Shown here: positions 1 through 63,026 of the stretch, piece by piece
How the letters are laid out: every line of letters begins with the position of its first letter
How positions within the stretch are numbered: the first letter of the stretch is position 1
Notes under the pieces: model-generated
The model's database searches: none
What the model was told of the DNA's origin: nothing
What the model saw: the letters and a program-made list of their open reading frames with translations, nothing else
Program-made: the position numbers and the translations under genes
Assembly: GCA_003142935.1 (NCBI GenBank)
Contig: PLOG01000085.1
Location: 59,613 to 122,638 of the forward strand
Direction of reading: 5' to 3'
Source: Acidobacteriaceae bacterium
GTDB taxonomy: Bacteria; Acidobacteriota; Terriglobia; Terriglobales; Acidobacteriaceae
Length of the DNA stretch: 63,026 bases

Positions 1-61
1 CCGGAATCGACAAGCTCTTTGCCAGCCGGACGGCGAGTGCAGTCGCGAGGTTCAGGACCGA

Positions 62-664
62 ATGAAGAAGATCGCCTTATTAGTATTCCTGTTGGCCGTG
101 AGTGTGGCCGCAGGCCGCGCTCAGGAGAGCCGTCAAGACATCAGCCTTAGTGGAACGGGACTCATTGAGCCGTTCATGGCCTCGTCCACCACTGTTCAGG
201 TGAGCGCGAACCGCGCCTTTGGCGGGCTGTTGAGCTATCGATTCATGCTGACGCCCACCGCTGCCTTAGAGGCCAACTACCAGATGACCTACGAGAACAA
301 CATTCACTACTACGCGAATCCCGACCACTACAACATCAACACCCGCACCCAGGAGATGTCGGCTGCCTTCGTTAAATCTTTTGTCTTCAAGAACTTGAAT
401 CCATTTGTGGAGGGAGGCCCGGGCGGCTTCATCTTTTTGCCCATCCGCAACTCCGGAACCACGTCGCTCGACGTAAAACAGCAGACTGAAGTCGGCGCCA
501 TCTACGGAGCCGGATTTGCATACGAGATCAGCCCCAGCTTTGACATTCGCGCCGAGTATCGCGGCTGGGTCACCAAGGTACCTACATTCGGCGATGCCCA
601 GTTGGATACCAAGCGCTGGTACAACATCAGCAATCCGGTCGTCGGCGTGGCCTATCACTTCTAA
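62..664 (+). CDS. Outer-membrane beta-barrel protein (OmpA-like/porin-family 8-stranded barrel)
   Basis: Signal peptide MKKIALLVFLLAVSVAAGRA, alternating amphipathic strands (YGAGFAYEI, FDIRAEYR), C-terminal aromatic residue (VGVAYHF). Confidence 0.75.
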   Translation: MKKIALLVFLLAVSVAAGRAQESRQDISLSGTGLIEPFMASSTTVQVSANRAFGGLLSYRFMLTPTAALEANYQMTYENNIHYYANPDHYNINTRTQEMSAAFVKSFVFKNLNPFVEGGPGGFIFLPIRNSGTTSLDVKQQTEVGAIYGAGFAYEISPSFDIRAEYRGWVTKVPTFGDAQLDTKRWYNISNPVVGVAYHF

Positions 665-695
665 ATACAGAGATCACCAATCTGGAACACTCGAT

Positions 696-731
696 GCGGG
701 GACGGGCCTTGGCCTGTCCCCGTTTGTTTTT
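696..731 (+). terminator. Rho-independent terminator after the beta-barrel gene
   Basis: CGGGGACGGGCC-TT-GGCCTGTCCCCG hairpin (697-722) followed by TTTGTTTTTG. Confidence 0.6.
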
Positions 732-773
732 GTTCAGGCATGACGCCAATCGCGCAGTTGCGGGAGGTGGGTG

Positions 774-1604
774 TTACCGGGACGCCTCCTGGTAGCGGCC
801 CAGTTCTTTGACCATGGCGCAGTGCCTGCCGAGCGCCTCGAGAGCCCGCGAGCCTTCGTCGGAAGAGCGGATTTGGCAGTCCACATAAAAGATGTACTCC
901 CAGGGCTTGCCGTGCACGGGCCGCGACTCGATCTTGGTAAGGTTGGTGCCCAGGTCTGCAAGCTCGTTGAGCACCGCTACCAGCGAACCGGGGCGGTTTT
1001 CGACGGAAAATGCTAGGCTAAGCTTGTTCGATTGCTTGTTCGATCCTGGATCGGCAACGGAGTCGGACGCGCGGCGCACCAGGAAGAAGCGCGTGAAGTT
1101 CTCCGCATTGTCCTCGATGCCGGCCTGCAGAATTTCGGCGCCGTAATACTGCGCGGCCGCTTCGCTGGCGATGGCGGCCGCATGGCGGTCGCGGAGATCG
1201 ACCAGTTGCTTCACGCTTCCGGCGGTGTCGTAGGAGGCGAAGGCTTCCATCCTTGGATGCTGGGCCAGGAAGAGCCGGCACTGCGCCAGAGCCACGGGAT
1301 GCGAGAAGACGCGGTCGATCTCGCTGGTCACGGCGCCTGGAATCGCGATCAGGTTGTGGCGGATGCGGAGCAGAGTCTCCCGCTCCACCTTCACGTCGTG
1401 GGTGAGCAGCAGGTCAAAGTGCTCCGAGACGGAGCCGGCCAGGCTGTTCTCAATGGGAATCACCGCGGCGTCCACTTTTCCGGAAGTGAGCGCGGCGAAG
1501 ACTTCCGCGGAAAGCGCGCAGGGAACAATGGTGGCGCCCGGAACCAGCTTCAGTGCCGCTTCGTGGCTGAAGGAGCCGGGTTCTCCTTGAATTGCAATGT
1601 TCAT
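774..1604 (-). CDS. pheA: Prephenate dehydratase (PDT + ACT domain)
   Basis: IAIQGEPGSFSH, IPIENSLAGSV, FSHPVALAQC, NFTRF, LTKIESRP and WEYIFYVD motifs. Start moved to the ATG at 1604 (MNIAIQG). Confidence 0.92.
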   Translation of the reverse strand: MNIAIQGEPGSFSHEAALKLVPGATIVPCALSAEVFAALTSGKVDAAVIPIENSLAGSVSEHFDLLLTHDVKVERETLLRIRHNLIAIPGAVTSEIDRVFSHPVALAQCRLFLAQHPRMEAFASYDTAGSVKQLVDLRDRHAAAIASEAAAQYYGAEILQAGIEDNAENFTRFFLVRRASDSVADPGSNKQSNKLSLAFSVENRPGSLVAVLNELADLGTNLTKIESRPVHGKPWEYIFYVDCQIRSSDEGSRALEALGRHCAMVKELGRYQEASR

Positions 1605-1697
1605 GGAATTGACCATACTACAGGGTTGGCTGCTCGAGAGACGGATGGGATTATTCAGAAGCCTACTTGCCAAACCAACATTCCCTCAGGGGCTTAA

Positions 1698-1900
1698 CAG
1701 GCTGCGGAAAAAGGCCTGATTCTGGCGAGAACCCAGAATGACAGTCGTTCAGGGGCTGAAGTCCACGTTGATTTTACGGCAGTTGCGGCACGACTCAAGC
1801 CACCCCTGCAACGAAGACCTGTCGCCGGGGACCCCGGCAAGTCGTGCCCTGATACAAAGCCTTGAGGTTTTGTGCCAAGATCGAGTTTTTCCGCAGCCTG
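1698..1900. mobile_element. MITE-like non-autonomous element with 15-bp perfect terminal inverted repeats
   Basis: CAGGCTGCGGAAAAA (1698-1712) and TTTTTCCGCAGCCTG (1886-1900), with TAA on both flanks (1695-1697, 1901-1903). Contains a REP-like unit and no transposase. Confidence 0.6.
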
Positions 1901-1945
1901 TAAAGCCCGTACCCTTCACAGAAATCCAGGTTAATGGACCAATTC

Positions 1946-2809
1946 TTACCGTAGCCAGAGGTCGGCGGCGACGAAGGCGAAGAAGACCATGGCGATGACG
2001 CCGTTCATGGTGAAGAATGCGGCATTGAGGCGGCGCAGATCGCGAGGGGAAACGATGGAGTGTTCGTAAGCCAGCAGCAGAGCCACGGCGGCGATGCCTG
2101 CCCAGCCGAGCGCAAGAAAATGAAAGAGAAGGCCGAACCAGATGAGAAGCCCGAGCATGGCCAGATGCATGGCGCGGGCTGCCCAGAAGGCTTTGGGGAT
2201 TCCTATGGCGCGGGGCAGGCTATAGAGTCCGGCGTCGCGGTCGTGCTCGTAGTCCTGGCAGGCGTAAAGCACGTCGAAACCGCCTGCCCACAACGTGACC
2301 GCCGCAGTAAGCACGACGATGCGCGCGTCGAGGGTGCCACGGACGGCGATCCACGCGGCCGAGGGAGCGAGACCGAGCGCGAGACCCAGAATCAGGTGCG
2401 ACCAGCGGGTGATGCGCTTCATGTAGCTGTAGCCGAACAGAACCAGGAGCACCAGCGGCGAGAGGTAGAGAGTGAGACGGTTCAGTCCGGCGGCGGCGGC
2501 GACAAAAGCCAGCGTCATGAGCAGCGTGAAGCCGAGAACAAACTGACGCGAAAGCAAGCCAGCGGGAATGGCGCGGCTGCTGGTGCGGGGGTTGGCGGAG
2601 TCGAGATCGGCATCGGCCCAGCGGTTGAAGGCCATGGCCGCGGAGCGCGCCGCGACCATGGCCACCAGGATCAACGCGACAGTGCGCCAGGCGGGAAGCC
2701 CGTTGGCTGCCAGCAGCACGGCCGTCAGCGCGAATGGCAGTGCGAAGATGGAGTGCTCCCACTTGATCATTTCCAGAGTGGTGCGCGTTTTGTGAAGAAT
2801 GTCCGACAT
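1946..2809 (-). CDS. UbiA-family prenyltransferase (4-hydroxybenzoate octaprenyltransferase / MqnP-like)
   Basis: KWEHSIFALPF, aspartate-rich FNRWADADLDSANPRT, YACQDYEHD and multiple TM helices. Start moved to the ATG at 2809. Confidence 0.85.
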   Translation of the reverse strand: MSDILHKTRTTLEMIKWEHSIFALPFALTAVLLAANGLPAWRTVALILVAMVAARSAAMAFNRWADADLDSANPRTSSRAIPAGLLSRQFVLGFTLLMTLAFVAAAAGLNRLTLYLSPLVLLVLFGYSYMKRITRWSHLILGLALGLAPSAAWIAVRGTLDARIVVLTAAVTLWAGGFDVLYACQDYEHDRDAGLYSLPRAIGIPKAFWAARAMHLAMLGLLIWFGLLFHFLALGWAGIAAVALLLAYEHSIVSPRDLRRLNAAFFTMNGVIAMVFFAFVAADLWLR

Positions 2810-3075
2810 GGTTGGTCTATTAAGCAGTGTAATTGAGCACGACTGCGGCGAAGGGAGACTATGGCGCGATTGGGCGGGAGGCGCCTGGCGACTTATCGAG
2901 TGGAAAGCAGTCATTGCGCGTGGGCTGCTTCACTTTTTCACAGTGGCTGTTCGCGGGGTGTCGATTTCTCTTTAAGTTCATTTAAATGTTTTGGTTACAG
3001 GATGCGTACTGGGATACAGCGCCTGTACCCAGCTCGGGGTGGCGTTCGCAAGTGTTTGATACCGAATGGCTTAGG

Positions 3076-3139
3076 TTTCCGCAGCCTGTAAAGCCCGCGA
3101 TGATTTGAAAGTGTTTGCGGCACGACTGAGGTCGTGCCC
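3076..3139. repeat. REP-like unit joined to a MITE right-end sequence
   Basis: TTTCCGCAGCCTGTAAAGCCC (3076-3096), then the hairpin GGCACGACTGAGGTCGTGCCC (3119-3139). Confidence 0.65.
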
Positions 3140-3255
3140 TTTTAAAACCAGTGCCGCGATTGGATTCTTACCGCTCAAATCGTAAACAAAAACACTTCAA
3201 CAATTCCGAGGGGCTCTTAACATGTTAAGACTGGCCCCGTAAACAAAGGGATTTC

Positions 3256-3293
3256 GAGGGCGAAGCCCTTGGCCAGAGTTTTTCCGCAGCCTG
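3256..3293. repeat. Degenerate REP-like hairpin plus a further MITE right end
   Basis: GAGGGCGAAGCCCT (3256-3269) and GAGTTTTTCCGCAGCCTG (3276-3293), the latter identical to 1883-1900. Confidence 0.55.
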
Positions 3294-3836
3294 GCAGACA
3301 GGTTCTTGAAATTTCCCGAATTGGGCAACGGTACTCCACTCCAGCCCAACCCTGAATTGCAATGCAGCGCAACCATCATTTCCGGTGAGCATTTCCCTGC
3401 ACAGAACCGATTATTAAATCGTGGCGCAGAGAAATCAGCATCCCTGCGCCAGGTTGAGGAGCCAACCGTTTCGTTTGCAACCGTAGCGCAACGACAATGA
3501 TGGACTGACTGCCACCGGACTCGTCCTCTCCCATCTTTGCAAAACCATTCATGCGCCAGGGCAAGGACCTCGCGTAATCGAGACTACGAACCGCACCGCC
3601 CTCGCAACGAGTGGCCGATTGTCTTCCAGCTATAAGCAGCACCGGGCCAACCAATTGCAACGTCGCACCGCTTATAAGCCCAGGACATCGACGATCGCTC
3701 GCGGAGGTTTTCCATAGGCCCACCGAGCGCAGCGCAACTGCGCCCGCTCTCGCACATTTCCTCTCTTCTCGCGGATTCCGGGTACGGAAGCATCGCGGAT
3801 TCGCGTCCTGGAGCAGGAGTCACGAAAGGATCAGGC

Positions 3837-5756
3837 ATGGCACTCGTCAAGAAAGCGACCGTCCAGGCAATAACCGCCGTAACGGATGGAAAGTCAACAG
3901 TCGTAGCCACCCGCGAGGCGGAAGCACAGCGCAAAAAGGCGAGAACCCTCGCCAAACAGCAACAGGCGGCGGAGCGCATCGCCGCGGCCACCGGCCAGTT
4001 GGCCTCGGGCATCGGCGAGGCCTCTTCGGCGGCCGAGGAATTGAAGCGCGCCAGCGACCAGATCGCCTCTGGGGCGGAAGAAGCCTCGAGCGCGGCGCAA
4101 CAGTCTCTGGAAGCATTTCAGCAGGTGGGCGCCGCGCTTACGCGCCAGTTGCAAAACGCCGACCTGGGGCGCGGCAAGGGTGAAGTCATTCAGACCCTGA
4201 TCGCTCAAAGCGGCACCGACGTAGCCAGCCTGATCACCAATGTCGCGGTAGCCGGGCAGCGCCAGATCGCTTCAGTGCGCATGGTGGTGGAGCTTGAAAA
4301 GCAGGCAGCCAATATCGGCGACATTGTGAAAGCGGTGGCGCGTATCGCCGACCAGACCAACCTGCTGGCCTTGAATGCGGCCATTGAAGCCGCCCGCGCC
4401 GGCAAGCATGGCAAGGGTTTCGCGGTGGTGGCCGATGAAGTGCGAACACTGGCCGAGACCTCGGAGAAAAGCGCCAAACAGATTCAGGAGCTGGTTGGGC
4501 AGATTCAGGTGGACGTGAAAACCATTGCCGACGGCATCAACGCCTCGGCGAAGACCATTGAAGAAGAAGTTGAAAAGGGCAAGACCGTCACCATTCAGAT
4601 GGAAGAGATCCGCACGGCGGTGATTGAGATCGTCAGGGGAATCACGGAAGTTGGCGTCAACGCCGGACAATCGAACTTAGCCGCCCAACAGGCGCTGAAG
4701 GGATCGCAGAGCATTGCGGCGGCAGCCGAGGAGCAGTCTTCCGCGGCCCAGGAATCGGCCAAGACCGTGGCCGAGCAGACCCTGGCACTGAACGAATGCG
4801 AGCAGGCGGCCCAGGCTCTGTCGGAGTTGGCGGAGGATTTGAAGAACTCAACCGATGTGGCCAAGAGCGCGGAACAGGTAGCTTCATCAGCCGAGGAGCT
4901 TTCCTCGGCGGTGCAGGAGATCAATCGCTCCAGCGCCCAGATCATGGCCGCTCTGAACCTGATCAAGAAAAGCGCCGAGGTGCAGTCGGCGGCCTCCGAG
5001 GAGTCGTCCGCGGCCACCAACGAGATCGAGAAAGGGCTGGATGTGGCCCAGAAACGCGCTACCGTCAGCGCGGAGAAGGTAGTTGCAATCAAGAAGTTGC
5101 TGGACGAGAACAAGATCGGCATCAATGGGCTGGTGACCGGCCTTTCCACTTCGGCCGAAGCCTCCCGCGCCAGCATCAAGCAGATGAACGCGCTGGAACT
5201 GGTATCGAGACGCATCGACAAGATCGTCGAGGCCATCAGTACTGTATCCATCCAGACCAACATGCTGGCCGTGAACGGCGCCATTGAAGCCGCCAGGGCC
5301 GGAGAGTTCGGCAAGGGCTTCGTCGTGGTGGCCACCGACATCCGCAACCTGGCCCACGATTCGTCGGAAAATGCCGACCGGATCAAGGACCTTGTGAAGG
5401 CGGTGCAGGACCAGATCGGCGTGGTTGGCCGCGACCTGAGCGAGATCGTGGTGGCGGCGCTGGCCGAGGTGGAGAAGGCCAAGAAAACCAACATCGACCT
5501 GGTGACGATCGAGACCGACATCCTGGTGGTGGAAAAGGGCACGGCGGAGATTCTTGCCGCTTCCGACGAAATCTCCGGCGCAATCGGCCAGGTGAAGAAG
5601 GGGATCGAGCAGATTTCCTCTGCCGCGACCGAAGCCGACCGGGCAGCCACCGAGGCATTCGGCGCCGCCCAGCAGCAGTCCAAGGGAGCCGAGGACCTAT
5701 CTGCCGCTATCGAAGAGATTGCATCCCTGGCGGACGAACTTCAGGCTGCAGGGTAA
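3837..5756 (+). CDS. Soluble methyl-accepting chemotaxis protein with two signalling domains (DosM-like)
   Basis: Two hairpin-tip signatures: [31 protein letters not shown] and [31 protein letters not shown]. No TM segment. Confidence 0.9.
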
Positions 5757-5766
5757 GGAGGCCGCG

Positions 5767-7413
5767 ATGACGAAACGAATCTTGAAACAGCAAGAGGATG
5801 CGGGAAGCGTCGCCGTGATGGATCCCGACGAGAGCGAACTCGACGTGCGAGGCGCGAATATTCATCAACCTGAGGAGGTGAGCCTCGATCGGAACGAGAG
5901 CGGGCCGCGCACCTCCACTACACAACAGGGCACACAGCAGTTTGTCATCTTCATTGCCGGTGAAGAGGTCTTCGCCGCCGATATGACTCCGGTAAAAGAG
6001 ATCATTCGCGTTCCCGATGTGGTGCGCGTTCCTCTTGCTCCGGCGGCATTGGAAGGCCTCGCGAATCTGCGCGGCAAAGTATTGCCGATCATCTCGTTGC
6101 GGCGTCTTTTCGGCTTTCCCGAACTGGCCCATGACGACTCGACGCGCGCCCTGGTGGTGGACGTGGGGCAGCCGTTGGGCTTTGTCGTCGATCGTGTTTC
6201 GAGCGTGGTGGGCGTGGATGCCAACCACATCGAAGACGTTGGCTCGATCCGCACCACGGTCAATACCGAGGTGCTTTCCGGCTTGCTCAAGGACGTAGGC
6301 GGCCACCCCATGATCATGGTGCTGGACTTTCTCAAACTCATTGAGAAGGAGTTCACGCAGATCGCGTCTCTCACCAGGAACGCGGGTACGGCAGGCGCGG
6401 TGCAGGCCAACGTCGAGGTTGAGGAAGAAGACAGCAGCGACGAACTGCAACTGGTGAGCTTCGATGTGGATGGCCAGGAGTATGCCATCGCCATCGAAGA
6501 GGTGCAGGAGATCGTGCAGGTTCCGGAGGCGGTGGTGCATGTGCCGCACTCGGATTCGCACGTGCTGGGCGTGATGACCCTGCGCAGCCGTTTGCTGCCA
6601 TTGGTCAACTTGCGCAGCATGTTTGCCATCGAGCACCGCGATCTGGACGAAAAAAGCCGCATCGTCGTGCTGACGCTGAATGGCGTCTCCGTAGGCGTGG
6701 TGGTGGATGCGGTCAGCGAGGTGCTTCGGGTCGCCAAGACCGGAGTGGACGCGCTCCCCGCATTGCTGGCCCGCGAGGGCAATCTCGCCGAAATCACCTC
6801 AATCTGCCGGCTGGACAATGGCAAGCGCCTGGTGTCGATTGTCACCGCGCGCAATCTGTTTGGCCATTCCGTAATCAAGGAGGCACTGAGCGCCGTGAGC
6901 AAAAGCGAAGAGGAAAGCGATCTGATCGCCGGGGAAGTGGACGACGATCTGGACGATGACGAGCAGGTGGTGATCTTCCGCCTCGACAAGGAGGAATTCG
7001 GCGCGCCGATCGCCAGCGTGCAGGAGATTGTCCGCGTCCCCGAGGCTCTGGTCAGGGTTCCGCAAGCGCCTTCTTTTGTCGAGGGCGTCATCAATCTGCG
7101 CGGCTCCGTTCTGCCGGTGATCGATCTTCGCCTGCGCCTCGGTCTCAAGCAGGTGGAACGCACCGACCGGCAACGAATCATGGTCTTTCTGATCTCCAAT
7201 GTGCGCACCGGGTTCATTGTGGATCAGGTGGCCGAGGTGCTGAAGATTCCCAAGGCAGCCATCGAAGCGTCGCCGCAACTGTCGGATCAGCAGAGCCTTC
7301 TGTTGAGCCGCATGGCCAACCTCGAGAAGCAAAAGCGTATGGTGCAACTGATCGATCCACCGCACCTTATGGCGAAGAAGGAACTGGCAGCTCTGGCCAG
7401 TATCGTCGCCTAA
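5767..7413 (+). CDS. cheW: CheW protein with three tandem CheW domains
   Basis: Three repeats of the F-x(n)-V(K/Q)EI(I/V) ... G-x-x-(N/T)LR(G/S)-x-(V/L)LP pattern. AAGGAG RBS before the ATG at 5767. Confidence 0.88.
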   Translation: MTKRILKQQEDAGSVAVMDPDESELDVRGANIHQPEEVSLDRNESGPRTSTTQQGTQQFVIFIAGEEVFAADMTPVKEIIRVPDVVRVPLAPAALEGLANLRGKVLPIISLRRLFGFPELAHDDSTRALVVDVGQPLGFVVDRVSSVVGVDANHIEDVGSIRTTVNTEVLSGLLKDVGGHPMIMVLDFLKLIEKEFTQIASLTRNAGTAGAVQANVEVEEEDSSDELQLVSFDVDGQEYAIAIEEVQEIVQVPEAVVHVPHSDSHVLGVMTLRSRLLPLVNLRSMFAIEHRDLDEKSRIVVLTLNGVSVGVVVDAVSEVLRVAKTGVDALPALLAREGNLAEITSICRLDNGKRLVSIVTARNLFGHSVIKEALSAVSKSEEESDLIAGEVDDDLDDDEQVVIFRLDKEEFGAPIASVQEIVRVPEALVRVPQAPSFVEGVINLRGSVLPVIDLRLRLGLKQVERTDRQRIMVFLISNVRTGFIVDQVAEVLKIPKAAIEASPQLSDQQSLLLSRMANLEKQKRMVQLIDPPHLMAKKELAALASIVA

Positions 7414-7417
7414 GCCC

Positions 7418-8500
7418 ATGACGACCCCAATCAAGCTGTTGATAGTCGATGACTCGGCCCTGATGCGGCGTCAGTTGATGACGCTGTTTCAGGCCGAGGG
7501 CGACTTCGACATCCGCCAGGCTAGAAACGGGGCCGAAGCGGTGCGGGAAAACCTGGAATTCGAACCGGAAGTGGTGACCCTGGATGTCAACATGCCGGAG
7601 ATGGACGGATTGACAGCGCTCTCGCTCATCATGGCCGAGCGGCCGGTTGCGGTGGTGATGGTCTCTTCGCTCACCGAACAAGGAGCGTTGGCAACCTTCG
7701 AAGCGCTGAATCTGGGCGCGGTGGATTACATTGCCAAACCCGGCGGCACCATCTCCCTGTCGATCGACAAGATCGCCGAGGATCTGATCGCCAAGGTACG
7801 CGCTGCCGCGCGGGCGCGAGTCAAAACCAAGGGATCGACAGGATCCGAAGTTGTCCGGCGCATCCGGGAGCAACGCAAAAAAGCTACCGCGGCGTTTTCC
7901 CTGGCGGTGCGGTCCAGAGCCACCTCCGAAGGTTTGCTGATCATCGGAGCATCGACCGGGGGCCCGAGAGCGCTGGAGATCGTTCTGTCGGGATTGCCGC
8001 CGGACTTTCCCTGGCCGGTGCTGGTGGCGCAGCACATGCCGGCGGCGTTTACCAAGGCATTTGCGGAAAGACTGAATCAGTGCTGTGCGCTTCCGGTAAC
8101 CGAGGCATCGAAAACGCTGCCCGTCGAGGCGGGCACAGTCTACATCGGCCGAGGCGGCGCGGACATGCTTCTGACCAGGCGGGCAGGCAAGCTGAATGTA
8201 TTGCCGGTTCCTGAGAATTCCAAGCACCACTGGCACCCTTCGGTCGAATTGCTGGGGCGATCGGCCCTGCAGCACTACGAGCCCAAGAAGATCACAGCGG
8301 TGCTGCTGACCGGCATGGGCAACGACGGATCGGATGCATTCACCGAAATCAAGAAGCGGGGCGGCCGTACGATTGCCGAATCGGAAGAGTCGGCCGTGGT
8401 GTATGGCATGCCGGCGGAATTGGTCGACAAGGGCGGCGCCAGCCTGATCCTCGCGGCGGAAGACGTCGCCGCGCAGGTCTCAAGCTGGGCTGGCCGGTAA
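7418..8500 (+). CDS. cheB: Chemotaxis response regulator protein-glutamate methylesterase
   Basis: Receiver domain (LIVDDS, TLDVNMP) plus IGASTGG, AQHMP and LTGMGNDG catalytic motifs. Confidence 0.95.
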   Translation: MTTPIKLLIVDDSALMRRQLMTLFQAEGDFDIRQARNGAEAVRENLEFEPEVVTLDVNMPEMDGLTALSLIMAERPVAVVMVSSLTEQGALATFEALNLGAVDYIAKPGGTISLSIDKIAEDLIAKVRAAARARVKTKGSTGSEVVRRIREQRKKATAAFSLAVRSRATSEGLLIIGASTGGPRALEIVLSGLPPDFPWPVLVAQHMPAAFTKAFAERLNQCCALPVTEASKTLPVEAGTVYIGRGGADMLLTRRAGKLNVLPVPENSKHHWHPSVELLGRSALQHYEPKKITAVLLTGMGNDGSDAFTEIKKRGGRTIAESEESAVVYGMPAELVDKGGASLILAAEDVAAQVSSWAGR

Positions 8501-8509
8501 GGAAAGTTC

Positions 8510-9133
8510 ATGGCGTTCGTAAAACGGAAAGCGATGGAACCAGCCCCGGCCGACGTGCCGAAGCAGGAACGAAGCTGTGCCGAGTTAACGGCATGCCTAG
8601 AGGATAGCGACCCTCAGACTCGCCGCCAGGCCGCGCGGGAGATGTTGCACTTCCCGGATGTGTCCGGCGCGCTGGTAAGCCGCTTGAGGCGCGAGCAGGA
8701 CGCGGCGGTGCGCGAGGTCATTTTGACCACGCTGGTTCGTCTCGCCGATCCGTCGGCCGCTGCCGGCATGGCCGAGTGCCTGCGCAGCGAAGATGCGGCG
8801 CTGCGCAACGAAGTCATCGAGGCCATCGGCCTTCTCTCCGGCGATGTATCGGCCACGCTGCGAACCTTGCTTGCCGACTCCGATCCCGACGTGCGCATTT
8901 TTGCCGTCAATATTCTCGACTCGCGACGACAGCCGGATGTGGAGAGCTGGCTCATCGAAGTCATCGAAAAGGATGTCCACCTGAACGTCTGCGCCACCGC
9001 GGTCGATCTGCTCTGCGAAGTGGGAACAGAGGCCGCCCTGGAACCGCTTCTCCGGCTCAAAGTCCGCTTTGTCTCCGAGGTCTTCATTCAATTTGCCGCC
9101 AACCGGGCCATCAAACGCATTCGTGGAGTCTGA
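8510..9133 (+). CDS. HEAT-repeat protein of the chemosensory operon
   Basis: Repeated L-x-D-x-D-x-x-VR / LR-x-E-D-x-x-(V/L)R helical units, located between cheB and cheR. Confidence 0.8.
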   Translation: MAFVKRKAMEPAPADVPKQERSCAELTACLEDSDPQTRRQAAREMLHFPDVSGALVSRLRREQDAAVREVILTTLVRLADPSAAAGMAECLRSEDAALRNEVIEAIGLLSGDVSATLRTLLADSDPDVRIFAVNILDSRRQPDVESWLIEVIEKDVHLNVCATAVDLLCEVGTEAALEPLLRLKVRFVSEVFIQFAANRAIKRIRGV

Positions 9134-9140
9134 CCGGATC

Positions 9141-10007
9141 ATGAGTGCATCTTATCAACATTCCGAATCCGTACCGGAAATCACCGACGAAGACTTCCTC
9201 AAGTTCAAGGAATTCTTCTATCGCAAGACCGGGATCAACTTCGAACTGACCAAGCGCTACTTCGTGGACAAACGCCTGGTGGAACGGATCAAGGCGACGA
9301 ACACTGAAAACTTTCGCGGCTACTTCGCGCTTTTGCGCTTTCAACCATCGGGCGAAGAGTTGCAGCAGCTCACCAACCTGATGACAGTGAACGAAACTTA
9401 TTTCCTGCGCGAGGAATATCAATTCAAGTGCCTGGTCAACTCCATCCTTCCGGAGATTGTTCAGCGCAAGAAGGGCAGAGACCCGATACGCATCTGGTGC
9501 ATCCCTTCGTCGTCTGGAGAAGAGCCCTATTCGGTCGCCATGTACCTGCAGGAAACCTGGCCGGGCATCGCGGACTGGGACGTGGAGATCATCTCGTCGG
9601 ACATCGATACCAACATTCTGCGGCGCGCGCGAGCCGGACGCTATTCCATTCGTTCCGTGCAGCACATGCCGGCGGTCTGGCTGGAAAAATACTTTACGGG
9701 AGTGAAAAACGAATACCAGCTTTGCGACGATCTTCGCCAGGCAGTCGAGTTCACCAGGGTCAATCTCTCCGAGCCTGCCGACACATTGAGATACCGCAAC
9801 TTCGATATCATCTTCTGCCGCAATCTTCTTATCTATTTCGACGATCTATCGCGGAAGACCGCGGCGGAGGCATTCTACGAAGTATTGAATCCGGGCGGAT
9901 ACATCTGTCTGGGCCACTCGGAATCGATGAGCCGTATTTCGCCGCTCTTCAAGGTGTGCAAATTTCCGGAAGCCATCGTCTATAGGAAAGCACTGGAGGC
10001 TCGATGA
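9141..10007 (+). CDS. cheR: Protein-glutamate O-methyltransferase
   Basis: TVNETYFLRE, SSSGEEPYS, SDID and FCRNLLIYF motifs. Start moved to the ATG at 9141. Confidence 0.95.
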   Translation: MSASYQHSESVPEITDEDFLKFKEFFYRKTGINFELTKRYFVDKRLVERIKATNTENFRGYFALLRFQPSGEELQQLTNLMTVNETYFLREEYQFKCLVNSILPEIVQRKKGRDPIRIWCIPSSSGEEPYSVAMYLQETWPGIADWDVEIISSDIDTNILRRARAGRYSIRSVQHMPAVWLEKYFTGVKNEYQLCDDLRQAVEFTRVNLSEPADTLRYRNFDIIFCRNLLIYFDDLSRKTAAEAFYEVLNPGGYICLGHSESMSRISPLFKVCKFPEAIVYRKALEAR

Positions 10008-10375
10008 AACGCATTCTGCTGGTCGACGATGCTGCCACGGTACGCATGTATCACCGCGACATTCTCGAATGCGCCGGCTACGCGGTGGAAGAGGCATGGA
10101 ACGGAATCGAGGCGCTGGAAAAGGCTTTGCAATCGCCCTTCGATCTCTTTCTGGTCGACGTGAATATGCCCAAGCTGGACGGCTACGGCTTCTTGAGAGA
10201 ATTGCGCCGCCTGGAGATTCCTCAGATGCCGGCCATCATTGTCTCTACCGAAGCCGAGGCCGACGATCAATTGCAAGCTTACCGGTCCGGCGCCAACGGC
10301 TATCTCGTCAAACCTGTCAGTCCCTCGCAGCTACTGACTCATGTCCGTCTCATGCTCGGAGAGCATAGCCAATGA
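10004..10375 (+). CDS. cheY: CheY-like single-domain response regulator
   Basis: LLVDD, VDVNMP and LVKP motifs; ATGA overlap with cheR. Confidence 0.85.
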   Translation: MKRILLVDDAATVRMYHRDILECAGYAVEEAWNGIEALEKALQSPFDLFLVDVNMPKLDGYGFLRELRRLEIPQMPAIIVSTEAEADDQLQAYRSGANGYLVKPVSPSQLLTHVRLMLGEHSQ

Positions 10376-12909
10376 CCCCGCTGCTTGAACAGTTTCTATC
10401 GGAATCCACCGAGTTTTCCCAGGGCATCGGCGAAAAGCTGATGCAACTGGAAAAAGCGCCCAACGACCACGACGCGATGGACGAACTGTTTCGCCTGATG
10501 CATACATTGAAGGGAAACAGCGGCCTGTTCACATTCCCGGAAATGACGCGTGTCCTCCATGCCGGCGAAGACCTATTGGTCATGGTGAGAAGCGGAGAGA
10601 TTGCCTATTCGCGAAGGCTGGCCGATGGCTTGCTCGCCGCGATGGACTTTGTCATGGTTTTGTGCGGAGACATCGAGAAGACAGAAAGCATAGACGCCAG
10701 CCGGGCTGAAGATTCCGTTCATATTGCGTTGGCTTTGCGGGAACTGATGCCGGCAACGGCGAATGCCGATCGCTCCGGCGATGTTCTTCCCGCGGCGACT
10801 GGGCAAAGATTCTCAAATGGAAAGGCGAACCCCGCGCCGCCGCTCTTTGACGAGGTTCCCGAAAAGATTCGGTGGGATTCCGTTCTCCTGTCCCAGGGCG
10901 GGACCAACCTCTATTGGATTGTTTACTCTCCTGAGCCCGGATGCTTCTTTCAGGGCGACGACCCTTTTCACCGCGCGCGCCAGACGCCTGATTTGTTGTG
11001 GGGCTGCGCCCGGCAACGCGCGCCCTTTCCGCCGCTCGCTGTGATGGACACATACAACTGCGTGTTGGATTTCTATCTCCTCACGTGCGCACCGCGCGAG
11101 GAACTGGCTGAGTACTTCCGTTATATGCCAGACCAGGCGCCGATTCTTGCTGTCGATCCCGAGTGGCTGGAACATTCGTTGCTCGAGGACGCGAAGGAGG
11201 TGGGTTCCGACACTGCGATTGTCCGTAACGGCAATGAAAACATCTTGTCCGATAAAGCTTCTTTGCCATCGCCATCGGCTCTTTTTAAATTTTCGGCGGA
11301 GGAAGCCGCCGCGTTTGACACGATTCTATCCAACCAGAAAAAGATTTTGATGTCGATTGATCGCTCCAACTGGAACCCAGGGCAGATCAAAGCGGTTGCC
11401 ACAGTGCTGACCAACATTGCGAGGGTGGTTGGAGATGCTTCCGCCAAAGATCTTATTGAGGCGGCGCTCGGGCAGGCTCTGGCTTCAGGAAAGAGCGCCC
11501 CGCTGCTGGAATGGCTCCACGCATGGAACACTGAAACAAACAAGCCCGATTCAATCGAAGAGGAGCAATCGCCGGCCGATAACCGGGCGGAAGCTCTGCT
11601 GAGCCCGGCCGAGGCCGCGTCCTCCAGGAGGGTGGATAAGTGCGCCCCCGTTCCGCCGCAGGAAACCAGTTCCGCCCAACCGCCATCCGATGATGGGATC
11701 AAATTCGGCCGCCGCGCCGATGACGCGTATAACGGTCCCAAGAGCCTCAAAGTCGATCAAGCCAAGATCGACTTGCTGATGAACCTGATCGGGGAGCTGG
11801 TGGTTTCAAAAAACGCCTTGCCGTATCTTGCGCAGCGGGCCGAGGCGCAGTACGGCGTGCGCGATCTGTCGCGAGAAATCAAGAGCGAATACGCCGTAAT
11901 CAACCGCATAGCCGACGAGATGCAGGGCGCGATCATGCAGGTACGCATGATGGCCGTTTCATTCGTCTTTCAGCGCTTTCCGCGGCTGGTGCGCGACATT
12001 TCCCGCAAGCTCGGCAAGGAAGTGCAGTTGGTGCTTGAAGGCGAGCAGACCGAGGCCGACAAGAACATCGTCGAGTCGTTGGCCGACCCGTTAATTCACA
12101 TTGTTCGCAACAGCCTCGATCATGGCATCGAGAGCCCTGAAGTTCGCCGTGCCTGCGGCAAGCCGGAGACAGGTACGATCACCATCCGCGCTTCACAGGA
12201 GTCGGATACGGTGGTCATTGAAATTATTGACGACGGCAAGGGCATCGATCCCGCCATCATCAAGCGCAAGGCTTACGAAAAGGGCCTGATCGACGAAGCG
12301 GCACTTGACCGGATCAGCGATCAGGAGGCGATCAACCTGATCTTCTCTGCCGGCCTGTCCACGGCAGAGGTGGTCACCGACCTCTCCGGTCGCGGCGTGG
12401 GCATGGACGTCGTCCGTACCGCGGTCAGCAAGATCAATGGCTCGGTTCATATTGAAAGCGAACTGGGCAAGGGCACCACCATCAGGATTTCTCTGCCGCT
12501 CTCGATGGCTGTAACCCAGGTGATGATCGTCGAGTCCGACGGCCAGCTCTTTGGCGTGCCCATGGACCAGGTGGTGGAAACGGTCCGCATTCCCAGAAGC
12601 TCCATTCGCTGGATCAAACAAAGCATGACGGCCGTTTTGCGCGGGCGCGTCATTCCGCTGAAAGCCTTGAACGGGCTTTTGGGAGTGCCGACTCCGCCTC
12701 GCGCCAATGAAGACGATGAGCTGGCTGTGCTTCTGGTTCACTCCGGCGGCGAAGTATTGGGTCTGCTTGTAGATGCATTCAAGGCGACCCTTGGGCTGAT
12801 TCAAAAGCCTCTCGGCGGGGTTCTATCCGGCCTTTCGGCCTATTCCGGTTCCTCCCTTTTAGGAGACGGATCGGTGCTCATGATTCTCAATACTCGGGAG
12901 ATTGTCTAA
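10372..12909 (+). CDS. cheA: Chemotaxis histidine kinase
   Basis: HPt (FRLMHTLKG), dimerisation (MQVRM), HATPase (HIVRNSLDHG, DDGKG, GRGVGM) and a C-terminal CheW-like domain. Confidence 0.95.
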   Translation: MTPLLEQFLSESTEFSQGIGEKLMQLEKAPNDHDAMDELFRLMHTLKGNSGLFTFPEMTRVLHAGEDLLVMVRSGEIAYSRRLADGLLAAMDFVMVLCGDIEKTESIDASRAEDSVHIALALRELMPATANADRSGDVLPAATGQRFSNGKANPAPPLFDEVPEKIRWDSVLLSQGGTNLYWIVYSPEPGCFFQGDDPFHRARQTPDLLWGCARQRAPFPPLAVMDTYNCVLDFYLLTCAPREELAEYFRYMPDQAPILAVDPEWLEHSLLEDAKEVGSDTAIVRNGNENILSDKASLPSPSALFKFSAEEAAAFDTILSNQKKILMSIDRSNWNPGQIKAVATVLTNIARVVGDASAKDLIEAALGQALASGKSAPLLEWLHAWNTETNKPDSIEEEQSPADNRAEALLSPAEAASSRRVDKCAPVPPQETSSAQPPSDDGIKFGRRADDAYNGPKSLKVDQAKIDLLMNLIGELVVSKNALPYLAQRAEAQYGVRDLSREIKSEYAVINRIADEMQGAIMQVRMMAVSFVFQRFPRLVRDISRKLGKEVQLVLEGEQTEADKNIVESLADPLIHIVRNSLDHGIESPEVRRACGKPETGTITIRASQESDTVVIEIIDDGKGIDPAIIKRKAYEKGLIDEAALDRISDQEAINLIFSAGLSTAEVVTDLSGRGVGMDVVRTAVSKINGSVHIESELGKGTTIRISLPLSMAVTQVMIVESDGQLFGVPMDQVVETVRIPRSSIRWIKQSMTAVLRGRVIPLKALNGLLGVPTPPRANEDDELAVLLVHSGGEVLGLLVDAFKATLGLIQKPLGGVLSGLSAYSGSSLLGDGSVLMILNTREIV

Positions 12910-13268
12910 TGCCTATCGAATTCAAGAAGGACCATGCGTTTCTTCGCGATGCTGTCAGCGTGGAAGAAGCCGAAGGGCTGCTCGAATGGTTGCAGCATGA
13001 GCCATCTGCCAAGGTAGATCTTTCAGCCTGCCGCCATTTGCATACCGCCAATCTGCAGGTGTTGATGGCAGCCAAACCGGCGATCTCCCGCTGGCCTGAA
13101 GACGCGAAGCTGCGCGCCTGGCTTGAGATGGTTTTCCCTCCTTCTGCCGATATGGAGAATCAGAAGCCGCGCCCGCCCAACCGCCGCAACAGCCGGAGAG
13201 CGGCAGCATTGCATAAGGGAAAGGTATCCGAAGTTATCTCTGAAATCGCGCTGGAACCAGTAACGTAA
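12909..13268 (+). CDS. STAS-like domain protein
   Basis: VSVEEAEGLLEWL ... VDLSACRHLHTANLQVLMA resembles STAS_2; TAATG coupling to cheA. Confidence 0.65.
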   Translation: MPIEFKKDHAFLRDAVSVEEAEGLLEWLQHEPSAKVDLSACRHLHTANLQVLMAAKPAISRWPEDAKLRAWLEMVFPPSADMENQKPRPPNRRNSRRAAALHKGKVSEVISEIALEPVT

Positions 13269-13278
13269 GGATCGCCCC

Positions 13279-13653
13279 ATGGCAATGACAATTCTGGTCG
13301 TCGATGACTCGCTCACCATGCTGATGAGCCTCAAGGCCAATCTCGGCACGGGCGGCTTTCGCGTGGAAACTGCCAACAACGGGCAAGCGGCGCTGGACAA
13401 GTTGAAAGCCGGGCTCAAGCCCAATCTCATTCTTACCGATGTCAATATGCCGGTGATGGGGGGGCTTGAGCTGATCGGCAAGGTGCGCGCGCTGCCCGCC
13501 TTCAAATTCATACCGATTTTGACGTTGACCACTGAGAGCCAGGCTGCCAAGCGGGATGAGGGGCGGCGTCTGGGAGCGACCGGGTGGCTGGTCAAGCCAG
13601 TGGACGGCGAAGAGCTGATCAAGATCATCAAACAGATTCTTCCAGGGGCGTAG
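13279..13653 (+). CDS. cheY: CheY-like response regulator
   Basis: ILVVDDS, LTDVNMP, LTTES and WLVKP motifs. Confidence 0.9.
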   Translation: MAMTILVVDDSLTMLMSLKANLGTGGFRVETANNGQAALDKLKAGLKPNLILTDVNMPVMGGLELIGKVRALPAFKFIPILTLTTESQAAKRDEGRRLGATGWLVKPVDGEELIKIIKQILPGA

Positions 13654-13656
13654 ACC

Positions 13657-15003
13657 ATGAGCCAGGCCATCGATTGCACCAATGAGCATGACTCTCGCGC
13701 ATCTGGTTTCCGCGACGATCGGGCCGGGGACGTGAGCGATCGTTCGGCATTTCGCTTACGCCGCACCACCATGCGTCTGCTTTTCGCCCTGGCGCTCAAT
13801 ATAGCGTCCCTGGCTGCGCTTTGGTGGACCGGAGCCTATCCATTGTCATGGTATCCCGCCCATCGCGGGCTCTATATCGCAACCATGTGCTTCTTTCTCA
13901 TCCTGGTGCCCCAGATTATCGTCGCGCTGGTGAGCTGGATCGGGGCCCGCCGTGGTATTGCCGAATTAGGAAATGCCGGAAAGATGACCGCCCGCGAACT
14001 GGAGCATGCGCTGTCAGGGCGCGAAGCATTGAGCGATGAGATAAAGGACTCCAGACTCTATATCGATGTCATGCACGATCATATTGGCGATTCGCTGGCC
14101 GAATCCGAGCGCGAGGTTCTCAAGGTAATTGAACAGATCTCTGTGCTCAATGAGAAAACCAGCCAGCAGAGAGACCTCATCGCTCAAACCGTCGAAAACA
14201 GCAAGACCATCATGGAGAGCACGCAATCGCGGGTCGAAGTGAATAAGGCGATTGTCTCTGCCATCGGCATGCAGATTGAGCAGCAAACCGAGGAACTCAA
14301 GGGCGACTTCGAACATATCCGAAGTCTTTCCAGCGAGGTGCTCGCGCTGACGCCCATGATTAAAATCATCACCGCGATCGCCCAGAAGACTCATTTGCTG
14401 GCGCTGAATGCCGAGATTGAGGCGGCGCGGGCCGGCACCGCCGGTCTAAGTTTCGCCGTGGTAGCCCTTGAAGTAAGAAAATTGGCCGTGCAAACCTCCA
14501 AGGCTGCCGAGGACATTGCCCACAAGATCAACTCCACCTGCGCTCGTGCAAGCCAGGAGGTGGCTGAGACTGAAATGGCACTGAAAATGCACGAAAAAAC
14601 AGACGTAATGGCAGGGTTGATGGCCGACCTGCTTCGAATGCAGGAGGATTTCAGCAACAACGACCAGACGATGCGCGCCCTCATCGTCGGAGTCGATGCA
14701 AGCTGCCAGGAGAGCGTGCTCGGCCTGAGACGGGCAATGGGTCACATCCAGTTTCAGGATGTGATGCGGCAACGAATGGAGCATGTGCAAGGCGCGCTGA
14801 TTGAAATGCGCGATCACATGCAGCGGCTCAGTGAAAAGCCGCTCGACTCCAGTTGGGATGGCCAGCTCGATTTGACCTTCAAGTCTCTTCTCGCCGCTCA
14901 CCTCGATACCTATAGCATGGCCAGCCAGACCGTGACCCACAACTCCGCGGACGGTGCTGTATCGGCCACTCGCGACGAAAGCCCTAAGTTTGAACTGTTC
15001 TGA
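13657..15003 (+). CDS. Methyl-accepting chemotaxis protein with an N-terminal TM hairpin
   Basis: Two hydrophobic segments near the N-terminus, [48 protein letters not shown] and C-terminal KFELF. Confidence 0.8.
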
Positions 15004-15267
15004 CGTCTTGAGCGGTTCCCGAGGGTTCTGGGTGAATGGCGCATTGATTCGTTCATCCACTGTCATGTAAAGGCCAGTGCACGGGCAATAAGAGGCAGAA
15101 TTTCCAAACCGCGCGTGGGCAGCACATGCTGAATCGCATTCTGCGTGACCTGCACTTCGGAAGTATTCGCGGTTACTTCGGCAGTTTGATTTTCTGCTGA
15201 AATCGACAGGGTGAAATCCCCACACTTCAGGCATTTGCCTTTTCGATTGAGACGACACACTGGATCC

Positions 15268-16539
15268 TTACGCTGCGATCTGTGCGGCTAGCCATTTGTA
15301 AACATCCTCCGGAGTCAGCGAGCGCTCCGTACTCCACCCCGGGCTCTTATCCGCAGGGGCAATCAGATAGGCGGTATTGCTGAATTCAGAGACACAGAGA
15401 CAGATGGTGCGATCCTGCTCAGGATACCTGGAAGCGGAAAGCCAGACATAGCGGGCGAGAATGAGAGCATCGACGGCGCTGTTCTCAGGATCGTCCACGT
15501 CGGGAAGCGAGCTGATTCGCTGTTGATTCTCAAAGACGGCGATGCTGGTGAAAGGCTTGGGCTTGCTGCGCATGCCGAAGCGGGCAACCATGACCCTGGG
15601 ACGAGCGCGGCGAAGCGCCTCACAGGCCGCCCATTCAACAAAGGAATTGGAGAAGATGAGAGCGCCGTTGCCGCTGAGAAAAAGGTCTATCACAAACTGC
15701 CGCATCCTTGGCTGACCAACAAGTTCCGCGGGCCAGAGGTTCCAGCCATCCCAGGATTCGCGGCGAAGGCTGGCCACGACCTCATCGGTGATTTGAATGC
15801 TCTTGGGAGCCTTGTTCAACTCGGCGAGAAACCTGTCGCGGAACGGCTTGAGCGCCGTATGGCTCAAGGAAGATGCGGCCGGCGGAGAAGGAAGAGAAGA
15901 GAGCGCGGCGTTCATTTTTTCCGCGGCGTCGATAAGCCACAGGTCGGAGCTTTCCGCAGCGCCGTGGCCGGCCAGCAGCGTAGCGATCCCGGAAAGGCCC
16001 GGCTTGCCTTTGAGCGCCAATTCGCAGATCCCTCCCGCGTCCCCGGAGATTTTGATCTCTTGCCCGCGTGGATCCCATTGTTGCCACACAGTCTCATGGT
16101 CGACGGGAAGGCTGGCGGGAAGAAAAAGGAGGATGAGCCGCGTCGAGCCGGTTTGAGCCGGAGCGGAAACGCGCGCCGCGGCGTTGATCCCCTCGAAGAC
16201 TTTTTCTGTCTCCCGGCGCCAGTCGGCGTAGTATGCCGAACGCGCCAGCAGGGAGGCATTTTCGATAGTGTCGGCCTGCTCGGAGAAGTTCCAATGCCTG
16301 ACATCCATCTTCGCTTCCAGGGCGAAGAGCGGACCGGTAAGAGCTTGGAACGCTGCGGGACTCAAAGCCTCGACGCCATCCATGAAAGTAACCACGCGAT
16401 TCTGCTCGAAGGGGAACAGCATTGCCCACTGGCTCAACTGCTGATTCAACGCCGGGCGGAGCGTCACCGGCAGGCGCTCTATGAGACGCGGATAGGCATC
16501 CTGAGCGGGCGGTTTCGCGTGCGCATTGACCTTGTTCAT
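15268..16539 (-). CDS. Hypothetical protein (no family recognised)
   Basis: Long ORF with host-like codon use, starting 17 nt after the upstream gene. Start placed at MNKVNAHAK (16539). Confidence 0.7.
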   Translation of the reverse strand: MNKVNAHAKPPAQDAYPRLIERLPVTLRPALNQQLSQWAMLFPFEQNRVVTFMDGVEALSPAAFQALTGPLFALEAKMDVRHWNFSEQADTIENASLLARSAYYADWRRETEKVFEGINAAARVSAPAQTGSTRLILLFLPASLPVDHETVWQQWDPRGQEIKISGDAGGICELALKGKPGLSGIATLLAGHGAAESSDLWLIDAAEKMNAALSSLPSPPAASSLSHTALKPFRDRFLAELNKAPKSIQITDEVVASLRRESWDGWNLWPAELVGQPRMRQFVIDLFLSGNGALIFSNSFVEWAACEALRRARPRVMVARFGMRSKPKPFTSIAVFENQQRISSLPDVDDPENSAVDALILARYVWLSASRYPEQDRTICLCVSEFSNTAYLIAPADKSPGWSTERSLTPEDVYKWLAAQIAA

Positions 16540-16555
16540 GGTGACACCATCGCTC

Positions 16556-17722
16556 TCACAGCCCCGGCAACGGTTTGCCCGGCAGATCCAGCTCCCGGAT
16601 TCCGAAAAGCCCGGCAATCGCAGGACAGATGTCGATGTGCTGCACCTGGCGCTCGATCACATCGGGGGATTTGGCGGCCTCTCCGATGCACATCATCCAA
16701 GTCAAGGCCGTGGAATCGTCAATCGCCCGGTGATTGAAGAAGCCGTTGGTGCTTGACCCGTCGAAATCGCGCCCGAATTCGGGAAGAACAAAGAGAGTGG
16801 TCCTTCCCCTGTAGGCGGGAAGCGACTCAACCAGATTCCAGAGTTCGTAAACCAGGCGATCCATTGTGCGTATGCCGGCCAGATGCATGGAATACGATCC
16901 GAAATGCGCAACCTCCACATCGGAGAAGGTCATCACCAGCAAAGTGGGAGCAAAGCGCCGCATGACTTCAGAACTCACAAGAAAAGTGAACTCATCCCCG
17001 GTGACCGGCGCATTGGTGCGCACCAGATCCTCGATGGCCTTCTGCATGGAGCTCTGCATCGGAAGGTCGAGGACCGGCTCATCCCCGAAGACGGACCAAC
17101 CGAGGCCGTCGTAGTTGTCCGCGTGCTTCAATATGGCTTCGAGTTCCAGCTGCATGGCCGCGCGATCGGCGCTATGCTCAGGGTGCCCCTGCGAGGCGGC
17201 GCGAATCACGGCGTTGATGAGCAACTGCTTGGGGAAGATAACGTTGGCGCCGTAGCGGGGACCGAAGTCGCGCATCGAGCTGGCGCCTATCCGGCTGGAA
17301 AGGGCTTTATTGCTGGAGATCAGCCAGGCGTTGTCCTGGGAGAGGCTCATATTTTTGCGCAGGTATTCAAACAATGTGGGGCTGAGCGGCGATGAGGCGC
17401 CCCAGTCGTCCAGGCGCTCCCAATTCCCGGTCAGGATGCTGGAGATGGCGTTGTAGTGGGAGGTTGCGCCGGCATTGCGGATGAAGGGGTAGAACACGCT
17501 GCGCGGCAGCAGTTCGCGGTACAGATGGGGAATGTTCGAAAGCCCGGTCTTGTGAAAGGTCTCGGCACGGCGAATCCCGGCGCAAGACACGACGATGATC
17601 TTGCGCTCATCATTACCCGCGGTATCGAGCTTGCCGGCGAACGCGCGCCTGCGCGAGGTGGCCCACTGCTCTACGAGCAGGACTGCGGCCGCTTTCAGGA
17701 GATTCCGTCGAGAGGCGTCCAT
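16556..17722 (-). CDS. Tat-exported alkaline-phosphatase-superfamily-like protein (DUF1501-like EFGR motif)
   Basis: MDASRRNLLK Tat motif, plus IIVVSCAGIR, HYNAISSILTG, DVEVAH, TTLFVLPEFGRD and QHIDICPAIAGLFG in AP-superfamily order. Confidence 0.55.
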   Translation of the reverse strand: MDASRRNLLKAAAVLLVEQWATSRRRAFAGKLDTAGNDERKIIVVSCAGIRRAETFHKTGLSNIPHLYRELLPRSVFYPFIRNAGATSHYNAISSILTGNWERLDDWGASSPLSPTLFEYLRKNMSLSQDNAWLISSNKALSSRIGASSMRDFGPRYGANVIFPKQLLINAVIRAASQGHPEHSADRAAMQLELEAILKHADNYDGLGWSVFGDEPVLDLPMQSSMQKAIEDLVRTNAPVTGDEFTFLVSSEVMRRFAPTLLVMTFSDVEVAHFGSYSMHLAGIRTMDRLVYELWNLVESLPAYRGRTTLFVLPEFGRDFDGSSTNGFFNHRAIDDSTALTWMMCIGEAAKSPDVIERQVQHIDICPAIAGLFGIRELDLPGKPLPGL

Positions 17723-17892
17723 GGCACACCATAGCGTATCGTAAAATTCGCGCGCGAGGCGGGAATGTTTCTGCCGGCGGATACACACTTCATTCACCGC
17801 CAAAACCAAATCTCCCGCAGGCGCCTTCACGACTGCGGGAGACTTACCTTCCAAACTGCAGGCCCAATTGCACCTGCAGGCTATCGGCTGTT

Positions 17893-20800
17893 TTAGAACA
17901 CGTACTTTGCGGAAAGCTGGAAGAATCGTGCATCCGGCGTGTTGTTTTGGAACGGCTGAGGACTAGAGATCAGGCCGGTGGACGGCGCAAGATCGGTCTC
18001 GCTTGGCTGTCCCCAGGACTCGCTATTGAAGAGGTTGAAGGCGTCCGCGCGGAACTGAACGTACTGCTCGCGGAAAGTCTTGAAGTTCTTGAACCCCGAC
18101 ATGTTGACACGTTCCCATCCCGGCCCGTGAATCTGATTCGACTTTCCGCCGGCGTATTCAATGGCGCTGGCCAGGTCGGTCAAATACTGATCAACACCGA
18201 TGTTAGTGCCCGGTTGTGGATCGATAAATGCGCAGGGGTTATACCAGTTCGTCCTGGTCTTAACCTTGAGTGGGCAGCTGCTGCCAGTGTCCAGGTTAGC
18301 CGTCGGCACTCTGCCACCGCCCTTGAACGGATTGCCAACGAGTATCGCATTCGGCCCATTGACAATGCCGTTAGCCGCCACAAAATTACCGCCCCCGGTA
18401 AAAACGGTAAATGGAATGCCCGTTTGCGCAGTCCATGTGGCGCTCGCCGACCAGCCGCCGACCAGATAATCCAATACTCCGCTATTTGCCAGGTATTTGC
18501 GCCCCTTGCCGAAGGGCAATTCATAGAGGCCATTAAACGTGAGCCGATGACGGGTGTCGAAATTGGAGTTGGTCATCTCGTACTTGAGTGGGATGAGGTT
18601 TGTGTTGCGATAAGGCGGTCCTCCCCCAATTCCGGGGTTTCCAGCGTCATCGACAGCATGAGACCAGGTATACGTACCAAGGAAGCTGAAGCCGTTGGCG
18701 AAGCGTTGTTGAATCTTTGCCTGCAGCCCGTTATACATGGATTCGCCGATCCACTGCTCGGCACTGCCGGAAGACAAACCTATACCTACAGGAAATGCGC
18801 TGGTGTTCGTAGGATTATTACTGCTGGTAATGGCTAGAGGCCCGAGGGGGTCGGTGCCCGCAAAGGTATGCTTGCCTACATTCCCTACATAGGAGACGGT
18901 TGCAACCATGTCTCTGGTAATCTCGCGCTCAATAGACAAATTGTAGGATTCGGTATAGGTAGTCTTGATGTGGCTATCGGCCATGGCAATGCCGCTTGAG
19001 CCGGCAAAAGCACCTATGCCGCCATGCGAGAGATACTGCGACATTCCCGTTTCCAGAGTTGTACCGTATGGAAATGGAGAATTCGCTGCTGATACTCCCA
19101 ATGACGTCAAAGTGGCAGGGCTGTCAGCAAGAGCGGAAGACGGGCAGGCAGAACTCGCGTTGCTATACCCATATTGGCTGGATGGGAAGCAACTGCCGGT
19201 ACCAAGATACTGGTCGTAAAGAACCACTTGATACGCAAACGGATAGTTCGTCTGCAGTTCGGCGCCTCCAGGCGCTTCAATTGATCCATAGAAGAGGCCG
19301 TAGCCGCTGCGCACCACCGTTTTGGCATCGATCTGATAGGAAACGCCGACGCGCGGAGCAAAGTTATATTGCTGAACGCTTATCAGGGAGTTGGGGTTGG
19401 AACTGGTGTACGCAACACTGATGTTGTTGACGCTCATCGACTGCAGGAAGCTATTCGAAAGTGGGTAGGCGCTCGCAGCCTGAGAAGGCAATACATAGGT
19501 GGCTGCGCCCGTGGCTGCTCCTCCCGCCGTACCCGTACCCGGCGCGACGAGACCTTGCGACTGGATAATGAGGTTGGCTACCTCGTACCCCTTACTGCTG
19601 GGCGGCTGAATAAAGTCATACCGTACGCCCAGGTTCGCGGTCAGCTTGGAGTTCACCTTCCAGTCGTCCTGAACATAAGCGGAACGATAATCGCGATAGT
19701 ACTCGGTATTCCACCCCGGAGACAGACCCACGTTCGACATATTGTCGGTCAGCGCGTCGGCGCCGCTCATTCCGGTATTCGTTGTTCCGCTGCCTCCAGG
19801 GTCGCGTTTGGAGGTATATACGCCGTTGAACGAGTATCTTCCACGCGGGAACACGGACTGAGCGAAGGAGGCGCGGATACTCTCAAGCTGTGCACCGAAC
19901 TTTAGGGAGTGGCTCCCAATATTCTTGGTCACGTTATCGAGAATCTGGTAAATGTTTTGGCGCTCGACGGATGGGATGTCATGTTCGCCGCCCCTTGTAA
20001 ACCTATCTGTCCCTCCCCAGTTTATGTAAGGGATGCCGCCATTGGGCCCCGCATATCCGGTAAAAGGCACACCTCCCATCCCGGGAATCAACTGCTCTGC
20101 CGGAATATTGGCATCCGACTGGGTCACCGAGAAAACGCCCCAGTTATATCCAAAGCGAAACTCGTTGATGAGAGAGGGAGAGACAATGTGGGTTTCGCTG
20201 ATCATAAAGTTTTCTGCCAGATCGCTATTGACTGCGCCCGCACCTGTAATACCGCCCGTAATGCCCGGGTCGTTGCCGTCAATAATCGGTCCCAGTAGGG
20301 GTACATGGCCCACTTGCTCATGCTGGTAGCTAAAGCGCGCATAGGCCTGGTCCGCGGCGCTTGGGTTCCAGTCCAAGCGCTGATCCCATTTCCAGGTATC
20401 GTCATGAGTGGGAGAATTGACACTGTAATTGCTATACAAATCTCCGCTATCCGGAGTGTTGACATTGCTGGAGGTCCAACCACCGGAATTTGGAAGAGGA
20501 TAAGCAGAAAGAAGTGCCTTTCCTACAGGATCGACCTGGGACGGATCGGTCGGGTTAAGAACGTTCGTGGTAGGCGCGCCGATCCCTGAACCATAGACGC
20601 CAGGCGTCGAGTTATTCCAGGCGCAAGTCTGAGAGTAGGTGGCGCATGCCGGATCCGGGTTGGTAACCGCGCCGCCGGTCGTGGTCAAGGGTAGCTGACC
20701 GGCGGAATTCGGCGCGAAGATGCCCCATGGCGTGGACCGTCCGGTTTTGCTCATGTCAAAAAGCTCAGAAAAGTCCCCATTGCGCTGGCTGGCCGTAGGA

Positions 20801-21825
20801 ACATTCAGACCCGAGTACGGTTTGGCATAGGCGATGCGAATATCTTCCACGTCGCCAAAGTAGAAGAGCTTGCTCTTGACGATGGGCAGTCCCAGCGTGG
20901 CTCCGAACTGATTCTGATGATATGCGGGAACCAGGAGGCTCTTCCCCGTCGGATCGTTGGGGTTGGGTTCAGAGTCCCAGTCTGTGCCATTAAGCTTGTT
21001 GTTGCGGACGTATTCCCACAAATCTCCATGGATCTGGTTGGTGCCCGACTTGATGCTGGCGTTGACCACGGCTCCGGCTGAGTGTCCGAACTCGGCGCTG
21101 TAATTTGAAGTGTCCACCTTGAACTCAGCCAGCGCGTCCGGCGGCGGCTGGACGTTATAGCTGGCGCCGTTCTGGAAGTCATCGACGTTCACGTTATTGT
21201 CGACGCCGTCCAGAATGAAGTTGTTCTGGGTGGTGCGCTGCCCATTCGCCGAGAAATCACCAGTACCGCCGCCACGCGCGCCGCCGGCCGATAAGCCTGG
21301 GTCGACGCCGGCCGACAACTGCGCGATATACACCCAGTTGCGTCCATTGAGAGGCGTGTTATTGATGCTTTCCGTGTCCATCACCTGGCCCACTGAAGCC
21401 GATTCCTGCTGCAGCATAGGCGGGGCGCCGGTTACGGTCACGGTCTCTTTTACACCCCCGGGCTTCAAGGTGATGTCAATATTCAGACGGTCCTGGATGT
21501 TGACGCGCACATCTTCCTGGGTCGTCGTCTCAAATCCAGAAGCTGTCGCGCTCAGAATATAGTTGCCAATTTTGATTGGGGAAAAATTGTATTGGCCTCT
21601 CGCGTCTGTTGTGCCTTTCAACGCAAAGTTTGTGTCGGTATTTGTCAAGGTTACCTGGGCATGCGCGATGACCGCGCCCGTGGAGTCTTTCACCACGCCG
21701 TTGATGGCTCCCTGGTCAAGCTGGGCCATTGCCATGCGTCCCGAAAAAACGCTGCAAAGGCCCAACAGGAACAAGGTCGCACACACGATGTTCCGCGTCG
21801 TCTGCCTCAATTCAATGCTTCCCAT
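17893..21825 (-). CDS. TonB-dependent receptor (Oar-like, with carboxypeptidase-regulatory-like N-domain)
   Basis: Signal peptide, GVVKDSTGAVI, PLNGRNWVYIAQLSAGV, NNFILDGVDNN, SGTNQIHG, NFAPRVG and C-terminal RFFQLSAKYVF. Confidence 0.93.
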   Translation of the reverse strand: MGSIELRQTTRNIVCATLFLLGLCSVFSGRMAMAQLDQGAINGVVKDSTGAVIAHAQVTLTNTDTNFALKGTTDARGQYNFSPIKIGNYILSATASGFETTTQEDVRVNIQDRLNIDITLKPGGVKETVTVTGAPPMLQQESASVGQVMDTESINNTPLNGRNWVYIAQLSAGVDPGLSAGGARGGGTGDFSANGQRTTQNNFILDGVDNNVNVDDFQNGASYNVQPPPDALAEFKVDTSNYSAEFGHSAGAVVNASIKSGTNQIHGDLWEYVRNNKLNGTDWDSEPNPNDPTGKSLLVPAYHQNQFGATLGLPIVKSKLFYFGDVEDIRIAYAKPYSGLNVPTASQRNGDFSELFDMSKTGRSTPWGIFAPNSAGQLPLTTTGGAVTNPDPACATYSQTCAWNNSTPGVYGSGIGAPTTNVLNPTDPSQVDPVGKALLSAYPLPNSGGWTSSNVNTPDSGDLYSNYSVNSPTHDDTWKWDQRLDWNPSAADQAYARFSYQHEQVGHVPLLGPIIDGNDPGITGGITGAGAVNSDLAENFMISETHIVSPSLINEFRFGYNWGVFSVTQSDANIPAEQLIPGMGGVPFTGYAGPNGGIPYINWGGTDRFTRGGEHDIPSVERQNIYQILDNVTKNIGSHSLKFGAQLESIRASFAQSVFPRGRYSFNGVYTSKRDPGGSGTTNTGMSGADALTDNMSNVGLSPGWNTEYYRDYRSAYVQDDWKVNSKLTANLGVRYDFIQPPSSKGYEVANLIIQSQGLVAPGTGTAGGAATGAATYVLPSQAASAYPLSNSFLQSMSVNNISVAYTSSNPNSLISVQQYNFAPRVGVSYQIDAKTVVRSGYGLFYGSIEAPGGAELQTNYPFAYQVVLYDQYLGTGSCFPSSQYGYSNASSACPSSALADSPATLTSLGVSAANSPFPYGTTLETGMSQYLSHGGIGAFAGSSGIAMADSHIKTTYTESYNLSIEREITRDMVATVSYVGNVGKHTFAGTDPLGPLAITSSNNPTNTSAFPVGIGLSSGSAEQWIGESMYNGLQAKIQQRFANGFSFLGTYTWSHAVDDAGNPGIGGGPPYRNTNLIPLKYEMTNSNFDTRHRLTFNGLYELPFGKGRKYLANSGVLDYLVGGWSASATWTAQTGIPFTVFTGGGNFVAANGIVNGPNAILVGNPFKGGGRVPTANLDTGSSCPLKVKTRTNWYNPCAFIDPQPGTNIGVDQYLTDLASAIEYAGGKSNQIHGPGWERVNMSGFKNFKTFREQYVQFRADAFNLFNSESWGQPSETDLAPSTGLISSPQPFQNNTPDARFFQLSAKYVF

Positions 21826-22140
21826 CTTCCCCTCCTCTCGTTTCCGCGGTTTATCGCCGCATGTTCGCCTGCAAAACGGAACCCGCTTGCAAATTGGGTC
21901 CTCTCCCTCTCGTTGTTGCCTTGTTGGGGATCGTACCTCTCAGAGATCGAAAGGTTGTCGAGGATCATAACTCCAAGCGAGATCGAAAGCAAGTGAAAAG
22001 CTGCAAAAACAATAAAGAATAACCGCTCGCCTTCTCTTTATGTAAATTATTGATAAACAATGCGTTAATTTTTGCTTGTTCTGCTTTCTCCGCACCGAAC
22101 CCCGCCACCGAATCCAGTTTTCCAAGTAAATACACCGCGT

Positions 22141-22198
22141 TTTCGCTGATTAGGAAATAAAGGCAAATTAAAAACACTAATCAAAGGAAAGTTAGTGT
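22141..22198 (-). promoter_or_regulatory. AT-rich regulatory region upstream of the TBDR with a 7-bp inverted repeat
   Basis: ACACTAA-N11-TTAGTGT (22174-22198); CTTTCCTTTGATT on the minus strand (22179-22191). Confidence 0.4.
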
Positions 22199-22284
22199 AC
22201 CGAAAAACCGCTGGACTCTGAATGGGGCGCCTTGCGCTTCGGCGTCTATTGGAACCGCATTCTCCTGGTGTTCCGATTCCGTCC

Positions 22285-22536
22285 TTACGGGTGGTCTTGG
22301 ATAGATGCGGCGTTCCGGATGGCCGTCGGCGCCGCGATCGCTGTGATTTGATCAACGTCGAAGTACTTGCAGAGATCGAGACAGAACGAATCGGGCGCGG
22401 CACGAAAGGGCACCGGCTTATCGAGGAGATAGATGAAGCTTTTTATGGCGGTTGGCTGAATGATGACGATGCCGTACACCACCAGATGCCACAGCGTGAG
22501 GGACCGGCGCAGGCCCGTCTGGCTATCGGGAGTCAT
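22285..22536 (-). pseudogene. 5' remnant of an APC-family amino acid/amine permease
   Basis: MTPDSQTGLRRSLTLWHLVVYGIVIIQPTA matches the TM1 region of APC (PlaP/PuuP-like) permeases. The sequence then becomes unrelated and stops after 83 aa. Confidence 0.6.
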
Positions 22537-22604
22537 AGAAGCCAGTCCTTGCTGGGCCGGCACATACGGAATGAATACGGCATGTGCCAGGATTCATAGC
22601 GACT

Positions 22605-25600
22605 TCAAAGGCCGGCCTGCTTAACGGCGGAAAGTTCCGCCAGGGCTTCACGGGCAAAGTGATGAAACATCTGAGGATCGGGCAGGAGCAGGACTTGTTG
22701 GAACGATTGTCTTGCCTCCTGGTTGCGATGCAGGGCGGCCTGCAGAAGGCCGAGGTTATACCACCACGACGCCGAATGAGCGCCGGCCGCCATCTGATGC
22801 TGGGCCGCGGTCAACGAATTCGCGACCTGCTCTTCAACCTGGCGCGCATCGTATGAGCCCAGCGATTCTTTGGCCTGGATGGCCCACACCAGATTTGCGG
22901 GCTCGGCACTTGCAGCGGCCTTGCGCAGGAATTGCTCTGACTCTTGGGCATTTGCGCAGCTATGTGCGATTCCGGCCAGCTTAACATCGTCGCGCGGTGA
23001 GAGCCCTGCTCCCATCTGCGTGCTTGAAACAAAATCCTCGGCCTGGGCGCAACCACTTCCCCTGGCCCAGGCTTCAGCCTGAAGCAATTTGATCTCGAAG
23101 AGCACCTGTCCCGAAGTGATCCCTCCCTCTTCGCTGGGAAAGAACCGGTTCACGAAGAGCGCCAGGGCGCGGTCATACTGGCCGGCTTCAGCGCGCGTCA
23201 ATGCAAGCTGATAGACGAGATCCACCGACATCCTGGAATCGGGAGCGTCGGCCGAAGGGTATTGAGAGAGCAGGCCGGCACGCTCCGTGGCCGGAGCTCC
23301 GGTGAGGCTCATGGCCTCATCCAGGCCGACGTAGGCCTCGGCGTTGTCAGGATCGTTCTTCATGGCTTCGCGGAAGGAGACGAGCGCTCGTTGCGGATCG
23401 CCCTTCAGCCTGAGGAAGAAATCGCCCATATCGACGTCGATGACGCGCAGATGCGGAGCAAGCTGCTTTGCCTCGGTCCATTGAGCCACGCCGGCGTCGG
23501 CCATCCCCTTGGAAAAGAGCAAGGTGCCGAGCAGGTAATGGGCGGCCGCATCGTCAGGGTTTACCGCGAGCGCGGCCTGCAATACAACCCTGTCGGTCGG
23601 CGAGGATGGAAAAACCAGGCTCGGAGAAAGCTGTGAGGCCGCCTGCCAATTCCCCGCTGCGTCCTCGCCGAGCTTCTGTTTGCAGAAAGCGGCATAGTAG
23701 AGAACCAGCGGATGCTTCTGCGGCAGCACAGAGCCGGGCTCGCTCCAGTCCGCGGGCACGGAAGGATAGCTTCGATCCAGAACCTGCAAAGCTCTGCGAT
23801 AGAAACCAAGCTGCATGTACGCGCTTGCCACGCGAAGAACGCGGTAGGGATCCGCGGCCAGGTGCTCGAGGTCGGGTTTGCCGGAATCTTCGTTGAGGAA
23901 GTCGCTCGCCGGGTTGGCAGTCAAGCCGAGATTGGCCAAGCGGTCTGCTTCGGCCGTCTCTCCCTTTGCGCGCACCACCGCCTCCAATTGCTCCTGGGCG
24001 CGAGAATCTTCAGGCTCGGCGGCTACCGCGGCACGCAGGAATGATGCTGCGCCCTGCAAGTCGCCTTGCCTGGCGCGCAATTCTCCCAGCTTGATTGCGG
24101 CCGGGCCGCGCAGGCTCGCCTGTCGGTAAGCGATGGCATAAGAGGTTTCCGCTTCGCGGGTGCGCTCCAGGCCTTCTTCGGCAATTCCGAGGTAATAGGC
24201 AATCTCTGAGTTGGGCGTATCGCGCTGCTGCGCAAGGCCAAGCAGGCGCTCAGCCTCTTGATACTGCTGGAGCGACGCGGACAGCCTGCCCGCGGTCACC
24301 AGGAGCGACTGGCTGGTTTGAAACTTCTCCAGCCCAGCCTTGTAGGTGGCAAGGGCGAGGACAACCTCCCCATTCAGTTCCTGATCGCGGCCCACTTGCA
24401 GCCAGTCGTCTTCCGAACGGTTTGCCGGATCCGGAATTCGCTGCGCCTGCTGGTGTCCTGTCTTGATCGTCGCTTCCGGATCCCAGTCGTACTCGCCATC
24501 CGTCTGCTTCAATAGCGAGTGGCCCGCGCGGTCCTTCAACTCGAAGGTTATCTTGCCGGCCTGTGCGGGCGGAGCGACCGAATGCGACCATGTTTTCTCC
24601 GGCGACAGATCGGCGCTTCCACTCCACAGGGCCTTTCCATTCTGCGTCAAGGAAAGCTGCGCGCCTTCAAGACGCTCATTCACATTCAAACTAACCGAGA
24701 CATTGGAGCCTTGCGCATCGAAATGAACCACCCCAGCCTTGTTCGCCCGCGAGATTCCACCCGTTCCCCGCACCGGCATCCAATATTCGCTGAAGCGAAT
24801 GGTTTGTCCGGGCTGAAGAAACGAATACGTCTCCTGATTGCGGAAGAGCCCGGCCTGCACTTCGGCATAGGCGCTGTCGTTGTCAGAGAGAGCGGTGCGC
24901 CAGGCAATGCCCGCCGCATCCACGCCCCAGGTCCAGATTTTCTTGGCCGGCAGTTCAGGATAATCGGCAAAATGAACTGTGCCTGTCTGGGTATGCGGAT
25001 TCCAGATGCCCATGAACGGTTCATGGCTGCCATGCACAAAGAATGAGACCGGCCCATCGGTCTGATTCTTGATCAGGCTCAGGTCTTTTCCTTGAGGATT
25101 GACCGGCCAGGGATAGACGTCGGTGAAACCGTGCGAAGCGACAAAGCGCATCGGGTACTCGACGCGCGAATCGTCCCATACCTGGACGGCGGCGTTGTTC
25201 CACCAATAGTAGCGGTGACGCACATCGCTGCGGTTATACAGGGTCACCCGCTCTTCCAGGAGCGTAGAGCCCGGCCGTAAAACCAGTTCCACCTCCCATT
25301 GCATGCCGTACACCCGATCGGTATTGCTCACCCATACCGATGCGCTTCCGTCGGGATGTGCCGCAAAGGCAAAGTCCACCGGGGACATCGAGACCCAGTT
25401 GTGCGAGACGGGGAAGTTGAACTCGATGCCGAAGGCCGACCAGGCGCCGCGATATCCGATCTTGGCCTTCTTGATGGAAGGGTTGGCATAGAACATCGGC
25501 TGACCGCTGATCTTGTCGATGCATGTATACAGGTGACCGCCAATATCCGGTAGCACCGTGCATTTCAGGTATTCGTTCTCGAGGAAGATCGCGCGCCACG

Positions 25601-25832
25601 CATGATCGGCCTTCACGCCGGTCAAATCCGTTCTCAGCGTGTAGGGATAGTTGAAGCGGTCGGTTTGATATATATCGAAAGGCGGATTCGGATCGGGCTG
25701 GCCTTCTTCATAGGTCGGCAGCGTCAGCGTGCCTTGCCAGACCTTTACCTGAGCTCCAAGAGGCCAGCAAATCACCGCGAATGTCCCCACCAGCAACAGC
25801 GCAAAGAAAGAGCTTTTCTTCACCGATCTCAT
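22605..25832 (-). CDS. DUF5107-domain protein with C-terminal TPR repeats, exported
   Basis: Signal peptide, LENEYLKCTVLPDIGGHL, GIEFNFP, YYWWNNAAV, KKIWTWG and EVQAG motifs, then TPRs. Start moved to the ATG at 25832. Confidence 0.85.
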   Translation of the reverse strand: MRSVKKSSFFALLLVGTFAVICWPLGAQVKVWQGTLTLPTYEEGQPDPNPPFDIYQTDRFNYPYTLRTDLTGVKADHAWRAIFLENEYLKCTVLPDIGGHLYTCIDKISGQPMFYANPSIKKAKIGYRGAWSAFGIEFNFPVSHNWVSMSPVDFAFAAHPDGSASVWVSNTDRVYGMQWEVELVLRPGSTLLEERVTLYNRSDVRHRYYWWNNAAVQVWDDSRVEYPMRFVASHGFTDVYPWPVNPQGKDLSLIKNQTDGPVSFFVHGSHEPFMGIWNPHTQTGTVHFADYPELPAKKIWTWGVDAAGIAWRTALSDNDSAYAEVQAGLFRNQETYSFLQPGQTIRFSEYWMPVRGTGGISRANKAGVVHFDAQGSNVSVSLNVNERLEGAQLSLTQNGKALWSGSADLSPEKTWSHSVAPPAQAGKITFELKDRAGHSLLKQTDGEYDWDPEATIKTGHQQAQRIPDPANRSEDDWLQVGRDQELNGEVVLALATYKAGLEKFQTSQSLLVTAGRLSASLQQYQEAERLLGLAQQRDTPNSEIAYYLGIAEEGLERTREAETSYAIAYRQASLRGPAAIKLGELRARQGDLQGAASFLRAAVAAEPEDSRAQEQLEAVVRAKGETAEADRLANLGLTANPASDFLNEDSGKPDLEHLAADPYRVLRVASAYMQLGFYRRALQVLDRSYPSVPADWSEPGSVLPQKHPLVLYYAAFCKQKLGEDAAGNWQAASQLSPSLVFPSSPTDRVVLQAALAVNPDDAAAHYLLGTLLFSKGMADAGVAQWTEAKQLAPHLRVIDVDMGDFFLRLKGDPQRALVSFREAMKNDPDNAEAYVGLDEAMSLTGAPATERAGLLSQYPSADAPDSRMSVDLVYQLALTRAEAGQYDRALALFVNRFFPSEEGGITSGQVLFEIKLLQAEAWARGSGCAQAEDFVSSTQMGAGLSPRDDVKLAGIAHSCANAQESEQFLRKAAASAEPANLVWAIQAKESLGSYDARQVEEQVANSLTAAQHQMAAGAHSASWWYNLGLLQAALHRNQEARQSFQQVLLLPDPQMFHHFAREALAELSAVKQAGL

Positions 25833-25926
25833 GTTTCCCCTTTCGCAGGTTCCATCTTGCAGCCCTCGGGTTCCCTCGCACTGATCTGGCCGCACTATAC
25901 AACCAGAGGCGCTCCTTGATGGAATT

Positions 25927-25939
25927 ATTTCGTTTTGTT
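25927..25939. promoter_or_regulatory. Candidate AgaR/DeoR-type operator between divergent genes
   Basis: ATTTCGTTTTGTT matches the TTTCRTTTYR core of the E. coli AgaR box. Confidence 0.4.
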
Positions 25940-26032
25940 ATCATACCTGATCTTTAAACTCCGCTTATAATTCTTTTTGCAATTCAGGCTGGCCAAGGCG
26001 CGTCCATCGGGAGGCCTGGAAACAGATGAAAT

Positions 26033-27766
26033 ATGACTTGCGACTCAAGCTTCGGAACCGATCGTCGAACCGTTGTGAAGCTGGCAGCGGGCACAATGCT
26101 GGCAACAGGAATGGGAGTGCGCGCGTATGCGCTGACGGACATGGATGGACCGAAGCAGAAGAAGATCTATTCCGACCGTTGGGTCTACGTCAGCCGCTCC
26201 TTCAGCACCGACGAGCATGTGGAGGAAGTGCGTGCAATTGCCCAGACGGCATCGGAACATGGCCTCACGGCCATTGTCCTGTCGGGCATGGACCGCATCA
26301 GCCTCGGCTCCCCTGAGTATCTGGAGCGCTTGCGCAAGGTCAAAACCATAGCCGATCAATATCATCTCGAGATCATCCCGTCTGGATTCAATACCGGATA
26401 CGGCGGAGCCATCCTGGACCACAACAAAAATCTGGCTGAAGGCATGCTGGTGAAGGATGCTCTGTTCGTCGTGCGGGATGGAGAGGCTCACTTTGTTGCG
26501 GACTCACCCGCAAAACTCCAAAACGGCGGCTTTGAACAATTCCAAGGCGACCGATTCACGGCATTCGAAATACAGGACGAGCCGGGAAGAAAGACCTTCG
26601 TTGACACGAATGTCTTCCATTCCGGCAAAGCCTCCCTGCGGATCGAGAACTTCGGCGAAACCAAGGCAGGCATCGCGCGAGTGGCGCAGCAGGTTCGCGT
26701 GTCGCCCTACCGGTGTTATCGCGTCAGCGCATGGGTAAGAACGGAAGACGCCGCGCCGGCTTCGCTGTTCAGCATCAAGGCGTTCACGCCCGATGGACGC
26801 GACTTGAGCCCGTTTGAACCGCCGGCCCCGGCTCCCACCTCCGGCTGGAGACAGGTAACCACTGCCTTCAACAGTTGGTATGCCGACCGCATCGAACTGA
26901 ACCTCGGCGTCTTCGAAGGGGTAAAGGGGAAGGTGTGGGTGGACGACGTGGTGATGGAAGAGGTGGGACTGATGAACGCGGTGCGCCGCAAGGGCACGCC
27001 GCTGACGGTGCGCGACGAGAAAACGGGGAGCCTCTACGAGGAGGGCCACGACTTCGCGGCGGTGACCGATCCGAATCTCGGCTTCCAATGGACCCACGAG
27101 ATGCCCTCAATTCACTTGCTTCCATCAGGCCGCATCCGGAATGGCTCACGCTTGCGGGTGAGCTACTATCACGGCACAACCATCTACAACGATCAGGTCT
27201 CCGCTTGTCCGTCGGAGGCTGAAACGTACGAGATTTGGAAGGCGCAATTACCGCTGATCGAGAAATATCTGTCCCCGAAGCGTTACTTCCTAAGCGTGGA
27301 TGAGGTTCGCCTGTTTAATCGCTGCGAGGCGTGCCGAAGCAGGCAGATACCGGCGGCGGCGATTCTGGGCCAGATGACGCAATGGCTCTATGAACAGGTG
27401 CGCGCAGTCAACCCCAAAGCCGAGGTTTTTGTATGGTCTGACATGTTCGACCCCAACCACAACTCAACCCGCCAGTACTTCCTTGTAGACGGGTCGCTGG
27501 AGAACACCTGGGAGTATCTGCCAAAGGATATGGGCATCGTCCTGTGGTACTTCGATAAGCGGCGGGAGAGCTTGAATTTCTTTTCATCGCGCGGCTTCAG
27601 GACGATTGCGGGAACCTATTACGATGGCGACGACCTCCACGATCCGGAAGGATGGCTGGAGGCAATGGATCACTGGCCAAACGCCACCGGGATTATGTAC
27701 ACAACCTGGTCCAGCAAGTACAAGCTTCTGGCGCCATTCGGAGACCTGGTTTCGAAACGTCCGTAG
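26033..27766 (+). CDS. Tat-exported GH20-like TIM-barrel glycoside hydrolase with an inserted CBM4/9-like domain
   Basis: DRRTVVK Tat-like leader; CBM segment LQNGGFEQ...HSGKASLRI...YRVSAWVRT...WVDDV; barrel motifs FLSVDEVR, VWSDM and GIMYTTW. Confidence 0.55.
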   Translation: MTCDSSFGTDRRTVVKLAAGTMLATGMGVRAYALTDMDGPKQKKIYSDRWVYVSRSFSTDEHVEEVRAIAQTASEHGLTAIVLSGMDRISLGSPEYLERLRKVKTIADQYHLEIIPSGFNTGYGGAILDHNKNLAEGMLVKDALFVVRDGEAHFVADSPAKLQNGGFEQFQGDRFTAFEIQDEPGRKTFVDTNVFHSGKASLRIENFGETKAGIARVAQQVRVSPYRCYRVSAWVRTEDAAPASLFSIKAFTPDGRDLSPFEPPAPAPTSGWRQVTTAFNSWYADRIELNLGVFEGVKGKVWVDDVVMEEVGLMNAVRRKGTPLTVRDEKTGSLYEEGHDFAAVTDPNLGFQWTHEMPSIHLLPSGRIRNGSRLRVSYYHGTTIYNDQVSACPSEAETYEIWKAQLPLIEKYLSPKRYFLSVDEVRLFNRCEACRSRQIPAAAILGQMTQWLYEQVRAVNPKAEVFVWSDMFDPNHNSTRQYFLVDGSLENTWEYLPKDMGIVLWYFDKRRESLNFFSSRGFRTIAGTYYDGDDLHDPEGWLEAMDHWPNATGIMYTTWSSKYKLLAPFGDLVSKRP

Positions 27767-27842
27767 CGGCCCAATCGTCAAGCCCAAAACACGGGCATCG
27801 GGGCCGGCATTCTAGCCGAAGTCGTGAAAGTGAGAGGTAACC

Positions 27843-30167
27843 ATGCTGCCGAACATGAGTATCAGGGGAAACCTGGGATGCGCGATCCTGCTCGTCCTCG
27901 CCACGCTTGCCTGCTCCGCGCAAAAGCCGGACAGCAACACATGGAAGGTGATCGGTCCGGGCGGTGGCGGCACCACGATCGGCCCCACGATCAGCCCTCA
28001 CGATTCCAGCCTTGTGGTGGAGCACTGCGACATGACCGGCGGCTACGTCACGCGCGACAACGGCGAGTCCTGGAGGATGTTCAACCTCCGCGGCGGCATC
28101 AACGTCCTGGCCTTCGATCCTTCAGACCCTGAGGCGATCTATGCGGGCAATGCCGGGCTGTGGCGAAGCGGCGACGGCGGCAGAAGCTGGAAGATGCTCT
28201 TTCCGAGCCCGGTCCGCAACACCGTCGAACATCAGATTGGCGACCACTCTGACTATGCACTCACCAGCAGCGATCCCGCCTATCCCGGCGGGGATGTTTC
28301 TGCCATCGCCATCGCTCCACCAACAGGCGGGAATGGCCAGGAGCACTTTTATCTCTCCTTTGAGCAGAGAGGCCAGCCCACTGTGATTGTTTCCTCGCTG
28401 GACGGCGGCGCAAACTGGAAGCGCCTGGCGAGCCTACCCGAGCGCGTCCTGCTGCTCATCCCACAGGGCTCCGGCCTAATCGCAGTCTCCGGCTCCGCTG
28501 CCTATCGCATCGGCGCCGATGGCAAGATCACGGAACTCGACGCGATCCCGACCGGCATCAGGGCGGCCAGTGCGGCGCGATCTGGCGACTCGGTGGGGGG
28601 CGACGCAGTGTGGATCTATGCAACCAGCCATGACGGAAGGGCCTATCTCTCACCTGATTCCGGCCAACACTGGCGTCCGGTTACGCCCGCGCTGCAACAA
28701 TCCTCGGGGCGTTTTGAAGCCATCGCCGCCAGCGATCGCCATCCTGAGGTTGCGTATGCCGGCTTCAGGGGCCTTCAAATCGGCGAGGGCAAGGAAAATC
28801 TTTATAACGGCATCGCAAAGACGATGGACGGCGGCCAGAACTGGAAGATCGTCTTCAAGGAATCGATCCATCCCGCGGCCAACCTGAGCGGAACATGGAT
28901 TGAGCAGCGCGCCCAGCAGGAAAGCAGCGACATCTGGTTTGACACGCCCTACAGCCTGGGCGTAGCGCCCGCCAACCCCGACGTGGCTTACGCGACCGAT
29001 CTCTTCCGCACTTATCGCACCCTCGACGGCGGCGCAACCTGGCAGGAGATGAATTCCAGGCAAGCAGGAAGCGGTTGGACCTCGCGCGGCCTGGATGTAA
29101 CCACCAACTATGGAATCCAGTTCGACCCCTTCGATTCCCGGCACATCTATATGGACAACACCGACATGGGCCTGTTTCAGAGCACCGACGGGGGCCAATC
29201 CTGGTTGAGCAGCACCGAAGGCATTCCCTCAAACTGGCGCAATACAACCTATTGGCTGGCCTTCGATCCCGTTCAGCACGGCCTGATCTGGGGTGCCTTC
29301 AGCGGCGCGCACGATCTTCCCCGGCCCAAGATGTGGCGCAACCGCAGCCCACAGACCTTCACCGGCGGTGTCGCCGTCTCAAGCGACGGCGGCAACCACT
29401 GGCAGCCAAGCAATGCGGGCATCCCCTCGGACTCCATCACTCATATCCTGCTCGATCCGGCAAGCCCTGTCGGCAGTCGTACCCTGTACGCATGCGCCTT
29501 CGGCCGCGGCGTCTACAAGTCCACTGACAACGGCCATAGTTGGACGCAAAAGAACAACGGCATCGAAGGCAAAGAACCGTTCGCCTGGCGCATCACCGCG
29601 TCTCGGGACGGCTCCCTGTATCTTGTCGTCGCACGCCGCAGCGAGCGCCAAGACTCTTCAGCGGCCGGCGCCGGAGCCCTTTATCGCTCTAGGGACATGG
29701 CTGAACACTGGCAGCGCATGGATATGCCTGCCGGTGTTACGGGTCCGACCGGCCTCGAGATCGACACTCGCAATCCGCAGCGGCTTTACCTCACGGCATG
29801 GGGGCAGGAGGGCGAAAGCGCGGACCGAAACGGCGGCGTCTACGCCTCGGACGACGGCGGCAAGACGTGGCGGGCCCTGTTCACCGAATCGCAGCACGTC
29901 TACGACCTGACCATCGATCCCCTCCATCCCGATACGATTTACATCTGCGGTTTTGACGCCGCGGCCTACCGCTCCACGGACCGCGGCGCTCATTGGACCC
30001 GCATCCAGGGCTACGACTTCAAGTGGGGGCACCGCATTATTCTCGATCCCAACAACCCCGGCCAGATCTACATCACAACATACGGCGGCGGAGTGTGGCA
30101 TGGCCCCGCCACAGGCGCCGCGAACCCGCCCGAGGCGGACCAAAGCCGCGTTCCCATCGCACACTGA
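27843..30167 (+). CDS. Exported BNR/Asp-box beta-propeller protein (GH74/sialidase-like fold)
   Basis: Signal peptide, WKVIGPGGGG, and many Asp-boxes (TRDNGESW, SGDGGRSW, SLDGGANW, STDGGQSW, SDDGGKTW). Confidence 0.8.
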   Translation: MLPNMSIRGNLGCAILLVLATLACSAQKPDSNTWKVIGPGGGGTTIGPTISPHDSSLVVEHCDMTGGYVTRDNGESWRMFNLRGGINVLAFDPSDPEAIYAGNAGLWRSGDGGRSWKMLFPSPVRNTVEHQIGDHSDYALTSSDPAYPGGDVSAIAIAPPTGGNGQEHFYLSFEQRGQPTVIVSSLDGGANWKRLASLPERVLLLIPQGSGLIAVSGSAAYRIGADGKITELDAIPTGIRAASAARSGDSVGGDAVWIYATSHDGRAYLSPDSGQHWRPVTPALQQSSGRFEAIAASDRHPEVAYAGFRGLQIGEGKENLYNGIAKTMDGGQNWKIVFKESIHPAANLSGTWIEQRAQQESSDIWFDTPYSLGVAPANPDVAYATDLFRTYRTLDGGATWQEMNSRQAGSGWTSRGLDVTTNYGIQFDPFDSRHIYMDNTDMGLFQSTDGGQSWLSSTEGIPSNWRNTTYWLAFDPVQHGLIWGAFSGAHDLPRPKMWRNRSPQTFTGGVAVSSDGGNHWQPSNAGIPSDSITHILLDPASPVGSRTLYACAFGRGVYKSTDNGHSWTQKNNGIEGKEPFAWRITASRDGSLYLVVARRSERQDSSAAGAGALYRSRDMAEHWQRMDMPAGVTGPTGLEIDTRNPQRLYLTAWGQEGESADRNGGVYASDDGGKTWRALFTESQHVYDLTIDPLHPDTIYICGFDAAAYRSTDRGAHWTRIQGYDFKWGHRIILDPNNPGQIYITTYGGGVWHGPATGAANPPEADQSRVPIAH

Positions 30168-30396
30168 GCCGGCCCGCATCAGGCGAAGCGCGGCTGCCTG
30201 ACCTCATCGGCCACGGCTTATAACTGGGTGTGCGGTGCATAGTCGCTGAGGCGGAGATCGGCTTCAACTTTGGCGCTGGTCATGGCGGCAAATTTGTCGT
30301 CGTGGTTTGCATCCTCCCAACCCGTGCTTACTCTGCAATTCCGCGAAAGGACTCGGTGGAGCAAATATAAGCCACGATTGTTGCTTATACGACTGT

Positions 30397-30420
30397 GAGA
30401 TTTCGTTTTATTTCGTATTA
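30397..30420. promoter_or_regulatory. Candidate AgaR-type operator
   Basis: GAGATTTCGTTTTATTTCGTATTA: two TTTCG units 10 bp apart, close to the E. coli AgaR consensus. Confidence 0.5.
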
Positions 30421-30513
30421 GTGCACAATTCGCTGACTATAGGACTCATGCGAAGACCGCGCCAGGTCGAGAATGACGCTGAATCGGTTTTCCGCCGCGG
30501 TAGTGTACCTGCT

Positions 30514-31305
30514 CTAGACGCGAATCACTTCGATACCCGCCGAGGTCAGCGCTTCCAAATCCTTATCGCTCATCTGGTCGTCGGTGATGACCGTGTGGAT
30601 GGATTTGGTCGGCACAATGAGCGCCAAGCTGCGGTGAATGAATTTGGTGGAGTCGCAGACGGCTACTACGCGCGTAGCCGCCTTGATCATTGCACGGTTC
30701 ACGCGTGACTCCAGGACATTGGGTGTCATAGGACCGGCTTTTATATCGAATCCGTCCACACCGAGAAAAAGAATGTCGGCATGCATCTCGCTCAACACTT
30801 CCTCGGCCAGGGGCCCCACCAGCGAGAACGAGTTCTTGCGCAGCGTTCCGCCGGTCAGAATGACTTCAAAATCCGTTCCCGCCAACTCGGTGGCGATGTT
30901 CACGGCATTGGTGATGACTGTAAGGCGTGAAAAGCGGCGCAGTTCGCGGGCAATAGCCGTGGTGGTTGTTCCGGAGTCCAGCAAAATGCAGTGCCCTTCT
31001 TCAACAAGAGAAGCAGCCGCTTTGGCTATGCGCAGTTTCTCCTTGAGCTGTTTCTGCTCCTTCTCTTGCAAAGAGGGATCGCGCAGCGTGCTCTCGTGCG
31101 GACAGAGTGCTCCACCATGGGTGCGCTGCACCAATCCCTTGGATTCGAGGTAGTCGAGGTCCTTGCGGATCGTAATGCGAGAGATGCCCAGCACATCGGA
31201 AATCTCCGAAACCAGAACGCGCCCGTCGCGCTGGATCAGGTTGAGCAAATGGTTGCGCCGCTCCTGGATGAGCATATCGCTTCCGCTCTTTATGTTGGCT
31301 TTCAT
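30514..31305 (-). CDS. DeoR/GlpR-family transcriptional regulator (AgaR-like)
   Basis: ERRNHLL...ISRITIRKDL HTH, RTHGGA, LDSGTTT, VITNAVN and DSTKF motifs; lies downstream of the SIS gene. Confidence 0.9.
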   Translation of the reverse strand: MKANIKSGSDMLIQERRNHLLNLIQRDGRVLVSEISDVLGISRITIRKDLDYLESKGLVQRTHGGALCPHESTLRDPSLQEKEQKQLKEKLRIAKAAASLVEEGHCILLDSGTTTTAIARELRRFSRLTVITNAVNIATELAGTDFEVILTGGTLRKNSFSLVGPLAEEVLSEMHADILFLGVDGFDIKAGPMTPNVLESRVNRAMIKAATRVVAVCDSTKFIHRSLALIVPTKSIHTVITDDQMSDKDLEALTSAGIEVIRV

Positions 31306-31429
31306 ATCTTCTATCCTGAATCTTGTGAATTTCTCCTTATCTTACCTGTTTGCAATGGTGGCAGCGGACAAAACTGCGAGTCAAGACGACCAACCGTATG
31401 AGCCAAGCCAACAGCCTGGCTCGGGCACC

Positions 31430-31585
31430 CTCCAGCGCGTCGTCCCCAAGCCAGGTGATGAAACCGGCTTAGACACCGAGCGCAGCGAGGTTGTGCGCGA
31501 GAATTGCCGAGGAACTGCCCAGTGTCAACCGAAAATTGTCGGCCGGCAACACGCCTGCAATCGTCGGATCGAAACGCTTTTCCAG
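31430..31585 (-). pseudogene. Remnant of a PfkB-family sugar kinase
   Basis: Minus frame from 31585 reads LEKRFDPTIAGVLPADNFRLTLGSSSAILAHNLAALGV*AGFITWLGDDAL. This is PfkB signature 1 with an in-frame TAA at 31469-31471. Confidence 0.75.
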
Positions 31586-31591
31586 GTTAGC

Positions 31592-32659
31592 CTAATCCAC
31601 GAGTGTAACAACACGGCTAAGATGACGAGGTGAGTCGGGATTAAGACCCTTCCGCAATCCAAGACAGCAGCCCAGCAACTGCCCCCACACAACGTAGACA
31701 ACCAGGCGAGCCAGTTCAGGCACAGCCAGCGCAAGTTCAATGGCCAGGTCGGCAGAGTTCTCGATTTCGGACGAGAGCCGATTCCCTATGGCCAGGGTGC
31801 ATCCCCCGAGACTCTTCATCTCCATCAATACCGCGCTCTCTTCCGCGTAGCCGGTTTCGGAGAGCAACGCCCCTACCAGAACCTTTTTCGACACAATGGA
31901 CATGGGCCCATGCCGAAACTCCAGCGTATGAAAGAATTGCGCATAGCTCGACGAAGACTCCATGATCTTAAGCGCGGTTTCGGACGCTATCGGGTAGAGC
32001 GGGCCCTGACCGAGAAATGCCACGTCATCAAACGACCGTTGCGCCAATTCCTCGATCCCTGGAGTATAAATGCGGAGTAGTTTTGCCAGGGAATCTGGAA
32101 GCAAGTGCAGTGCGTTCACAAACTCATCCTGTCTGGCGAAGCGCGCTGCGATATATTGAAGCGCCATCAGCATGGAGGTGAACGAAGAAGTCATCACGGT
32201 GCTCTCCTCCGTGACCGGCAATTTTAGCAATCGGGTGCTGAGTTCGGTCAGTTCGTTGCCATCGCAGGTGACTGCCAAGAACTCCACGCCTCGCAGCCTC
32301 AGGAATTCGGCCACCTGCAAGACCTCGGACGTATGCCCTGAACGGGAGATCAGAACGGGAAAGTACGCGGCCTCATCGCTCGGAAAAATCAACTTGGGAA
32401 AAAGGAGTACTTCAGAGGCCGGCACCGCCCGAGCCGGCGAGCGGGTCAATGCCGTGAATGTTGCCGCAGCGGCCTGTGACAGATAGTAGCTCGTACCGCA
32501 GCCTACGAAGATCCACTCGTGCGTAAGTGGGTCTTTGTTGCCGAACAGACTCTTCAAATCGAGTTTGTCTAATGTATCCAGGCACCGGCTCCAAACCTCG
32601 GGCTGGCTATGAATCTCGCGCAATGTAGCTGCTCCGCTTTCCATCTTGCCTATCTCCAA
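31592..32659 (-). CDS. SIS-domain sugar-phosphate isomerase/deaminase (AgaS-like)
   Basis: REIHSQPEVW, FVGCGTSYY, ISRSGHTSE, ALKIME, EFRHGP and NPDSPRHLSRVV motifs. Confidence 0.85.
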   Translation of the reverse strand: MEIGKMESGAATLREIHSQPEVWSRCLDTLDKLDLKSLFGNKDPLTHEWIFVGCGTSYYLSQAAAATFTALTRSPARAVPASEVLLFPKLIFPSDEAAYFPVLISRSGHTSEVLQVAEFLRLRGVEFLAVTCDGNELTELSTRLLKLPVTEESTVMTSSFTSMLMALQYIAARFARQDEFVNALHLLPDSLAKLLRIYTPGIEELAQRSFDDVAFLGQGPLYPIASETALKIMESSSSYAQFFHTLEFRHGPMSIVSKKVLVGALLSETGYAEESAVLMEMKSLGGCTLAIGNRLSSEIENSADLAIELALAVPELARLVVYVVWGQLLGCCLGLRKGLNPDSPRHLSRVVTLVD

Positions 32660-32762
32660 TGGTTAGCGTTGTTCTTGGGCGGTCGCAGAGAGAATAAACA
32701 CCTGGAGTTCTGCGATCTTCCGCCTTGGCCTTCATTCACCCCGCCCAGGAATCCGTTAACAA

Positions 32763-32841
32763 ATGAAATATTAGCATATAAAGCGAAATCAATAGCGACA
32801 TAAAATTTATGAAATATGCTAAGATGCTTCCAAATCGAAAT
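32763..32841. promoter_or_regulatory. AT-rich divergent promoter region with four YGAAAT units
   Basis: YGAAAT at 32764, 32784, 32810 and 32836 (TTTCR on the minus strand); ATGAAATAT repeated at 32763 and 32809. Confidence 0.45.
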
Positions 32842-33220
32842 CCACCTGCGGGCCGCCTCAGGGAAGACAGTTTTGGTCGAGGGATTCTTTGTGCACATCA
32901 GCTCCCCCTGAAGCGATTCTGAATCGATCCTGACTGAGAGTTGCAGCTCGTGCCCAGTTGTGCTGAATTCCGGCACAAAGGGCTCAAAAGCAGGAGTGTC
33001 AGGGAGGAGAATTGAAATCAGACCTTCCCAAGAACTCTGCCGCCAGAGCGGATCGCGTGGAATCCCGCGGTGGCTCCATGGGCCGAATCTCGGGGACTGT
33101 GCGCTGGAAAGCCGGCACAGATAGGCTTCATTGCCGGGCTTGTTCGCAACACTTCTTTTGGGACTGACGAGCTGGATAGCCGGTTTGCGGCCGAATTCCA
33201 TTGAAAGGAAATTATTCGAA

Positions 33221-35731
33221 ATGAAATCGGCGCACTTAATATTTCCATCGATGATTATGCTTGCTTCGCAAACTCTGTGGCTTGCGAGTGGAGCGCGCGG
33301 ACAGTCCGCGCCCTCTATCCCTGGCTTGATCAGGGGAGGCAATCTCGCCATCGAAGCATTTGACGACGGCTTCTACGCCTTGCGGTCCACGGCAATTCCC
33401 GGAGATGTACTGCGCTCGGAGGTAGAAGCCGATTCCCCGGGCGGAACCCTTCGCTCCTCGCTTTATCCTCGCCATCTGAAAGCGATTTTGCCCTTTGACG
33501 GCGAGTTGGGACCTGGCCATCTGTTGACGGTTACGCATACCGGGTTACCCGGTAAACCCGATCTGGTCTGCGAGTTTCGCGTATATGAGAACCAGCCTTG
33601 GGGTGAGATCCGGGTAAGCGTGAACAACACAACTGCCGGGTCCATTGAGTTGAATGCCATCCATGTGGTCAAGAGCGATGCGGGTCCTATCGTGCAACTG
33701 AAAGGTCCTGCCTCGGCGGATCGCATTCTCTCCGACAGCTACCAGGAAGATACGCCTCAGATGAGGCTGATGGATCTCGCCGAGGCCGACCACGGCCTGC
33801 ACCGGGGGTTTGAAGACCAGCTCATCTATAACCGGCAGAGTGGGCTTAGCCTGTTCTTGGGAGCGTTGTCCGCCGACAGGTTTGTTACCGTTCTGCATCT
33901 TCGCAACTCAGAGGGACCCGATCCGCATCTGGTCTCCTACGACGCAACGGATACCGGAACCACCGAGCCGCTGGAGGACCAGAACAGGCCATACCCGCCG
34001 GCCAACGCCGTGGCGCTCCATCTGCGCGTGGCTGCCGGAGAGAGCGTCGGCTCGGAGCGGCTCATGGTCTCGATCGGCTCCGATTATCATGCGCAGCTCG
34101 AGACCTACGGCCGCGCAATTCGCACTCTCCACAAGCCGCGCGTCGATATGCCCGCCCCCATGGGCTGGTGGAGCTGGACGGCTTACTACTATCACGTAAC
34201 CGAAGATACGATGCTTACCAATGCCGCGTGGCTCAAGCAGAATCTTGCGTCGCTGGGGTATCGGTACTTTTTTGTGGATGAGGGGTACCAATACACGCGC
34301 GGGGAGTACGCTACCGCGGATGCCAAGGAATTTCCCCGGGGCATGGCCCCTGTCTGCCATCAGATTGAAAATCAGGGACTCACGTTCGGGCTGTGGGTTG
34401 CGCCGTTTCAGGTGTCGGAGCGTTCGTGGGTATATGAGCACCATCCTGAGTGGCTGGTGCGCAACCTGGCCGGGGAGCCGATTCATATCGGCAAGGTCGG
34501 CGGGCGATTCGATCAGCTCTATGCCCTGGATACAACCAATCCCGGCGCGCAGGAGTATCTGCGGTCCACTTATCGCACGTTGGTCAACGACTGGGGCGTG
34601 CGCCTGATCAAATTGGACTTTATGGATTCGACCGCGGTGGAGGGAGTTTACTACCGGCCCAATACGACGGCGTTCGAGGCGCTGCGCATCGGTTTGAAGA
34701 TCATTCGCGGGGCTGTCGGCGACGACGTGATTCTCGACAAGGACGGCAGTCCGATGCTGCCGCCGGTGGGGATCGTGAATGCCGGGCGCCTCTCGCAGGA
34801 TACCGGGCACACCTTTGAATCCACCTACGACGCTGCCATGGGCATGGCCGCCCGGTACTATATGCACCGCGAGTTCTACGTCTCGGACCCGGATGCGTTT
34901 ACCGTCTCGACGCAGGTGATTCCGGACCGGGGATGGCATGGCAACAAGCGCCCGCTCACGCTGGACGAGGCGGAGGCTTCGATCGCGGTTTCGGCAGTCT
35001 CAGGAGGCATGTTCGAGATAGGCGATGACCTGCCCGCGCTGGGCGTCTCGCCGGATCGCATGGCCCTGGTCAGGAATGCGGACCTGCTGGACATGGTCAA
35101 GCTGAGCCGCGCCTCAGTGCCCCTGGACCTGATGACATTCCGGAAGGAAGACAAGCAGCCGAGTATCTTCCTGCTGAAGGAAGACCCGCGGCAACAGATT
35201 CTCACTGTTTTCAACTGGACCGGGGAGACGCGCAGCCGCACTATCGGGCTGGATTCCCTGGGGCTCAGGGCGAACGGATCGTACACGGCGACCGATGTGC
35301 TGCGTGGCGGCGTCGTGGCGATCGAAAACGGCACGCTCGCGTTCGCTCAGCAACCAACCTCCGTGCGCATGATCAAGCTGATCGATACATCCGTCCCGGA
35401 GCCGGCTCCTCTCTTCAATGTGCGCGCGCCGTCAACGGGAAAGGCCGGCGAACCGGTCGAGTTTCATGCGGCCGCGGCCAGCGACGATGCGCCGGTTCTT
35501 GGCTATCGCTGGGAGTTTGGCGACGGCGTGAGCGCGGACGGCGCCGGCGTTTCGCATGCCTATACGCAGCCTGGGCAATACACGGTGAAAGTTGAGTCCA
35601 CGGGGCTGAACGGACGCGTGGCGCGAAACACGCTGGGCATATCCGTCACGGGCATGGTGACCACGCTCTACGACCCCGCCGCGAAGGCACGATATAGCCC
35701 GGCAAAGCAGGACTCTGGAGGGATGCGATGA
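33221..35731 (+). CDS. Exported GH36-type alpha-galactosidase / alpha-N-acetylgalactosaminidase with a C-terminal PKD domain
   Basis: PMGWWSW, FFVDEGYQ, IKLDF nucleophile motif, SDPD and PKD YRWEFGDG. Start moved to the ATG at 33221 after GAAAGGA. Confidence 0.85.
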   Translation: MKSAHLIFPSMIMLASQTLWLASGARGQSAPSIPGLIRGGNLAIEAFDDGFYALRSTAIPGDVLRSEVEADSPGGTLRSSLYPRHLKAILPFDGELGPGHLLTVTHTGLPGKPDLVCEFRVYENQPWGEIRVSVNNTTAGSIELNAIHVVKSDAGPIVQLKGPASADRILSDSYQEDTPQMRLMDLAEADHGLHRGFEDQLIYNRQSGLSLFLGALSADRFVTVLHLRNSEGPDPHLVSYDATDTGTTEPLEDQNRPYPPANAVALHLRVAAGESVGSERLMVSIGSDYHAQLETYGRAIRTLHKPRVDMPAPMGWWSWTAYYYHVTEDTMLTNAAWLKQNLASLGYRYFFVDEGYQYTRGEYATADAKEFPRGMAPVCHQIENQGLTFGLWVAPFQVSERSWVYEHHPEWLVRNLAGEPIHIGKVGGRFDQLYALDTTNPGAQEYLRSTYRTLVNDWGVRLIKLDFMDSTAVEGVYYRPNTTAFEALRIGLKIIRGAVGDDVILDKDGSPMLPPVGIVNAGRLSQDTGHTFESTYDAAMGMAARYYMHREFYVSDPDAFTVSTQVIPDRGWHGNKRPLTLDEAEASIAVSAVSGGMFEIGDDLPALGVSPDRMALVRNADLLDMVKLSRASVPLDLMTFRKEDKQPSIFLLKEDPRQQILTVFNWTGETRSRTIGLDSLGLRANGSYTATDVLRGGVVAIENGTLAFAQQPTSVRMIKLIDTSVPEPAPLFNVRAPSTGKAGEPVEFHAAAASDDAPVLGYRWEFGDGVSADGAGVSHAYTQPGQYTVKVESTGLNGRVARNTLGISVTGMVTTLYDPAAKARYSPAKQDSGGMR

Positions 35732-36948
35732 ATCGCAGAAAATTCATGGCGCTGGGCGTCACTACACTCGGATTCGGCGCTGGCAAGATGGCATCGGCAG
35801 TCAGGCCGGCGGGAGCGCCTGGCACCGGGAATGACGACCGGGCACAAGAATCCGCGGGGCTGCCGCTGGAGGCGTACGAGCCGAAGAGCATGCTTCATTT
35901 GCCCAGCCACCCTGTTTCCGGTTCCCGCTTCCCCCTCATCGATTTTCATACCCACATCACCGAAGGTGATGCGCATGGAGCCCCCGGGGCAGTCCGCTTT
36001 GAAATCAGCCCCGAGACCTGCCTTGCGGTCATGGAGCGGAGAAACATAAAGACCATGGTCGACTTGACCGGGGGTTACGGAGAGGGTCTTCGCGATGCGA
36101 TTCACAAACTCCAGGATGCTCATCCCGGCCGGTTCATCGTGTTTACAGAGCCAGCGTGGGATAAGGCCTCGGACCCCGGCTATTCGCGCTTGCAGGCGGA
36201 ACTGATCGAAAGCGCGCACCGAAGCGGCGCAAAGGGCATCAAGGTTCTGAAGACTCTGGGCCTGTTTCTGCGCGAAAAGGGAACCGGCAAGCTGATCGCG
36301 ATCGACGACCCGCGATTCGATGAAATGTGGGAGGCAGCCGGAGCGCTCAACATGCCGGTCGCGATTCACATTTCCGACCCGGAAGCATTTTTCCTGCCCA
36401 TCGACCGCTTCAACGAGCGTTGGGAGGAACTTCACGCGCATCCCGACTGGTCGTTCCATGGGCGGGACTTTCCGAGTAACCTCGCCCTCCAGGAGGCGCG
36501 CCGCAGAGTGATGCGCCGTCATCCACGCACGCAGTTCGTTTGTCTCCATGTAGCCAACGCAGAGAATCTCAAGTATGTATCGGAGTGCCTGGACGAACAC
36601 CCGAATATGCACGTGGACATAGCTGCCCGTATCGCGGAGTTAGGCCGGCAGCCCCGCGCCGCGCGCAAGTTCTTCGACAGCTATCAGGATCGAATCGTGT
36701 TCGGCACCGATGCCAGCAGCAATGCAAACACCCCGCAACAGCTTTTCGGCGATAAACTCTACCAGATCTACTTCCGCTTTCTGGAAACCGAGGATGAGTA
36801 CTTCGACTACACGCCAGCGCAGAAGCCTGCGCAGGGCCGCTGGTGCATCTACGGCATTGGGCTGCCTGAGCCGATTCTTCGCAAGGTGTATTGGGAGAAC
36901 GCCGCCCGGCTGCTTGGCCTCCCGGCAAATCCTGGAGCGGCTGCATGA
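35728..36948 (+). CDS. Tat-exported amidohydrolase (Amidohydro_2 type)
   Basis: MNRRKFM Tat motif, IDFHTH, VAIHISDP, CLHVAN and FGTD motifs. Confidence 0.85.
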   Translation: MNRRKFMALGVTTLGFGAGKMASAVRPAGAPGTGNDDRAQESAGLPLEAYEPKSMLHLPSHPVSGSRFPLIDFHTHITEGDAHGAPGAVRFEISPETCLAVMERRNIKTMVDLTGGYGEGLRDAIHKLQDAHPGRFIVFTEPAWDKASDPGYSRLQAELIESAHRSGAKGIKVLKTLGLFLREKGTGKLIAIDDPRFDEMWEAAGALNMPVAIHISDPEAFFLPIDRFNERWEELHAHPDWSFHGRDFPSNLALQEARRRVMRRHPRTQFVCLHVANAENLKYVSECLDEHPNMHVDIAARIAELGRQPRAARKFFDSYQDRIVFGTDASSNANTPQQLFGDKLYQIYFRFLETEDEYFDYTPAQKPAQGRWCIYGIGLPEPILRKVYWENAARLLGLPANPGAAA

Positions 36949-36984
36949 TCCGCGCGTTTTAGAGCAGAACCAAGGAAAATGTAT

Positions 36985-37045
36985 CCCTCAGGGGCTAAAG
37001 CCCGCTCTCTTTGCTACTGCTAGCGGCACGGCTGAAGCCGTGCCC
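36985..37045. repeat. REP-like unit between convergent genes
   Basis: CCCTCAGGGGCTAAAGCCC (36985-37003) plus GGCACGGCTGAAGCCGTGCCC (37025-37045). Confidence 0.75.
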
Positions 37046-37096
37046 TTTCAAAGCGGGACATACCAACTCTAGCTTTGCCCTAGAATTCGATCTCTG

Positions 37097-38212
37097 TCAG
37101 CCGTTCATGCCGGGCGTGGTCCTCAGCTTCGCTTTGACTGCCGCAGGCGTCTTGGGCTTGGGAATGCCGTGTTGATGGCAATCCGCGCACTTGACCCAAT
37201 GGATGTTGTGCAGGCTGGACGCGCTGGCGTAGGTCGTGTCCATCCGCTCCACGTCGATTCCGCAGTGTGACATTTGCGGATGGCAGGTCTTGCACGACGC
37301 GCGCGTGTTCTCATTATGCCCATCGTGGCAGGAGACGCAGCTTATCCCCTCGTGCACGCCCATCGGAGTGCGATCGTCTCCCGATCCCACCTGCGGACCC
37401 CAGGCGTTGGCTGCGGCAACGGAACCTGTTTCCGGGTCGCGCGGCGCATGGCACTGGTAGCATAGAGCCTGGCGCGGGTCCTGGCTGATGGTCACCGCGC
37501 GGGCTCCGTCGTGCAGTTGCGGAATGGAAAGCGTAGCGGCGGCAAAGTGGAGAGTCTCCCGCCGGTCGTAGAAGGCCAGCGATTCTGGCACGGCCGCGCC
37601 TGCAACCGAGATCCGCGAGGCGGCCTTGGTTTCCTGTGTGCCTTCGCGATGAATCTGATGGCAGGCCATGCAGGGCATCGCAGCCTGATCGGCAAAGCCG
37701 GAGCGAATGATGCGCCATGGCCCTTTCGTGTTCAGAGGCTTGACCAGATCGCGAATAGAACCGCTGAAGTACATGCCGTGGCAGCGCAGGCAATCGTCCA
37801 TCAGCATGCGTTTGGAGTTGTGCACCGGATCGGCAAAGACCTGGCTGTAGGTAACGCTGTGCGGGCCCGCATGCCAGCTTGCATATTCGTGCTGGTGGCA
37901 GGTCTTGCAATTCTCCGCGATGGCCGGCACATCCACGTCGCGCAGGCGGATGTTCTCCGGAATCGTACCGAAGATGTGAATCCGCATGTGGCGCAGCTTG
38001 GTAGCGAGACTCGCCTCATGGCATTCCATGCAGCCCACGGTCCGGTGGGGCGCGGAATGCACCACGCTCACGCAGGTGGCCATCTCGTGACAGCTTGCGC
38101 AGCCCTGCCCGTATTGCGATGTGTAGTAGTACGACGCGCCATAAGTGCCGCCAACGGCAAGCAGAACCGCAATCCCGGCGGCGATCGCCGCAAATTTGAA
38201 AAATCGCTTCAT
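37097..38212 (-). CDS. Membrane-anchored multiheme cytochrome c, 9 CxxCH motifs
   Basis: N-terminal hydrophobic anchor; CASCH, CMECH, CKTCH, CLRCH, CMACH, CYQCH, CVSCH, CKTCH, CADCH. ATGA overlap with the GMC gene gives the start at 38212. Confidence 0.9.
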   Translation of the reverse strand: MKRFFKFAAIAAGIAVLLAVGGTYGASYYYTSQYGQGCASCHEMATCVSVVHSAPHRTVGCMECHEASLATKLRHMRIHIFGTIPENIRLRDVDVPAIAENCKTCHQHEYASWHAGPHSVTYSQVFADPVHNSKRMLMDDCLRCHGMYFSGSIRDLVKPLNTKGPWRIIRSGFADQAAMPCMACHQIHREGTQETKAASRISVAGAAVPESLAFYDRRETLHFAAATLSIPQLHDGARAVTISQDPRQALCYQCHAPRDPETGSVAAANAWGPQVGSGDDRTPMGVHEGISCVSCHDGHNENTRASCKTCHPQMSHCGIDVERMDTTYASASSLHNIHWVKCADCHQHGIPKPKTPAAVKAKLRTTPGMNG

Positions 38213-39861
38213 GACCGGAATCCCGTACCCTTCCAGTTGCGGACCAATGATTCGGAGGCCAAATACGCGATGGCCATGATGGTGAGCACCGGATTGAAGC
38301 CTCCGTTGGTTACGTGCACGCTCCCATCGATCACGAAGACGTTGTCGACATCGTGAATCTGGCAGTTGCGGTTTACCACTGAGGCTTGCGGATCGATGCC
38401 CATGCGGCAAGTGCCGGCCTGGTGTTGGCCGGCGGATACGACGGTGGGCTTGCCCGCGTTGAGGATCGTGCTCACCGCCCCCGCCTCCTTGAGCCACAGT
38501 TCCGCGCGTTGGGCCTGCACCAGGCCGATCTCGAAGGTGTGGGGATGCACGTTACCGGAAATGCGCGCCACCGGCATGCCCCACTTGTCTCTCACCGCTG
38601 GATCGAGCGTGACCCTAGCGTCGGCCGAGGGAATCGGCTGCGTCGGCCCCATCACGGCGATGTTGCGTTTGTAGAAGCTGCGCATGGATTGCTTGTGCCT
38701 CAGCCCCCATCGGGGCGTGCCGGCGGGCATCCGATCGACCATCTGAATCGGCAGCCTGATGAATTCGTTGGCCAGCATACCCCCGCCACAGAGCCCCGCA
38801 GTGCCGTGGTTGTAGTCGGCGACAGCGATGCTTGCGCCTGGACCGACATCGTCATATGTGTCGGCGTCGAAAAACCCCATGGCTCCGGTGTAGTGGTGGC
38901 CCTGCAGATTCCGGCCCACCTGGTCGTAGCGATTTCCCAACCCATTGGGAAAGAGGCGGCTTTTTGAATTCAACAGCAGGCGAGCCGATTCGATGGCGCA
39001 GGCAGAGACGATCACAATATCGGAAAGCTGCTCCTCCAAATGCCCGTTGGCGTCGTAGTAGGCTACGCCGCGTACCCGCCCGCGATCGTCGGTCAGTACT
39101 TCCCGGGCCATGCATTCGGTGCGCAGCGCGCAGTTTCCCGTGGCCAGCGCGGTGGGTATCACTGTGTTCTGCGAACCGTTTTTCGCATCCACCTCGCAAG
39201 CGAAGCCTACACACCAGCGACAGCGCATGCACGGGCCGCGGCCGTTGTAGGGGACGCTGTTGCGAAGCATGGGAATGTGAAATGGATGCAGGCCAAGACG
39301 TTTGGCGGCCGGCTCCAGGATCTGAAACTCGCGGTTCGGCGGCAGCGGAGCCATGGGCAGTTGACGCCGGCGAGGACCGAAAAAGGGACTGCCCGAGTAG
39401 TCTCCAGAGACGCCGATCTCATATTCGGCCTTTTCGTAGTAAGGCTCCAGATCGTCGTAGCCGATAGGCCAGTCTTCGAGCGAGCTCCCGGCCGGCGCTC
39501 CGTAGATTGAGCGCATGCGGAAGTCCTGGGGCATGAAGCGCCAAGCCATAGCTCCATAGCTCAGCGTTCCACCGCCCACGCAGGCGGCGTTGTTCTGGTA
39601 GCCGCCTTCGCTGGGCAGTAAAGTGCGAGGCCCGCTATGGGGATCGAACAGAACCCGGGGATTGCCTTCATCCTCCGGCCCGAAGGCGTTGCCCAGCACC
39701 GTGGTGCGCTGATTGCGCAGGTCGTCCTTGCGGCAATCGTTGGCGGTGTACCATTTGCCCCGCTCCAGCAGCACAACGCTCAGGCCTGCTGTCGCCAGTT
39801 CCTTGGCAACGATGCCTCCCGCCGCACCGGCGCCCACCACAACTGCATTCACTCGTTTCAT
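38209..39861 (-). CDS. GMC-family FAD oxidoreductase, catalytic subunit
   Basis: VVGAGAAGG, VGGGTLSYGA, Cys cluster CMRCRWCVGFAC, HQAGTCRMG and NPVLTI motifs. Confidence 0.92.
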   Translation of the reverse strand: MKRVNAVVVGAGAAGGIVAKELATAGLSVVLLERGKWYTANDCRKDDLRNQRTTVLGNAFGPEDEGNPRVLFDPHSGPRTLLPSEGGYQNNAACVGGGTLSYGAMAWRFMPQDFRMRSIYGAPAGSSLEDWPIGYDDLEPYYEKAEYEIGVSGDYSGSPFFGPRRRQLPMAPLPPNREFQILEPAAKRLGLHPFHIPMLRNSVPYNGRGPCMRCRWCVGFACEVDAKNGSQNTVIPTALATGNCALRTECMAREVLTDDRGRVRGVAYYDANGHLEEQLSDIVIVSACAIESARLLLNSKSRLFPNGLGNRYDQVGRNLQGHHYTGAMGFFDADTYDDVGPGASIAVADYNHGTAGLCGGGMLANEFIRLPIQMVDRMPAGTPRWGLRHKQSMRSFYKRNIAVMGPTQPIPSADARVTLDPAVRDKWGMPVARISGNVHPHTFEIGLVQAQRAELWLKEAGAVSTILNAGKPTVVSAGQHQAGTCRMGIDPQASVVNRNCQIHDVDNVFVIDGSVHVTNGGFNPVLTIMAIAYLASESLVRNWKGTGFRS

Positions 39862-40403
39862 CAGGCCGAGCCCTTTCTCAGGTCGTACTGCGCGCGGCCG
39901 TTCACAGGCGGCTCAGCCATGCCAAGCATGCGCCAACTCACGGCATTGCGGTTGCCGCCGTGCCGCGGCGCGCCATAGTAACCCTCAAAAGTGTGGCTGC
40001 GCACCAGATCGAAGAACTTTCGATTCTGCTTCTCAATCGCACTCGTTAATTCGGCCATCTGCGGCGCGGCCAGCGCCGCCGGCTCCTGGCCAAAGCGCTC
40101 CCGGCTCATCGCGCCGGCCTGCGCAAGGCCGTCCCGGTAGATGTCCCGATGACGCCGGTAATGGCGAGCGAGTTGCTTGTCGATGTAGGTGAGCACGCCG
40201 GCCTGCGAGGCGCTGGGAAAATCATCCTCTGGGACAATTTGATCGCAGATCGCGGTCAGGGTCCGGGCCTGGGCATCGTTCAGGAAATCCCAATTCCCAT
40301 GATTCCCCTCCTTGCAACCCACGGCGAGTGCAGCGCAGCCCATGGTTCCAGCAGCCACAAATTGCCGCCGCGTCATGCGCTTGGGCTTCTTGCTCGATGG
40401 CAT
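39861..40403 (-). CDS. Gluconate-2-dehydrogenase subunit 3-family (Tat 'hitchhiker' small subunit)
   Basis: MTRRQFVAAG Tat motif, AICDQIVPEDD.P.A...GV..YID, FFDLVRSHTFEGYY and YGGN-like HGGN...SWRMLG. TGATG coupling to the GMC gene. Confidence 0.88.
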   Translation of the reverse strand: MPSSKKPKRMTRRQFVAAGTMGCAALAVGCKEGNHGNWDFLNDAQARTLTAICDQIVPEDDFPSASQAGVLTYIDKQLARHYRRHRDIYRDGLAQAGAMSRERFGQEPAALAAPQMAELTSAIEKQNRKFFDLVRSHTFEGYYGAPRHGGNRNAVSWRMLGMAEPPVNGRAQYDLRKGSA

Positions 40404-40584
40404 AGGCAAATTCCTCAATCCGGACTCAAAGCAGAATATATCCTGCTGCCAGTACGTTTCTGCCCTGGTTCGAAACGCCGGTCCGCTGTATGCTCGGCGC
40501 GAAAGACCTCTCCGGTCTGTGTCAAAAGTCACACTCGTAGATTTTTGCATGAAGATTAGGCAGGGCTGAGAGTCACGACTGATT

Positions 40585-40609
40585 CATTTTGCCCGGAGAA
40601 GGCAAAATG
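40585..40609. promoter_or_regulatory. Perfect 9-bp inverted repeat in a divergent promoter region
   Basis: CATTTTGCC-N7-GGCAAAATG between the dehydrogenase operon and the nagB-like gene. Confidence 0.45.
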
Positions 40610-40805
40610 AGCAAGCAAGGACTCGATTGCCTCAGGTTTTCAAGCTCTGTAGCCGATGGCGCAGCGAATCGGAGCTGCGCTACACTAATACATCCTCTGG
40701 TATAAATTACCGGGCAGGCCACTCTGGCTTGCCGGTTTCCGTGCCCGCTCCAGGCGCTCGATTTTCCGGGGCCGGTGTCAAGATCGAAGGGAGTTTCAAT
40801 CCGTC

Positions 40806-41600
40806 GTGGAAATCAATCAAGTGAAGAGATTTCAAATAGGAAGCATGAATGTGGAGGTTCATTCCGACAGCAAGGCTGCCGGTGCCGCCGCCGCCCGGTC
40901 GGCCGCGGACGCCCTCTGGAAACTGGCCGAAACCCGCGCTTACTTCGGTGTCATCTTTGCCACGGGAGTTTCGCAGATGCAGACGCTGGATGCTCTTACC
41001 AGCATCGAAGGCCTTCCCTGGGATAAAATCCGCGGATTCCATATGGATGAGTACATCGGGATTTCAGCCGATCACCCTGCATCCTTCCGCTGGTACCTGC
41101 GCGAGCGGCTCACGCGGAAAGTCTCGATGAATGAGTTCTATGAGATCGATGGAAGTGCGCCAGATCCCGAAAAGACGGCGGACGAGTATTCCGCACTACT
41201 GCGCGCCGCCGATCCGCAGCTTTGCCTGCTGGGTATTGGCGAGAACGGCCATCTGGCCTTCAATGACCCCGGTGTGGCCGACTTCTCCGATCCGCGCGAC
41301 GCCAAAATCGTCTATCTGGATGCTGACTGCCGCCGCCAGCAGGTAGCTGAAGGCTGGTTTGCAACCTTCGATGAGGTAGCCGACGCTGCCATCACGCTCA
41401 CCATCCCCGCTCTCCTCCGCGTACCCAAGCTGATTGTCTCCGTTCCTGGCCATCGCAAAGCGGCCATTATTCGGCGCGTTCTGTCAGAACCTTTATCCAC
41501 TGACTGCCCCGCCACCATACTGCGCACCCACCCGGACACCACCCTCTATCTCGACTTGGAATCCGCGGCCGGCCTCGAGGGTGTGCTCGTCTCTCAATAG
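40806..41600 (+). CDS. nagB: Glucosamine-6-phosphate deaminase family protein
   Basis: IFATGVSQ, FHMDEYIG, LGIGENGHLAFNDP and AITLTIP motifs. Confidence 0.8.
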   Translation: MEINQVKRFQIGSMNVEVHSDSKAAGAAAARSAADALWKLAETRAYFGVIFATGVSQMQTLDALTSIEGLPWDKIRGFHMDEYIGISADHPASFRWYLRERLTRKVSMNEFYEIDGSAPDPEKTADEYSALLRAADPQLCLLGIGENGHLAFNDPGVADFSDPRDAKIVYLDADCRRQQVAEGWFATFDEVADAAITLTIPALLRVPKLIVSVPGHRKAAIIRRVLSEPLSTDCPATILRTHPDTTLYLDLESAAGLEGVLVSQ

Positions 41601-41663
41601 GTGATTCCAGCGCGATGCAGCGGCGGATCAGTGCCGCAAACAAAGCCCGTAGAAAGGGAATTT

Positions 41664-42572
41664 ATGCTTTGGATTGGCATATGGACGGCGGGAGTCTTGC
41701 TGACGGGAGCAGCAGCGATCGCCACCGCGCAGACGGCCCCTCCCAAATTGATTGACGTACACGAACACTTCGACGGTGAGCCTGGTGTTTTGCAGCAGAT
41801 GCTTATCAAGCTGCAGGCCGCCGACGGCATTGGCATCCTCCTGGTCACGCAGAAGGGTTTCCCTGAAGCCTCGAAGTTCATCCACGAACATCCTGACCGT
41901 TTCATCGGCTTCGGCGACATCAAGCTCGACGATCCCAATGCCCTCCAGGAGATTGACCAATTTCATCAGGCTGGCTTCCGCGGTCTGGGAGAGATTACTT
42001 CCTCCGAGAAAAACTACGACGATCCTTCGTATTGGCCAATCTACGACCGGGCTGCGAAGTACCACATGATTCTCCTCTTTCATACCGGCATTGTCCTCCG
42101 CCGGGACCCCGACCAGCCGGAGAATGTGAGCTTCGACAGGATGCGCGCAACGCGCCTTGACTTGATCGCGCGTCATTGGCCCAAGATGATCGTCATCGGG
42201 GCGCACCTCGGCAATCCGGACTACGCGGAAGCAGCTGAAATTGCGCGGTGGAGCCCGAATCTCTACTTTGACCTTTCCGGATCGAGCCTCATCAAGATGT
42301 CCGGCGACTATGGATTCTTCCGCTCGATTTTCTGGTGGAGCGGAATGGTGAGCCCGCACACCCCGCCCGGAGGCCCGGACGCCTTTGAAAAGCTTGTCTT
42401 CGGCTCCGACATCTTCCAGGGCGAACTGGGGGAATTCGACGCAGGCCAGAGGCGCTATCACGAGATGCTGGACGCTTGCCGCGTTCCCCAGAACGTGCAG
42501 GACATGATCTTCTCCGGAACCATGTGGCGCATTCTCCAGGAACAGCAGCAGGCTGCTGGGCTCCGGCGTTAG
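41664..42572 (+). CDS. Exported amidohydrolase (Amidohydro_2 type)
   Basis: Signal peptide, IDVHEH, LFHTG, IGAHLGNP and LVFGSD motifs. Start moved to the ATG at 41664 after AAAGGGA. Confidence 0.8.
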   Translation: MLWIGIWTAGVLLTGAAAIATAQTAPPKLIDVHEHFDGEPGVLQQMLIKLQAADGIGILLVTQKGFPEASKFIHEHPDRFIGFGDIKLDDPNALQEIDQFHQAGFRGLGEITSSEKNYDDPSYWPIYDRAAKYHMILLFHTGIVLRRDPDQPENVSFDRMRATRLDLIARHWPKMIVIGAHLGNPDYAEAAEIARWSPNLYFDLSGSSLIKMSGDYGFFRSIFWWSGMVSPHTPPGGPDAFEKLVFGSDIFQGELGEFDAGQRRYHEMLDACRVPQNVQDMIFSGTMWRILQEQQQAAGLRR

Positions 42573-42595
42573 ATCCACGTCGAAGTCCGCGTCGC

Positions 42596-43528
42596 TCAAC
42601 AACTGGAGTATTTCTTGCACAGCGCCTGAATATCGCCAACCAGTTTCGGCACCCCGGTCGAGGGTGGCAGGCTGCCAGGGTAGTTGGGTTCATATTCCGC
42701 CGACACAAATCCCTGGTGCCCGGCTTGCGCAAAGATCTGCCATACGCGGTCCATATCCACCGGACCGCGATCGTAAAAATGGTCGCGAATATGAATATTG
42801 GTGGCGTATGGAATGCACGCGGCAATCTGCGCGTAGGCGTCTTGAGTTGGCGTGGAGATGAAGTTTGTAATATCCAGGTTGATTCCGGCATACGGCGAAT
42901 TAACCCGCTGCATGATCTCGACACAAAGGTCCGCGTTCTGCGTGACGCCTTCGTGGTCCTCAACCCCAAGCGTAATGCCCTTTTGGCCGGAATAGTCGCA
43001 TGCGGCCTTCATCGCCTCAACCACCCAATCGACAGCATCTTTCAGCCTCGCGCCCTCCGGCAGCACACCCGCAAAGATCCTCAGATGCGACGCTCCAAGT
43101 TCATCCGTCACATCGACCCACTTCTCGATTTGCTTCACGCTATCCGCGCGCTTTTGAGCGTCGGCCTGCACCATGCTCACGCCGCATGCGCACCCTGAGA
43201 AAGCCACGGCATGCTTGTAGGCCAAATGACGCAGGCTGTGAAGATACTCCGGATCGGTGGACTTCAGGTAATACACCGTCATATCGACGCCGGCCAGTCG
43301 CAACTCTACTGCCTTGAGGATGAAATCTTCCATCGTCATTGCACCCTGCCTGAGGGCCTCATTGTATGAGTAGGCACAGCATCCGGGAAGCAGTCTCGCC
43401 CATTTGGATTTGATCGCGTTCGCATCCGATTGCGCCCCCGCGGCAGCTTGCAGCCCCACAGCATCTATACCGGCTCCTGCAACGGCGGCTAGTCCAACAG
43501 TCTTCACAAACTGACGGCGATTCACCAT
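42596..43528 (-). CDS. Tat-exported sugar phosphate isomerase/epimerase-family (AP endonuclease 2 / xylose isomerase-like TIM barrel) protein
   Basis: MVNRRQFVK Tat motif; metal ligands LGVEDH, NLDITN, NIHIRD and SAEYE. Confidence 0.85.
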   Translation of the reverse strand: MVNRRQFVKTVGLAAVAGAGIDAVGLQAAAGAQSDANAIKSKWARLLPGCCAYSYNEALRQGAMTMEDFILKAVELRLAGVDMTVYYLKSTDPEYLHSLRHLAYKHAVAFSGCACGVSMVQADAQKRADSVKQIEKWVDVTDELGASHLRIFAGVLPEGARLKDAVDWVVEAMKAACDYSGQKGITLGVEDHEGVTQNADLCVEIMQRVNSPYAGINLDITNFISTPTQDAYAQIAACIPYATNIHIRDHFYDRGPVDMDRVWQIFAQAGHQGFVSAEYEPNYPGSLPPSTGVPKLVGDIQALCKKYSSC

Positions 43529-43680
43529 GGGATGCACCTTCTCTCCTGAGTTACGCGATGCTATGGAACACGCAGTTCACAGCATGCTCGGCGTCAGCCT
43601 CGCAAACAGACCAACCTAACACCCATTCCTGCCGTCGTCAACAAAAAGCCCTCCGCGCTCGTCGGCCGCCTCACTTTCCC

Positions 43681-45723
43681 TCACTTCGCCCGGATGGCGG
43701 CTCCGTTCGGCATTATGAACGCAATGGGCCACTGCTCCTGGCCCTGAGCTACTAACGTGGACCAGTTCAGAACCGGCGCGGATTCCTGTTTCAGAATTGA
43801 GACTTCCGGATCGACTTCCTGGAATCGAACCGCCAGGCTGTACGCTTCACCGGTTGCGGCCAGTGTCAGCGGCTCCCGTGGATTCAGACTGCGAATGAAC
43901 AGTTGGGCGATCTTGAGATCATCCATCATCTGAAGAAAGTAGGGCCGCCCGGTCAGCAAGGAATTATAGACATAACCGGCCAGTACGCTGTCGAGGGGAT
44001 TGGCATACGCTTCATCAAAGCCATCCGGCGCTGAAGTGCCGGATGAATCGACGCGAAACTTCATGCTGGTTTCTCCCAATCCGCGAAAATCGAATGAGAA
44101 TACTTCGTAGCCGTCGTTCAAAAGCTTCGATATCTGTGGCCAATCCTCTCGGGACGCTTTGCCGTGAAGGCTAAACCAAAGGATGCCTCCCTTGGGGTGG
44201 CTGCCTTCACTGTAAAAGTGAAGAAGAGGCATCTCCAGATACCTGCTGTGATGAAGCACATACCGGTCGATATGCACTGTTCCAATCGTGGTGCTTCCAA
44301 CAGCTTGCCAACGCACTTCCATTGGCAGCGAAGAGCCGGCATACCGGCTGACGCTCCAGGAGGCAATGTTTGGATCCTGTTCGCTCCGGTCGAGCTCGGC
44401 CAATGTTGTCTGATTGCGATGCGAAGCGTCCATGGAGTACGCGGCGATGAATTGAAGAAGCGTACGCCCCTCCGGATAATCGACCGACACCTGCCCGCTC
44501 TTTGTCACGCGAAGGTCGGCGTCGCTAAACGGAGTTACAGGCGGAAGGCCGTGGCGAACCGGCATCCGATTGAAACGATCGAGAAAGCTCAACGCCGCTT
44601 CCTGGTTTTTCAACGAATACTCGTGCCGGTTGTAACTCTCGGCGAAATCGATTCGGTCGCCGTGTCCAAAACGCCTGTAGAAGCTGCTGACTTCCTCGTA
44701 GGACTTATGAGCACCCTGCACCGGAAAGAAATCGAGACTGGCGGTTGCCACCATTACCGCGCGCGGATACATCGCCAATAACATGCCCGCATGATCCACC
44801 CCCTTCGAGATGAGCCCGAAGAGATCCTGCTCCGGATCGCTGTCTGAATCGGCAAAGATTCGGTTTTCCACGCGCATGGGAAGCGCCGTAATGTAACAGG
44901 AGGGAATAATGACCTTGATCCTCTCATCGAGCGCGCCGATCAGCGCCGTCTGGAAACCGCCGCCGCTCGTGCCCGTGATATTGATCCTTGCGCCGTCCAC
45001 GTCCGGGCGAGTGAGCAGATAATCCACGGCGCGCACGCCATCCCACACTTCCCACCGGGCCAGATTGGCGCCGGCGAGATAGGCCAGGTTTCCCATCACG
45101 GCATGCTCGCCACAGATCAGGTTGTAACGGCTTTTCTTTGCCTTTGCATCCCAGAACTGGCTTCTTTCGCCTTGCCCCACCGGATCCCAACTGATAACAA
45201 GGTACCCGCGCAGGGCCAGCCTCTCGCAAAGAGCTTGGTAATGATTTTTCCCGTCTGCCGAGTGTCCCGCTGGGACCAGAATGGCCGGATGTAACTTGTC
45301 GCCATTCTCAGGCACATACACAAGTGCAGTTACATAGAGCCCAGGAAGGCTTTGATAGATCAACTTTTCGATATGAAATCCAGCGCCTGAAACTCGGCCC
45401 GTAATCTCAGCGTGCAGGTCTGTCTTCTCCGTTGGAAGCCCACCGATCATCTCGAGCAGCGATCGTTTAAGCTCCGCGCGCAACTGCAGAAGTTCGCTCT
45501 CGCTCTTGACACGCGACCAGCGCTCCCGGCGCAGTTCATCCTCATCCCATGCAAGCGCGGTTTGATAGAGCAGATACGGCGTAATCTGCGGACCTTCTGC
45601 TTCCGCGGGAGAAAGCACGCGAAATGCCTCAGCCGGAGGCGCATCCTGTCCCGTAACTGGCGTTGCGCACATGACCGCCATAGCAAGAACGCAAACCAGC
45701 CGCACACCGGTCGAGCCGCCCAT
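43681..45723 (-). CDS. Exported alpha/beta-hydrolase, acetyl xylan esterase (AXE1/CE7)-like
   Basis: Signal peptide, LVPAGH, WDPVGQGER, nucleophile elbow TGTSGGG, and a second hydrolase-like domain (FDFRGLGET). Confidence 0.8.
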   Translation of the reverse strand: MGGSTGVRLVCVLAMAVMCATPVTGQDAPPAEAFRVLSPAEAEGPQITPYLLYQTALAWDEDELRRERWSRVKSESELLQLRAELKRSLLEMIGGLPTEKTDLHAEITGRVSGAGFHIEKLIYQSLPGLYVTALVYVPENGDKLHPAILVPAGHSADGKNHYQALCERLALRGYLVISWDPVGQGERSQFWDAKAKKSRYNLICGEHAVMGNLAYLAGANLARWEVWDGVRAVDYLLTRPDVDGARINITGTSGGGFQTALIGALDERIKVIIPSCYITALPMRVENRIFADSDSDPEQDLFGLISKGVDHAGMLLAMYPRAVMVATASLDFFPVQGAHKSYEEVSSFYRRFGHGDRIDFAESYNRHEYSLKNQEAALSFLDRFNRMPVRHGLPPVTPFSDADLRVTKSGQVSVDYPEGRTLLQFIAAYSMDASHRNQTTLAELDRSEQDPNIASWSVSRYAGSSLPMEVRWQAVGSTTIGTVHIDRYVLHHSRYLEMPLLHFYSEGSHPKGGILWFSLHGKASREDWPQISKLLNDGYEVFSFDFRGLGETSMKFRVDSSGTSAPDGFDEAYANPLDSVLAGYVYNSLLTGRPYFLQMMDDLKIAQLFIRSLNPREPLTLAATGEAYSLAVRFQEVDPEVSILKQESAPVLNWSTLVAQGQEQWPIAFIMPNGAAIRAK

Positions 45724-45770
45724 CAGAACCTCCGCTCACAGCTGCCACAACACCGCCAATGCTTCCACCA

Positions 45771-46478
45771 CTATTTATCCCCTGCCAGCGTCAGCACCCC
45801 GAATCTCTTTGGTTCATGAAAAGTATTGCTCATGGGAACCTTCCAGGCGATCAATTTCCGATGTTCGGGCGGTCCTTGGCTGCGGAACAGGTTCGCGCGA
45901 AAGGTCCTGCCCAGCGCTGGAGGGCGCGTATCCAAAGCTGCAAACGGAATTCGCATGGCGCCATACCATATCTTTGCCGTCGAATCGATCCGAGCAGCTA
46001 CCTGAATTCCGGAGTTCCACAGCCATCCCACCGCAGGATCCGGGAGATCGAGATTAATATCGAGATCGATCCACTCCCGCTGCGGCGAAACTTCGAACTC
46101 CTTGTACCTGCGAACGTTGTTAAAATCGGAACCAATAAACAGCTCTGCGACATCCCAATTCCAAAGTCCATAGGTCTCTTCCGCCGTATTTGGCGAGGGC
46201 TTTAGATAGAGCTCCTCGTAGGGACATTGAAACAGAAGATAGAGATTATTCTTTGTCCATCGGGAACTTACCTGCGTTCTATGCGCGGGGAGAACGTGGC
46301 CCCAATTGTCTACTTCCGCATACACCGAAGGCGTCCCCTGCCAGAATGCTGACTGGGGGTCCGTGTCCAACTCAACATCCTGAGCCGCATAGGCACTCCT
46401 GAATGCGCCGCGATCGCCGGCGCTGGCATGGAGCGCTCCGCTCAAGAAAAGCAGGCATGTAGCGAAGAATCCTCTCAC
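45771..46478 (-). CDS. CBM9-like (DOMON-type) carbohydrate-binding protein, exported
   Basis: RWTKNNLYLLF, LWNWDVAELFI, YKEFEVSP, WYGAMRIPF, RANLFR and FHEP..FG motifs. GTG start at 46478 after GAGGA. Confidence 0.75.
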   Translation of the reverse strand: MRGFFATCLLFLSGALHASAGDRGAFRSAYAAQDVELDTDPQSAFWQGTPSVYAEVDNWGHVLPAHRTQVSSRWTKNNLYLLFQCPYEELYLKPSPNTAEETYGLWNWDVAELFIGSDFNNVRRYKEFEVSPQREWIDLDINLDLPDPAVGWLWNSGIQVAARIDSTAKIWYGAMRIPFAALDTRPPALGRTFRANLFRSQGPPEHRKLIAWKVPMSNTFHEPKRFGVLTLAGDK

Positions 46479-46540
46479 CGCATCTTCCTCCACAAAAAAC
46501 CAGGCGTCCGCTCGAAGGTCGCCTGCAACACCTACCGCTC

Positions 46541-47869
46541 TCACAGATGCGGCGCCCAGCCCTTCTCGTACTCGCGTGACCACATCTTCATCGCTTGAGC
46601 GTCGTTCTGAATCGTCCCGTCGCCGGGGTCAAGCTGCAACTCCCGGTTCAGCTCCCATGCGATATTGGAGAGTTGAAGCATTGTGACGACGATGTTTCCT
46701 TGTGAGATAGGAGCGTGGAGCTTCTCTCCCTTGCGGATTGCCGCGATAAAGTTGGCGAAGTGGGCAACCGTTGGGGCGTCTCCGTCGAACTTGTCATAGA
46801 ACGGCGTCGTGTCGTCGTCCTTGAACACGCCCGTCCTGGTTCCCTTGAGATCGTAGACATCGTAGCCGCTCCCGCCATCGCCATAAATAAATACCGAGCC
46901 CTCGGTCCCCATGACGGTCAGCCCCGAAGTGTGGTCGTAGTACTTCATCCCGTTGCATGATTTGCCTTCCCAGGAAATCATCTTATCGCCGTAATCGAAG
47001 CTGGTTACCAGTGTGTCATAAAACTGCCAGTCATCCTTGAACTGGTATCTTCCGCCCGACGCCGTAACGCTCTTCGGATAATCCACTTCCAGCGCCCAGC
47101 GGCATAAATCGATGCTATGTGTACCGTTGTTCAGTGTCTCGCCCGTACCCCAGTGTTTAAACCAGTGCCAGTTATAGGGATGAATATTATCCATATATGG
47201 CCTCCGTGGCGCAGGTCCCTGCCACAGATCCCAATCGAGCTCGGCCGGCACGGGCGCTTCCTTGCCGATGCCGATTGACTTTCTCGTGTTGCCGTACCAG
47301 CCTTTGGCGAAATAGGCCCTGCCGATGAGTCCGTTGTGTATCTTATCGATGGCTTCCATTGTGCGCAGGCACGATCGCTGCTGTGTGCCCTGCTGCACGT
47401 GCTTTTGGTACTTCTGCTGAGCCTGCACCAACATCGCGCCCTCGGCAGGGTTATGGCTGCATGGCTTTTCAACGTAAACGTGCTTGCCCGCCTCGAGGGC
47501 AGCGATCGCAAGCGGCGTGTGCCAGTGATCCGGAGTGGCGATCGTGACGGCATCCACGTCCTTTTGCTGAAGGACGGAGCGAAAGTCCTTGTCGCTCGCG
47601 GGAGCATATCCCAGTTCATGTTCGGCGATACCGGCAAACTTGGCCAGAATCGTGCTGTCCACATCGCACACATGCGAAACACGGGCGGCATCCTTATTCG
47701 CCATGAGTGCAGCAAGATGGGCATAGCCGCGCCAACGCAGGCCCATGATAGCAAAGTTCAGGCGATCATTCGAACCGAGAATCTGGCCGTAGCTCTTTGC
47801 GGTGGAACCGATAGCCAAACCTGCCGCCCCTGCGGCAAGCGTATCAAGGAATTCGCGTCGATTAATCAA
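46541..47869 (-). CDS. Tat-exported Gfo/Idh/MocA-family oxidoreductase
   Basis: INRREFL Tat motif, SNDRLNFAIMG, ATPDHWH, VYVEKP, LDWDLWQGPAP and NGTHSID motifs. TTG start at 47869. Confidence 0.9.
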   Translation of the reverse strand: MINRREFLDTLAAGAAGLAIGSTAKSYGQILGSNDRLNFAIMGLRWRGYAHLAALMANKDAARVSHVCDVDSTILAKFAGIAEHELGYAPASDKDFRSVLQQKDVDAVTIATPDHWHTPLAIAALEAGKHVYVEKPCSHNPAEGAMLVQAQQKYQKHVQQGTQQRSCLRTMEAIDKIHNGLIGRAYFAKGWYGNTRKSIGIGKEAPVPAELDWDLWQGPAPRRPYMDNIHPYNWHWFKHWGTGETLNNGTHSIDLCRWALEVDYPKSVTASGGRYQFKDDWQFYDTLVTSFDYGDKMISWEGKSCNGMKYYDHTSGLTVMGTEGSVFIYGDGGSGYDVYDLKGTRTGVFKDDDTTPFYDKFDGDAPTVAHFANFIAAIRKGEKLHAPISQGNIVVTMLQLSNIAWELNRELQLDPGDGTIQNDAQAMKMWSREYEKGWAPHL

Positions 47870-48133
47870 CTTGTCTCTCCATCGGATCGCTCGATCTTCC
47901 TCTTCTTTGCAAGGTAACGACGAGAAATCCGTTGCGGCACCAAGTATATACAACAAATCCGTTACTGTGCTTGAGAACTCGGCGCACGCGGTTTGCCTCA
48001 TTGACGCCCCGTCTTCTTGACGCTCTCTTGATCCAGGTGCAACGATCTATTTGGATTCGGAACCGTCAAATGAATTGCGCCGGGATTCGGCCACTCACTA
48101 AGGGCGTTATGCAAGAAGGGAAAGGCGCAAACC

Positions 48134-48463
48134 ATGACTGATAAGTCGATTTCAGGGCCTGATCGCAGACTTTTCGTGAAGCAGGCAGCGGGAACCATGC
48201 TCGCGGCGGGAATGGACGCCCGTTCCTATGCGCGGGTATTGGGCGCGAACGACCGCATCCGCCTGGCCCAACTGGGATGCGGAGCGCGCAGTCATGGGCA
48301 TGTGCACATGGTTCAGTTGGCCTCACGGAAACTGCCGGTTGAAACAGTTGCCGTATGCGACATTTGGAGCCTGGCGCGAGAGCGTCGCGCGGCCCAGGTC
48401 AAGGAAGTCTTCAATCTGGATCCGAAATCCTATAAGTACTCCGAGGATCTGCTTGCCCGCAAC
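48134..48463 (+). pseudogene. Truncated Gfo/Idh/MocA oxidoreductase (about 110 N-terminal codons only)
   Basis: Tat leader, GANDRIRLAQLGCG, VAVCDIW and YSEDLLAR. Homology ends just before the expected D.V.IAT / EKP motifs; the ORF runs on in unrelated sequence to 48571. Confidence 0.8.
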
Positions 48464-48665
48464 GTTTTCGGTCACGGATTACGTGTGCCTGAGCTTTTCG
48501 GCGGAGCCAACGAACATAGGCACTCTCGGTACATTTCCCGTCCAGGCAAGAAGGCAAACCATAGAGCTTAGTTGGTGCAGGTTGCGGCATTTTCGTATTC
48601 CTATCTCGGGGCGAGTCCGGCCTCAAGTGCGAGCGCAATCCACACTCGCCCCCGTTCTGGCGTAC

Positions 48666-51600
48666 TCACGGCAACGGCCATTGCGGGATAGCGTCGTCAA
48701 TTTCATCCATGAGCCGCTGCGTTTCAATCAGCACCACCACGATTTGCTGCCAGTGCTGAGTGTCGTCATAGCTCAGCTTCCGGTCTTTGCGGTCCTTCAG
48801 CCACTTCTCGCAAACCGGATAGCCGCCAATGCAGCTTGACCAGACGTGCTCCGGGACATTTGTGAAATGCTGCGTGTCGTTGATCCAAACACTATGACTC
48901 TCTTGCACGTACTCAACGCGGTCAACACGATTGTCCCCCTCAACCGGGAAGCCAGTCACCAGCGTGCCGAGTTGCGGGCACTCATCCAGCCGGAAAAGAT
49001 GCAAAGCAACGAGTTCGCGGCCCTTCGTGCTGAGTGAGCGAAACAGTTCCAAGTCTGACGTGAGCGGAACGCGCGGGAAGTCGCGCTTCAGAAAGTCAAA
49101 GTAAGTGGACTGGAATCCGGGCGAATGGAAAACTGCATAGATGTAGTGGAAGATGTCCTCAGCCGTAATGTCATTCGGCAATAACGTGTACGCGTCTTGC
49201 GGCAACCCGAGCTTATGTGCCAAAGCCTGCAAGAACGAATCGGAGAGATTGGGACGCCGCGCGAAGAGACCGTCGTTGCCTGCACCCGCGCCGTCATAGC
49301 GCCACAGCGGGAACACCGTGGAGCCGTCTTTCAATTCCACATAGACCGCCGGTGCGGGCTTGTCACTCACCAAGGCATGTCTCCATTGTTGGCCCTTTGT
49401 CTGCCGGACTGTATTCAGACAGAGGTTTTGACGCCCCGCTACGTGCTGAAGAAGTTCCTTGCGCGGATAGTCCATCGTGGCGTACCCGAATAGACTCCAA
49501 CGAGTGTCGAAGGGTCTATATGCAACTTCGCGGATTGTATCTTCCCAATGCTTGTTGTCCTTCAGGCGCTTCCGCTCATCTGCGAGTTTCCAATCCCGAT
49601 TATCTTTGATGTCATAATTGGTGCGCAGTTCATCATCTGGTGCACTGCCTCTCATGTCTTTGGCGCGTTCCACGATTGAGGCTTTCTCGAACGCAATGGC
49701 GAAGTGGTCCCGGTGAGATTGAAACCCGAGTACAGAGACAGGAAAGACTTGCGTGACGCTTATCCCTTCGGCGTATTCCGCTGCCCGTTCCTTCATCTTC
49801 GGAACGAAGAGATAATCGGGAGTGGCGGGGGTAAGTTCCGCCCAAGTCGTCTTGGTCACGTCCGACGATTGGAGCGCCACATACTTAGCCGTTCTGTTGC
49901 CCCACAAGTCAGCGTGATACACCCGGCATGAGCTTGAGTGCACCGGCTTGCGGACGGCAAGGAGAATGGCTACTCCCTGTTGAATGTCAAAGACGTTTTC
50001 ATCCTTCTCCCCGCCCGGCGCAACTTCCTTTTTCTTCGAGTTCCCGTGCAAATCATAAACGTGAATCTCGTCAAAGCTGCTCATTAAGTTTTGGCGCATA
50101 CCCCGGAACGTTGGATTGTCGAGATAGCTGTGATTTGTGATGAACGCAAGAATCCCGTGTTTAGGCTCAACCGTTTCAATGCGCCATTGAGAGAAGCGGA
50201 TGAACTTTACATAATCATCTTGGAGCCACTTTGGATTCCGTTCCCCAAGGCTCCCACCGTCTACCTTCTTGTAGTCTTCGATCAACCCACCAATGAACGT
50301 GAGGTTTTGGCCCGAGTCCCGGCTTCGGTTGGCTGAGTGACCTGAGTATGGCGGATTACCGAGTATCACAAGAATGGGCTTATCAGCCTTCACGTGCGCG
50401 GCATCATCGGCCTCTTTTGAGATAGCTTGCGCCACCAGCAATTCACTCTTTTTTGCTGCTTTCTCAAGGGTGTTTGTGAGATAAATCCCGAGACGCTCCC
50501 CGTCTTTGAACTTGAATCCCTTGGTCTCTTCCAACTCCAGGGCCAACTTCAAATGCGCGATGGAGTACGGAGCCATCAGGAGTTCAAAGCCGAATATGCG
50601 ATTGAGCAAATGGTCATGCACGTAAGAAGGCCATGCACCTTCTTGCCCGGCCATGACCTCTTTAATTTGCCGGATCACAAAAAACAAAAATGTGGCGGTG
50701 CCAGTAGCAGGATCAAGAACAATGGTGCTTTCATCAGCGAGACCTTTTGTCTTCCCAAAATGTGACTTGAGCATCGAATGGACTGAGCGCACGATGTACT
50801 GCACAACAGCTTCGGGCGTGTAGTAGACGCCGCGTGTCTCACGCAAGTCGGGATCATATGCGGCAAGGAATGTCTCATAGAAATGGACAACGGGATCGTC
50901 TTGGCCCGTTGCGTGCCCAAAGTCTGCAATGATGCCGCCGATGTCAGCGTGTGCAAGCAATCGTATAAGGTCGTCCACGGCCCACGCGAAGACATCGGGC
51001 ATTTCAGGACCGGCCATCTGCGAAAATATGGACCGCAAGAAAGGATTCGATTTTGGAATGCCGAGGAGGGCGGTTTCGCGGCTGAATTTCTGGTGGGGAA
51101 TCTTCGCCGTTTGCATACGCGCTGCGAACAGGCCATAAGCAAGCGTCTGTGCGAACATATCGGCAAACTCGTCCTCTTTGAGTTCTGGAATCAGGACTTG
51201 CCGAATACTAGCTACCCAATGATTGAGCCAAGCGATGTCTTCGTGTGACCCGTGGTGAAAGGTGCTTTCGATGGCTTCTCGCAAGAGGTGCGTTGTGCCT
51301 GCCATGCGCTGTGCAAGCTCTTTCGCATTGTCGATGGTGATTGCAGGTTGAAGCAGGAGTGCTCGTAGAAGCTCGTGGACATCCTGCTCGCCACCAGGGA
51401 TGGCCTTTAGCTTGTTGTTTCCTTCGAGTGTTGCCAACGTCGCACTCTTGCGAATTTCCCCGGCAACGTACCAATCGAAGCGAAGGTAATCTGTAAGCAC
51501 CCAGTTGGGAAGACCATCTCTGTAGCGGACGAATTGTTTGCCGTGTGGTCCGCGCCCCCTCTCCACCTCATCAAGATTGGTCCCAATATCCTTCGTCTCA

Positions 51601-51803
51601 ATGTGCCCGATGGGAACTCCGCCCTTCCTCAAGCTGAGATCGGGAGCGCCGCAAGCAATGCGCTGAGCTTCATTCACCGAATCCACATCCGGCGCAATCG
51701 CCTTCAACAGAGTTTGCAGCGCGGCACGGTGGGTGTGCTCGGTGGAGTCCCCGTGGGCAAGGTTGTGCTTCAAAGTCTTGAGGTATTCCTGATAAGGCTG
51801 CAT
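48666..51803 (-). CDS. Fused restriction-modification enzyme (Type IIG/IIL-like): PD-(D/E)xK nuclease + N6-adenine MTase + Type ISP-like C-terminal specificity domain
   Basis: GAPDL...GHIETKD, GVYYTP, LDPATGTATF, GNPPY, WLQDDYVKFIRF and DLHGN...DENVFDIQQGV. No helicase motifs. Start moved to the ATG at 51803. Confidence 0.88.
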   Translation of the reverse strand: MQPYQEYLKTLKHNLAHGDSTEHTHRAALQTLLKAIAPDVDSVNEAQRIACGAPDLSLRKGGVPIGHIETKDIGTNLDEVERGRGPHGKQFVRYRDGLPNWVLTDYLRFDWYVAGEIRKSATLATLEGNNKLKAIPGGEQDVHELLRALLLQPAITIDNAKELAQRMAGTTHLLREAIESTFHHGSHEDIAWLNHWVASIRQVLIPELKEDEFADMFAQTLAYGLFAARMQTAKIPHQKFSRETALLGIPKSNPFLRSIFSQMAGPEMPDVFAWAVDDLIRLLAHADIGGIIADFGHATGQDDPVVHFYETFLAAYDPDLRETRGVYYTPEAVVQYIVRSVHSMLKSHFGKTKGLADESTIVLDPATGTATFLFFVIRQIKEVMAGQEGAWPSYVHDHLLNRIFGFELLMAPYSIAHLKLALELEETKGFKFKDGERLGIYLTNTLEKAAKKSELLVAQAISKEADDAAHVKADKPILVILGNPPYSGHSANRSRDSGQNLTFIGGLIEDYKKVDGGSLGERNPKWLQDDYVKFIRFSQWRIETVEPKHGILAFITNHSYLDNPTFRGMRQNLMSSFDEIHVYDLHGNSKKKEVAPGGEKDENVFDIQQGVAILLAVRKPVHSSSCRVYHADLWGNRTAKYVALQSSDVTKTTWAELTPATPDYLFVPKMKERAAEYAEGISVTQVFPVSVLGFQSHRDHFAIAFEKASIVERAKDMRGSAPDDELRTNYDIKDNRDWKLADERKRLKDNKHWEDTIREVAYRPFDTRWSLFGYATMDYPRKELLQHVAGRQNLCLNTVRQTKGQQWRHALVSDKPAPAVYVELKDGSTVFPLWRYDGAGAGNDGLFARRPNLSDSFLQALAHKLGLPQDAYTLLPNDITAEDIFHYIYAVFHSPGFQSTYFDFLKRDFPRVPLTSDLELFRSLSTKGRELVALHLFRLDECPQLGTLVTGFPVEGDNRVDRVEYVQESHSVWINDTQHFTNVPEHVWSSCIGGYPVCEKWLKDRKDRKLSYDDTQHWQQIVVVLIETQRLMDEIDDAIPQWPLP

Positions 51804-52016
51804 CGTGGTCAGCGTAGGGCACTCCGTTTCGATTGTTCGCAGTTCCACACCTATGCTAAGCGGAGAAACCCACGAGTGGGCATTGTCGAATCCAGGCTCT
51901 AAACATCGCTTCCTGAAAATGAGCAATCAGCGGAGATTTTATGGAGCAGAAAAAGGCGAAAATGCTTGCTAAAAATGACCCCTTGGGCCATACTATTCAG
52001 CACCGGGAGATTTGCT

Positions 52017-52114
<98 letters not shown>

Positions 52115-52361
52115 AACATGGGTTGCGGATGCGTATCGATGGGGCGCGGCCTGGCGCGTTTTACCCCTTGATTGCGCTCCAACCAGTGTAGCAGAATCCG
52201 GCTCGATAGAAATCTGGCTCGATTGATCGGATGACCAGTCACCGCGGCAGCGGCGGCCTGGGCCCCTGCCTCCACTCGCTTTTCGCCGCATGGCAAAACG
52301 GATCTCTCCATGAAGGCGAACCATGAACGCAAGCGCCCCTTTTCGGCCGGCGGGTTTTGTC

Positions 52362-53018
52362 TTAGTCGCTTTTCCCTGCGCCGTTATCCAGGCCCACCGG
52401 CAAGTCCAGAGCCACCAGGGCAAACCGTGTCTCACCGTTTTTGGGGTTCTCGAAGCCAATAATATGCTGGTGGCGTTTGGAACCGGCCTTCAGCTCCAGG
52501 CCGTTATCGCTGGAACCATAATCGCTGCGATCGATCTGCACATTGTGGCCCTTGTCATTGGCGCAGGTCAGCCCCTCCGAAGTCGCCACTGGCGTGCCCA
52601 CCGGCGTATTCCCCTGGCAGGTAATCACATCGCCGTAGCGGGCCAGCGCCTTCTTGTAAAAAGCAACCACCTGATCCTGTTTGTCGGGAGTGGTATAGGA
52701 GACCACCCTCACCCGAAGCTCCCACTCGCCAAAACCCAGGTGCACGTCCGCGGACTTGTGCTTATCGTCATCGCTCACGGTCTGGGCGCCAGGATAAACC
52801 GGAAGACCCAGATCGGCAGCAGTGGTCTGGTTTGTATTCACATGCACGCCGCCAAAAGGCGTGTCCACCTTGACGTTCTTGTCCTCGCCGTTAGCGTCCT
52901 TATCCACCTGCACTCTGCAACCGGCAATCATGGCGAGCACCACCAGGCCTGCGAGCAAGCCACTGGTCCTGCCTATCCCGTTCACCGTCGAGTTTCGAAG
53001 CATGGTTTTCACCCTCAT
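52362..53018 (-). CDS. Hypothetical lipoprotein
   Basis: Hydrophobic segment ending in lipobox-like IAGC; coherent 218-aa ORF. Confidence 0.7.
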   Translation of the reverse strand: MRVKTMLRNSTVNGIGRTSGLLAGLVVLAMIAGCRVQVDKDANGEDKNVKVDTPFGGVHVNTNQTTAADLGLPVYPGAQTVSDDDKHKSADVHLGFGEWELRVRVVSYTTPDKQDQVVAFYKKALARYGDVITCQGNTPVGTPVATSEGLTCANDKGHNVQIDRSDYGSSDNGLELKAGSKRHQHIIGFENPKNGETRFALVALDLPVGLDNGAGKSD

Positions 53019-53069
53019 GCCCAGTTATACGCCGGGAATAGCCGAATGGTTCCGTGAATCGAGGGGAGA

Positions 53070-53177
53070 CTAGTGTGTCGAGTGGCCGTCTTCCTTGGTG
53101 CTGGTAGCGAACAGAATCGACACCACAAAGACGACAACAATCACGGGAACGACGAAGAACGGGGAAGTTATATCCAT
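53070..53177 (-). CDS. Small single-TM protein, 35 aa (not in the ORF track)
   Basis: MDITSPFFVVPVIVVVFVVSILFATSTKEDGHSTH*, with AGGAG 8 nt upstream of the ATG. Confidence 0.55.
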   Translation of the reverse strand: MDITSPFFVVPVIVVVFVVSILFATSTKEDGHSTH

Positions 53178-53609
53178 CGCGCGGGCTCCTGGCTGCTTTC
53201 AGCTTACCAAAAATCGGGCTCAATTTCTTTCACGCCTTTGCCGGCGAAGAAACCGGCGCAATTCCCTAGTCTGCTGCGCCCAGAAGTGCCTGGGTTTCTG
53301 CGAAAACAACGAAAATGAAGGCCAAAATCTCTCAAATTGGGTCAAAATCGTGCCTCGTTGATTACTGTTTAGTTATTAGTTAATTATCTATATACTGTTT
53401 ATTATCAATAGATTACTGGAACAAATGGCTCTGAAAATCGTAGAAAAAGGGAGGGGTACGGGGGGTAGCGTCTCCCTTTCGGAGGCAGGTCTTTGGACAA
53501 GGCATCTCATGCAACTATTCTGCGCCGGCGGACACGAATTTACTGCAAACGGGGTGGCCCCTGAGAGGTAGGCTTTCGGAATTTACCACTGAAAGCAGCA
53601 CTGTCTCCG

Positions 53610-53668
53610 CAGGGGCTAAAAGCCCACGTCAATTCTTGGAGTCTTATGGCACGACTGAAGTCGTGCCC
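53610..53668. repeat. REP-like unit
   Basis: CAGGGGCTAAAAGCCC (53610-53625) plus GGCACGACTGAAGTCGTGCCC (53648-53668). Confidence 0.75.
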
Positions 53669-53713
53669 TGACACATTGCCACACCGTTGAATTACTTATT
53701 CATGCGCACTGCC

Positions 53714-56700
53714 TTACTGCTTCGGCCCTCCTTTGGGATAATCCACCCGAATGGTCAGAATCTCATAGGGATGAATCGGCGCCTTCACTTGATCGCCCTC
53801 AACCGGCAGCGGACTCCCCTCGGGCGTCTCCATCAGGTTGGTCACTGTGGCTCCGGTCGCCCCGGCAGGCACGTGGAACTCCACGGTCGCGCTCTTCCCT
53901 GCCCACTCATAGACACGGAAGATAAGTCCGTTCTCGTCTTCGGCCTTCTTCACTGCGGTCAGCACCACATTGTCCGGCTCGACCGATGCAAACGAGTGCT
54001 CGGCCGGCAGCGCGCCCGCATGGGCCGTCGTCACCACTGCCGTAAGCGGATAGTCGTACTCCCATCCATGGCGCACGGTGAGCGCATCAGCCCAAGTCCC
54101 CGCATGGGGATAGAGCGCGTAGTGGAAATGATGATGCCCCTGGTCGGCTTCCGGATCGGGCCATGTGGGCGAGCGCAGCAGCGTGAGCCGCAGCATGTTG
54201 CCCACCGCATCGTATCCATATTTTGTCTGGTTCAGCACGCTCAGGCCGTGAGCGCCGTCGCCAAGATCGGCCCAGCGCATCGCCGGAACCTCAAACTGCG
54301 CCTTCTCCCAACTGTTGGCGCGTGTAGTCGGCCGCTCGATGGAACCGTATGGAATTTCGTATGTAGCAAAGCCGCTGGAAGCCGCCAGCGGAAACGCCGC
54401 CTTCAGCAGAACATGCCGCTCATGCCAGTCGATGTCGTTTTCGACATCCACGATGTCGCCCTTCAGGCTGATCGTCTGCACAAACTTCGAACTCTGCCAG
54501 GTGTAGCTCACGCGCACTGCCGGTGAACCATTGGCCTTGGCTGCCTCAACCGAAACCGCCTTAGCGATGGTCGCCGGCGGCTGATCGAGTGTGCCTGGGT
54601 CGACGTTCCACGCGTCGTAATCCTTTGGCGTGTCTTTGAAGAACTGAAGCTGGTTGCCGCAAGCTCCCGGCGCCAGGTTCTCAAAGCCCTTCTCGACAAC
54701 GCTGGTGATGCAGCCGGTGGTTTGGTCTACAGCAACTTTCAGGGTTTCGTTCAGGAGTATCAGCTTGCCCGCCGCCTTCATCACCGGCCGTTGAGGAGCA
54801 GCCGCCTGCGCCGGCGAAGTTGCAATTTCGATCAGCTTGTAGCCCATCGCCGGCACATCGGGAACGTGAATTTGGAGGTCGGCGACTCCGGTCTTGGCAT
54901 CCATGCTCACAACTCTGCATTCAGCGCCGCCTTGCTCCGCGACGCTCGGAACGCCGCCACCCTCGATGGAGGGCAACTGCACCTTCACGTCCACGTCACC
55001 CGATCGAGTCCATCCGAGAGGGTTCAAAACCAACACCGGAATTCCCGTGCCCTCGGTATCGACATTCTCCGCCACTCTAGCCAGCGCCTTGGCCGAAATC
55101 TCGTTCGTCGACCAGCGCACCACGTCGTAATCTTTCTGCGCATCTTTATAGATGACGCCGATTCCCGACCCCGCCGCCAGATCGTGGAACTGGTTGAACA
55201 GCACCTTCTTCCAGTCCTCGGTCAACTCCTCGCCTGGATATTTCTTCCCATCCAGCCAAGCCAGCGACGCCCACTTCTCAGCGTTCAGGACCTGCTCTTC
55301 GCTATTCCGCATGTTGGCTTTGTGGTTGGCCTGGGTGGTCATCACGCCGCGGTGATACTCAAAGTAGAGTTCGCTCTTCCAGGTAGGAATTGAAACCTTG
55401 TCCGGCACAGCCGGAGGCGGCGTATATCCCTTCGCAATCGACTGGTAATTCCACGTCGGGCTATCGGCCGCAACCTTCGTTTCCACCGCCGAGAAGAAAC
55501 TCTGCGCCGTTCCGAACTCATACTTCGGCGTCACATGATTCGGCCCCGCCCAATGGAAGCCTTCGTCCAGGATCGCCCTCGTCGGGCCTCCGCCGTGATC
55601 GCCGATGCCGTAGAGGTCCAGCAACTCCGTCAGGCCCGGCGAATGCTCGCGCGCTTTCACCAGATCGTCCGCAAGCCGCACTGGGTTCAGCGTCGTATTC
55701 ACGTAGTCGTGCGGAAAATAGGCCAGCACCTTCGACCCGTCCGGCGACTCCCACCAAAACAGCTTGAACGGCAGTTGATTGGTGTCGTTCCAGGTCATCT
55801 TCTGGGTCACAAAATAGTCGATGCCGCTCTTCTTGTAGATCTGCGGCAACTGCCACGTATAGCCGAACGAATCCGGATTCCATCCAATTCGCACATCCAC
55901 GCCGTAGGCCTGCTTATACCAGCGCTTGCCCACCAGCAATTGCCGCACCAGCGACTCGCCATCCGGCATATTCAAGTCCGGTTCCACCCACATGCCGCCC
56001 ACAATCTCCCAGCGCCCTTCCTTGATGCGCTGCGCAATCTCGGCATTGATGTCCGGATACTTCTGCGCAATCCACTCGTTGTATGCCGCGGCCGATTGCG
56101 TGTAGTCGTAATCCGGATACTCATACATAAGTTGCAGCGCGGTCGAGAAGGTGCGTTTCACCACGTCCACCGTCTCGGTCCACGGCCAAAGCCACGCAGC
56201 GTCGATGTGCGCATTGCCGTCGAGATGGAAGGTCGCCTGACGCAGCAGCGGCTTCAGGTCCTCGATCCTCGATTGCGCTGTCTTCAAGCTCGCGTCAAAC
56301 GCAGCCTGATCGTGCGCATCCAGCGCGGCCAGGTCCACGGCGGCAATGGCGCTGTTCAGCTTCATAAGCTTCGGCTCCTCACCGGGCGCAAGCGAGGGAA
56401 GCAGCAGCGCGGCGGCCAGAATCTCCTCGCGCAGATCTTCCGGATTCGGCCTCCCCTCGGCGTACTCGATGCGCATGGTCACGCCGCGAAAGGTCTTCGT
56501 ATCTTCGGTGTGCAGTGCCTTCACGGCCACGGTCACCGACTCTCCGGGCTTCGCCTTGTCGAACAGAACCACCGGCTCCAGATCCTCGCCCAATGCCACT
56601 CGGCGGCCATTGAAGTAGAGAATCTCCGGCATGGGACCATTGCCCTCGAGACGAATCTGGAACCAGATGCGCGCCCCGCTCAAGTCATAACCGTTCAGTG

Positions 56701-57025
56701 TCTGCGGCACACGAATTGTCTGCCGAAACCAGACCGCTTCATTCGGCGCCTTCTCGCCCACCGCGATCGGCTGCCAACCGCTTGTGTCCAGATCCGGGTC
56801 TTCGCCATGCGCCACATCGCCGGCATGCATCTTCCAAACGTCCGCGGGCAGCTCACCCAGGCTGCCCAACCTGTCCACCACCACTTGAAAAGCGAGAGGC
56901 AAAAGCGCCTCAGCCCGCGCCATCCCGGTGTTCTGTTGGGCAGAGGCGTTCCCCGCAAAAAGTGTCGCAAAAGCAAGTATGAGGACAAGCCAACGCTTAA
57001 AGCTCAATTTCAAGGCAGAAACCAT
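53714..57025 (-). CDS. GH38 alpha-mannosidase with an N-terminal beta-sandwich domain, exported
   Basis: NAHIDAAWLW, GGMWVEPD, GWNPDSFG, YGIGDHGGG, WKSELYFEYHRG and QFHD motifs. ATG at 57025 after GGAGG. Confidence 0.93.
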   Translation of the reverse strand: MVSALKLSFKRWLVLILAFATLFAGNASAQQNTGMARAEALLPLAFQVVVDRLGSLGELPADVWKMHAGDVAHGEDPDLDTSGWQPIAVGEKAPNEAVWFRQTIRVPQTLNGYDLSGARIWFQIRLEGNGPMPEILYFNGRRVALGEDLEPVVLFDKAKPGESVTVAVKALHTEDTKTFRGVTMRIEYAEGRPNPEDLREEILAAALLLPSLAPGEEPKLMKLNSAIAAVDLAALDAHDQAAFDASLKTAQSRIEDLKPLLRQATFHLDGNAHIDAAWLWPWTETVDVVKRTFSTALQLMYEYPDYDYTQSAAAYNEWIAQKYPDINAEIAQRIKEGRWEIVGGMWVEPDLNMPDGESLVRQLLVGKRWYKQAYGVDVRIGWNPDSFGYTWQLPQIYKKSGIDYFVTQKMTWNDTNQLPFKLFWWESPDGSKVLAYFPHDYVNTTLNPVRLADDLVKAREHSPGLTELLDLYGIGDHGGGPTRAILDEGFHWAGPNHVTPKYEFGTAQSFFSAVETKVAADSPTWNYQSIAKGYTPPPAVPDKVSIPTWKSELYFEYHRGVMTTQANHKANMRNSEEQVLNAEKWASLAWLDGKKYPGEELTEDWKKVLFNQFHDLAAGSGIGVIYKDAQKDYDVVRWSTNEISAKALARVAENVDTEGTGIPVLVLNPLGWTRSGDVDVKVQLPSIEGGGVPSVAEQGGAECRVVSMDAKTGVADLQIHVPDVPAMGYKLIEIATSPAQAAAPQRPVMKAAGKLILLNETLKVAVDQTTGCITSVVEKGFENLAPGACGNQLQFFKDTPKDYDAWNVDPGTLDQPPATIAKAVSVEAAKANGSPAVRVSYTWQSSKFVQTISLKGDIVDVENDIDWHERHVLLKAAFPLAASSGFATYEIPYGSIERPTTRANSWEKAQFEVPAMRWADLGDGAHGLSVLNQTKYGYDAVGNMLRLTLLRSPTWPDPEADQGHHHFHYALYPHAGTWADALTVRHGWEYDYPLTAVVTTAHAGALPAEHSFASVEPDNVVLTAVKKAEDENGLIFRVYEWAGKSATVEFHVPAGATGATVTNLMETPEGSPLPVEGDQVKAPIHPYEILTIRVDYPKGGPKQ

Positions 57026-57093
57026 CGCAAACACCCCTCCGCAGCATCTTAGGCCATAGCCCCCGATGCCCGCCCGTGGAAAAGCAGACCCCC

Positions 57094-57338
57094 CAGGGCA
57101 ATCGCATTTGAAAAAGCCTGCGTTGGGATTTGGCGAAAAGCTTCATGCGCGGCACGCAAAAGGTCGAAAGAGACACCCCAGGCGGCTCGAAATGTGGCAG
57201 GGGCTAAAACCCGGCTTCTTTTTGTGGTCGTTTTCTGCCTGACTGAAGTCATGCCCTTTTACAAAGCTCGCTTCGATGGAGTCGTTGCAGCAGCCTGAGA
57301 CGTTCGCTTGCCATGAAAACTCAAATGCAATTGCCCTG
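57094..57338. mobile_element. Second MITE-like element with 18-bp TIRs enclosing a degenerate REP unit
   Basis: CAGGGCAATCGCATTTGA (57094-57111) and TCAAATGCAATTGCCCTG (57321-57338), 17/18 match. Inside: CAGGGGCTAAAACCC (57198), GACTGAAGTCATGCCC (57241) and TTGCAGCAGCCTG (57285). Confidence 0.55.
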
Positions 57339-57468
57339 CGGACCCCCGATCTCTGAACCGCGCTCGAATTCTATTGCTTTACTTGAGGGCGATGCGCCTT
57401 TTCCGTCCTATGCACAGTTGTTCTATATCACGATAATTCGTCCCATATTATAAGAAAGGTGTCCGCCA

Positions 57469-57484
57469 TGTGTGCCACGTCACA
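57469..57484 (+). promoter_or_regulatory. CRP/FNR-family-like binding site upstream of the hydrogenase operon
   Basis: TGTGT-GCCACG-TCACA, a 9/10 match to TGTGA-N6-TCACA. Confidence 0.4.
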
Positions 57485-57518
57485 TCACGTTGACACCACA
57501 CGCCCTCAACATTAAGGC

Positions 57519-60500
57519 ATGACAGCCGCGACTCTCATTCTGATTGCTCCATGCTCGCTTCTGTTGGGCGCAGTGCTGCAGATTTTGGTAGCGCGACTCT
57601 GCTCCGCTCGAACGAAGGGAATACTCGCCCTCCTCACTTGTCTGCCGGCCCTGGCCGCCACTGCGGGTCTGATTCCCGCCATGCGGTCCATCCAGTCGGT
57701 CGATATGCAGATGGGCGCGTGGGATGGCCCGCTCGCGCTCGTTCTCCACGTCGACGCCCTCAGCATTCTCTTCGCTTTCATGGGCGCAAGCATTGGCGGG
57801 CTGGTGCTGCTCTACTCCATCGGATACATGGCCCACGACAAGGCTGCCACGCGCTTCTACTGCGCCATGCTGGTCTTCATCGGCGGCTTCATCAGTCTCG
57901 TCTTCAGCGCCAATCTCTTTATCTTCTATCTCTGCTGGGAAGTGGTCGGCCTCTGTTCTTTCAGCTTGGTCGGCTTCTGGTACACCAACCGCGAAGCAGT
58001 CGCCGGCGCGCGCAAAGTGCTGCTGATGACCCACATCGCCGGCTACGGCCTGCTGGGGGCGATCCTGGTCCTCTATCACCGCACCGGAAGCGCCCTGTGG
58101 ACCGATCCGAACCTGGCCCACAACTTCACCACCGGCATCTTCCTGCTGATGCTCGTTGCCCTGGTGGCCAAAAGCGTGCAAGTGCCTCTGCACACCTGGA
58201 TTCCCGAAGCCATGGCCGCGCCCACCCCGGTCAGCGCCCTGCTGCATGCGGCCTGTTATGTCACCTCCGGCGTTTACCTCGCCGCGCGCATGCACAGCTT
58301 CGGCGTCTGGCCCATGGCCTGGGGCGCCACCCTTATATGGATAGGCACCGTCACCATGGCCGTCGGCGTGATGTACGCCATGGTGCAGACCGACCTTAAG
58401 CGCATGCTGGCCTTCTCCACCGTGAGCCAGATCGGCTACATGATGATGGGTATCGGCATCGGCACGCCGCTGGCTATCACCGCCGGCCTGCTTCACTGCC
58501 TCAATCACGGATTCTTCAAGGGCGGCCTCTTCCTTACCGCCGGCTCCGTGCAGCACGCCTCGGGTACGCGCGACATGAACAAGCTCGGCGGCCTGGCGCA
58601 AAAGATGCCGCACACCACGCTCTCCTGGCTCATCGGCATCGGCGCCATGATGGGCATTCCCCTCATGAGCGGCTTCGCCAGCAAATGGATGCTCTACGCC
58701 GCCGCTTTGCAGGCTGGCTGGGCAGTTCCCGCCATGGTTGCCTGGGCCGCCAGCCTCGGCACCGTCTTTCTCGGGGCAAAAGCCACCAGCGCCGTCTTCC
58801 TCGGCCCGCTGACTGAGGCCACCAAAGATGCCCACGAGTCCCCGCCCACCATGGTGTGGGGAATGAACCTTCTGGCAGCCGGCACCGTGGTCCTCGGCAT
58901 AGCGCCGCAGTTGGCCGTCAACTATCTCCTCAATCCCATCATGGGCGCGCTTGGGCTCGGGGCGGTTCAGGTCACCTGGTTCGGTCTTTCTTCCGATGCG
59001 GGAAGCTTCTCGACCGCCGGCGGCCTGGTGCTGGCGATCATCTCGATTGTTCTCGGCGGCATCATCTACGCCGTTGCCTATGCGGCCCGGCAGACTCCGG
59101 CAACCGTTGCCGTCACTGCCGGAGGCGCGGCCATGGCCTCAAGCGGCGGCGGAATCTTTACCGGCGGCGAACCGCTCTCCGACCAGGGCAGACTGACGGC
59201 CGGCGACTTCTCCGATATCTTCCTCCAGCACTGGCATTCCTTCTTCCGCTGGTCCAATGTGGACCGCGTTTATCTGGCCGTCTGGAGCGGCTTGCAAGCC
59301 GTCTCCCGCGCGCTCGGCGTTCTTGTCTCCTGGATGGAACGCTACGCGGCGATTCTGGTTGTCGTTCTCGCCGCGCTGATTCTCGCTGCCGTGCGCTGGC
59401 TGGTTCCTGGCGTGGCGACGTTGCCGGCCGGCGCATCTATCCCGGTGCCGCAAATGCTGGTCGCCGCCTGCGCCATCGCCGCGGTTGCATTGATCCTCGC
59501 CGCACTTTCGCACATAAAGACCCGCACCCTCAGCATCCTCATGGTGCTCGTCGGCGCAGCCGCTGTTGCCGGCCTCGCCGTCACCGACCCATGGCTCCGC
59601 CTCGGCCTCCTCGAACTCGGCGCGCTGCTCACCATTCCGCTAGTCTGGCAAACCGCGCGAACGCGCTCCGCAAAACTGACCTACGTCGCGGTCGTCGTCA
59701 TCTCGGCATTGACCCTGGTTGCCAGCGATCTGCTGCTTGAGCGCGGCCAACCCGATTGGGCGCGCGCCCTGTTGCTCACCAGCGTCTGCGTCAAGCTGGC
59801 CGCCGTGCCGCTTTTCTTCTGGCTGCTCAAGCTGGCTGACGAACTCCCAGCCGTCGTCCTTGGCTTGATCATTGCGGTCGTCGACATGGCTGCATTCGGC
59901 GAGCTGTACATCGCCGTCCATACCTCACCGGGCCTCTTTACGCCCACTGCTCTCTGGCTCGGCTTTGCCGCCGCAACCTCGTTCCTCGCCGCGCTGCTAA
60001 TGCTCACCCAGCGCAGCCTCAAGCGCCTGCTGGTTCTCTCCACAGTTGAAGACGTCGGCTTCCTGCTCCTCGGCATCGCCTCCGCCACCGCACTGGGAAC
60101 CACCGGCGCACTGGTTGCCGCCACCACCCACGCCCTGGCCAAGGCCCTGCTCTTCACCTGCCTTGCCGGCCCTGAAGCCGCGAGACTCCTCGAAGGCAAC
60201 CACACAGGCCTCATCACGCGCTATCCGGTCAGCGCCTTCGGATTCCTCTTCGGCATGTTGGCCATGCTCGGCATCCCGCCCACCATCGGCTTCATCGGCC
60301 GCTGGAAGCTATACGAAACCGCCGTCCAGATCGGCTGGCCTCTCGGCGCAATCTTCATCCTCTCCTCCATCCTCGCCCTGATCGCCTATGTACTGGCGTT
60401 GACCGGCATCTGGTGGGGTCCACCGAGCAACGCAGACTCGCCTCCGCATGAGGTTGAGCCGATAACAGATGCAAAGGAGCCCTTCGTTTTGAAGTCCACC

Positions 60501-60581
60501 GTCGTCCTGTTGGTCGCGCTCATTCTCGCTGCCGGCATCTGGCCCAGCCTGCTCGACATCGTCAAGTGGGGGAGACTATGA
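57519..60581 (+). CDS. Large antiporter-like membrane subunit with two fused modules (CooM/EchA/NuoL-like)
   Basis: Module 1: CWEVVG, AKSVQVPLHTWIPEAMAAPTPVSALLH, NHGFFKGGLF, GFASKW. Module 2: KLAAVPLFFWL, KRLLVLSTVE, THALAKALLF, GFIGRW. Confidence 0.85.
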   Translation: MTAATLILIAPCSLLLGAVLQILVARLCSARTKGILALLTCLPALAATAGLIPAMRSIQSVDMQMGAWDGPLALVLHVDALSILFAFMGASIGGLVLLYSIGYMAHDKAATRFYCAMLVFIGGFISLVFSANLFIFYLCWEVVGLCSFSLVGFWYTNREAVAGARKVLLMTHIAGYGLLGAILVLYHRTGSALWTDPNLAHNFTTGIFLLMLVALVAKSVQVPLHTWIPEAMAAPTPVSALLHAACYVTSGVYLAARMHSFGVWPMAWGATLIWIGTVTMAVGVMYAMVQTDLKRMLAFSTVSQIGYMMMGIGIGTPLAITAGLLHCLNHGFFKGGLFLTAGSVQHASGTRDMNKLGGLAQKMPHTTLSWLIGIGAMMGIPLMSGFASKWMLYAAALQAGWAVPAMVAWAASLGTVFLGAKATSAVFLGPLTEATKDAHESPPTMVWGMNLLAAGTVVLGIAPQLAVNYLLNPIMGALGLGAVQVTWFGLSSDAGSFSTAGGLVLAIISIVLGGIIYAVAYAARQTPATVAVTAGGAAMASSGGGIFTGGEPLSDQGRLTAGDFSDIFLQHWHSFFRWSNVDRVYLAVWSGLQAVSRALGVLVSWMERYAAILVVVLAALILAAVRWLVPGVATLPAGASIPVPQMLVAACAIAAVALILAALSHIKTRTLSILMVLVGAAAVAGLAVTDPWLRLGLLELGALLTIPLVWQTARTRSAKLTYVAVVVISALTLVASDLLLERGQPDWARALLLTSVCVKLAAVPLFFWLLKLADELPAVVLGLIIAVVDMAAFGELYIAVHTSPGLFTPTALWLGFAAATSFLAALLMLTQRSLKRLLVLSTVEDVGFLLLGIASATALGTTGALVAATTHALAKALLFTCLAGPEAARLLEGNHTGLITRYPVSAFGFLFGMLAMLGIPPTIGFIGRWKLYETAVQIGWPLGAIFILSSILALIAYVLALTGIWWGPPSNADSPPHEVEPITDAKEPFVLKSTVVLLVALILAAGIWPSLLDIVKWGRL

Positions 60582-61075
60582 AGCTCTGGAACAAATTGAT
60601 GTGCTATTCGCGCCGCCACAGCCCCTGGCTCTTTCATATGAACTCCGGCAGTTGCAACGGCTGCGACATCGAGCTCGTAGCCAGCCTTACCCCGCGCTAC
60701 GACGCCGAGCAGCTAGGCGTGCGTCTCGAAGGCAGCCCGCGCCACGCCGACATTCTCTGCATCACCGGCCCCGTCACCCACAACGCCGTCAAGGCCATTC
60801 AAACCGTCTACGGCCAGGTCTGCGGACCCAAGGCCGTGGTCGCCATCGGCTCCTGCCCGGCCACAACCAACGTCTTCATCGACAGCCGCACCCTCGACGG
60901 CCCGCTTAACAAGCACATTCCCGTCGATGTCTTCGTCCCCGGCTGCCCGCCCCGCCCCGACGCCATCATTCAGGGTGTCGCCAAGGCCGCTGAAATCCTG
61001 GCCGAGCGAGGCATGAATCCGCCCAAGACAGAGCTTTCGATCGCCGCCGTCTCCGCCGAGGAGGTGCAGCCGTGA
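60578..61075 (+). CDS. Group 4 [NiFe]-hydrogenase small subunit (CooL/EchC-like)
   Basis: NSGSCNGCDIE (CxxC, unlike the tandem CC of NuoB), SPRHAD, GSCP and PGCPPRP. ATGA overlap gives the start at 60578. Confidence 0.88.
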   Translation: MKLWNKLMCYSRRHSPWLFHMNSGSCNGCDIELVASLTPRYDAEQLGVRLEGSPRHADILCITGPVTHNAVKAIQTVYGQVCGPKAVVAIGSCPATTNVFIDSRTLDGPLNKHIPVDVFVPGCPPRPDAIIQGVAKAAEILAERGMNPPKTELSIAAVSAEEVQP

Positions 61076-61998
61076 TTCCGGACACCAATCTAATCAACGC
61101 CCTTGCCCGCCTGCTCATCTTTCCAGGATTGCTCTTCGCCGTGCCGGCCGCATGGTTCTTCCTGTGGGTAGAACGCAAAGCCGTTGCCCTCATGCAAGGC
61201 CGCGTCGGGCCGCCCTTCATGCAGCCCTTCTTCGACTTCATCAAGCTGCTCGGCAAGACCACCCCTCCCCGCAGCGGAGTGGCCGGCTTGCTGATGCGCG
61301 CATGGCCTCTCATCGCGGTCTCCGCCGCGGCCGGCGCCGTCGGCCTGTTGCCCGTACTGCCCTCCTCCGGCGGCTTCGAAGGCGACTTGATTCTGCTGCT
61401 CGCCCTGCTCGAACTCCCCTCCATGTGCATCATCGCCGCCGGCTTCTCCTCGCGCTCCATCTTCGGCGAAATCGGCTCCGCCCGCGAAGCCGTCCTCAGC
61501 GTCGCCTACAACGTGGTCTTCCTCCTGGCCATCGTTTCCGTCGCCGCCTCGCAGCACACCTTCCGCCTTGAGGCGTTGGCGCAACTGCCGGCCTCGCCCC
61601 TGCGCTGGCTGGGCGTGCTCGCCATCCTCGTCTGCCTGCCCGCCAAGCTCCACCTCAATCCTTTCTCGCTGCCCAACGCCGAGCAGGAAATCTACTCCGG
61701 CCCCATGGTCGAGTACGCCGGCCCCGAGCTGGCCATGTGGGAACTCTCCCACGGCCTCGAGTGGGTTGCCGCCACTGGCCTCGTCGCCACGCTGGCCGCT
61801 CCGCACATTACGCTCGTGTGGCTTGCCGCTCTCATCTTTGTTGGGCTCATGTTTGCCATCGTCTTGATACTTTCCACGCTTGCCTCCGCCACGGCCAGGC
61901 TGGCCATCGATACAACCGTCCGCTTTTACTGGCAATGCACGCTCATCTTCGCGGTACTGGCAATCTCGTCCGCGCTCTTCATGAGGTTTAGATCGTGA
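61072..61998 (+). CDS. NuoH/CooK/EchB-like membrane subunit
   Basis: ERKAVALMQGRVGPPFMQPFFDFIKLLGK and PFSLPNAEQEIYSGPMVEYAG motifs. Confidence 0.88.
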   Translation: MIPDTNLINALARLLIFPGLLFAVPAAWFFLWVERKAVALMQGRVGPPFMQPFFDFIKLLGKTTPPRSGVAGLLMRAWPLIAVSAAAGAVGLLPVLPSSGGFEGDLILLLALLELPSMCIIAAGFSSRSIFGEIGSAREAVLSVAYNVVFLLAIVSVAASQHTFRLEALAQLPASPLRWLGVLAILVCLPAKLHLNPFSLPNAEQEIYSGPMVEYAGPELAMWELSHGLEWVAATGLVATLAAPHITLVWLAALIFVGLMFAIVLILSTLASATARLAIDTTVRFYWQCTLIFAVLAISSALFMRFRS

Positions 61999-62426
61999 AC
62001 ATTCTCTCCATGCTGTGGAAGAACCTGTGGGGCGGCAACCGGACCATGCTCTTTCCCGCGCGCCCCAAGGTCAGCCAAGGCTATCGCGGACTGGTCAAGT
62101 TCGACCCCGCGCTCTGCACCGGCTGCGCCATCTGCAAATTCCGCTGCACCGCCCGCGCCATCGAGTTCAAAGCCGCGAAAGGCGAGTTCACCTGGAGTTA
62201 CGATCCCGGCCAATGCACCTTTTGCGGCCGCTGCATCGAGGGCTGCAAGAGCCACGCGATCCACCAGGAAGATGCCACTCCGCCCATCTACTTGCAAATC
62301 GGCGAGCTCAAAAACTCCTACACCGTCGCCCGCAAGACTACCGTCAAGGCCGCCGCGCCTCAGCCGGCAGCCGCGCCGCCAGTCAGCCCTCAATCCCCCA
62401 ACCCCGCCACCGGAGGTACACAATGA
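61995..62426 (+). CDS. 2x[4Fe-4S] ferredoxin subunit (CooX/EchF/NuoI-like)
   Basis: YRGLVKFDPALCTGCAICKFRC and CTFCGRCIEGC. Confidence 0.88.
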   Translation: MNILSMLWKNLWGGNRTMLFPARPKVSQGYRGLVKFDPALCTGCAICKFRCTARAIEFKAAKGEFTWSYDPGQCTFCGRCIEGCKSHAIHQEDATPPIYLQIGELKNSYTVARKTTVKAAAPQPAAAPPVSPQSPNPATGGTQ

Positions 62427-62896
62427 CCACGCTTCTCGATAGCCTGCCCCAAAAACTCGGAACCGCCGATCAGTGGACCGAAAAGGGTGGCGTCCATTGG
62501 CTCGATCCAGGCGAATTGTCCGTGCGCGATCTCTGCCTGGAGATGATCGCGGCCCACGCCCGCTTCATCACCATCACCGCCTACCAGTTGCCCAAGGATG
62601 AAGGCATTCGCCTGGAGTACCACTGGGATCTGGCCGGCCAGTTGCTCGGCTTTCCCTTTCTGCTCAAAGCCGAGCCCAGCGAAGACCCGAAAATCGAGAG
62701 CATTTACGATCTCACTGAGTCCGTCGACTGGATCGAGCGTGAAATTCACGAAGAATACAAGGTCGACTTCACCGGCCGCGTGTACGAACCGCTGCTGATG
62801 CGCGAGGGCGACAAGCTGGGCGTCAACCTGCGAGAAATTGCAGACATTTGCAAGCCCGAACCTGGCCCATCGGGGCAGGAAGAGGTCAAAAAATGA
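62423..62896 (+). CDS. NuoC/CooU/EchD-like subunit
   Basis: ARFITITA, LEYHWD, IESI and VDWIEREIHEEYKVDFTG motifs. GGAGG RBS and ATGA overlap give the start at 62423. Confidence 0.8.
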   Translation: MTTLLDSLPQKLGTADQWTEKGGVHWLDPGELSVRDLCLEMIAAHARFITITAYQLPKDEGIRLEYHWDLAGQLLGFPFLLKAEPSEDPKIESIYDLTESVDWIEREIHEEYKVDFTGRVYEPLLMREGDKLGVNLREIADICKPEPGPSGQEEVKK

Positions 62897-63026
62897 GCTA
62901 CAAAATCCCCATGGGCCCTTACCATCCGGCCCTCGAAGAACCCTACAAGCTGGACATGATCTGTGAAGGCGAAACCGTCATCGACGCCAAGCTGCATATC
63001 GGTTTCAATTTCCGCGGCATCGAGCA
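62893..63026 (+). CDS. Group 4 hydrogenase large subunit (CooH/EchE-like), 5' part only, truncated by the window edge
   Basis: MSYKIPMGPYHPALEEPYKLDMICEGETVIDAKLHIGFNFRGIE. Confidence 0.8.
   Translation, partial: MSYKIPMGPYHPALEEPYKLDMICEGETVIDAKLHIGFNFRGIE

Follow-up and report, generated by a model that had tools for sequence, protein, structure and literature searches.

Sugar dehydrogenase complexes of the FAD-glucose dehydrogenase and fructose dehydrogenase type usually contain a triheme class-I cytochrome subunit. The 3Fe-4S cysteines of FAD-glucose dehydrogenase (FADGDH) are Cys212, Cys218 and Cys222 (PMC6719666). NrfH, a menaquinol dehydrogenase, carries a CxxCHxM motif at its first heme. 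Pathways of 3-keto-glycoside oxidation-elimination employ a dehydrogenase and a lyase as partners; we used the description of the AL/BT 3-keto-glycoside pathway (bioRxiv 10.1101/2024.03.25.586180) to interpret the second of the gene sets presented below.

The window, a stretch of 63,026 nucleotides from an Acidobacteriaceae bacterium, holds relatives of all these enzymes. Module A is a trio of genes on the minus strand (37097-40406), encoding a small subunit, a GMC flavoprotein and a nine-heme cytochrome. Module B is an operon on the same strand (42596-48001), encoding a Gfo/Idh/MocA oxidoreductase, a CBM9-like protein, an esterase and a TIM barrel, together with a convergent Tat amidohydrolase gene on the plus strand (35728-36948). 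The gene content is as the original prediction described it: every gene is there, as are the nine CxxCH motifs, the Tat leaders and the overlaps of start and stop codons, on the basis of Pfam and of the translations, in which the signal leaders were directly read. Of its interpretation, the apparent respiratory link of the trio and the resemblance of the Gfo/Idh/MocA and TIM-barrel enzymes to those of 3-keto-glycoside pathways are supported, whereas the union of all these genes in a single module is not, as the neighbours are not co-conserved. The region quite probably consists of two independently conserved modules, juxtaposed in this genome alone, and not of a single pathway.

The small 'hitch-hiker' subunit of Module A (181 aa, 39861-40406, minus strand) is encoded by the sole PF13618 gene of the genome (Gluconate_2-dh3, E 5.9e-25). 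Its leader, TRRQFVAAG...AVGC, combines a Tat motif with a possible lipobox. The catalytic subunit, a GMC-family FAD dehydrogenase (550 aa, 38209-39861, minus strand) with GMC_oxred_N/C domains, lacks a signal peptide; judging from Burkholderia FADGDH, the small subunit with its Tat leader would carry it across the membrane, folded and with its FAD and Fe-S cluster. The stop codon of the small subunit overlaps the start of the GMC gene (TGATG), and the GMC stop overlaps the cytochrome start (ATGA), which bears out the translational coupling proposed for the trio.

The best PDB match of the GMC protein is the alpha subunit of Burkholderia FAD-glucose dehydrogenase (6a2u_B, E 6.6e-54), and fructose dehydrogenase is matched at about 1e-42. 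On these grounds, the trio does have the appearance of a periplasmic sugar dehydrogenase of the flavoprotein kind that is linked to the respiratory chain. Around residues 211-222, a putative Fe-S motif rich in cysteine (C-x2-C-x2-C-x4-C) lines up with the 3Fe-4S cysteines of FAD-glucose dehydrogenase. The catalytic His/Asn pair is retained. The covalent-FAD residue His105 is replaced by Ser, Thr or Ala throughout the GMC clade of the trio. This clade is discrete, with at least 57 % identity within it and at most 43 % to its nearest outside relatives. The three proteins would form a periplasmic dehydrogenase complex of the FAD-glucose/fructose/gluconate dehydrogenase type, oxidising a sugar or sugar derivative.

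The electron-transfer subunit is a nine-heme c-type cytochrome (371 aa, 37097-38212, minus strand) with an N-terminal hydrophobic helix. All nine CxxCH motifs are invariant across 14 homologues, and so is M44 in the first of them, CASCHEM (CxxCHxM). Residues 15-108 align to the NrfH quinol dehydrogenase 2j7a_C with a profile E of 0.033, and the NrfH model TIGR03153 is matched at E 7.6e-8, under the family cut-off. The family is small, counting 328 of 1.84 billion representatives at E<=1e-3. At the sequence level, the cytochrome departs from the usual triheme class-I type: it is anchored in the membrane, has nine hemes and is NrfH-like over its first ~110 residues, including the diagnostic CxxCHxM first heme, with a similarity that stays under family cut-offs.

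Menaquinone is the quinone of Acidobacteriaceae, and the cytochrome probably reduces it. FAD would hand its electrons to the Cys-ligated Fe-S cluster, which would relay them to the nine c-hemes, and the cytochrome would run in the quinone-reducing direction, feeding menaquinone. Nine hemes exceed the needs of a simple quinone-reductase link, and the homologues belong largely to metagenome genomes of bogs, fens, palsas and peatlands; electrons could instead leave for acceptors in the periplasm or outside the cell, for example Fe(III) or the humic substances of peat. They could also flow from menaquinol to the flavoprotein, acting as a reductase, in keeping with the normal direction of NrfH-family proteins, which oxidise menaquinol (PDB 2j7a name). 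We hold such outward or reverse flow to be unlikely: the trio is self-contained, no outer-membrane conduit or additional cytochrome gene being conserved with it in 80 loci, enzymes of the GMC/FADGDH type are dehydrogenases, and the CxxCHxM heme beside the membrane helix is the mark of the quinone site in NrfH.

The trio forms an autonomous cassette, complete in 74 of 80 related loci, most of the others being truncated by contig ends; taken singly, the cytochrome is found in 80/80, the GMC protein in 77/80 and the small subunit in 74/80. In six other Acidobacteriota families, too, the GMC gene directly precedes that of the cytochrome, a count from a nine-locus set that also takes in the window and two genomes of the same genus. 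In about 35 loci the trio occupies a 'home' site, in the order GH31-propeller-[trio]-TlyA-NAD kinase-histidine kinase-sigma54 regulator-ABC-F. This block recurs on another contig of this genome (C176) with no trio in it, only about 180 bp separating the propeller gene from TlyA.

In three related loci (L170, L175 and L181) the amidohydrolase and TIM-barrel genes are convergent and 70-100 bp apart; their homology blocks are separated by 73-100 bp there, versus 5.7 kb in the window, where a segment of 5.6 kb that contains the trio parts the two genes. This segment also encodes, divergent from the trio, a cytoplasmic NagB-like protein of the glucosamine-6-phosphate deaminase/isomerase family (40806-41600, plus strand; PF01182, no signal peptide), for which the nagB models of NCBIfam give E 1e-30 to 1e-32, under their cut-offs, and whose orthologue in L170 (72 %) sits at a different place within the locus. 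Next to it lies a second exported Amidohydro_2 protein (41601-42572, plus strand; PF04909, E 2.4e-13) with a Sec-type leader. A rearrangement in this genome would have set the trio, the NagB-like gene and this second amidohydrolase gene between the first amidohydrolase and the TIM barrel.

In Module B, the Tat xylose-isomerase-like TIM barrel (42596-43537, minus strand; PF01261, leader NRRQFVKTVG) has the uncharacterised 4ovx as its best PDB match (E 2e-22). Its best characterised matches are the C-glycoside deglycosidase subunits 7xrf/7bvr, at about 1e-9 and over the N-terminal stretch only, and DgpC1; it is a candidate 3-keto-glycoside lyase or isomerase. Orthologues occur in 15 of 400 family genomes, with a Gfo/Idh/MocA gene as neighbour at 8 of the 12 loci examined. 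The Tat Gfo/Idh/MocA oxidoreductase of the window (46541-48001, minus strand; GFO_IDH_MocA with C2/C3 domains, leader NRREFLDTL) matches 8tdf/8tdh best (E 7e-25), then DgpA (3e-16) and levoglucosan dehydrogenase 6a3f (2e-12). Its best NCBIfam match is the BT_2158_fam glycoside 3-dehydrogenase (E 1.3e-41), at 142.7 bits against a cut-off of 750, making it a candidate glycoside 3-dehydrogenase. The likeness of both enzymes to those of 3-keto-glycoside pathways, claimed earlier, is thus upheld by 8tdf/8tdh, DgpA and the BT_2158 family on the one hand and the C-glycoside deglycosidases on the other.

Between them lie two exported proteins with Sec leaders. One is a carbohydrate-esterase-like alpha/beta-hydrolase (680 aa, 43681-45723, minus strand) with AXE1, Peptidase_S9 and glucuronoyl-esterase-like Pfam matches and 6goc_A as best PDB match (E 3.4e-10). 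The other is a CBM9/DOMON-like beta-sandwich protein (45771-46478, minus strand; PF06452, E 6e-7), whose AlphaFold model (pLDDT 74) finds with Foldseek the CBM9 1i82_A (E 3e-11), then the heme-b subunits EbdC 2ivf_C (4e-6) and NxrC 7b04_C (5e-5). The esterase is conserved at 72-77 % identity, together with the Gfo/Idh/MocA and CBM9-like genes, in five loci (L170, L174, L175, L176 and L178). Alignments with orthologues of the CBM9-like protein begin at residue 36 of its long ORF, and those of the Gfo/Idh/MocA enzyme at residue 40-45; the latter probably has its true start about 40 codons into the ORF. Because orthologues start at the shorter positions, the upstream extensions of the cytochrome (466 aa), small-subunit (229 aa) and CBM9-like ORFs are not real, and that of the Gfo/Idh/MocA ORF probably not.

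The original prediction made the trio a FAD-type glycoside 3-dehydrogenase producing periplasmic 3-keto-glycosides, which the TIM-barrel lyase would cleave and the Gfo/Idh/MocA enzyme process, with the cytochrome passing electrons to respiration. All parts lie within 8 kb, two of them resemble 3-keto-pathway enzymes, and periplasmic Gfo/Idh/MocA enzymes with tightly bound NAD may require cytochrome-type re-oxidation partners, according to Nasseri et al. (bioRxiv 10.1101/2024.03.25.586180). We nevertheless find such a single oxidative glycan-cleavage system improbable. The neighbouring genes are not co-conserved elsewhere, an outcome that the prediction itself had named as telling against it: orthologues of the TIM barrel, esterase, CBM9-like protein, NagB-like protein and second amidohydrolase occur in 0/80 trio loci, and for the Gfo/Idh/MocA enzyme only a 26 %-identical paralogue turned up, in two of the loci. 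The amidohydrolase-TIM junction is unbroken in relatives, and the trio's usual site is vacant here. The modules also dissociate both ways. Four genomes that are 98-100 % complete (G106, G114, G284 and G369) have the TIM orthologue, adjoined in G106 and G284 by that of the Gfo/Idh/MocA gene, and no cytochrome was found in them; conversely, no TIM orthologue was found in the trio-bearing G263 and G320. In five same-genus genomes, Module B is present at 70-85 % identity with the trio about 100 kb off or on different contigs. Finally, the best solved relatives of the GMC protein oxidise C1 and C5, none being a 3-dehydrogenase. The DUF1080 gene was correctly noted as absent from the window; a genome search gave four PF06439 matches, all on other contigs (C108, C73 and two on C139).

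The trio does stand adjacent to and co-directional with paralogous Gfo/Idh/MocA and TIM-barrel genes in L070, L072, L074 and L007, and with a TIM barrel in the distant L153. The orders differ: trio-GFO-TIM-GFO in L072, GFO-TIM-trio and then MFS-GFO-TIM in L070, trio-MFS-GFO-TIM in L074 (GFO denoting Gfo/Idh/MocA), and trio-gluconolactonase-TIM in L153. This adjacency, in about 5 of 86 loci, is near expectation for a genome with 19 Gfo/Idh/MocA and 18 TIM genes. Compared with the whole genome, trio flanks are 2.6 times denser in the former and 1.7 times in the latter, and a loose, facultative functional link to this enzyme class is therefore possible.

The gluconolactonase gene of L153, directly downstream of the cytochrome, points to C1 oxidation. 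It argues against a 3-dehydrogenase and for a periplasmic, glucose-dehydrogenase-like aldose 1-dehydrogenase whose lactone would be hydrolysed by an exported neighbour, the Tat Amidohydro_2 protein here and the SMP-30 gluconolactonase in L153, in an incomplete oxidation of glycosidase-released sugars like that of acetic acid bacteria. PF04909/COG3618 presumably includes sugar lactonases. Only five PF04909 genes exist in the genome and two of them flank the trio; in L160 an Amidohydro_2 gene follows a GMC paralogue of the trio clade, and a GH31 gene precedes the trio at its home site. The nearest solved GMC relative, FAD-glucose dehydrogenase, and the retained His/Asn pair agree with this view. 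We regard it as possible but doubtful, since identity to FADGDH is low, its substrate-contact residues Asn474/Asn475 correspond to Gly/Gln, and Amidohydro_2 genes occur in 1/80 trio loci, the chance expectation. Besides, the Tat amidohydrolase at 35728-36948 (PF04909, E 1e-22; leader NRRKFMALG) sits with Module B in relatives. It belongs to the conserved glycan locus, on the Module B side, and 17 of 150 same-genus genomes have an orthologue, at 54-62 % identity.

In a second genome (G821, loci L053/L172), the trio lies about 3 kb from the orthologous amidohydrolase gene, beside SIS and PfkB genes, an arrangement that counts against the juxtaposition reading.

Compared with known systems, the trio is best read, from its sequences, as a variant FAD-glucose/fructose-dehydrogenase-type complex, in which an anchored nonaheme cytochrome with the first-heme signature of NrfH replaces the usual triheme subunit. 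Module B is a set of exported enzymes that belongs to the surrounding glycan locus and is conserved separately. The nearest likeness of its Tat Gfo/Idh/MocA and TIM-barrel enzymes is to the dehydrogenase and lyase partners of 3-keto-glycoside pathways, which makes the operon a candidate periplasmic oxidation-elimination pair; Module B therefore probably acts on an esterified glycoside, cleaving or remodelling it, with no need of Module A.

Searches against Pfam, NCBIfam and the PDB identified the genes of the region and recovered every one listed in the original prediction. At its centre is a trio of minus-strand genes: a PF13618 small subunit of 181 residues (39861-40406), whose leader carries the Tat motif TRRQFV and possibly a lipobox; a 550-residue GMC flavoprotein (38209-39861) without a signal peptide; and a 371-residue c-type cytochrome (37097-38212), in which a hydrophobic helix at the N-terminus precedes nine CxxCH motifs. 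As had been proposed, translation of the three genes is coupled: the small-subunit stop overlaps the GMC start in TGATG, and the GMC stop overlaps the cytochrome start in ATGA. Upstream of the trio, and divergent from it, lie a cytoplasmic NagB-like gene (40806-41600) and a second, exported Amidohydro_2 gene; the first Amidohydro_2 gene, with a Tat signal (35728-36948), is on the opposite side of the trio from the NagB-like gene. A second minus-strand run starts with a Tat Gfo/Idh/MocA oxidoreductase (GFO, 46541-48001), continues with a CBM9-like protein (45771-46478) and an alpha/beta-hydrolase esterase, and ends with a Tat xylose-isomerase-like TIM barrel (42596-43537).

Taken as a whole, the window is a locus for glycans and amino sugars in a host that, by its source names, is a Terracidiphilus-like member of the Acidobacteriaceae. 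It also encodes an acidobacterial TonB-dependent receptor, a DUF5107-TPR protein, a CBM4_9 protein, a BNR/sortilin protein, a DeoR regulator, a SIS deaminase-like protein, a GH36-like protein and a GH38. DUF1080 had been reported missing from the window, and the whole contig indeed gives zero PF06439 matches; the genome has four, all on other contigs. A GC-rich hairpin, GGCACGGC-TGAA-GCCGTGCC (37023-37044), sits between the convergent genes for the amidohydrolase and the cytochrome, which are 148 bp apart, and is likely a bidirectional terminator; a promoter and terminator scan gave nothing informative.

The trio is a mobile cassette that stands on its own. We scanned GTDB species genomes with a pattern taken from aligned cytochrome homologues and obtained more than 540 stretches encoding a relative; the best 80 of these, with 10-kb flanks, form our detailed set. 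All 80 belong to Acidobacteriaceae or Terracidiphilus, and for many of them the source is a bog, fen, palsa or peatland metagenome. The cytochrome is present in all of them, the GMC protein in 77 and the small subunit in 74, in constant order, with the misses mostly at contig ends. We checked by tblastn whether the neighbours are conserved along with the trio: orthologues of the TIM barrel, the esterase, the CBM9-like protein, the NagB-like protein and the second amidohydrolase occur in none of the 80 loci, and the GFO is represented by a 26 %-identical paralogue in two only. Among 400 genomes sampled phylum-wide, 2 of 4 from the same genus and 0 of 29 from the rest of the same family have the cytochrome; it also occurs in six genomes from five further families (45-53 % identity), a sporadic distribution across the phylum. 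Directly upstream of the cytochrome there is a GMC gene (61-68 % identity) in all these cases.

Some genomes hold two copies of the trio in different contexts, as on JBEKAS010000017 and JBEKAS010000054 (loci L015 and L053) and on contigs C44 and C52 of genome G862. Two short contigs with trio genes that are labelled Rhodoferax (locus L036 and protein P0106) encode products 71-83 % identical to the acidobacterial ones, and are likely mis-binned.

Clustering of the neighbours in the 80 loci yielded a home arrangement, found in about 35 of them: DUF92, GH31, a 503-residue YVTN beta-propeller lipoprotein, the small subunit, GMC and cytochrome genes, a TlyA-like methyltransferase, NAD kinase, a histidine kinase, a sigma-54 regulator and ABC-F. 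Outside this arrangement the trio occupies some 30 different contexts. The window genome itself carries the whole home block on another contig, C176 (L159:7379-13162), at 62-88 % identity and with the trio missing; between the propeller gene and TlyA there are only about 180 bp. This empty site documents relocation of the trio, or its loss and regain.

The receiving site can be read in relatives as well. Of 150 same-genus genomes, 17 have an orthologue of the Tat amidohydrolase at 35728. At three loci (L170, L175 and L181) its homology block and that of the TIM barrel are convergent and only 73-100 bp apart, against 5.7 kb in the window, where the interval contains the trio together with the NagB-like and second amidohydrolase genes. 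The trio was moved in the window genome. A search of its flanks for a cause, namely direct or inverted repeats, a tRNA gene or an integrase, gave only short repeats at chance level and the amidohydrolase–cytochrome hairpin; the closest tRNA gene, for proline, is at 52038.

The propeller lipoprotein (representative L073:4569-6080) lies directly upstream of the trio and co-directional with it in 28 of the 80 loci. It has YVTN-type repeats, no Pfam match, and weak NCBIfam matches to a PQQ-associated propeller and to hydrazine synthase beta. We considered it as a fourth subunit and rejected it as an obligatory one, as the orthologue of the window genome remains at the home site without the trio.

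The genes of the second run keep company with each other. Five loci (L170, L174, L175, L176 and L178) share the GFO, the CBM9-like protein, the esterase and in most cases the TIM barrel, at 70-85 % identity and with no trio in between. Each of the five genomes has its trio elsewhere: in four on other contigs, in one at a distance of 100 kb. TIM-barrel orthologues are rare outside the genus (15 of 400 family genomes), and a Gfo/Idh/MocA gene is close to the orthologue in 8 of the 12 loci examined. The nine-heme cytochrome is absent from four of five tested TIM-carrying genomes outside the genus, which are 98-100 % complete; conversely, genomes G263 and G320 have the trio without a TIM orthologue. 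Since each occurs in genomes that lack the other, the trio and the GFO operon dissociate both ways, and in these comparisons the GMC trio is not part of the conserved GFO–TIM cluster of putative 3-keto-glycoside type.

The original prediction had tentatively joined the trio, the TIM barrel and the GFO in one oxidative pathway of glycoside cleavage. As a single module this was rejected: the neighbour orthologues are missing from all 80 trio loci, the home site is empty, the amidohydrolase–TIM junctions of relatives are uninterrupted, and the dissociation is two-way. Each half of the mechanism survives separately, and we prefer to see two juxtaposed modules.

For the GFO half, the best PDB matches are 8tdf and 8tdh, followed by DgpA and levoglucosan dehydrogenase. 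The first two were deposited next to 8tdi, a "glucuronide-3-dehydrogenase", from which we infer that they are AL3/BT3-type enzymes; DgpA and levoglucosan dehydrogenase are C3-oxidising enzymes. The best NCBIfam model is NF058561 (BT_2158 glycoside 3-dehydrogenase); the match scores 142.7 bits, where the cut-off is 750, and covers only the N-terminal 268 positions. A profile of 16 TIM-barrel orthologues finds an uncharacterised planctomycete barrel first (4ovx) and then, weakly, C-glycoside deglycosidase subunits and DgpC; among the PDB matches listed, none was identifiable as an AL1/BT1 lyase. The esterase is closest to 6goc in the PDB. The predicted fold of the CBM9-like protein matches CBM9 modules best, and in second place the heme-b gamma subunits EbdC (ethylbenzene dehydrogenase) and NxrC (nitrite oxidoreductase); there is no invariant Lys. 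Heme binding, if real, would make this protein a candidate redox partner of the periplasmic GFO, but such a DOMON/EbdC-like role has a low probability.

The AL/BT pathway (Nasseri et al., bioRxiv 10.1101/2024.03.25.586180) starts with a Tat GFO that binds NAD tightly and produces a 3-keto-glycoside; a TIM-barrel enzyme then removes the aglycone by elimination, and the product is hydrated by a DUF1080 enzyme. Because the first two of these protein types are present, together with an esterase and a CBM9/DOMON-like protein, the operon is a plausible candidate for oxidation-elimination of an esterified glycoside in the periplasm. Elsewhere in the window genome, contig C108 bears the genome's best DUF1080 gene, three xylose-isomerase-like TIM barrels and one Gfo/Idh/MocA gene (6437-7042, 13190-13663, 28787-29503, 30481-30855 and 39105-39671); as a candidate 3-keto-glycoside pathway this contig is more complete than the window.

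The GMC protein of the trio has the domains PF00732 and PF05199. In the PDB it aligns end to end with the catalytic subunit of the Burkholderia FAD-glucose dehydrogenase (FADGDH; 6a2u_B, E 6.6e-54) and over its full length with Gluconobacter fructose dehydrogenase (7w2j_A, E 2.7e-42); these two matches served as anchors, and no sequence of an FAD-type glucoside 3-dehydrogenase was among the PDB matches listed. We delimited its clade by a gap in identity: members share at least 57 %, and at most 43 % with the next acidobacterial pairs of GMC and PF13618 proteins, where no multiheme gene lies next to the pair. Across the clade, the window protein included, both the catalytic His (GQHQAGT) and the catalytic Asn (GGFNP) are kept. 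Four Cys (CMRCRWCVGFAC, C-x2-C-x2-C-x4-C) lie in a loop that aligns with Cys212/213/218/222 of FADGDH, with different spacing, and are conserved in 13 of 14 clade members. At the position of His105, which holds FAD covalently in FADGDH, the window protein has Ser and the clade Ser, Thr, Ala or Asn; FAD is predicted to bind non-covalently. A neighbouring acidobacterial paralogue clade retains the His. The small subunit matches PF13618 with an E-value of 5.9e-25, and the GMC protein starts straight at its GxGxxG fold.

Three GMC paralogues of the trio clade (57-72 % identity; L160, L161 and L162, on contig C109 of G653 and C6 and C8 of G663) have no adjacent nine-heme cytochrome, and one has an Amidohydro_2 gene next downstream. 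They may share a cytochrome, because a complete trio is present elsewhere in the same genomes.

The cytochrome matches Cytochrome_C7, c554 and NrfH-type models. Its N-terminus, MKRFFKFAAIAAGIAVLLAV...GCASCHEM, runs from a membrane helix into a first heme motif of CxxCHxM type, in which C38, C41, H42 and M44 are invariant among 14 homologues. The first ~110 residues (15-108) align with Desulfovibrio NrfH (2j7a_C; profile E 0.033), and the match to the NrfH model TIGR03153 has an E-value of 7.6e-8, with 32.5 bits against a cut-off of 134.2. Counting along the alignment, the invariant GCA[SN]CHEM falls on Cys43-x-x-Cys46-His47-x-Met49 of NrfH, where Met49 marks the methionine-ligated heme at the quinone site. 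Lys72, after heme 2, is invariant too; Lys82 of NrfH falls on a gap in the cytochrome, and Asp89 on an invariant His75. Seven hemes follow past the NrfH-like part, with weak c7-, c554- and DmsE-like matches. As the family scores are below their cut-offs, our reading is that the cytochrome probably works like NrfH while standing outside the NrfH family. Its own family is small: 328 of 1.84 billion cluster representatives match at E<=1e-3, many of them fragments. In the literature that we searched, no GMC dehydrogenase is described whose multiheme subunit is NrfH-like. The conserved flavoprotein dehydrogenase with a nonaheme subunit that is NrfH-like by alignment is the most interesting element of the region, and this subunit is its real departure. 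Electrons would pass from the substrate to FAD, the putative Fe-S cluster, the nine hemes and finally menaquinone; Acidobacteriaceae use MK-8.

Hints at the substrate of the trio diverge among its gene contexts. At the home site it is preceded by GH31. In one locus of another Acidobacteriota family (L153:6848-9336, genome G653) an SMP-30/gluconolactonase gene and a gene for a 260-residue TIM barrel come after the cytochrome on its strand, the only context that points specifically to oxidation of an aldose at C1. Genes for a GH2 glucosaminidase-like protein and a GlcNAc 2-epimerase flank the trio in L157; GH116 occurs in L001, L037 and L053, the last of which, in genome G821, also has SIS, PfkB and Amidohydro_2 genes. 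Given the lactonase context and the similarity to glucose dehydrogenase, oxidation at C1 appears slightly favoured over C3.

In both genomes that have the trio in this glycan locus, it is divergent from a gene of sugar-phosphate deaminase/isomerase type: NagB-like in the window, and a SIS gene with a PfkB kinase in G821. The stretches concerned are 31592-32659 and 40806-41600 of the window and L053:5091-7214. A link to the catabolism of amino sugars or Amadori compounds is possible.

In four loci (L007, L070, L072 and L074) paralogous, partly cytoplasmic GFO and TIM genes, with an MFS transporter, stand directly beside the trio. The window genome has 19 GFO and 18 TIM genes. Relative to the genome, and by home-made HMMs, the trio flanks are 2.6 times denser in GFO, 1.7 times in TIM and about equal in Amidohydro_2; these figures rest on few related loci, so the enrichment is unconvincing and the excess not established, but it does keep a facultative link to these genes alive. 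It would be a bolder proposal, and one we think improbable, to see in the trio a respiratory sugar dehydrogenase of a class not described before. Its nine-heme, NrfH-anchored "wire" would then link periplasmic oxidation, whether of glycosides at C3 or of free or amino sugars, straight to menaquinone or to extracellular acceptors in peat Acidobacteriota; where the trio lies beside GFO and TIM genes (the window genome, L070, L072 and L074), it would be the electron sink that is missing for non-hydrolytic oxidation-elimination cleavage of glycans.

Flavoprotein-cytochrome sugar dehydrogenases underlie direct-electron-transfer biosensors. To our knowledge they come mainly from ubiquinone-using Proteobacteria, there always with a triheme subunit. 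Here the catalytic core of that type is joined to an NrfH-like nonaheme membrane cytochrome. If the trio works as proposed, it would show by what route a soil bacterium that relies on menaquinone feeds periplasmic sugar oxidation into respiration, and would offer bioelectrochemistry a naturally longer heme chain. Its mobility between chromosomal sites, with at least 30 contexts in the 80 loci, helps to infer function by association. A caution is in place too: co-location in a single genome suggested a pathway for which the comparative data give no support. The GFO/TIM/esterase operon, for its part, widens the candidate range of non-hydrolytic glycoside cleavage to Acidobacteriota.

Compared with known systems, the trio resembles the FADGDH of Burkholderia cepacia (gamma-alpha-beta), Gluconobacter fructose dehydrogenase and gluconate 2-dehydrogenase in its GMC catalytic subunit and overall alignment. 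It shares with the FADGDH type a Cys-rich loop at the position of the 3Fe-4S cluster, a Tat leader on the PF13618 subunit with none on the catalytic subunit (hitch-hiker export), and three coupled genes with a c-type cytochrome as the third. In FADGDH-type enzymes the Tat small subunit exports the folded flavoprotein, and the 3Fe-4S cluster on Cys212/218/222 hands electrons to the triheme cytochrome (PMC6719666). In contrast to this triheme class-I cytochrome c, the third subunit of the trio is membrane-anchored, NrfH-like and nine-heme. The window GMC protein further differs from FADGDH in lacking the 8-alpha-histidyl His105, in its Cys motif (CxxCxxCxxxxC instead of CCxxxxCxxxC) and in having Gly-Gln where FADGDH contacts glucose through Asn-Asn; the quinone is menaquinone in the trio host and ubiquinone in FADGDH-type hosts.

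The FAD-type glucoside 3-dehydrogenases of Agrobacterium, Halomonas and Flavobacterium reportedly consist of a GMC/Fe-S catalytic subunit, a Tat small subunit and a separate cytochrome c, a general architecture that the trio shares. With NrfH, NapC, NirT and CymA the cytochrome has in common an N-terminal transmembrane helix, then a CxxCHxM heme and a second CxxCH, and with NrfH the conserved Lys72 after heme 2. Unlike the NrfH/NapC/NirT tetrahemes it has nine hemes and scores far below the family cut-offs, and its partner is a flavoprotein dehydrogenase, whereas that of the NrfH family is a reductase; cytochrome cM552 of nitrifiers, also of NrfH/NapC type, probably runs towards quinone reduction. 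The GFO operon, finally, compares with AL/BT1-3 of Alistipes and Bacteroides and with the C-glycoside systems DgpA/DgpBC and CarA/CarBC through the best relatives of its two co-conserved Tat proteins, the GFO and the TIM barrel; unlike AL/BT1-3, its locus is devoid of the DUF1080 partner and adds carbohydrate-esterase-like and CBM9/DOMON-like proteins.
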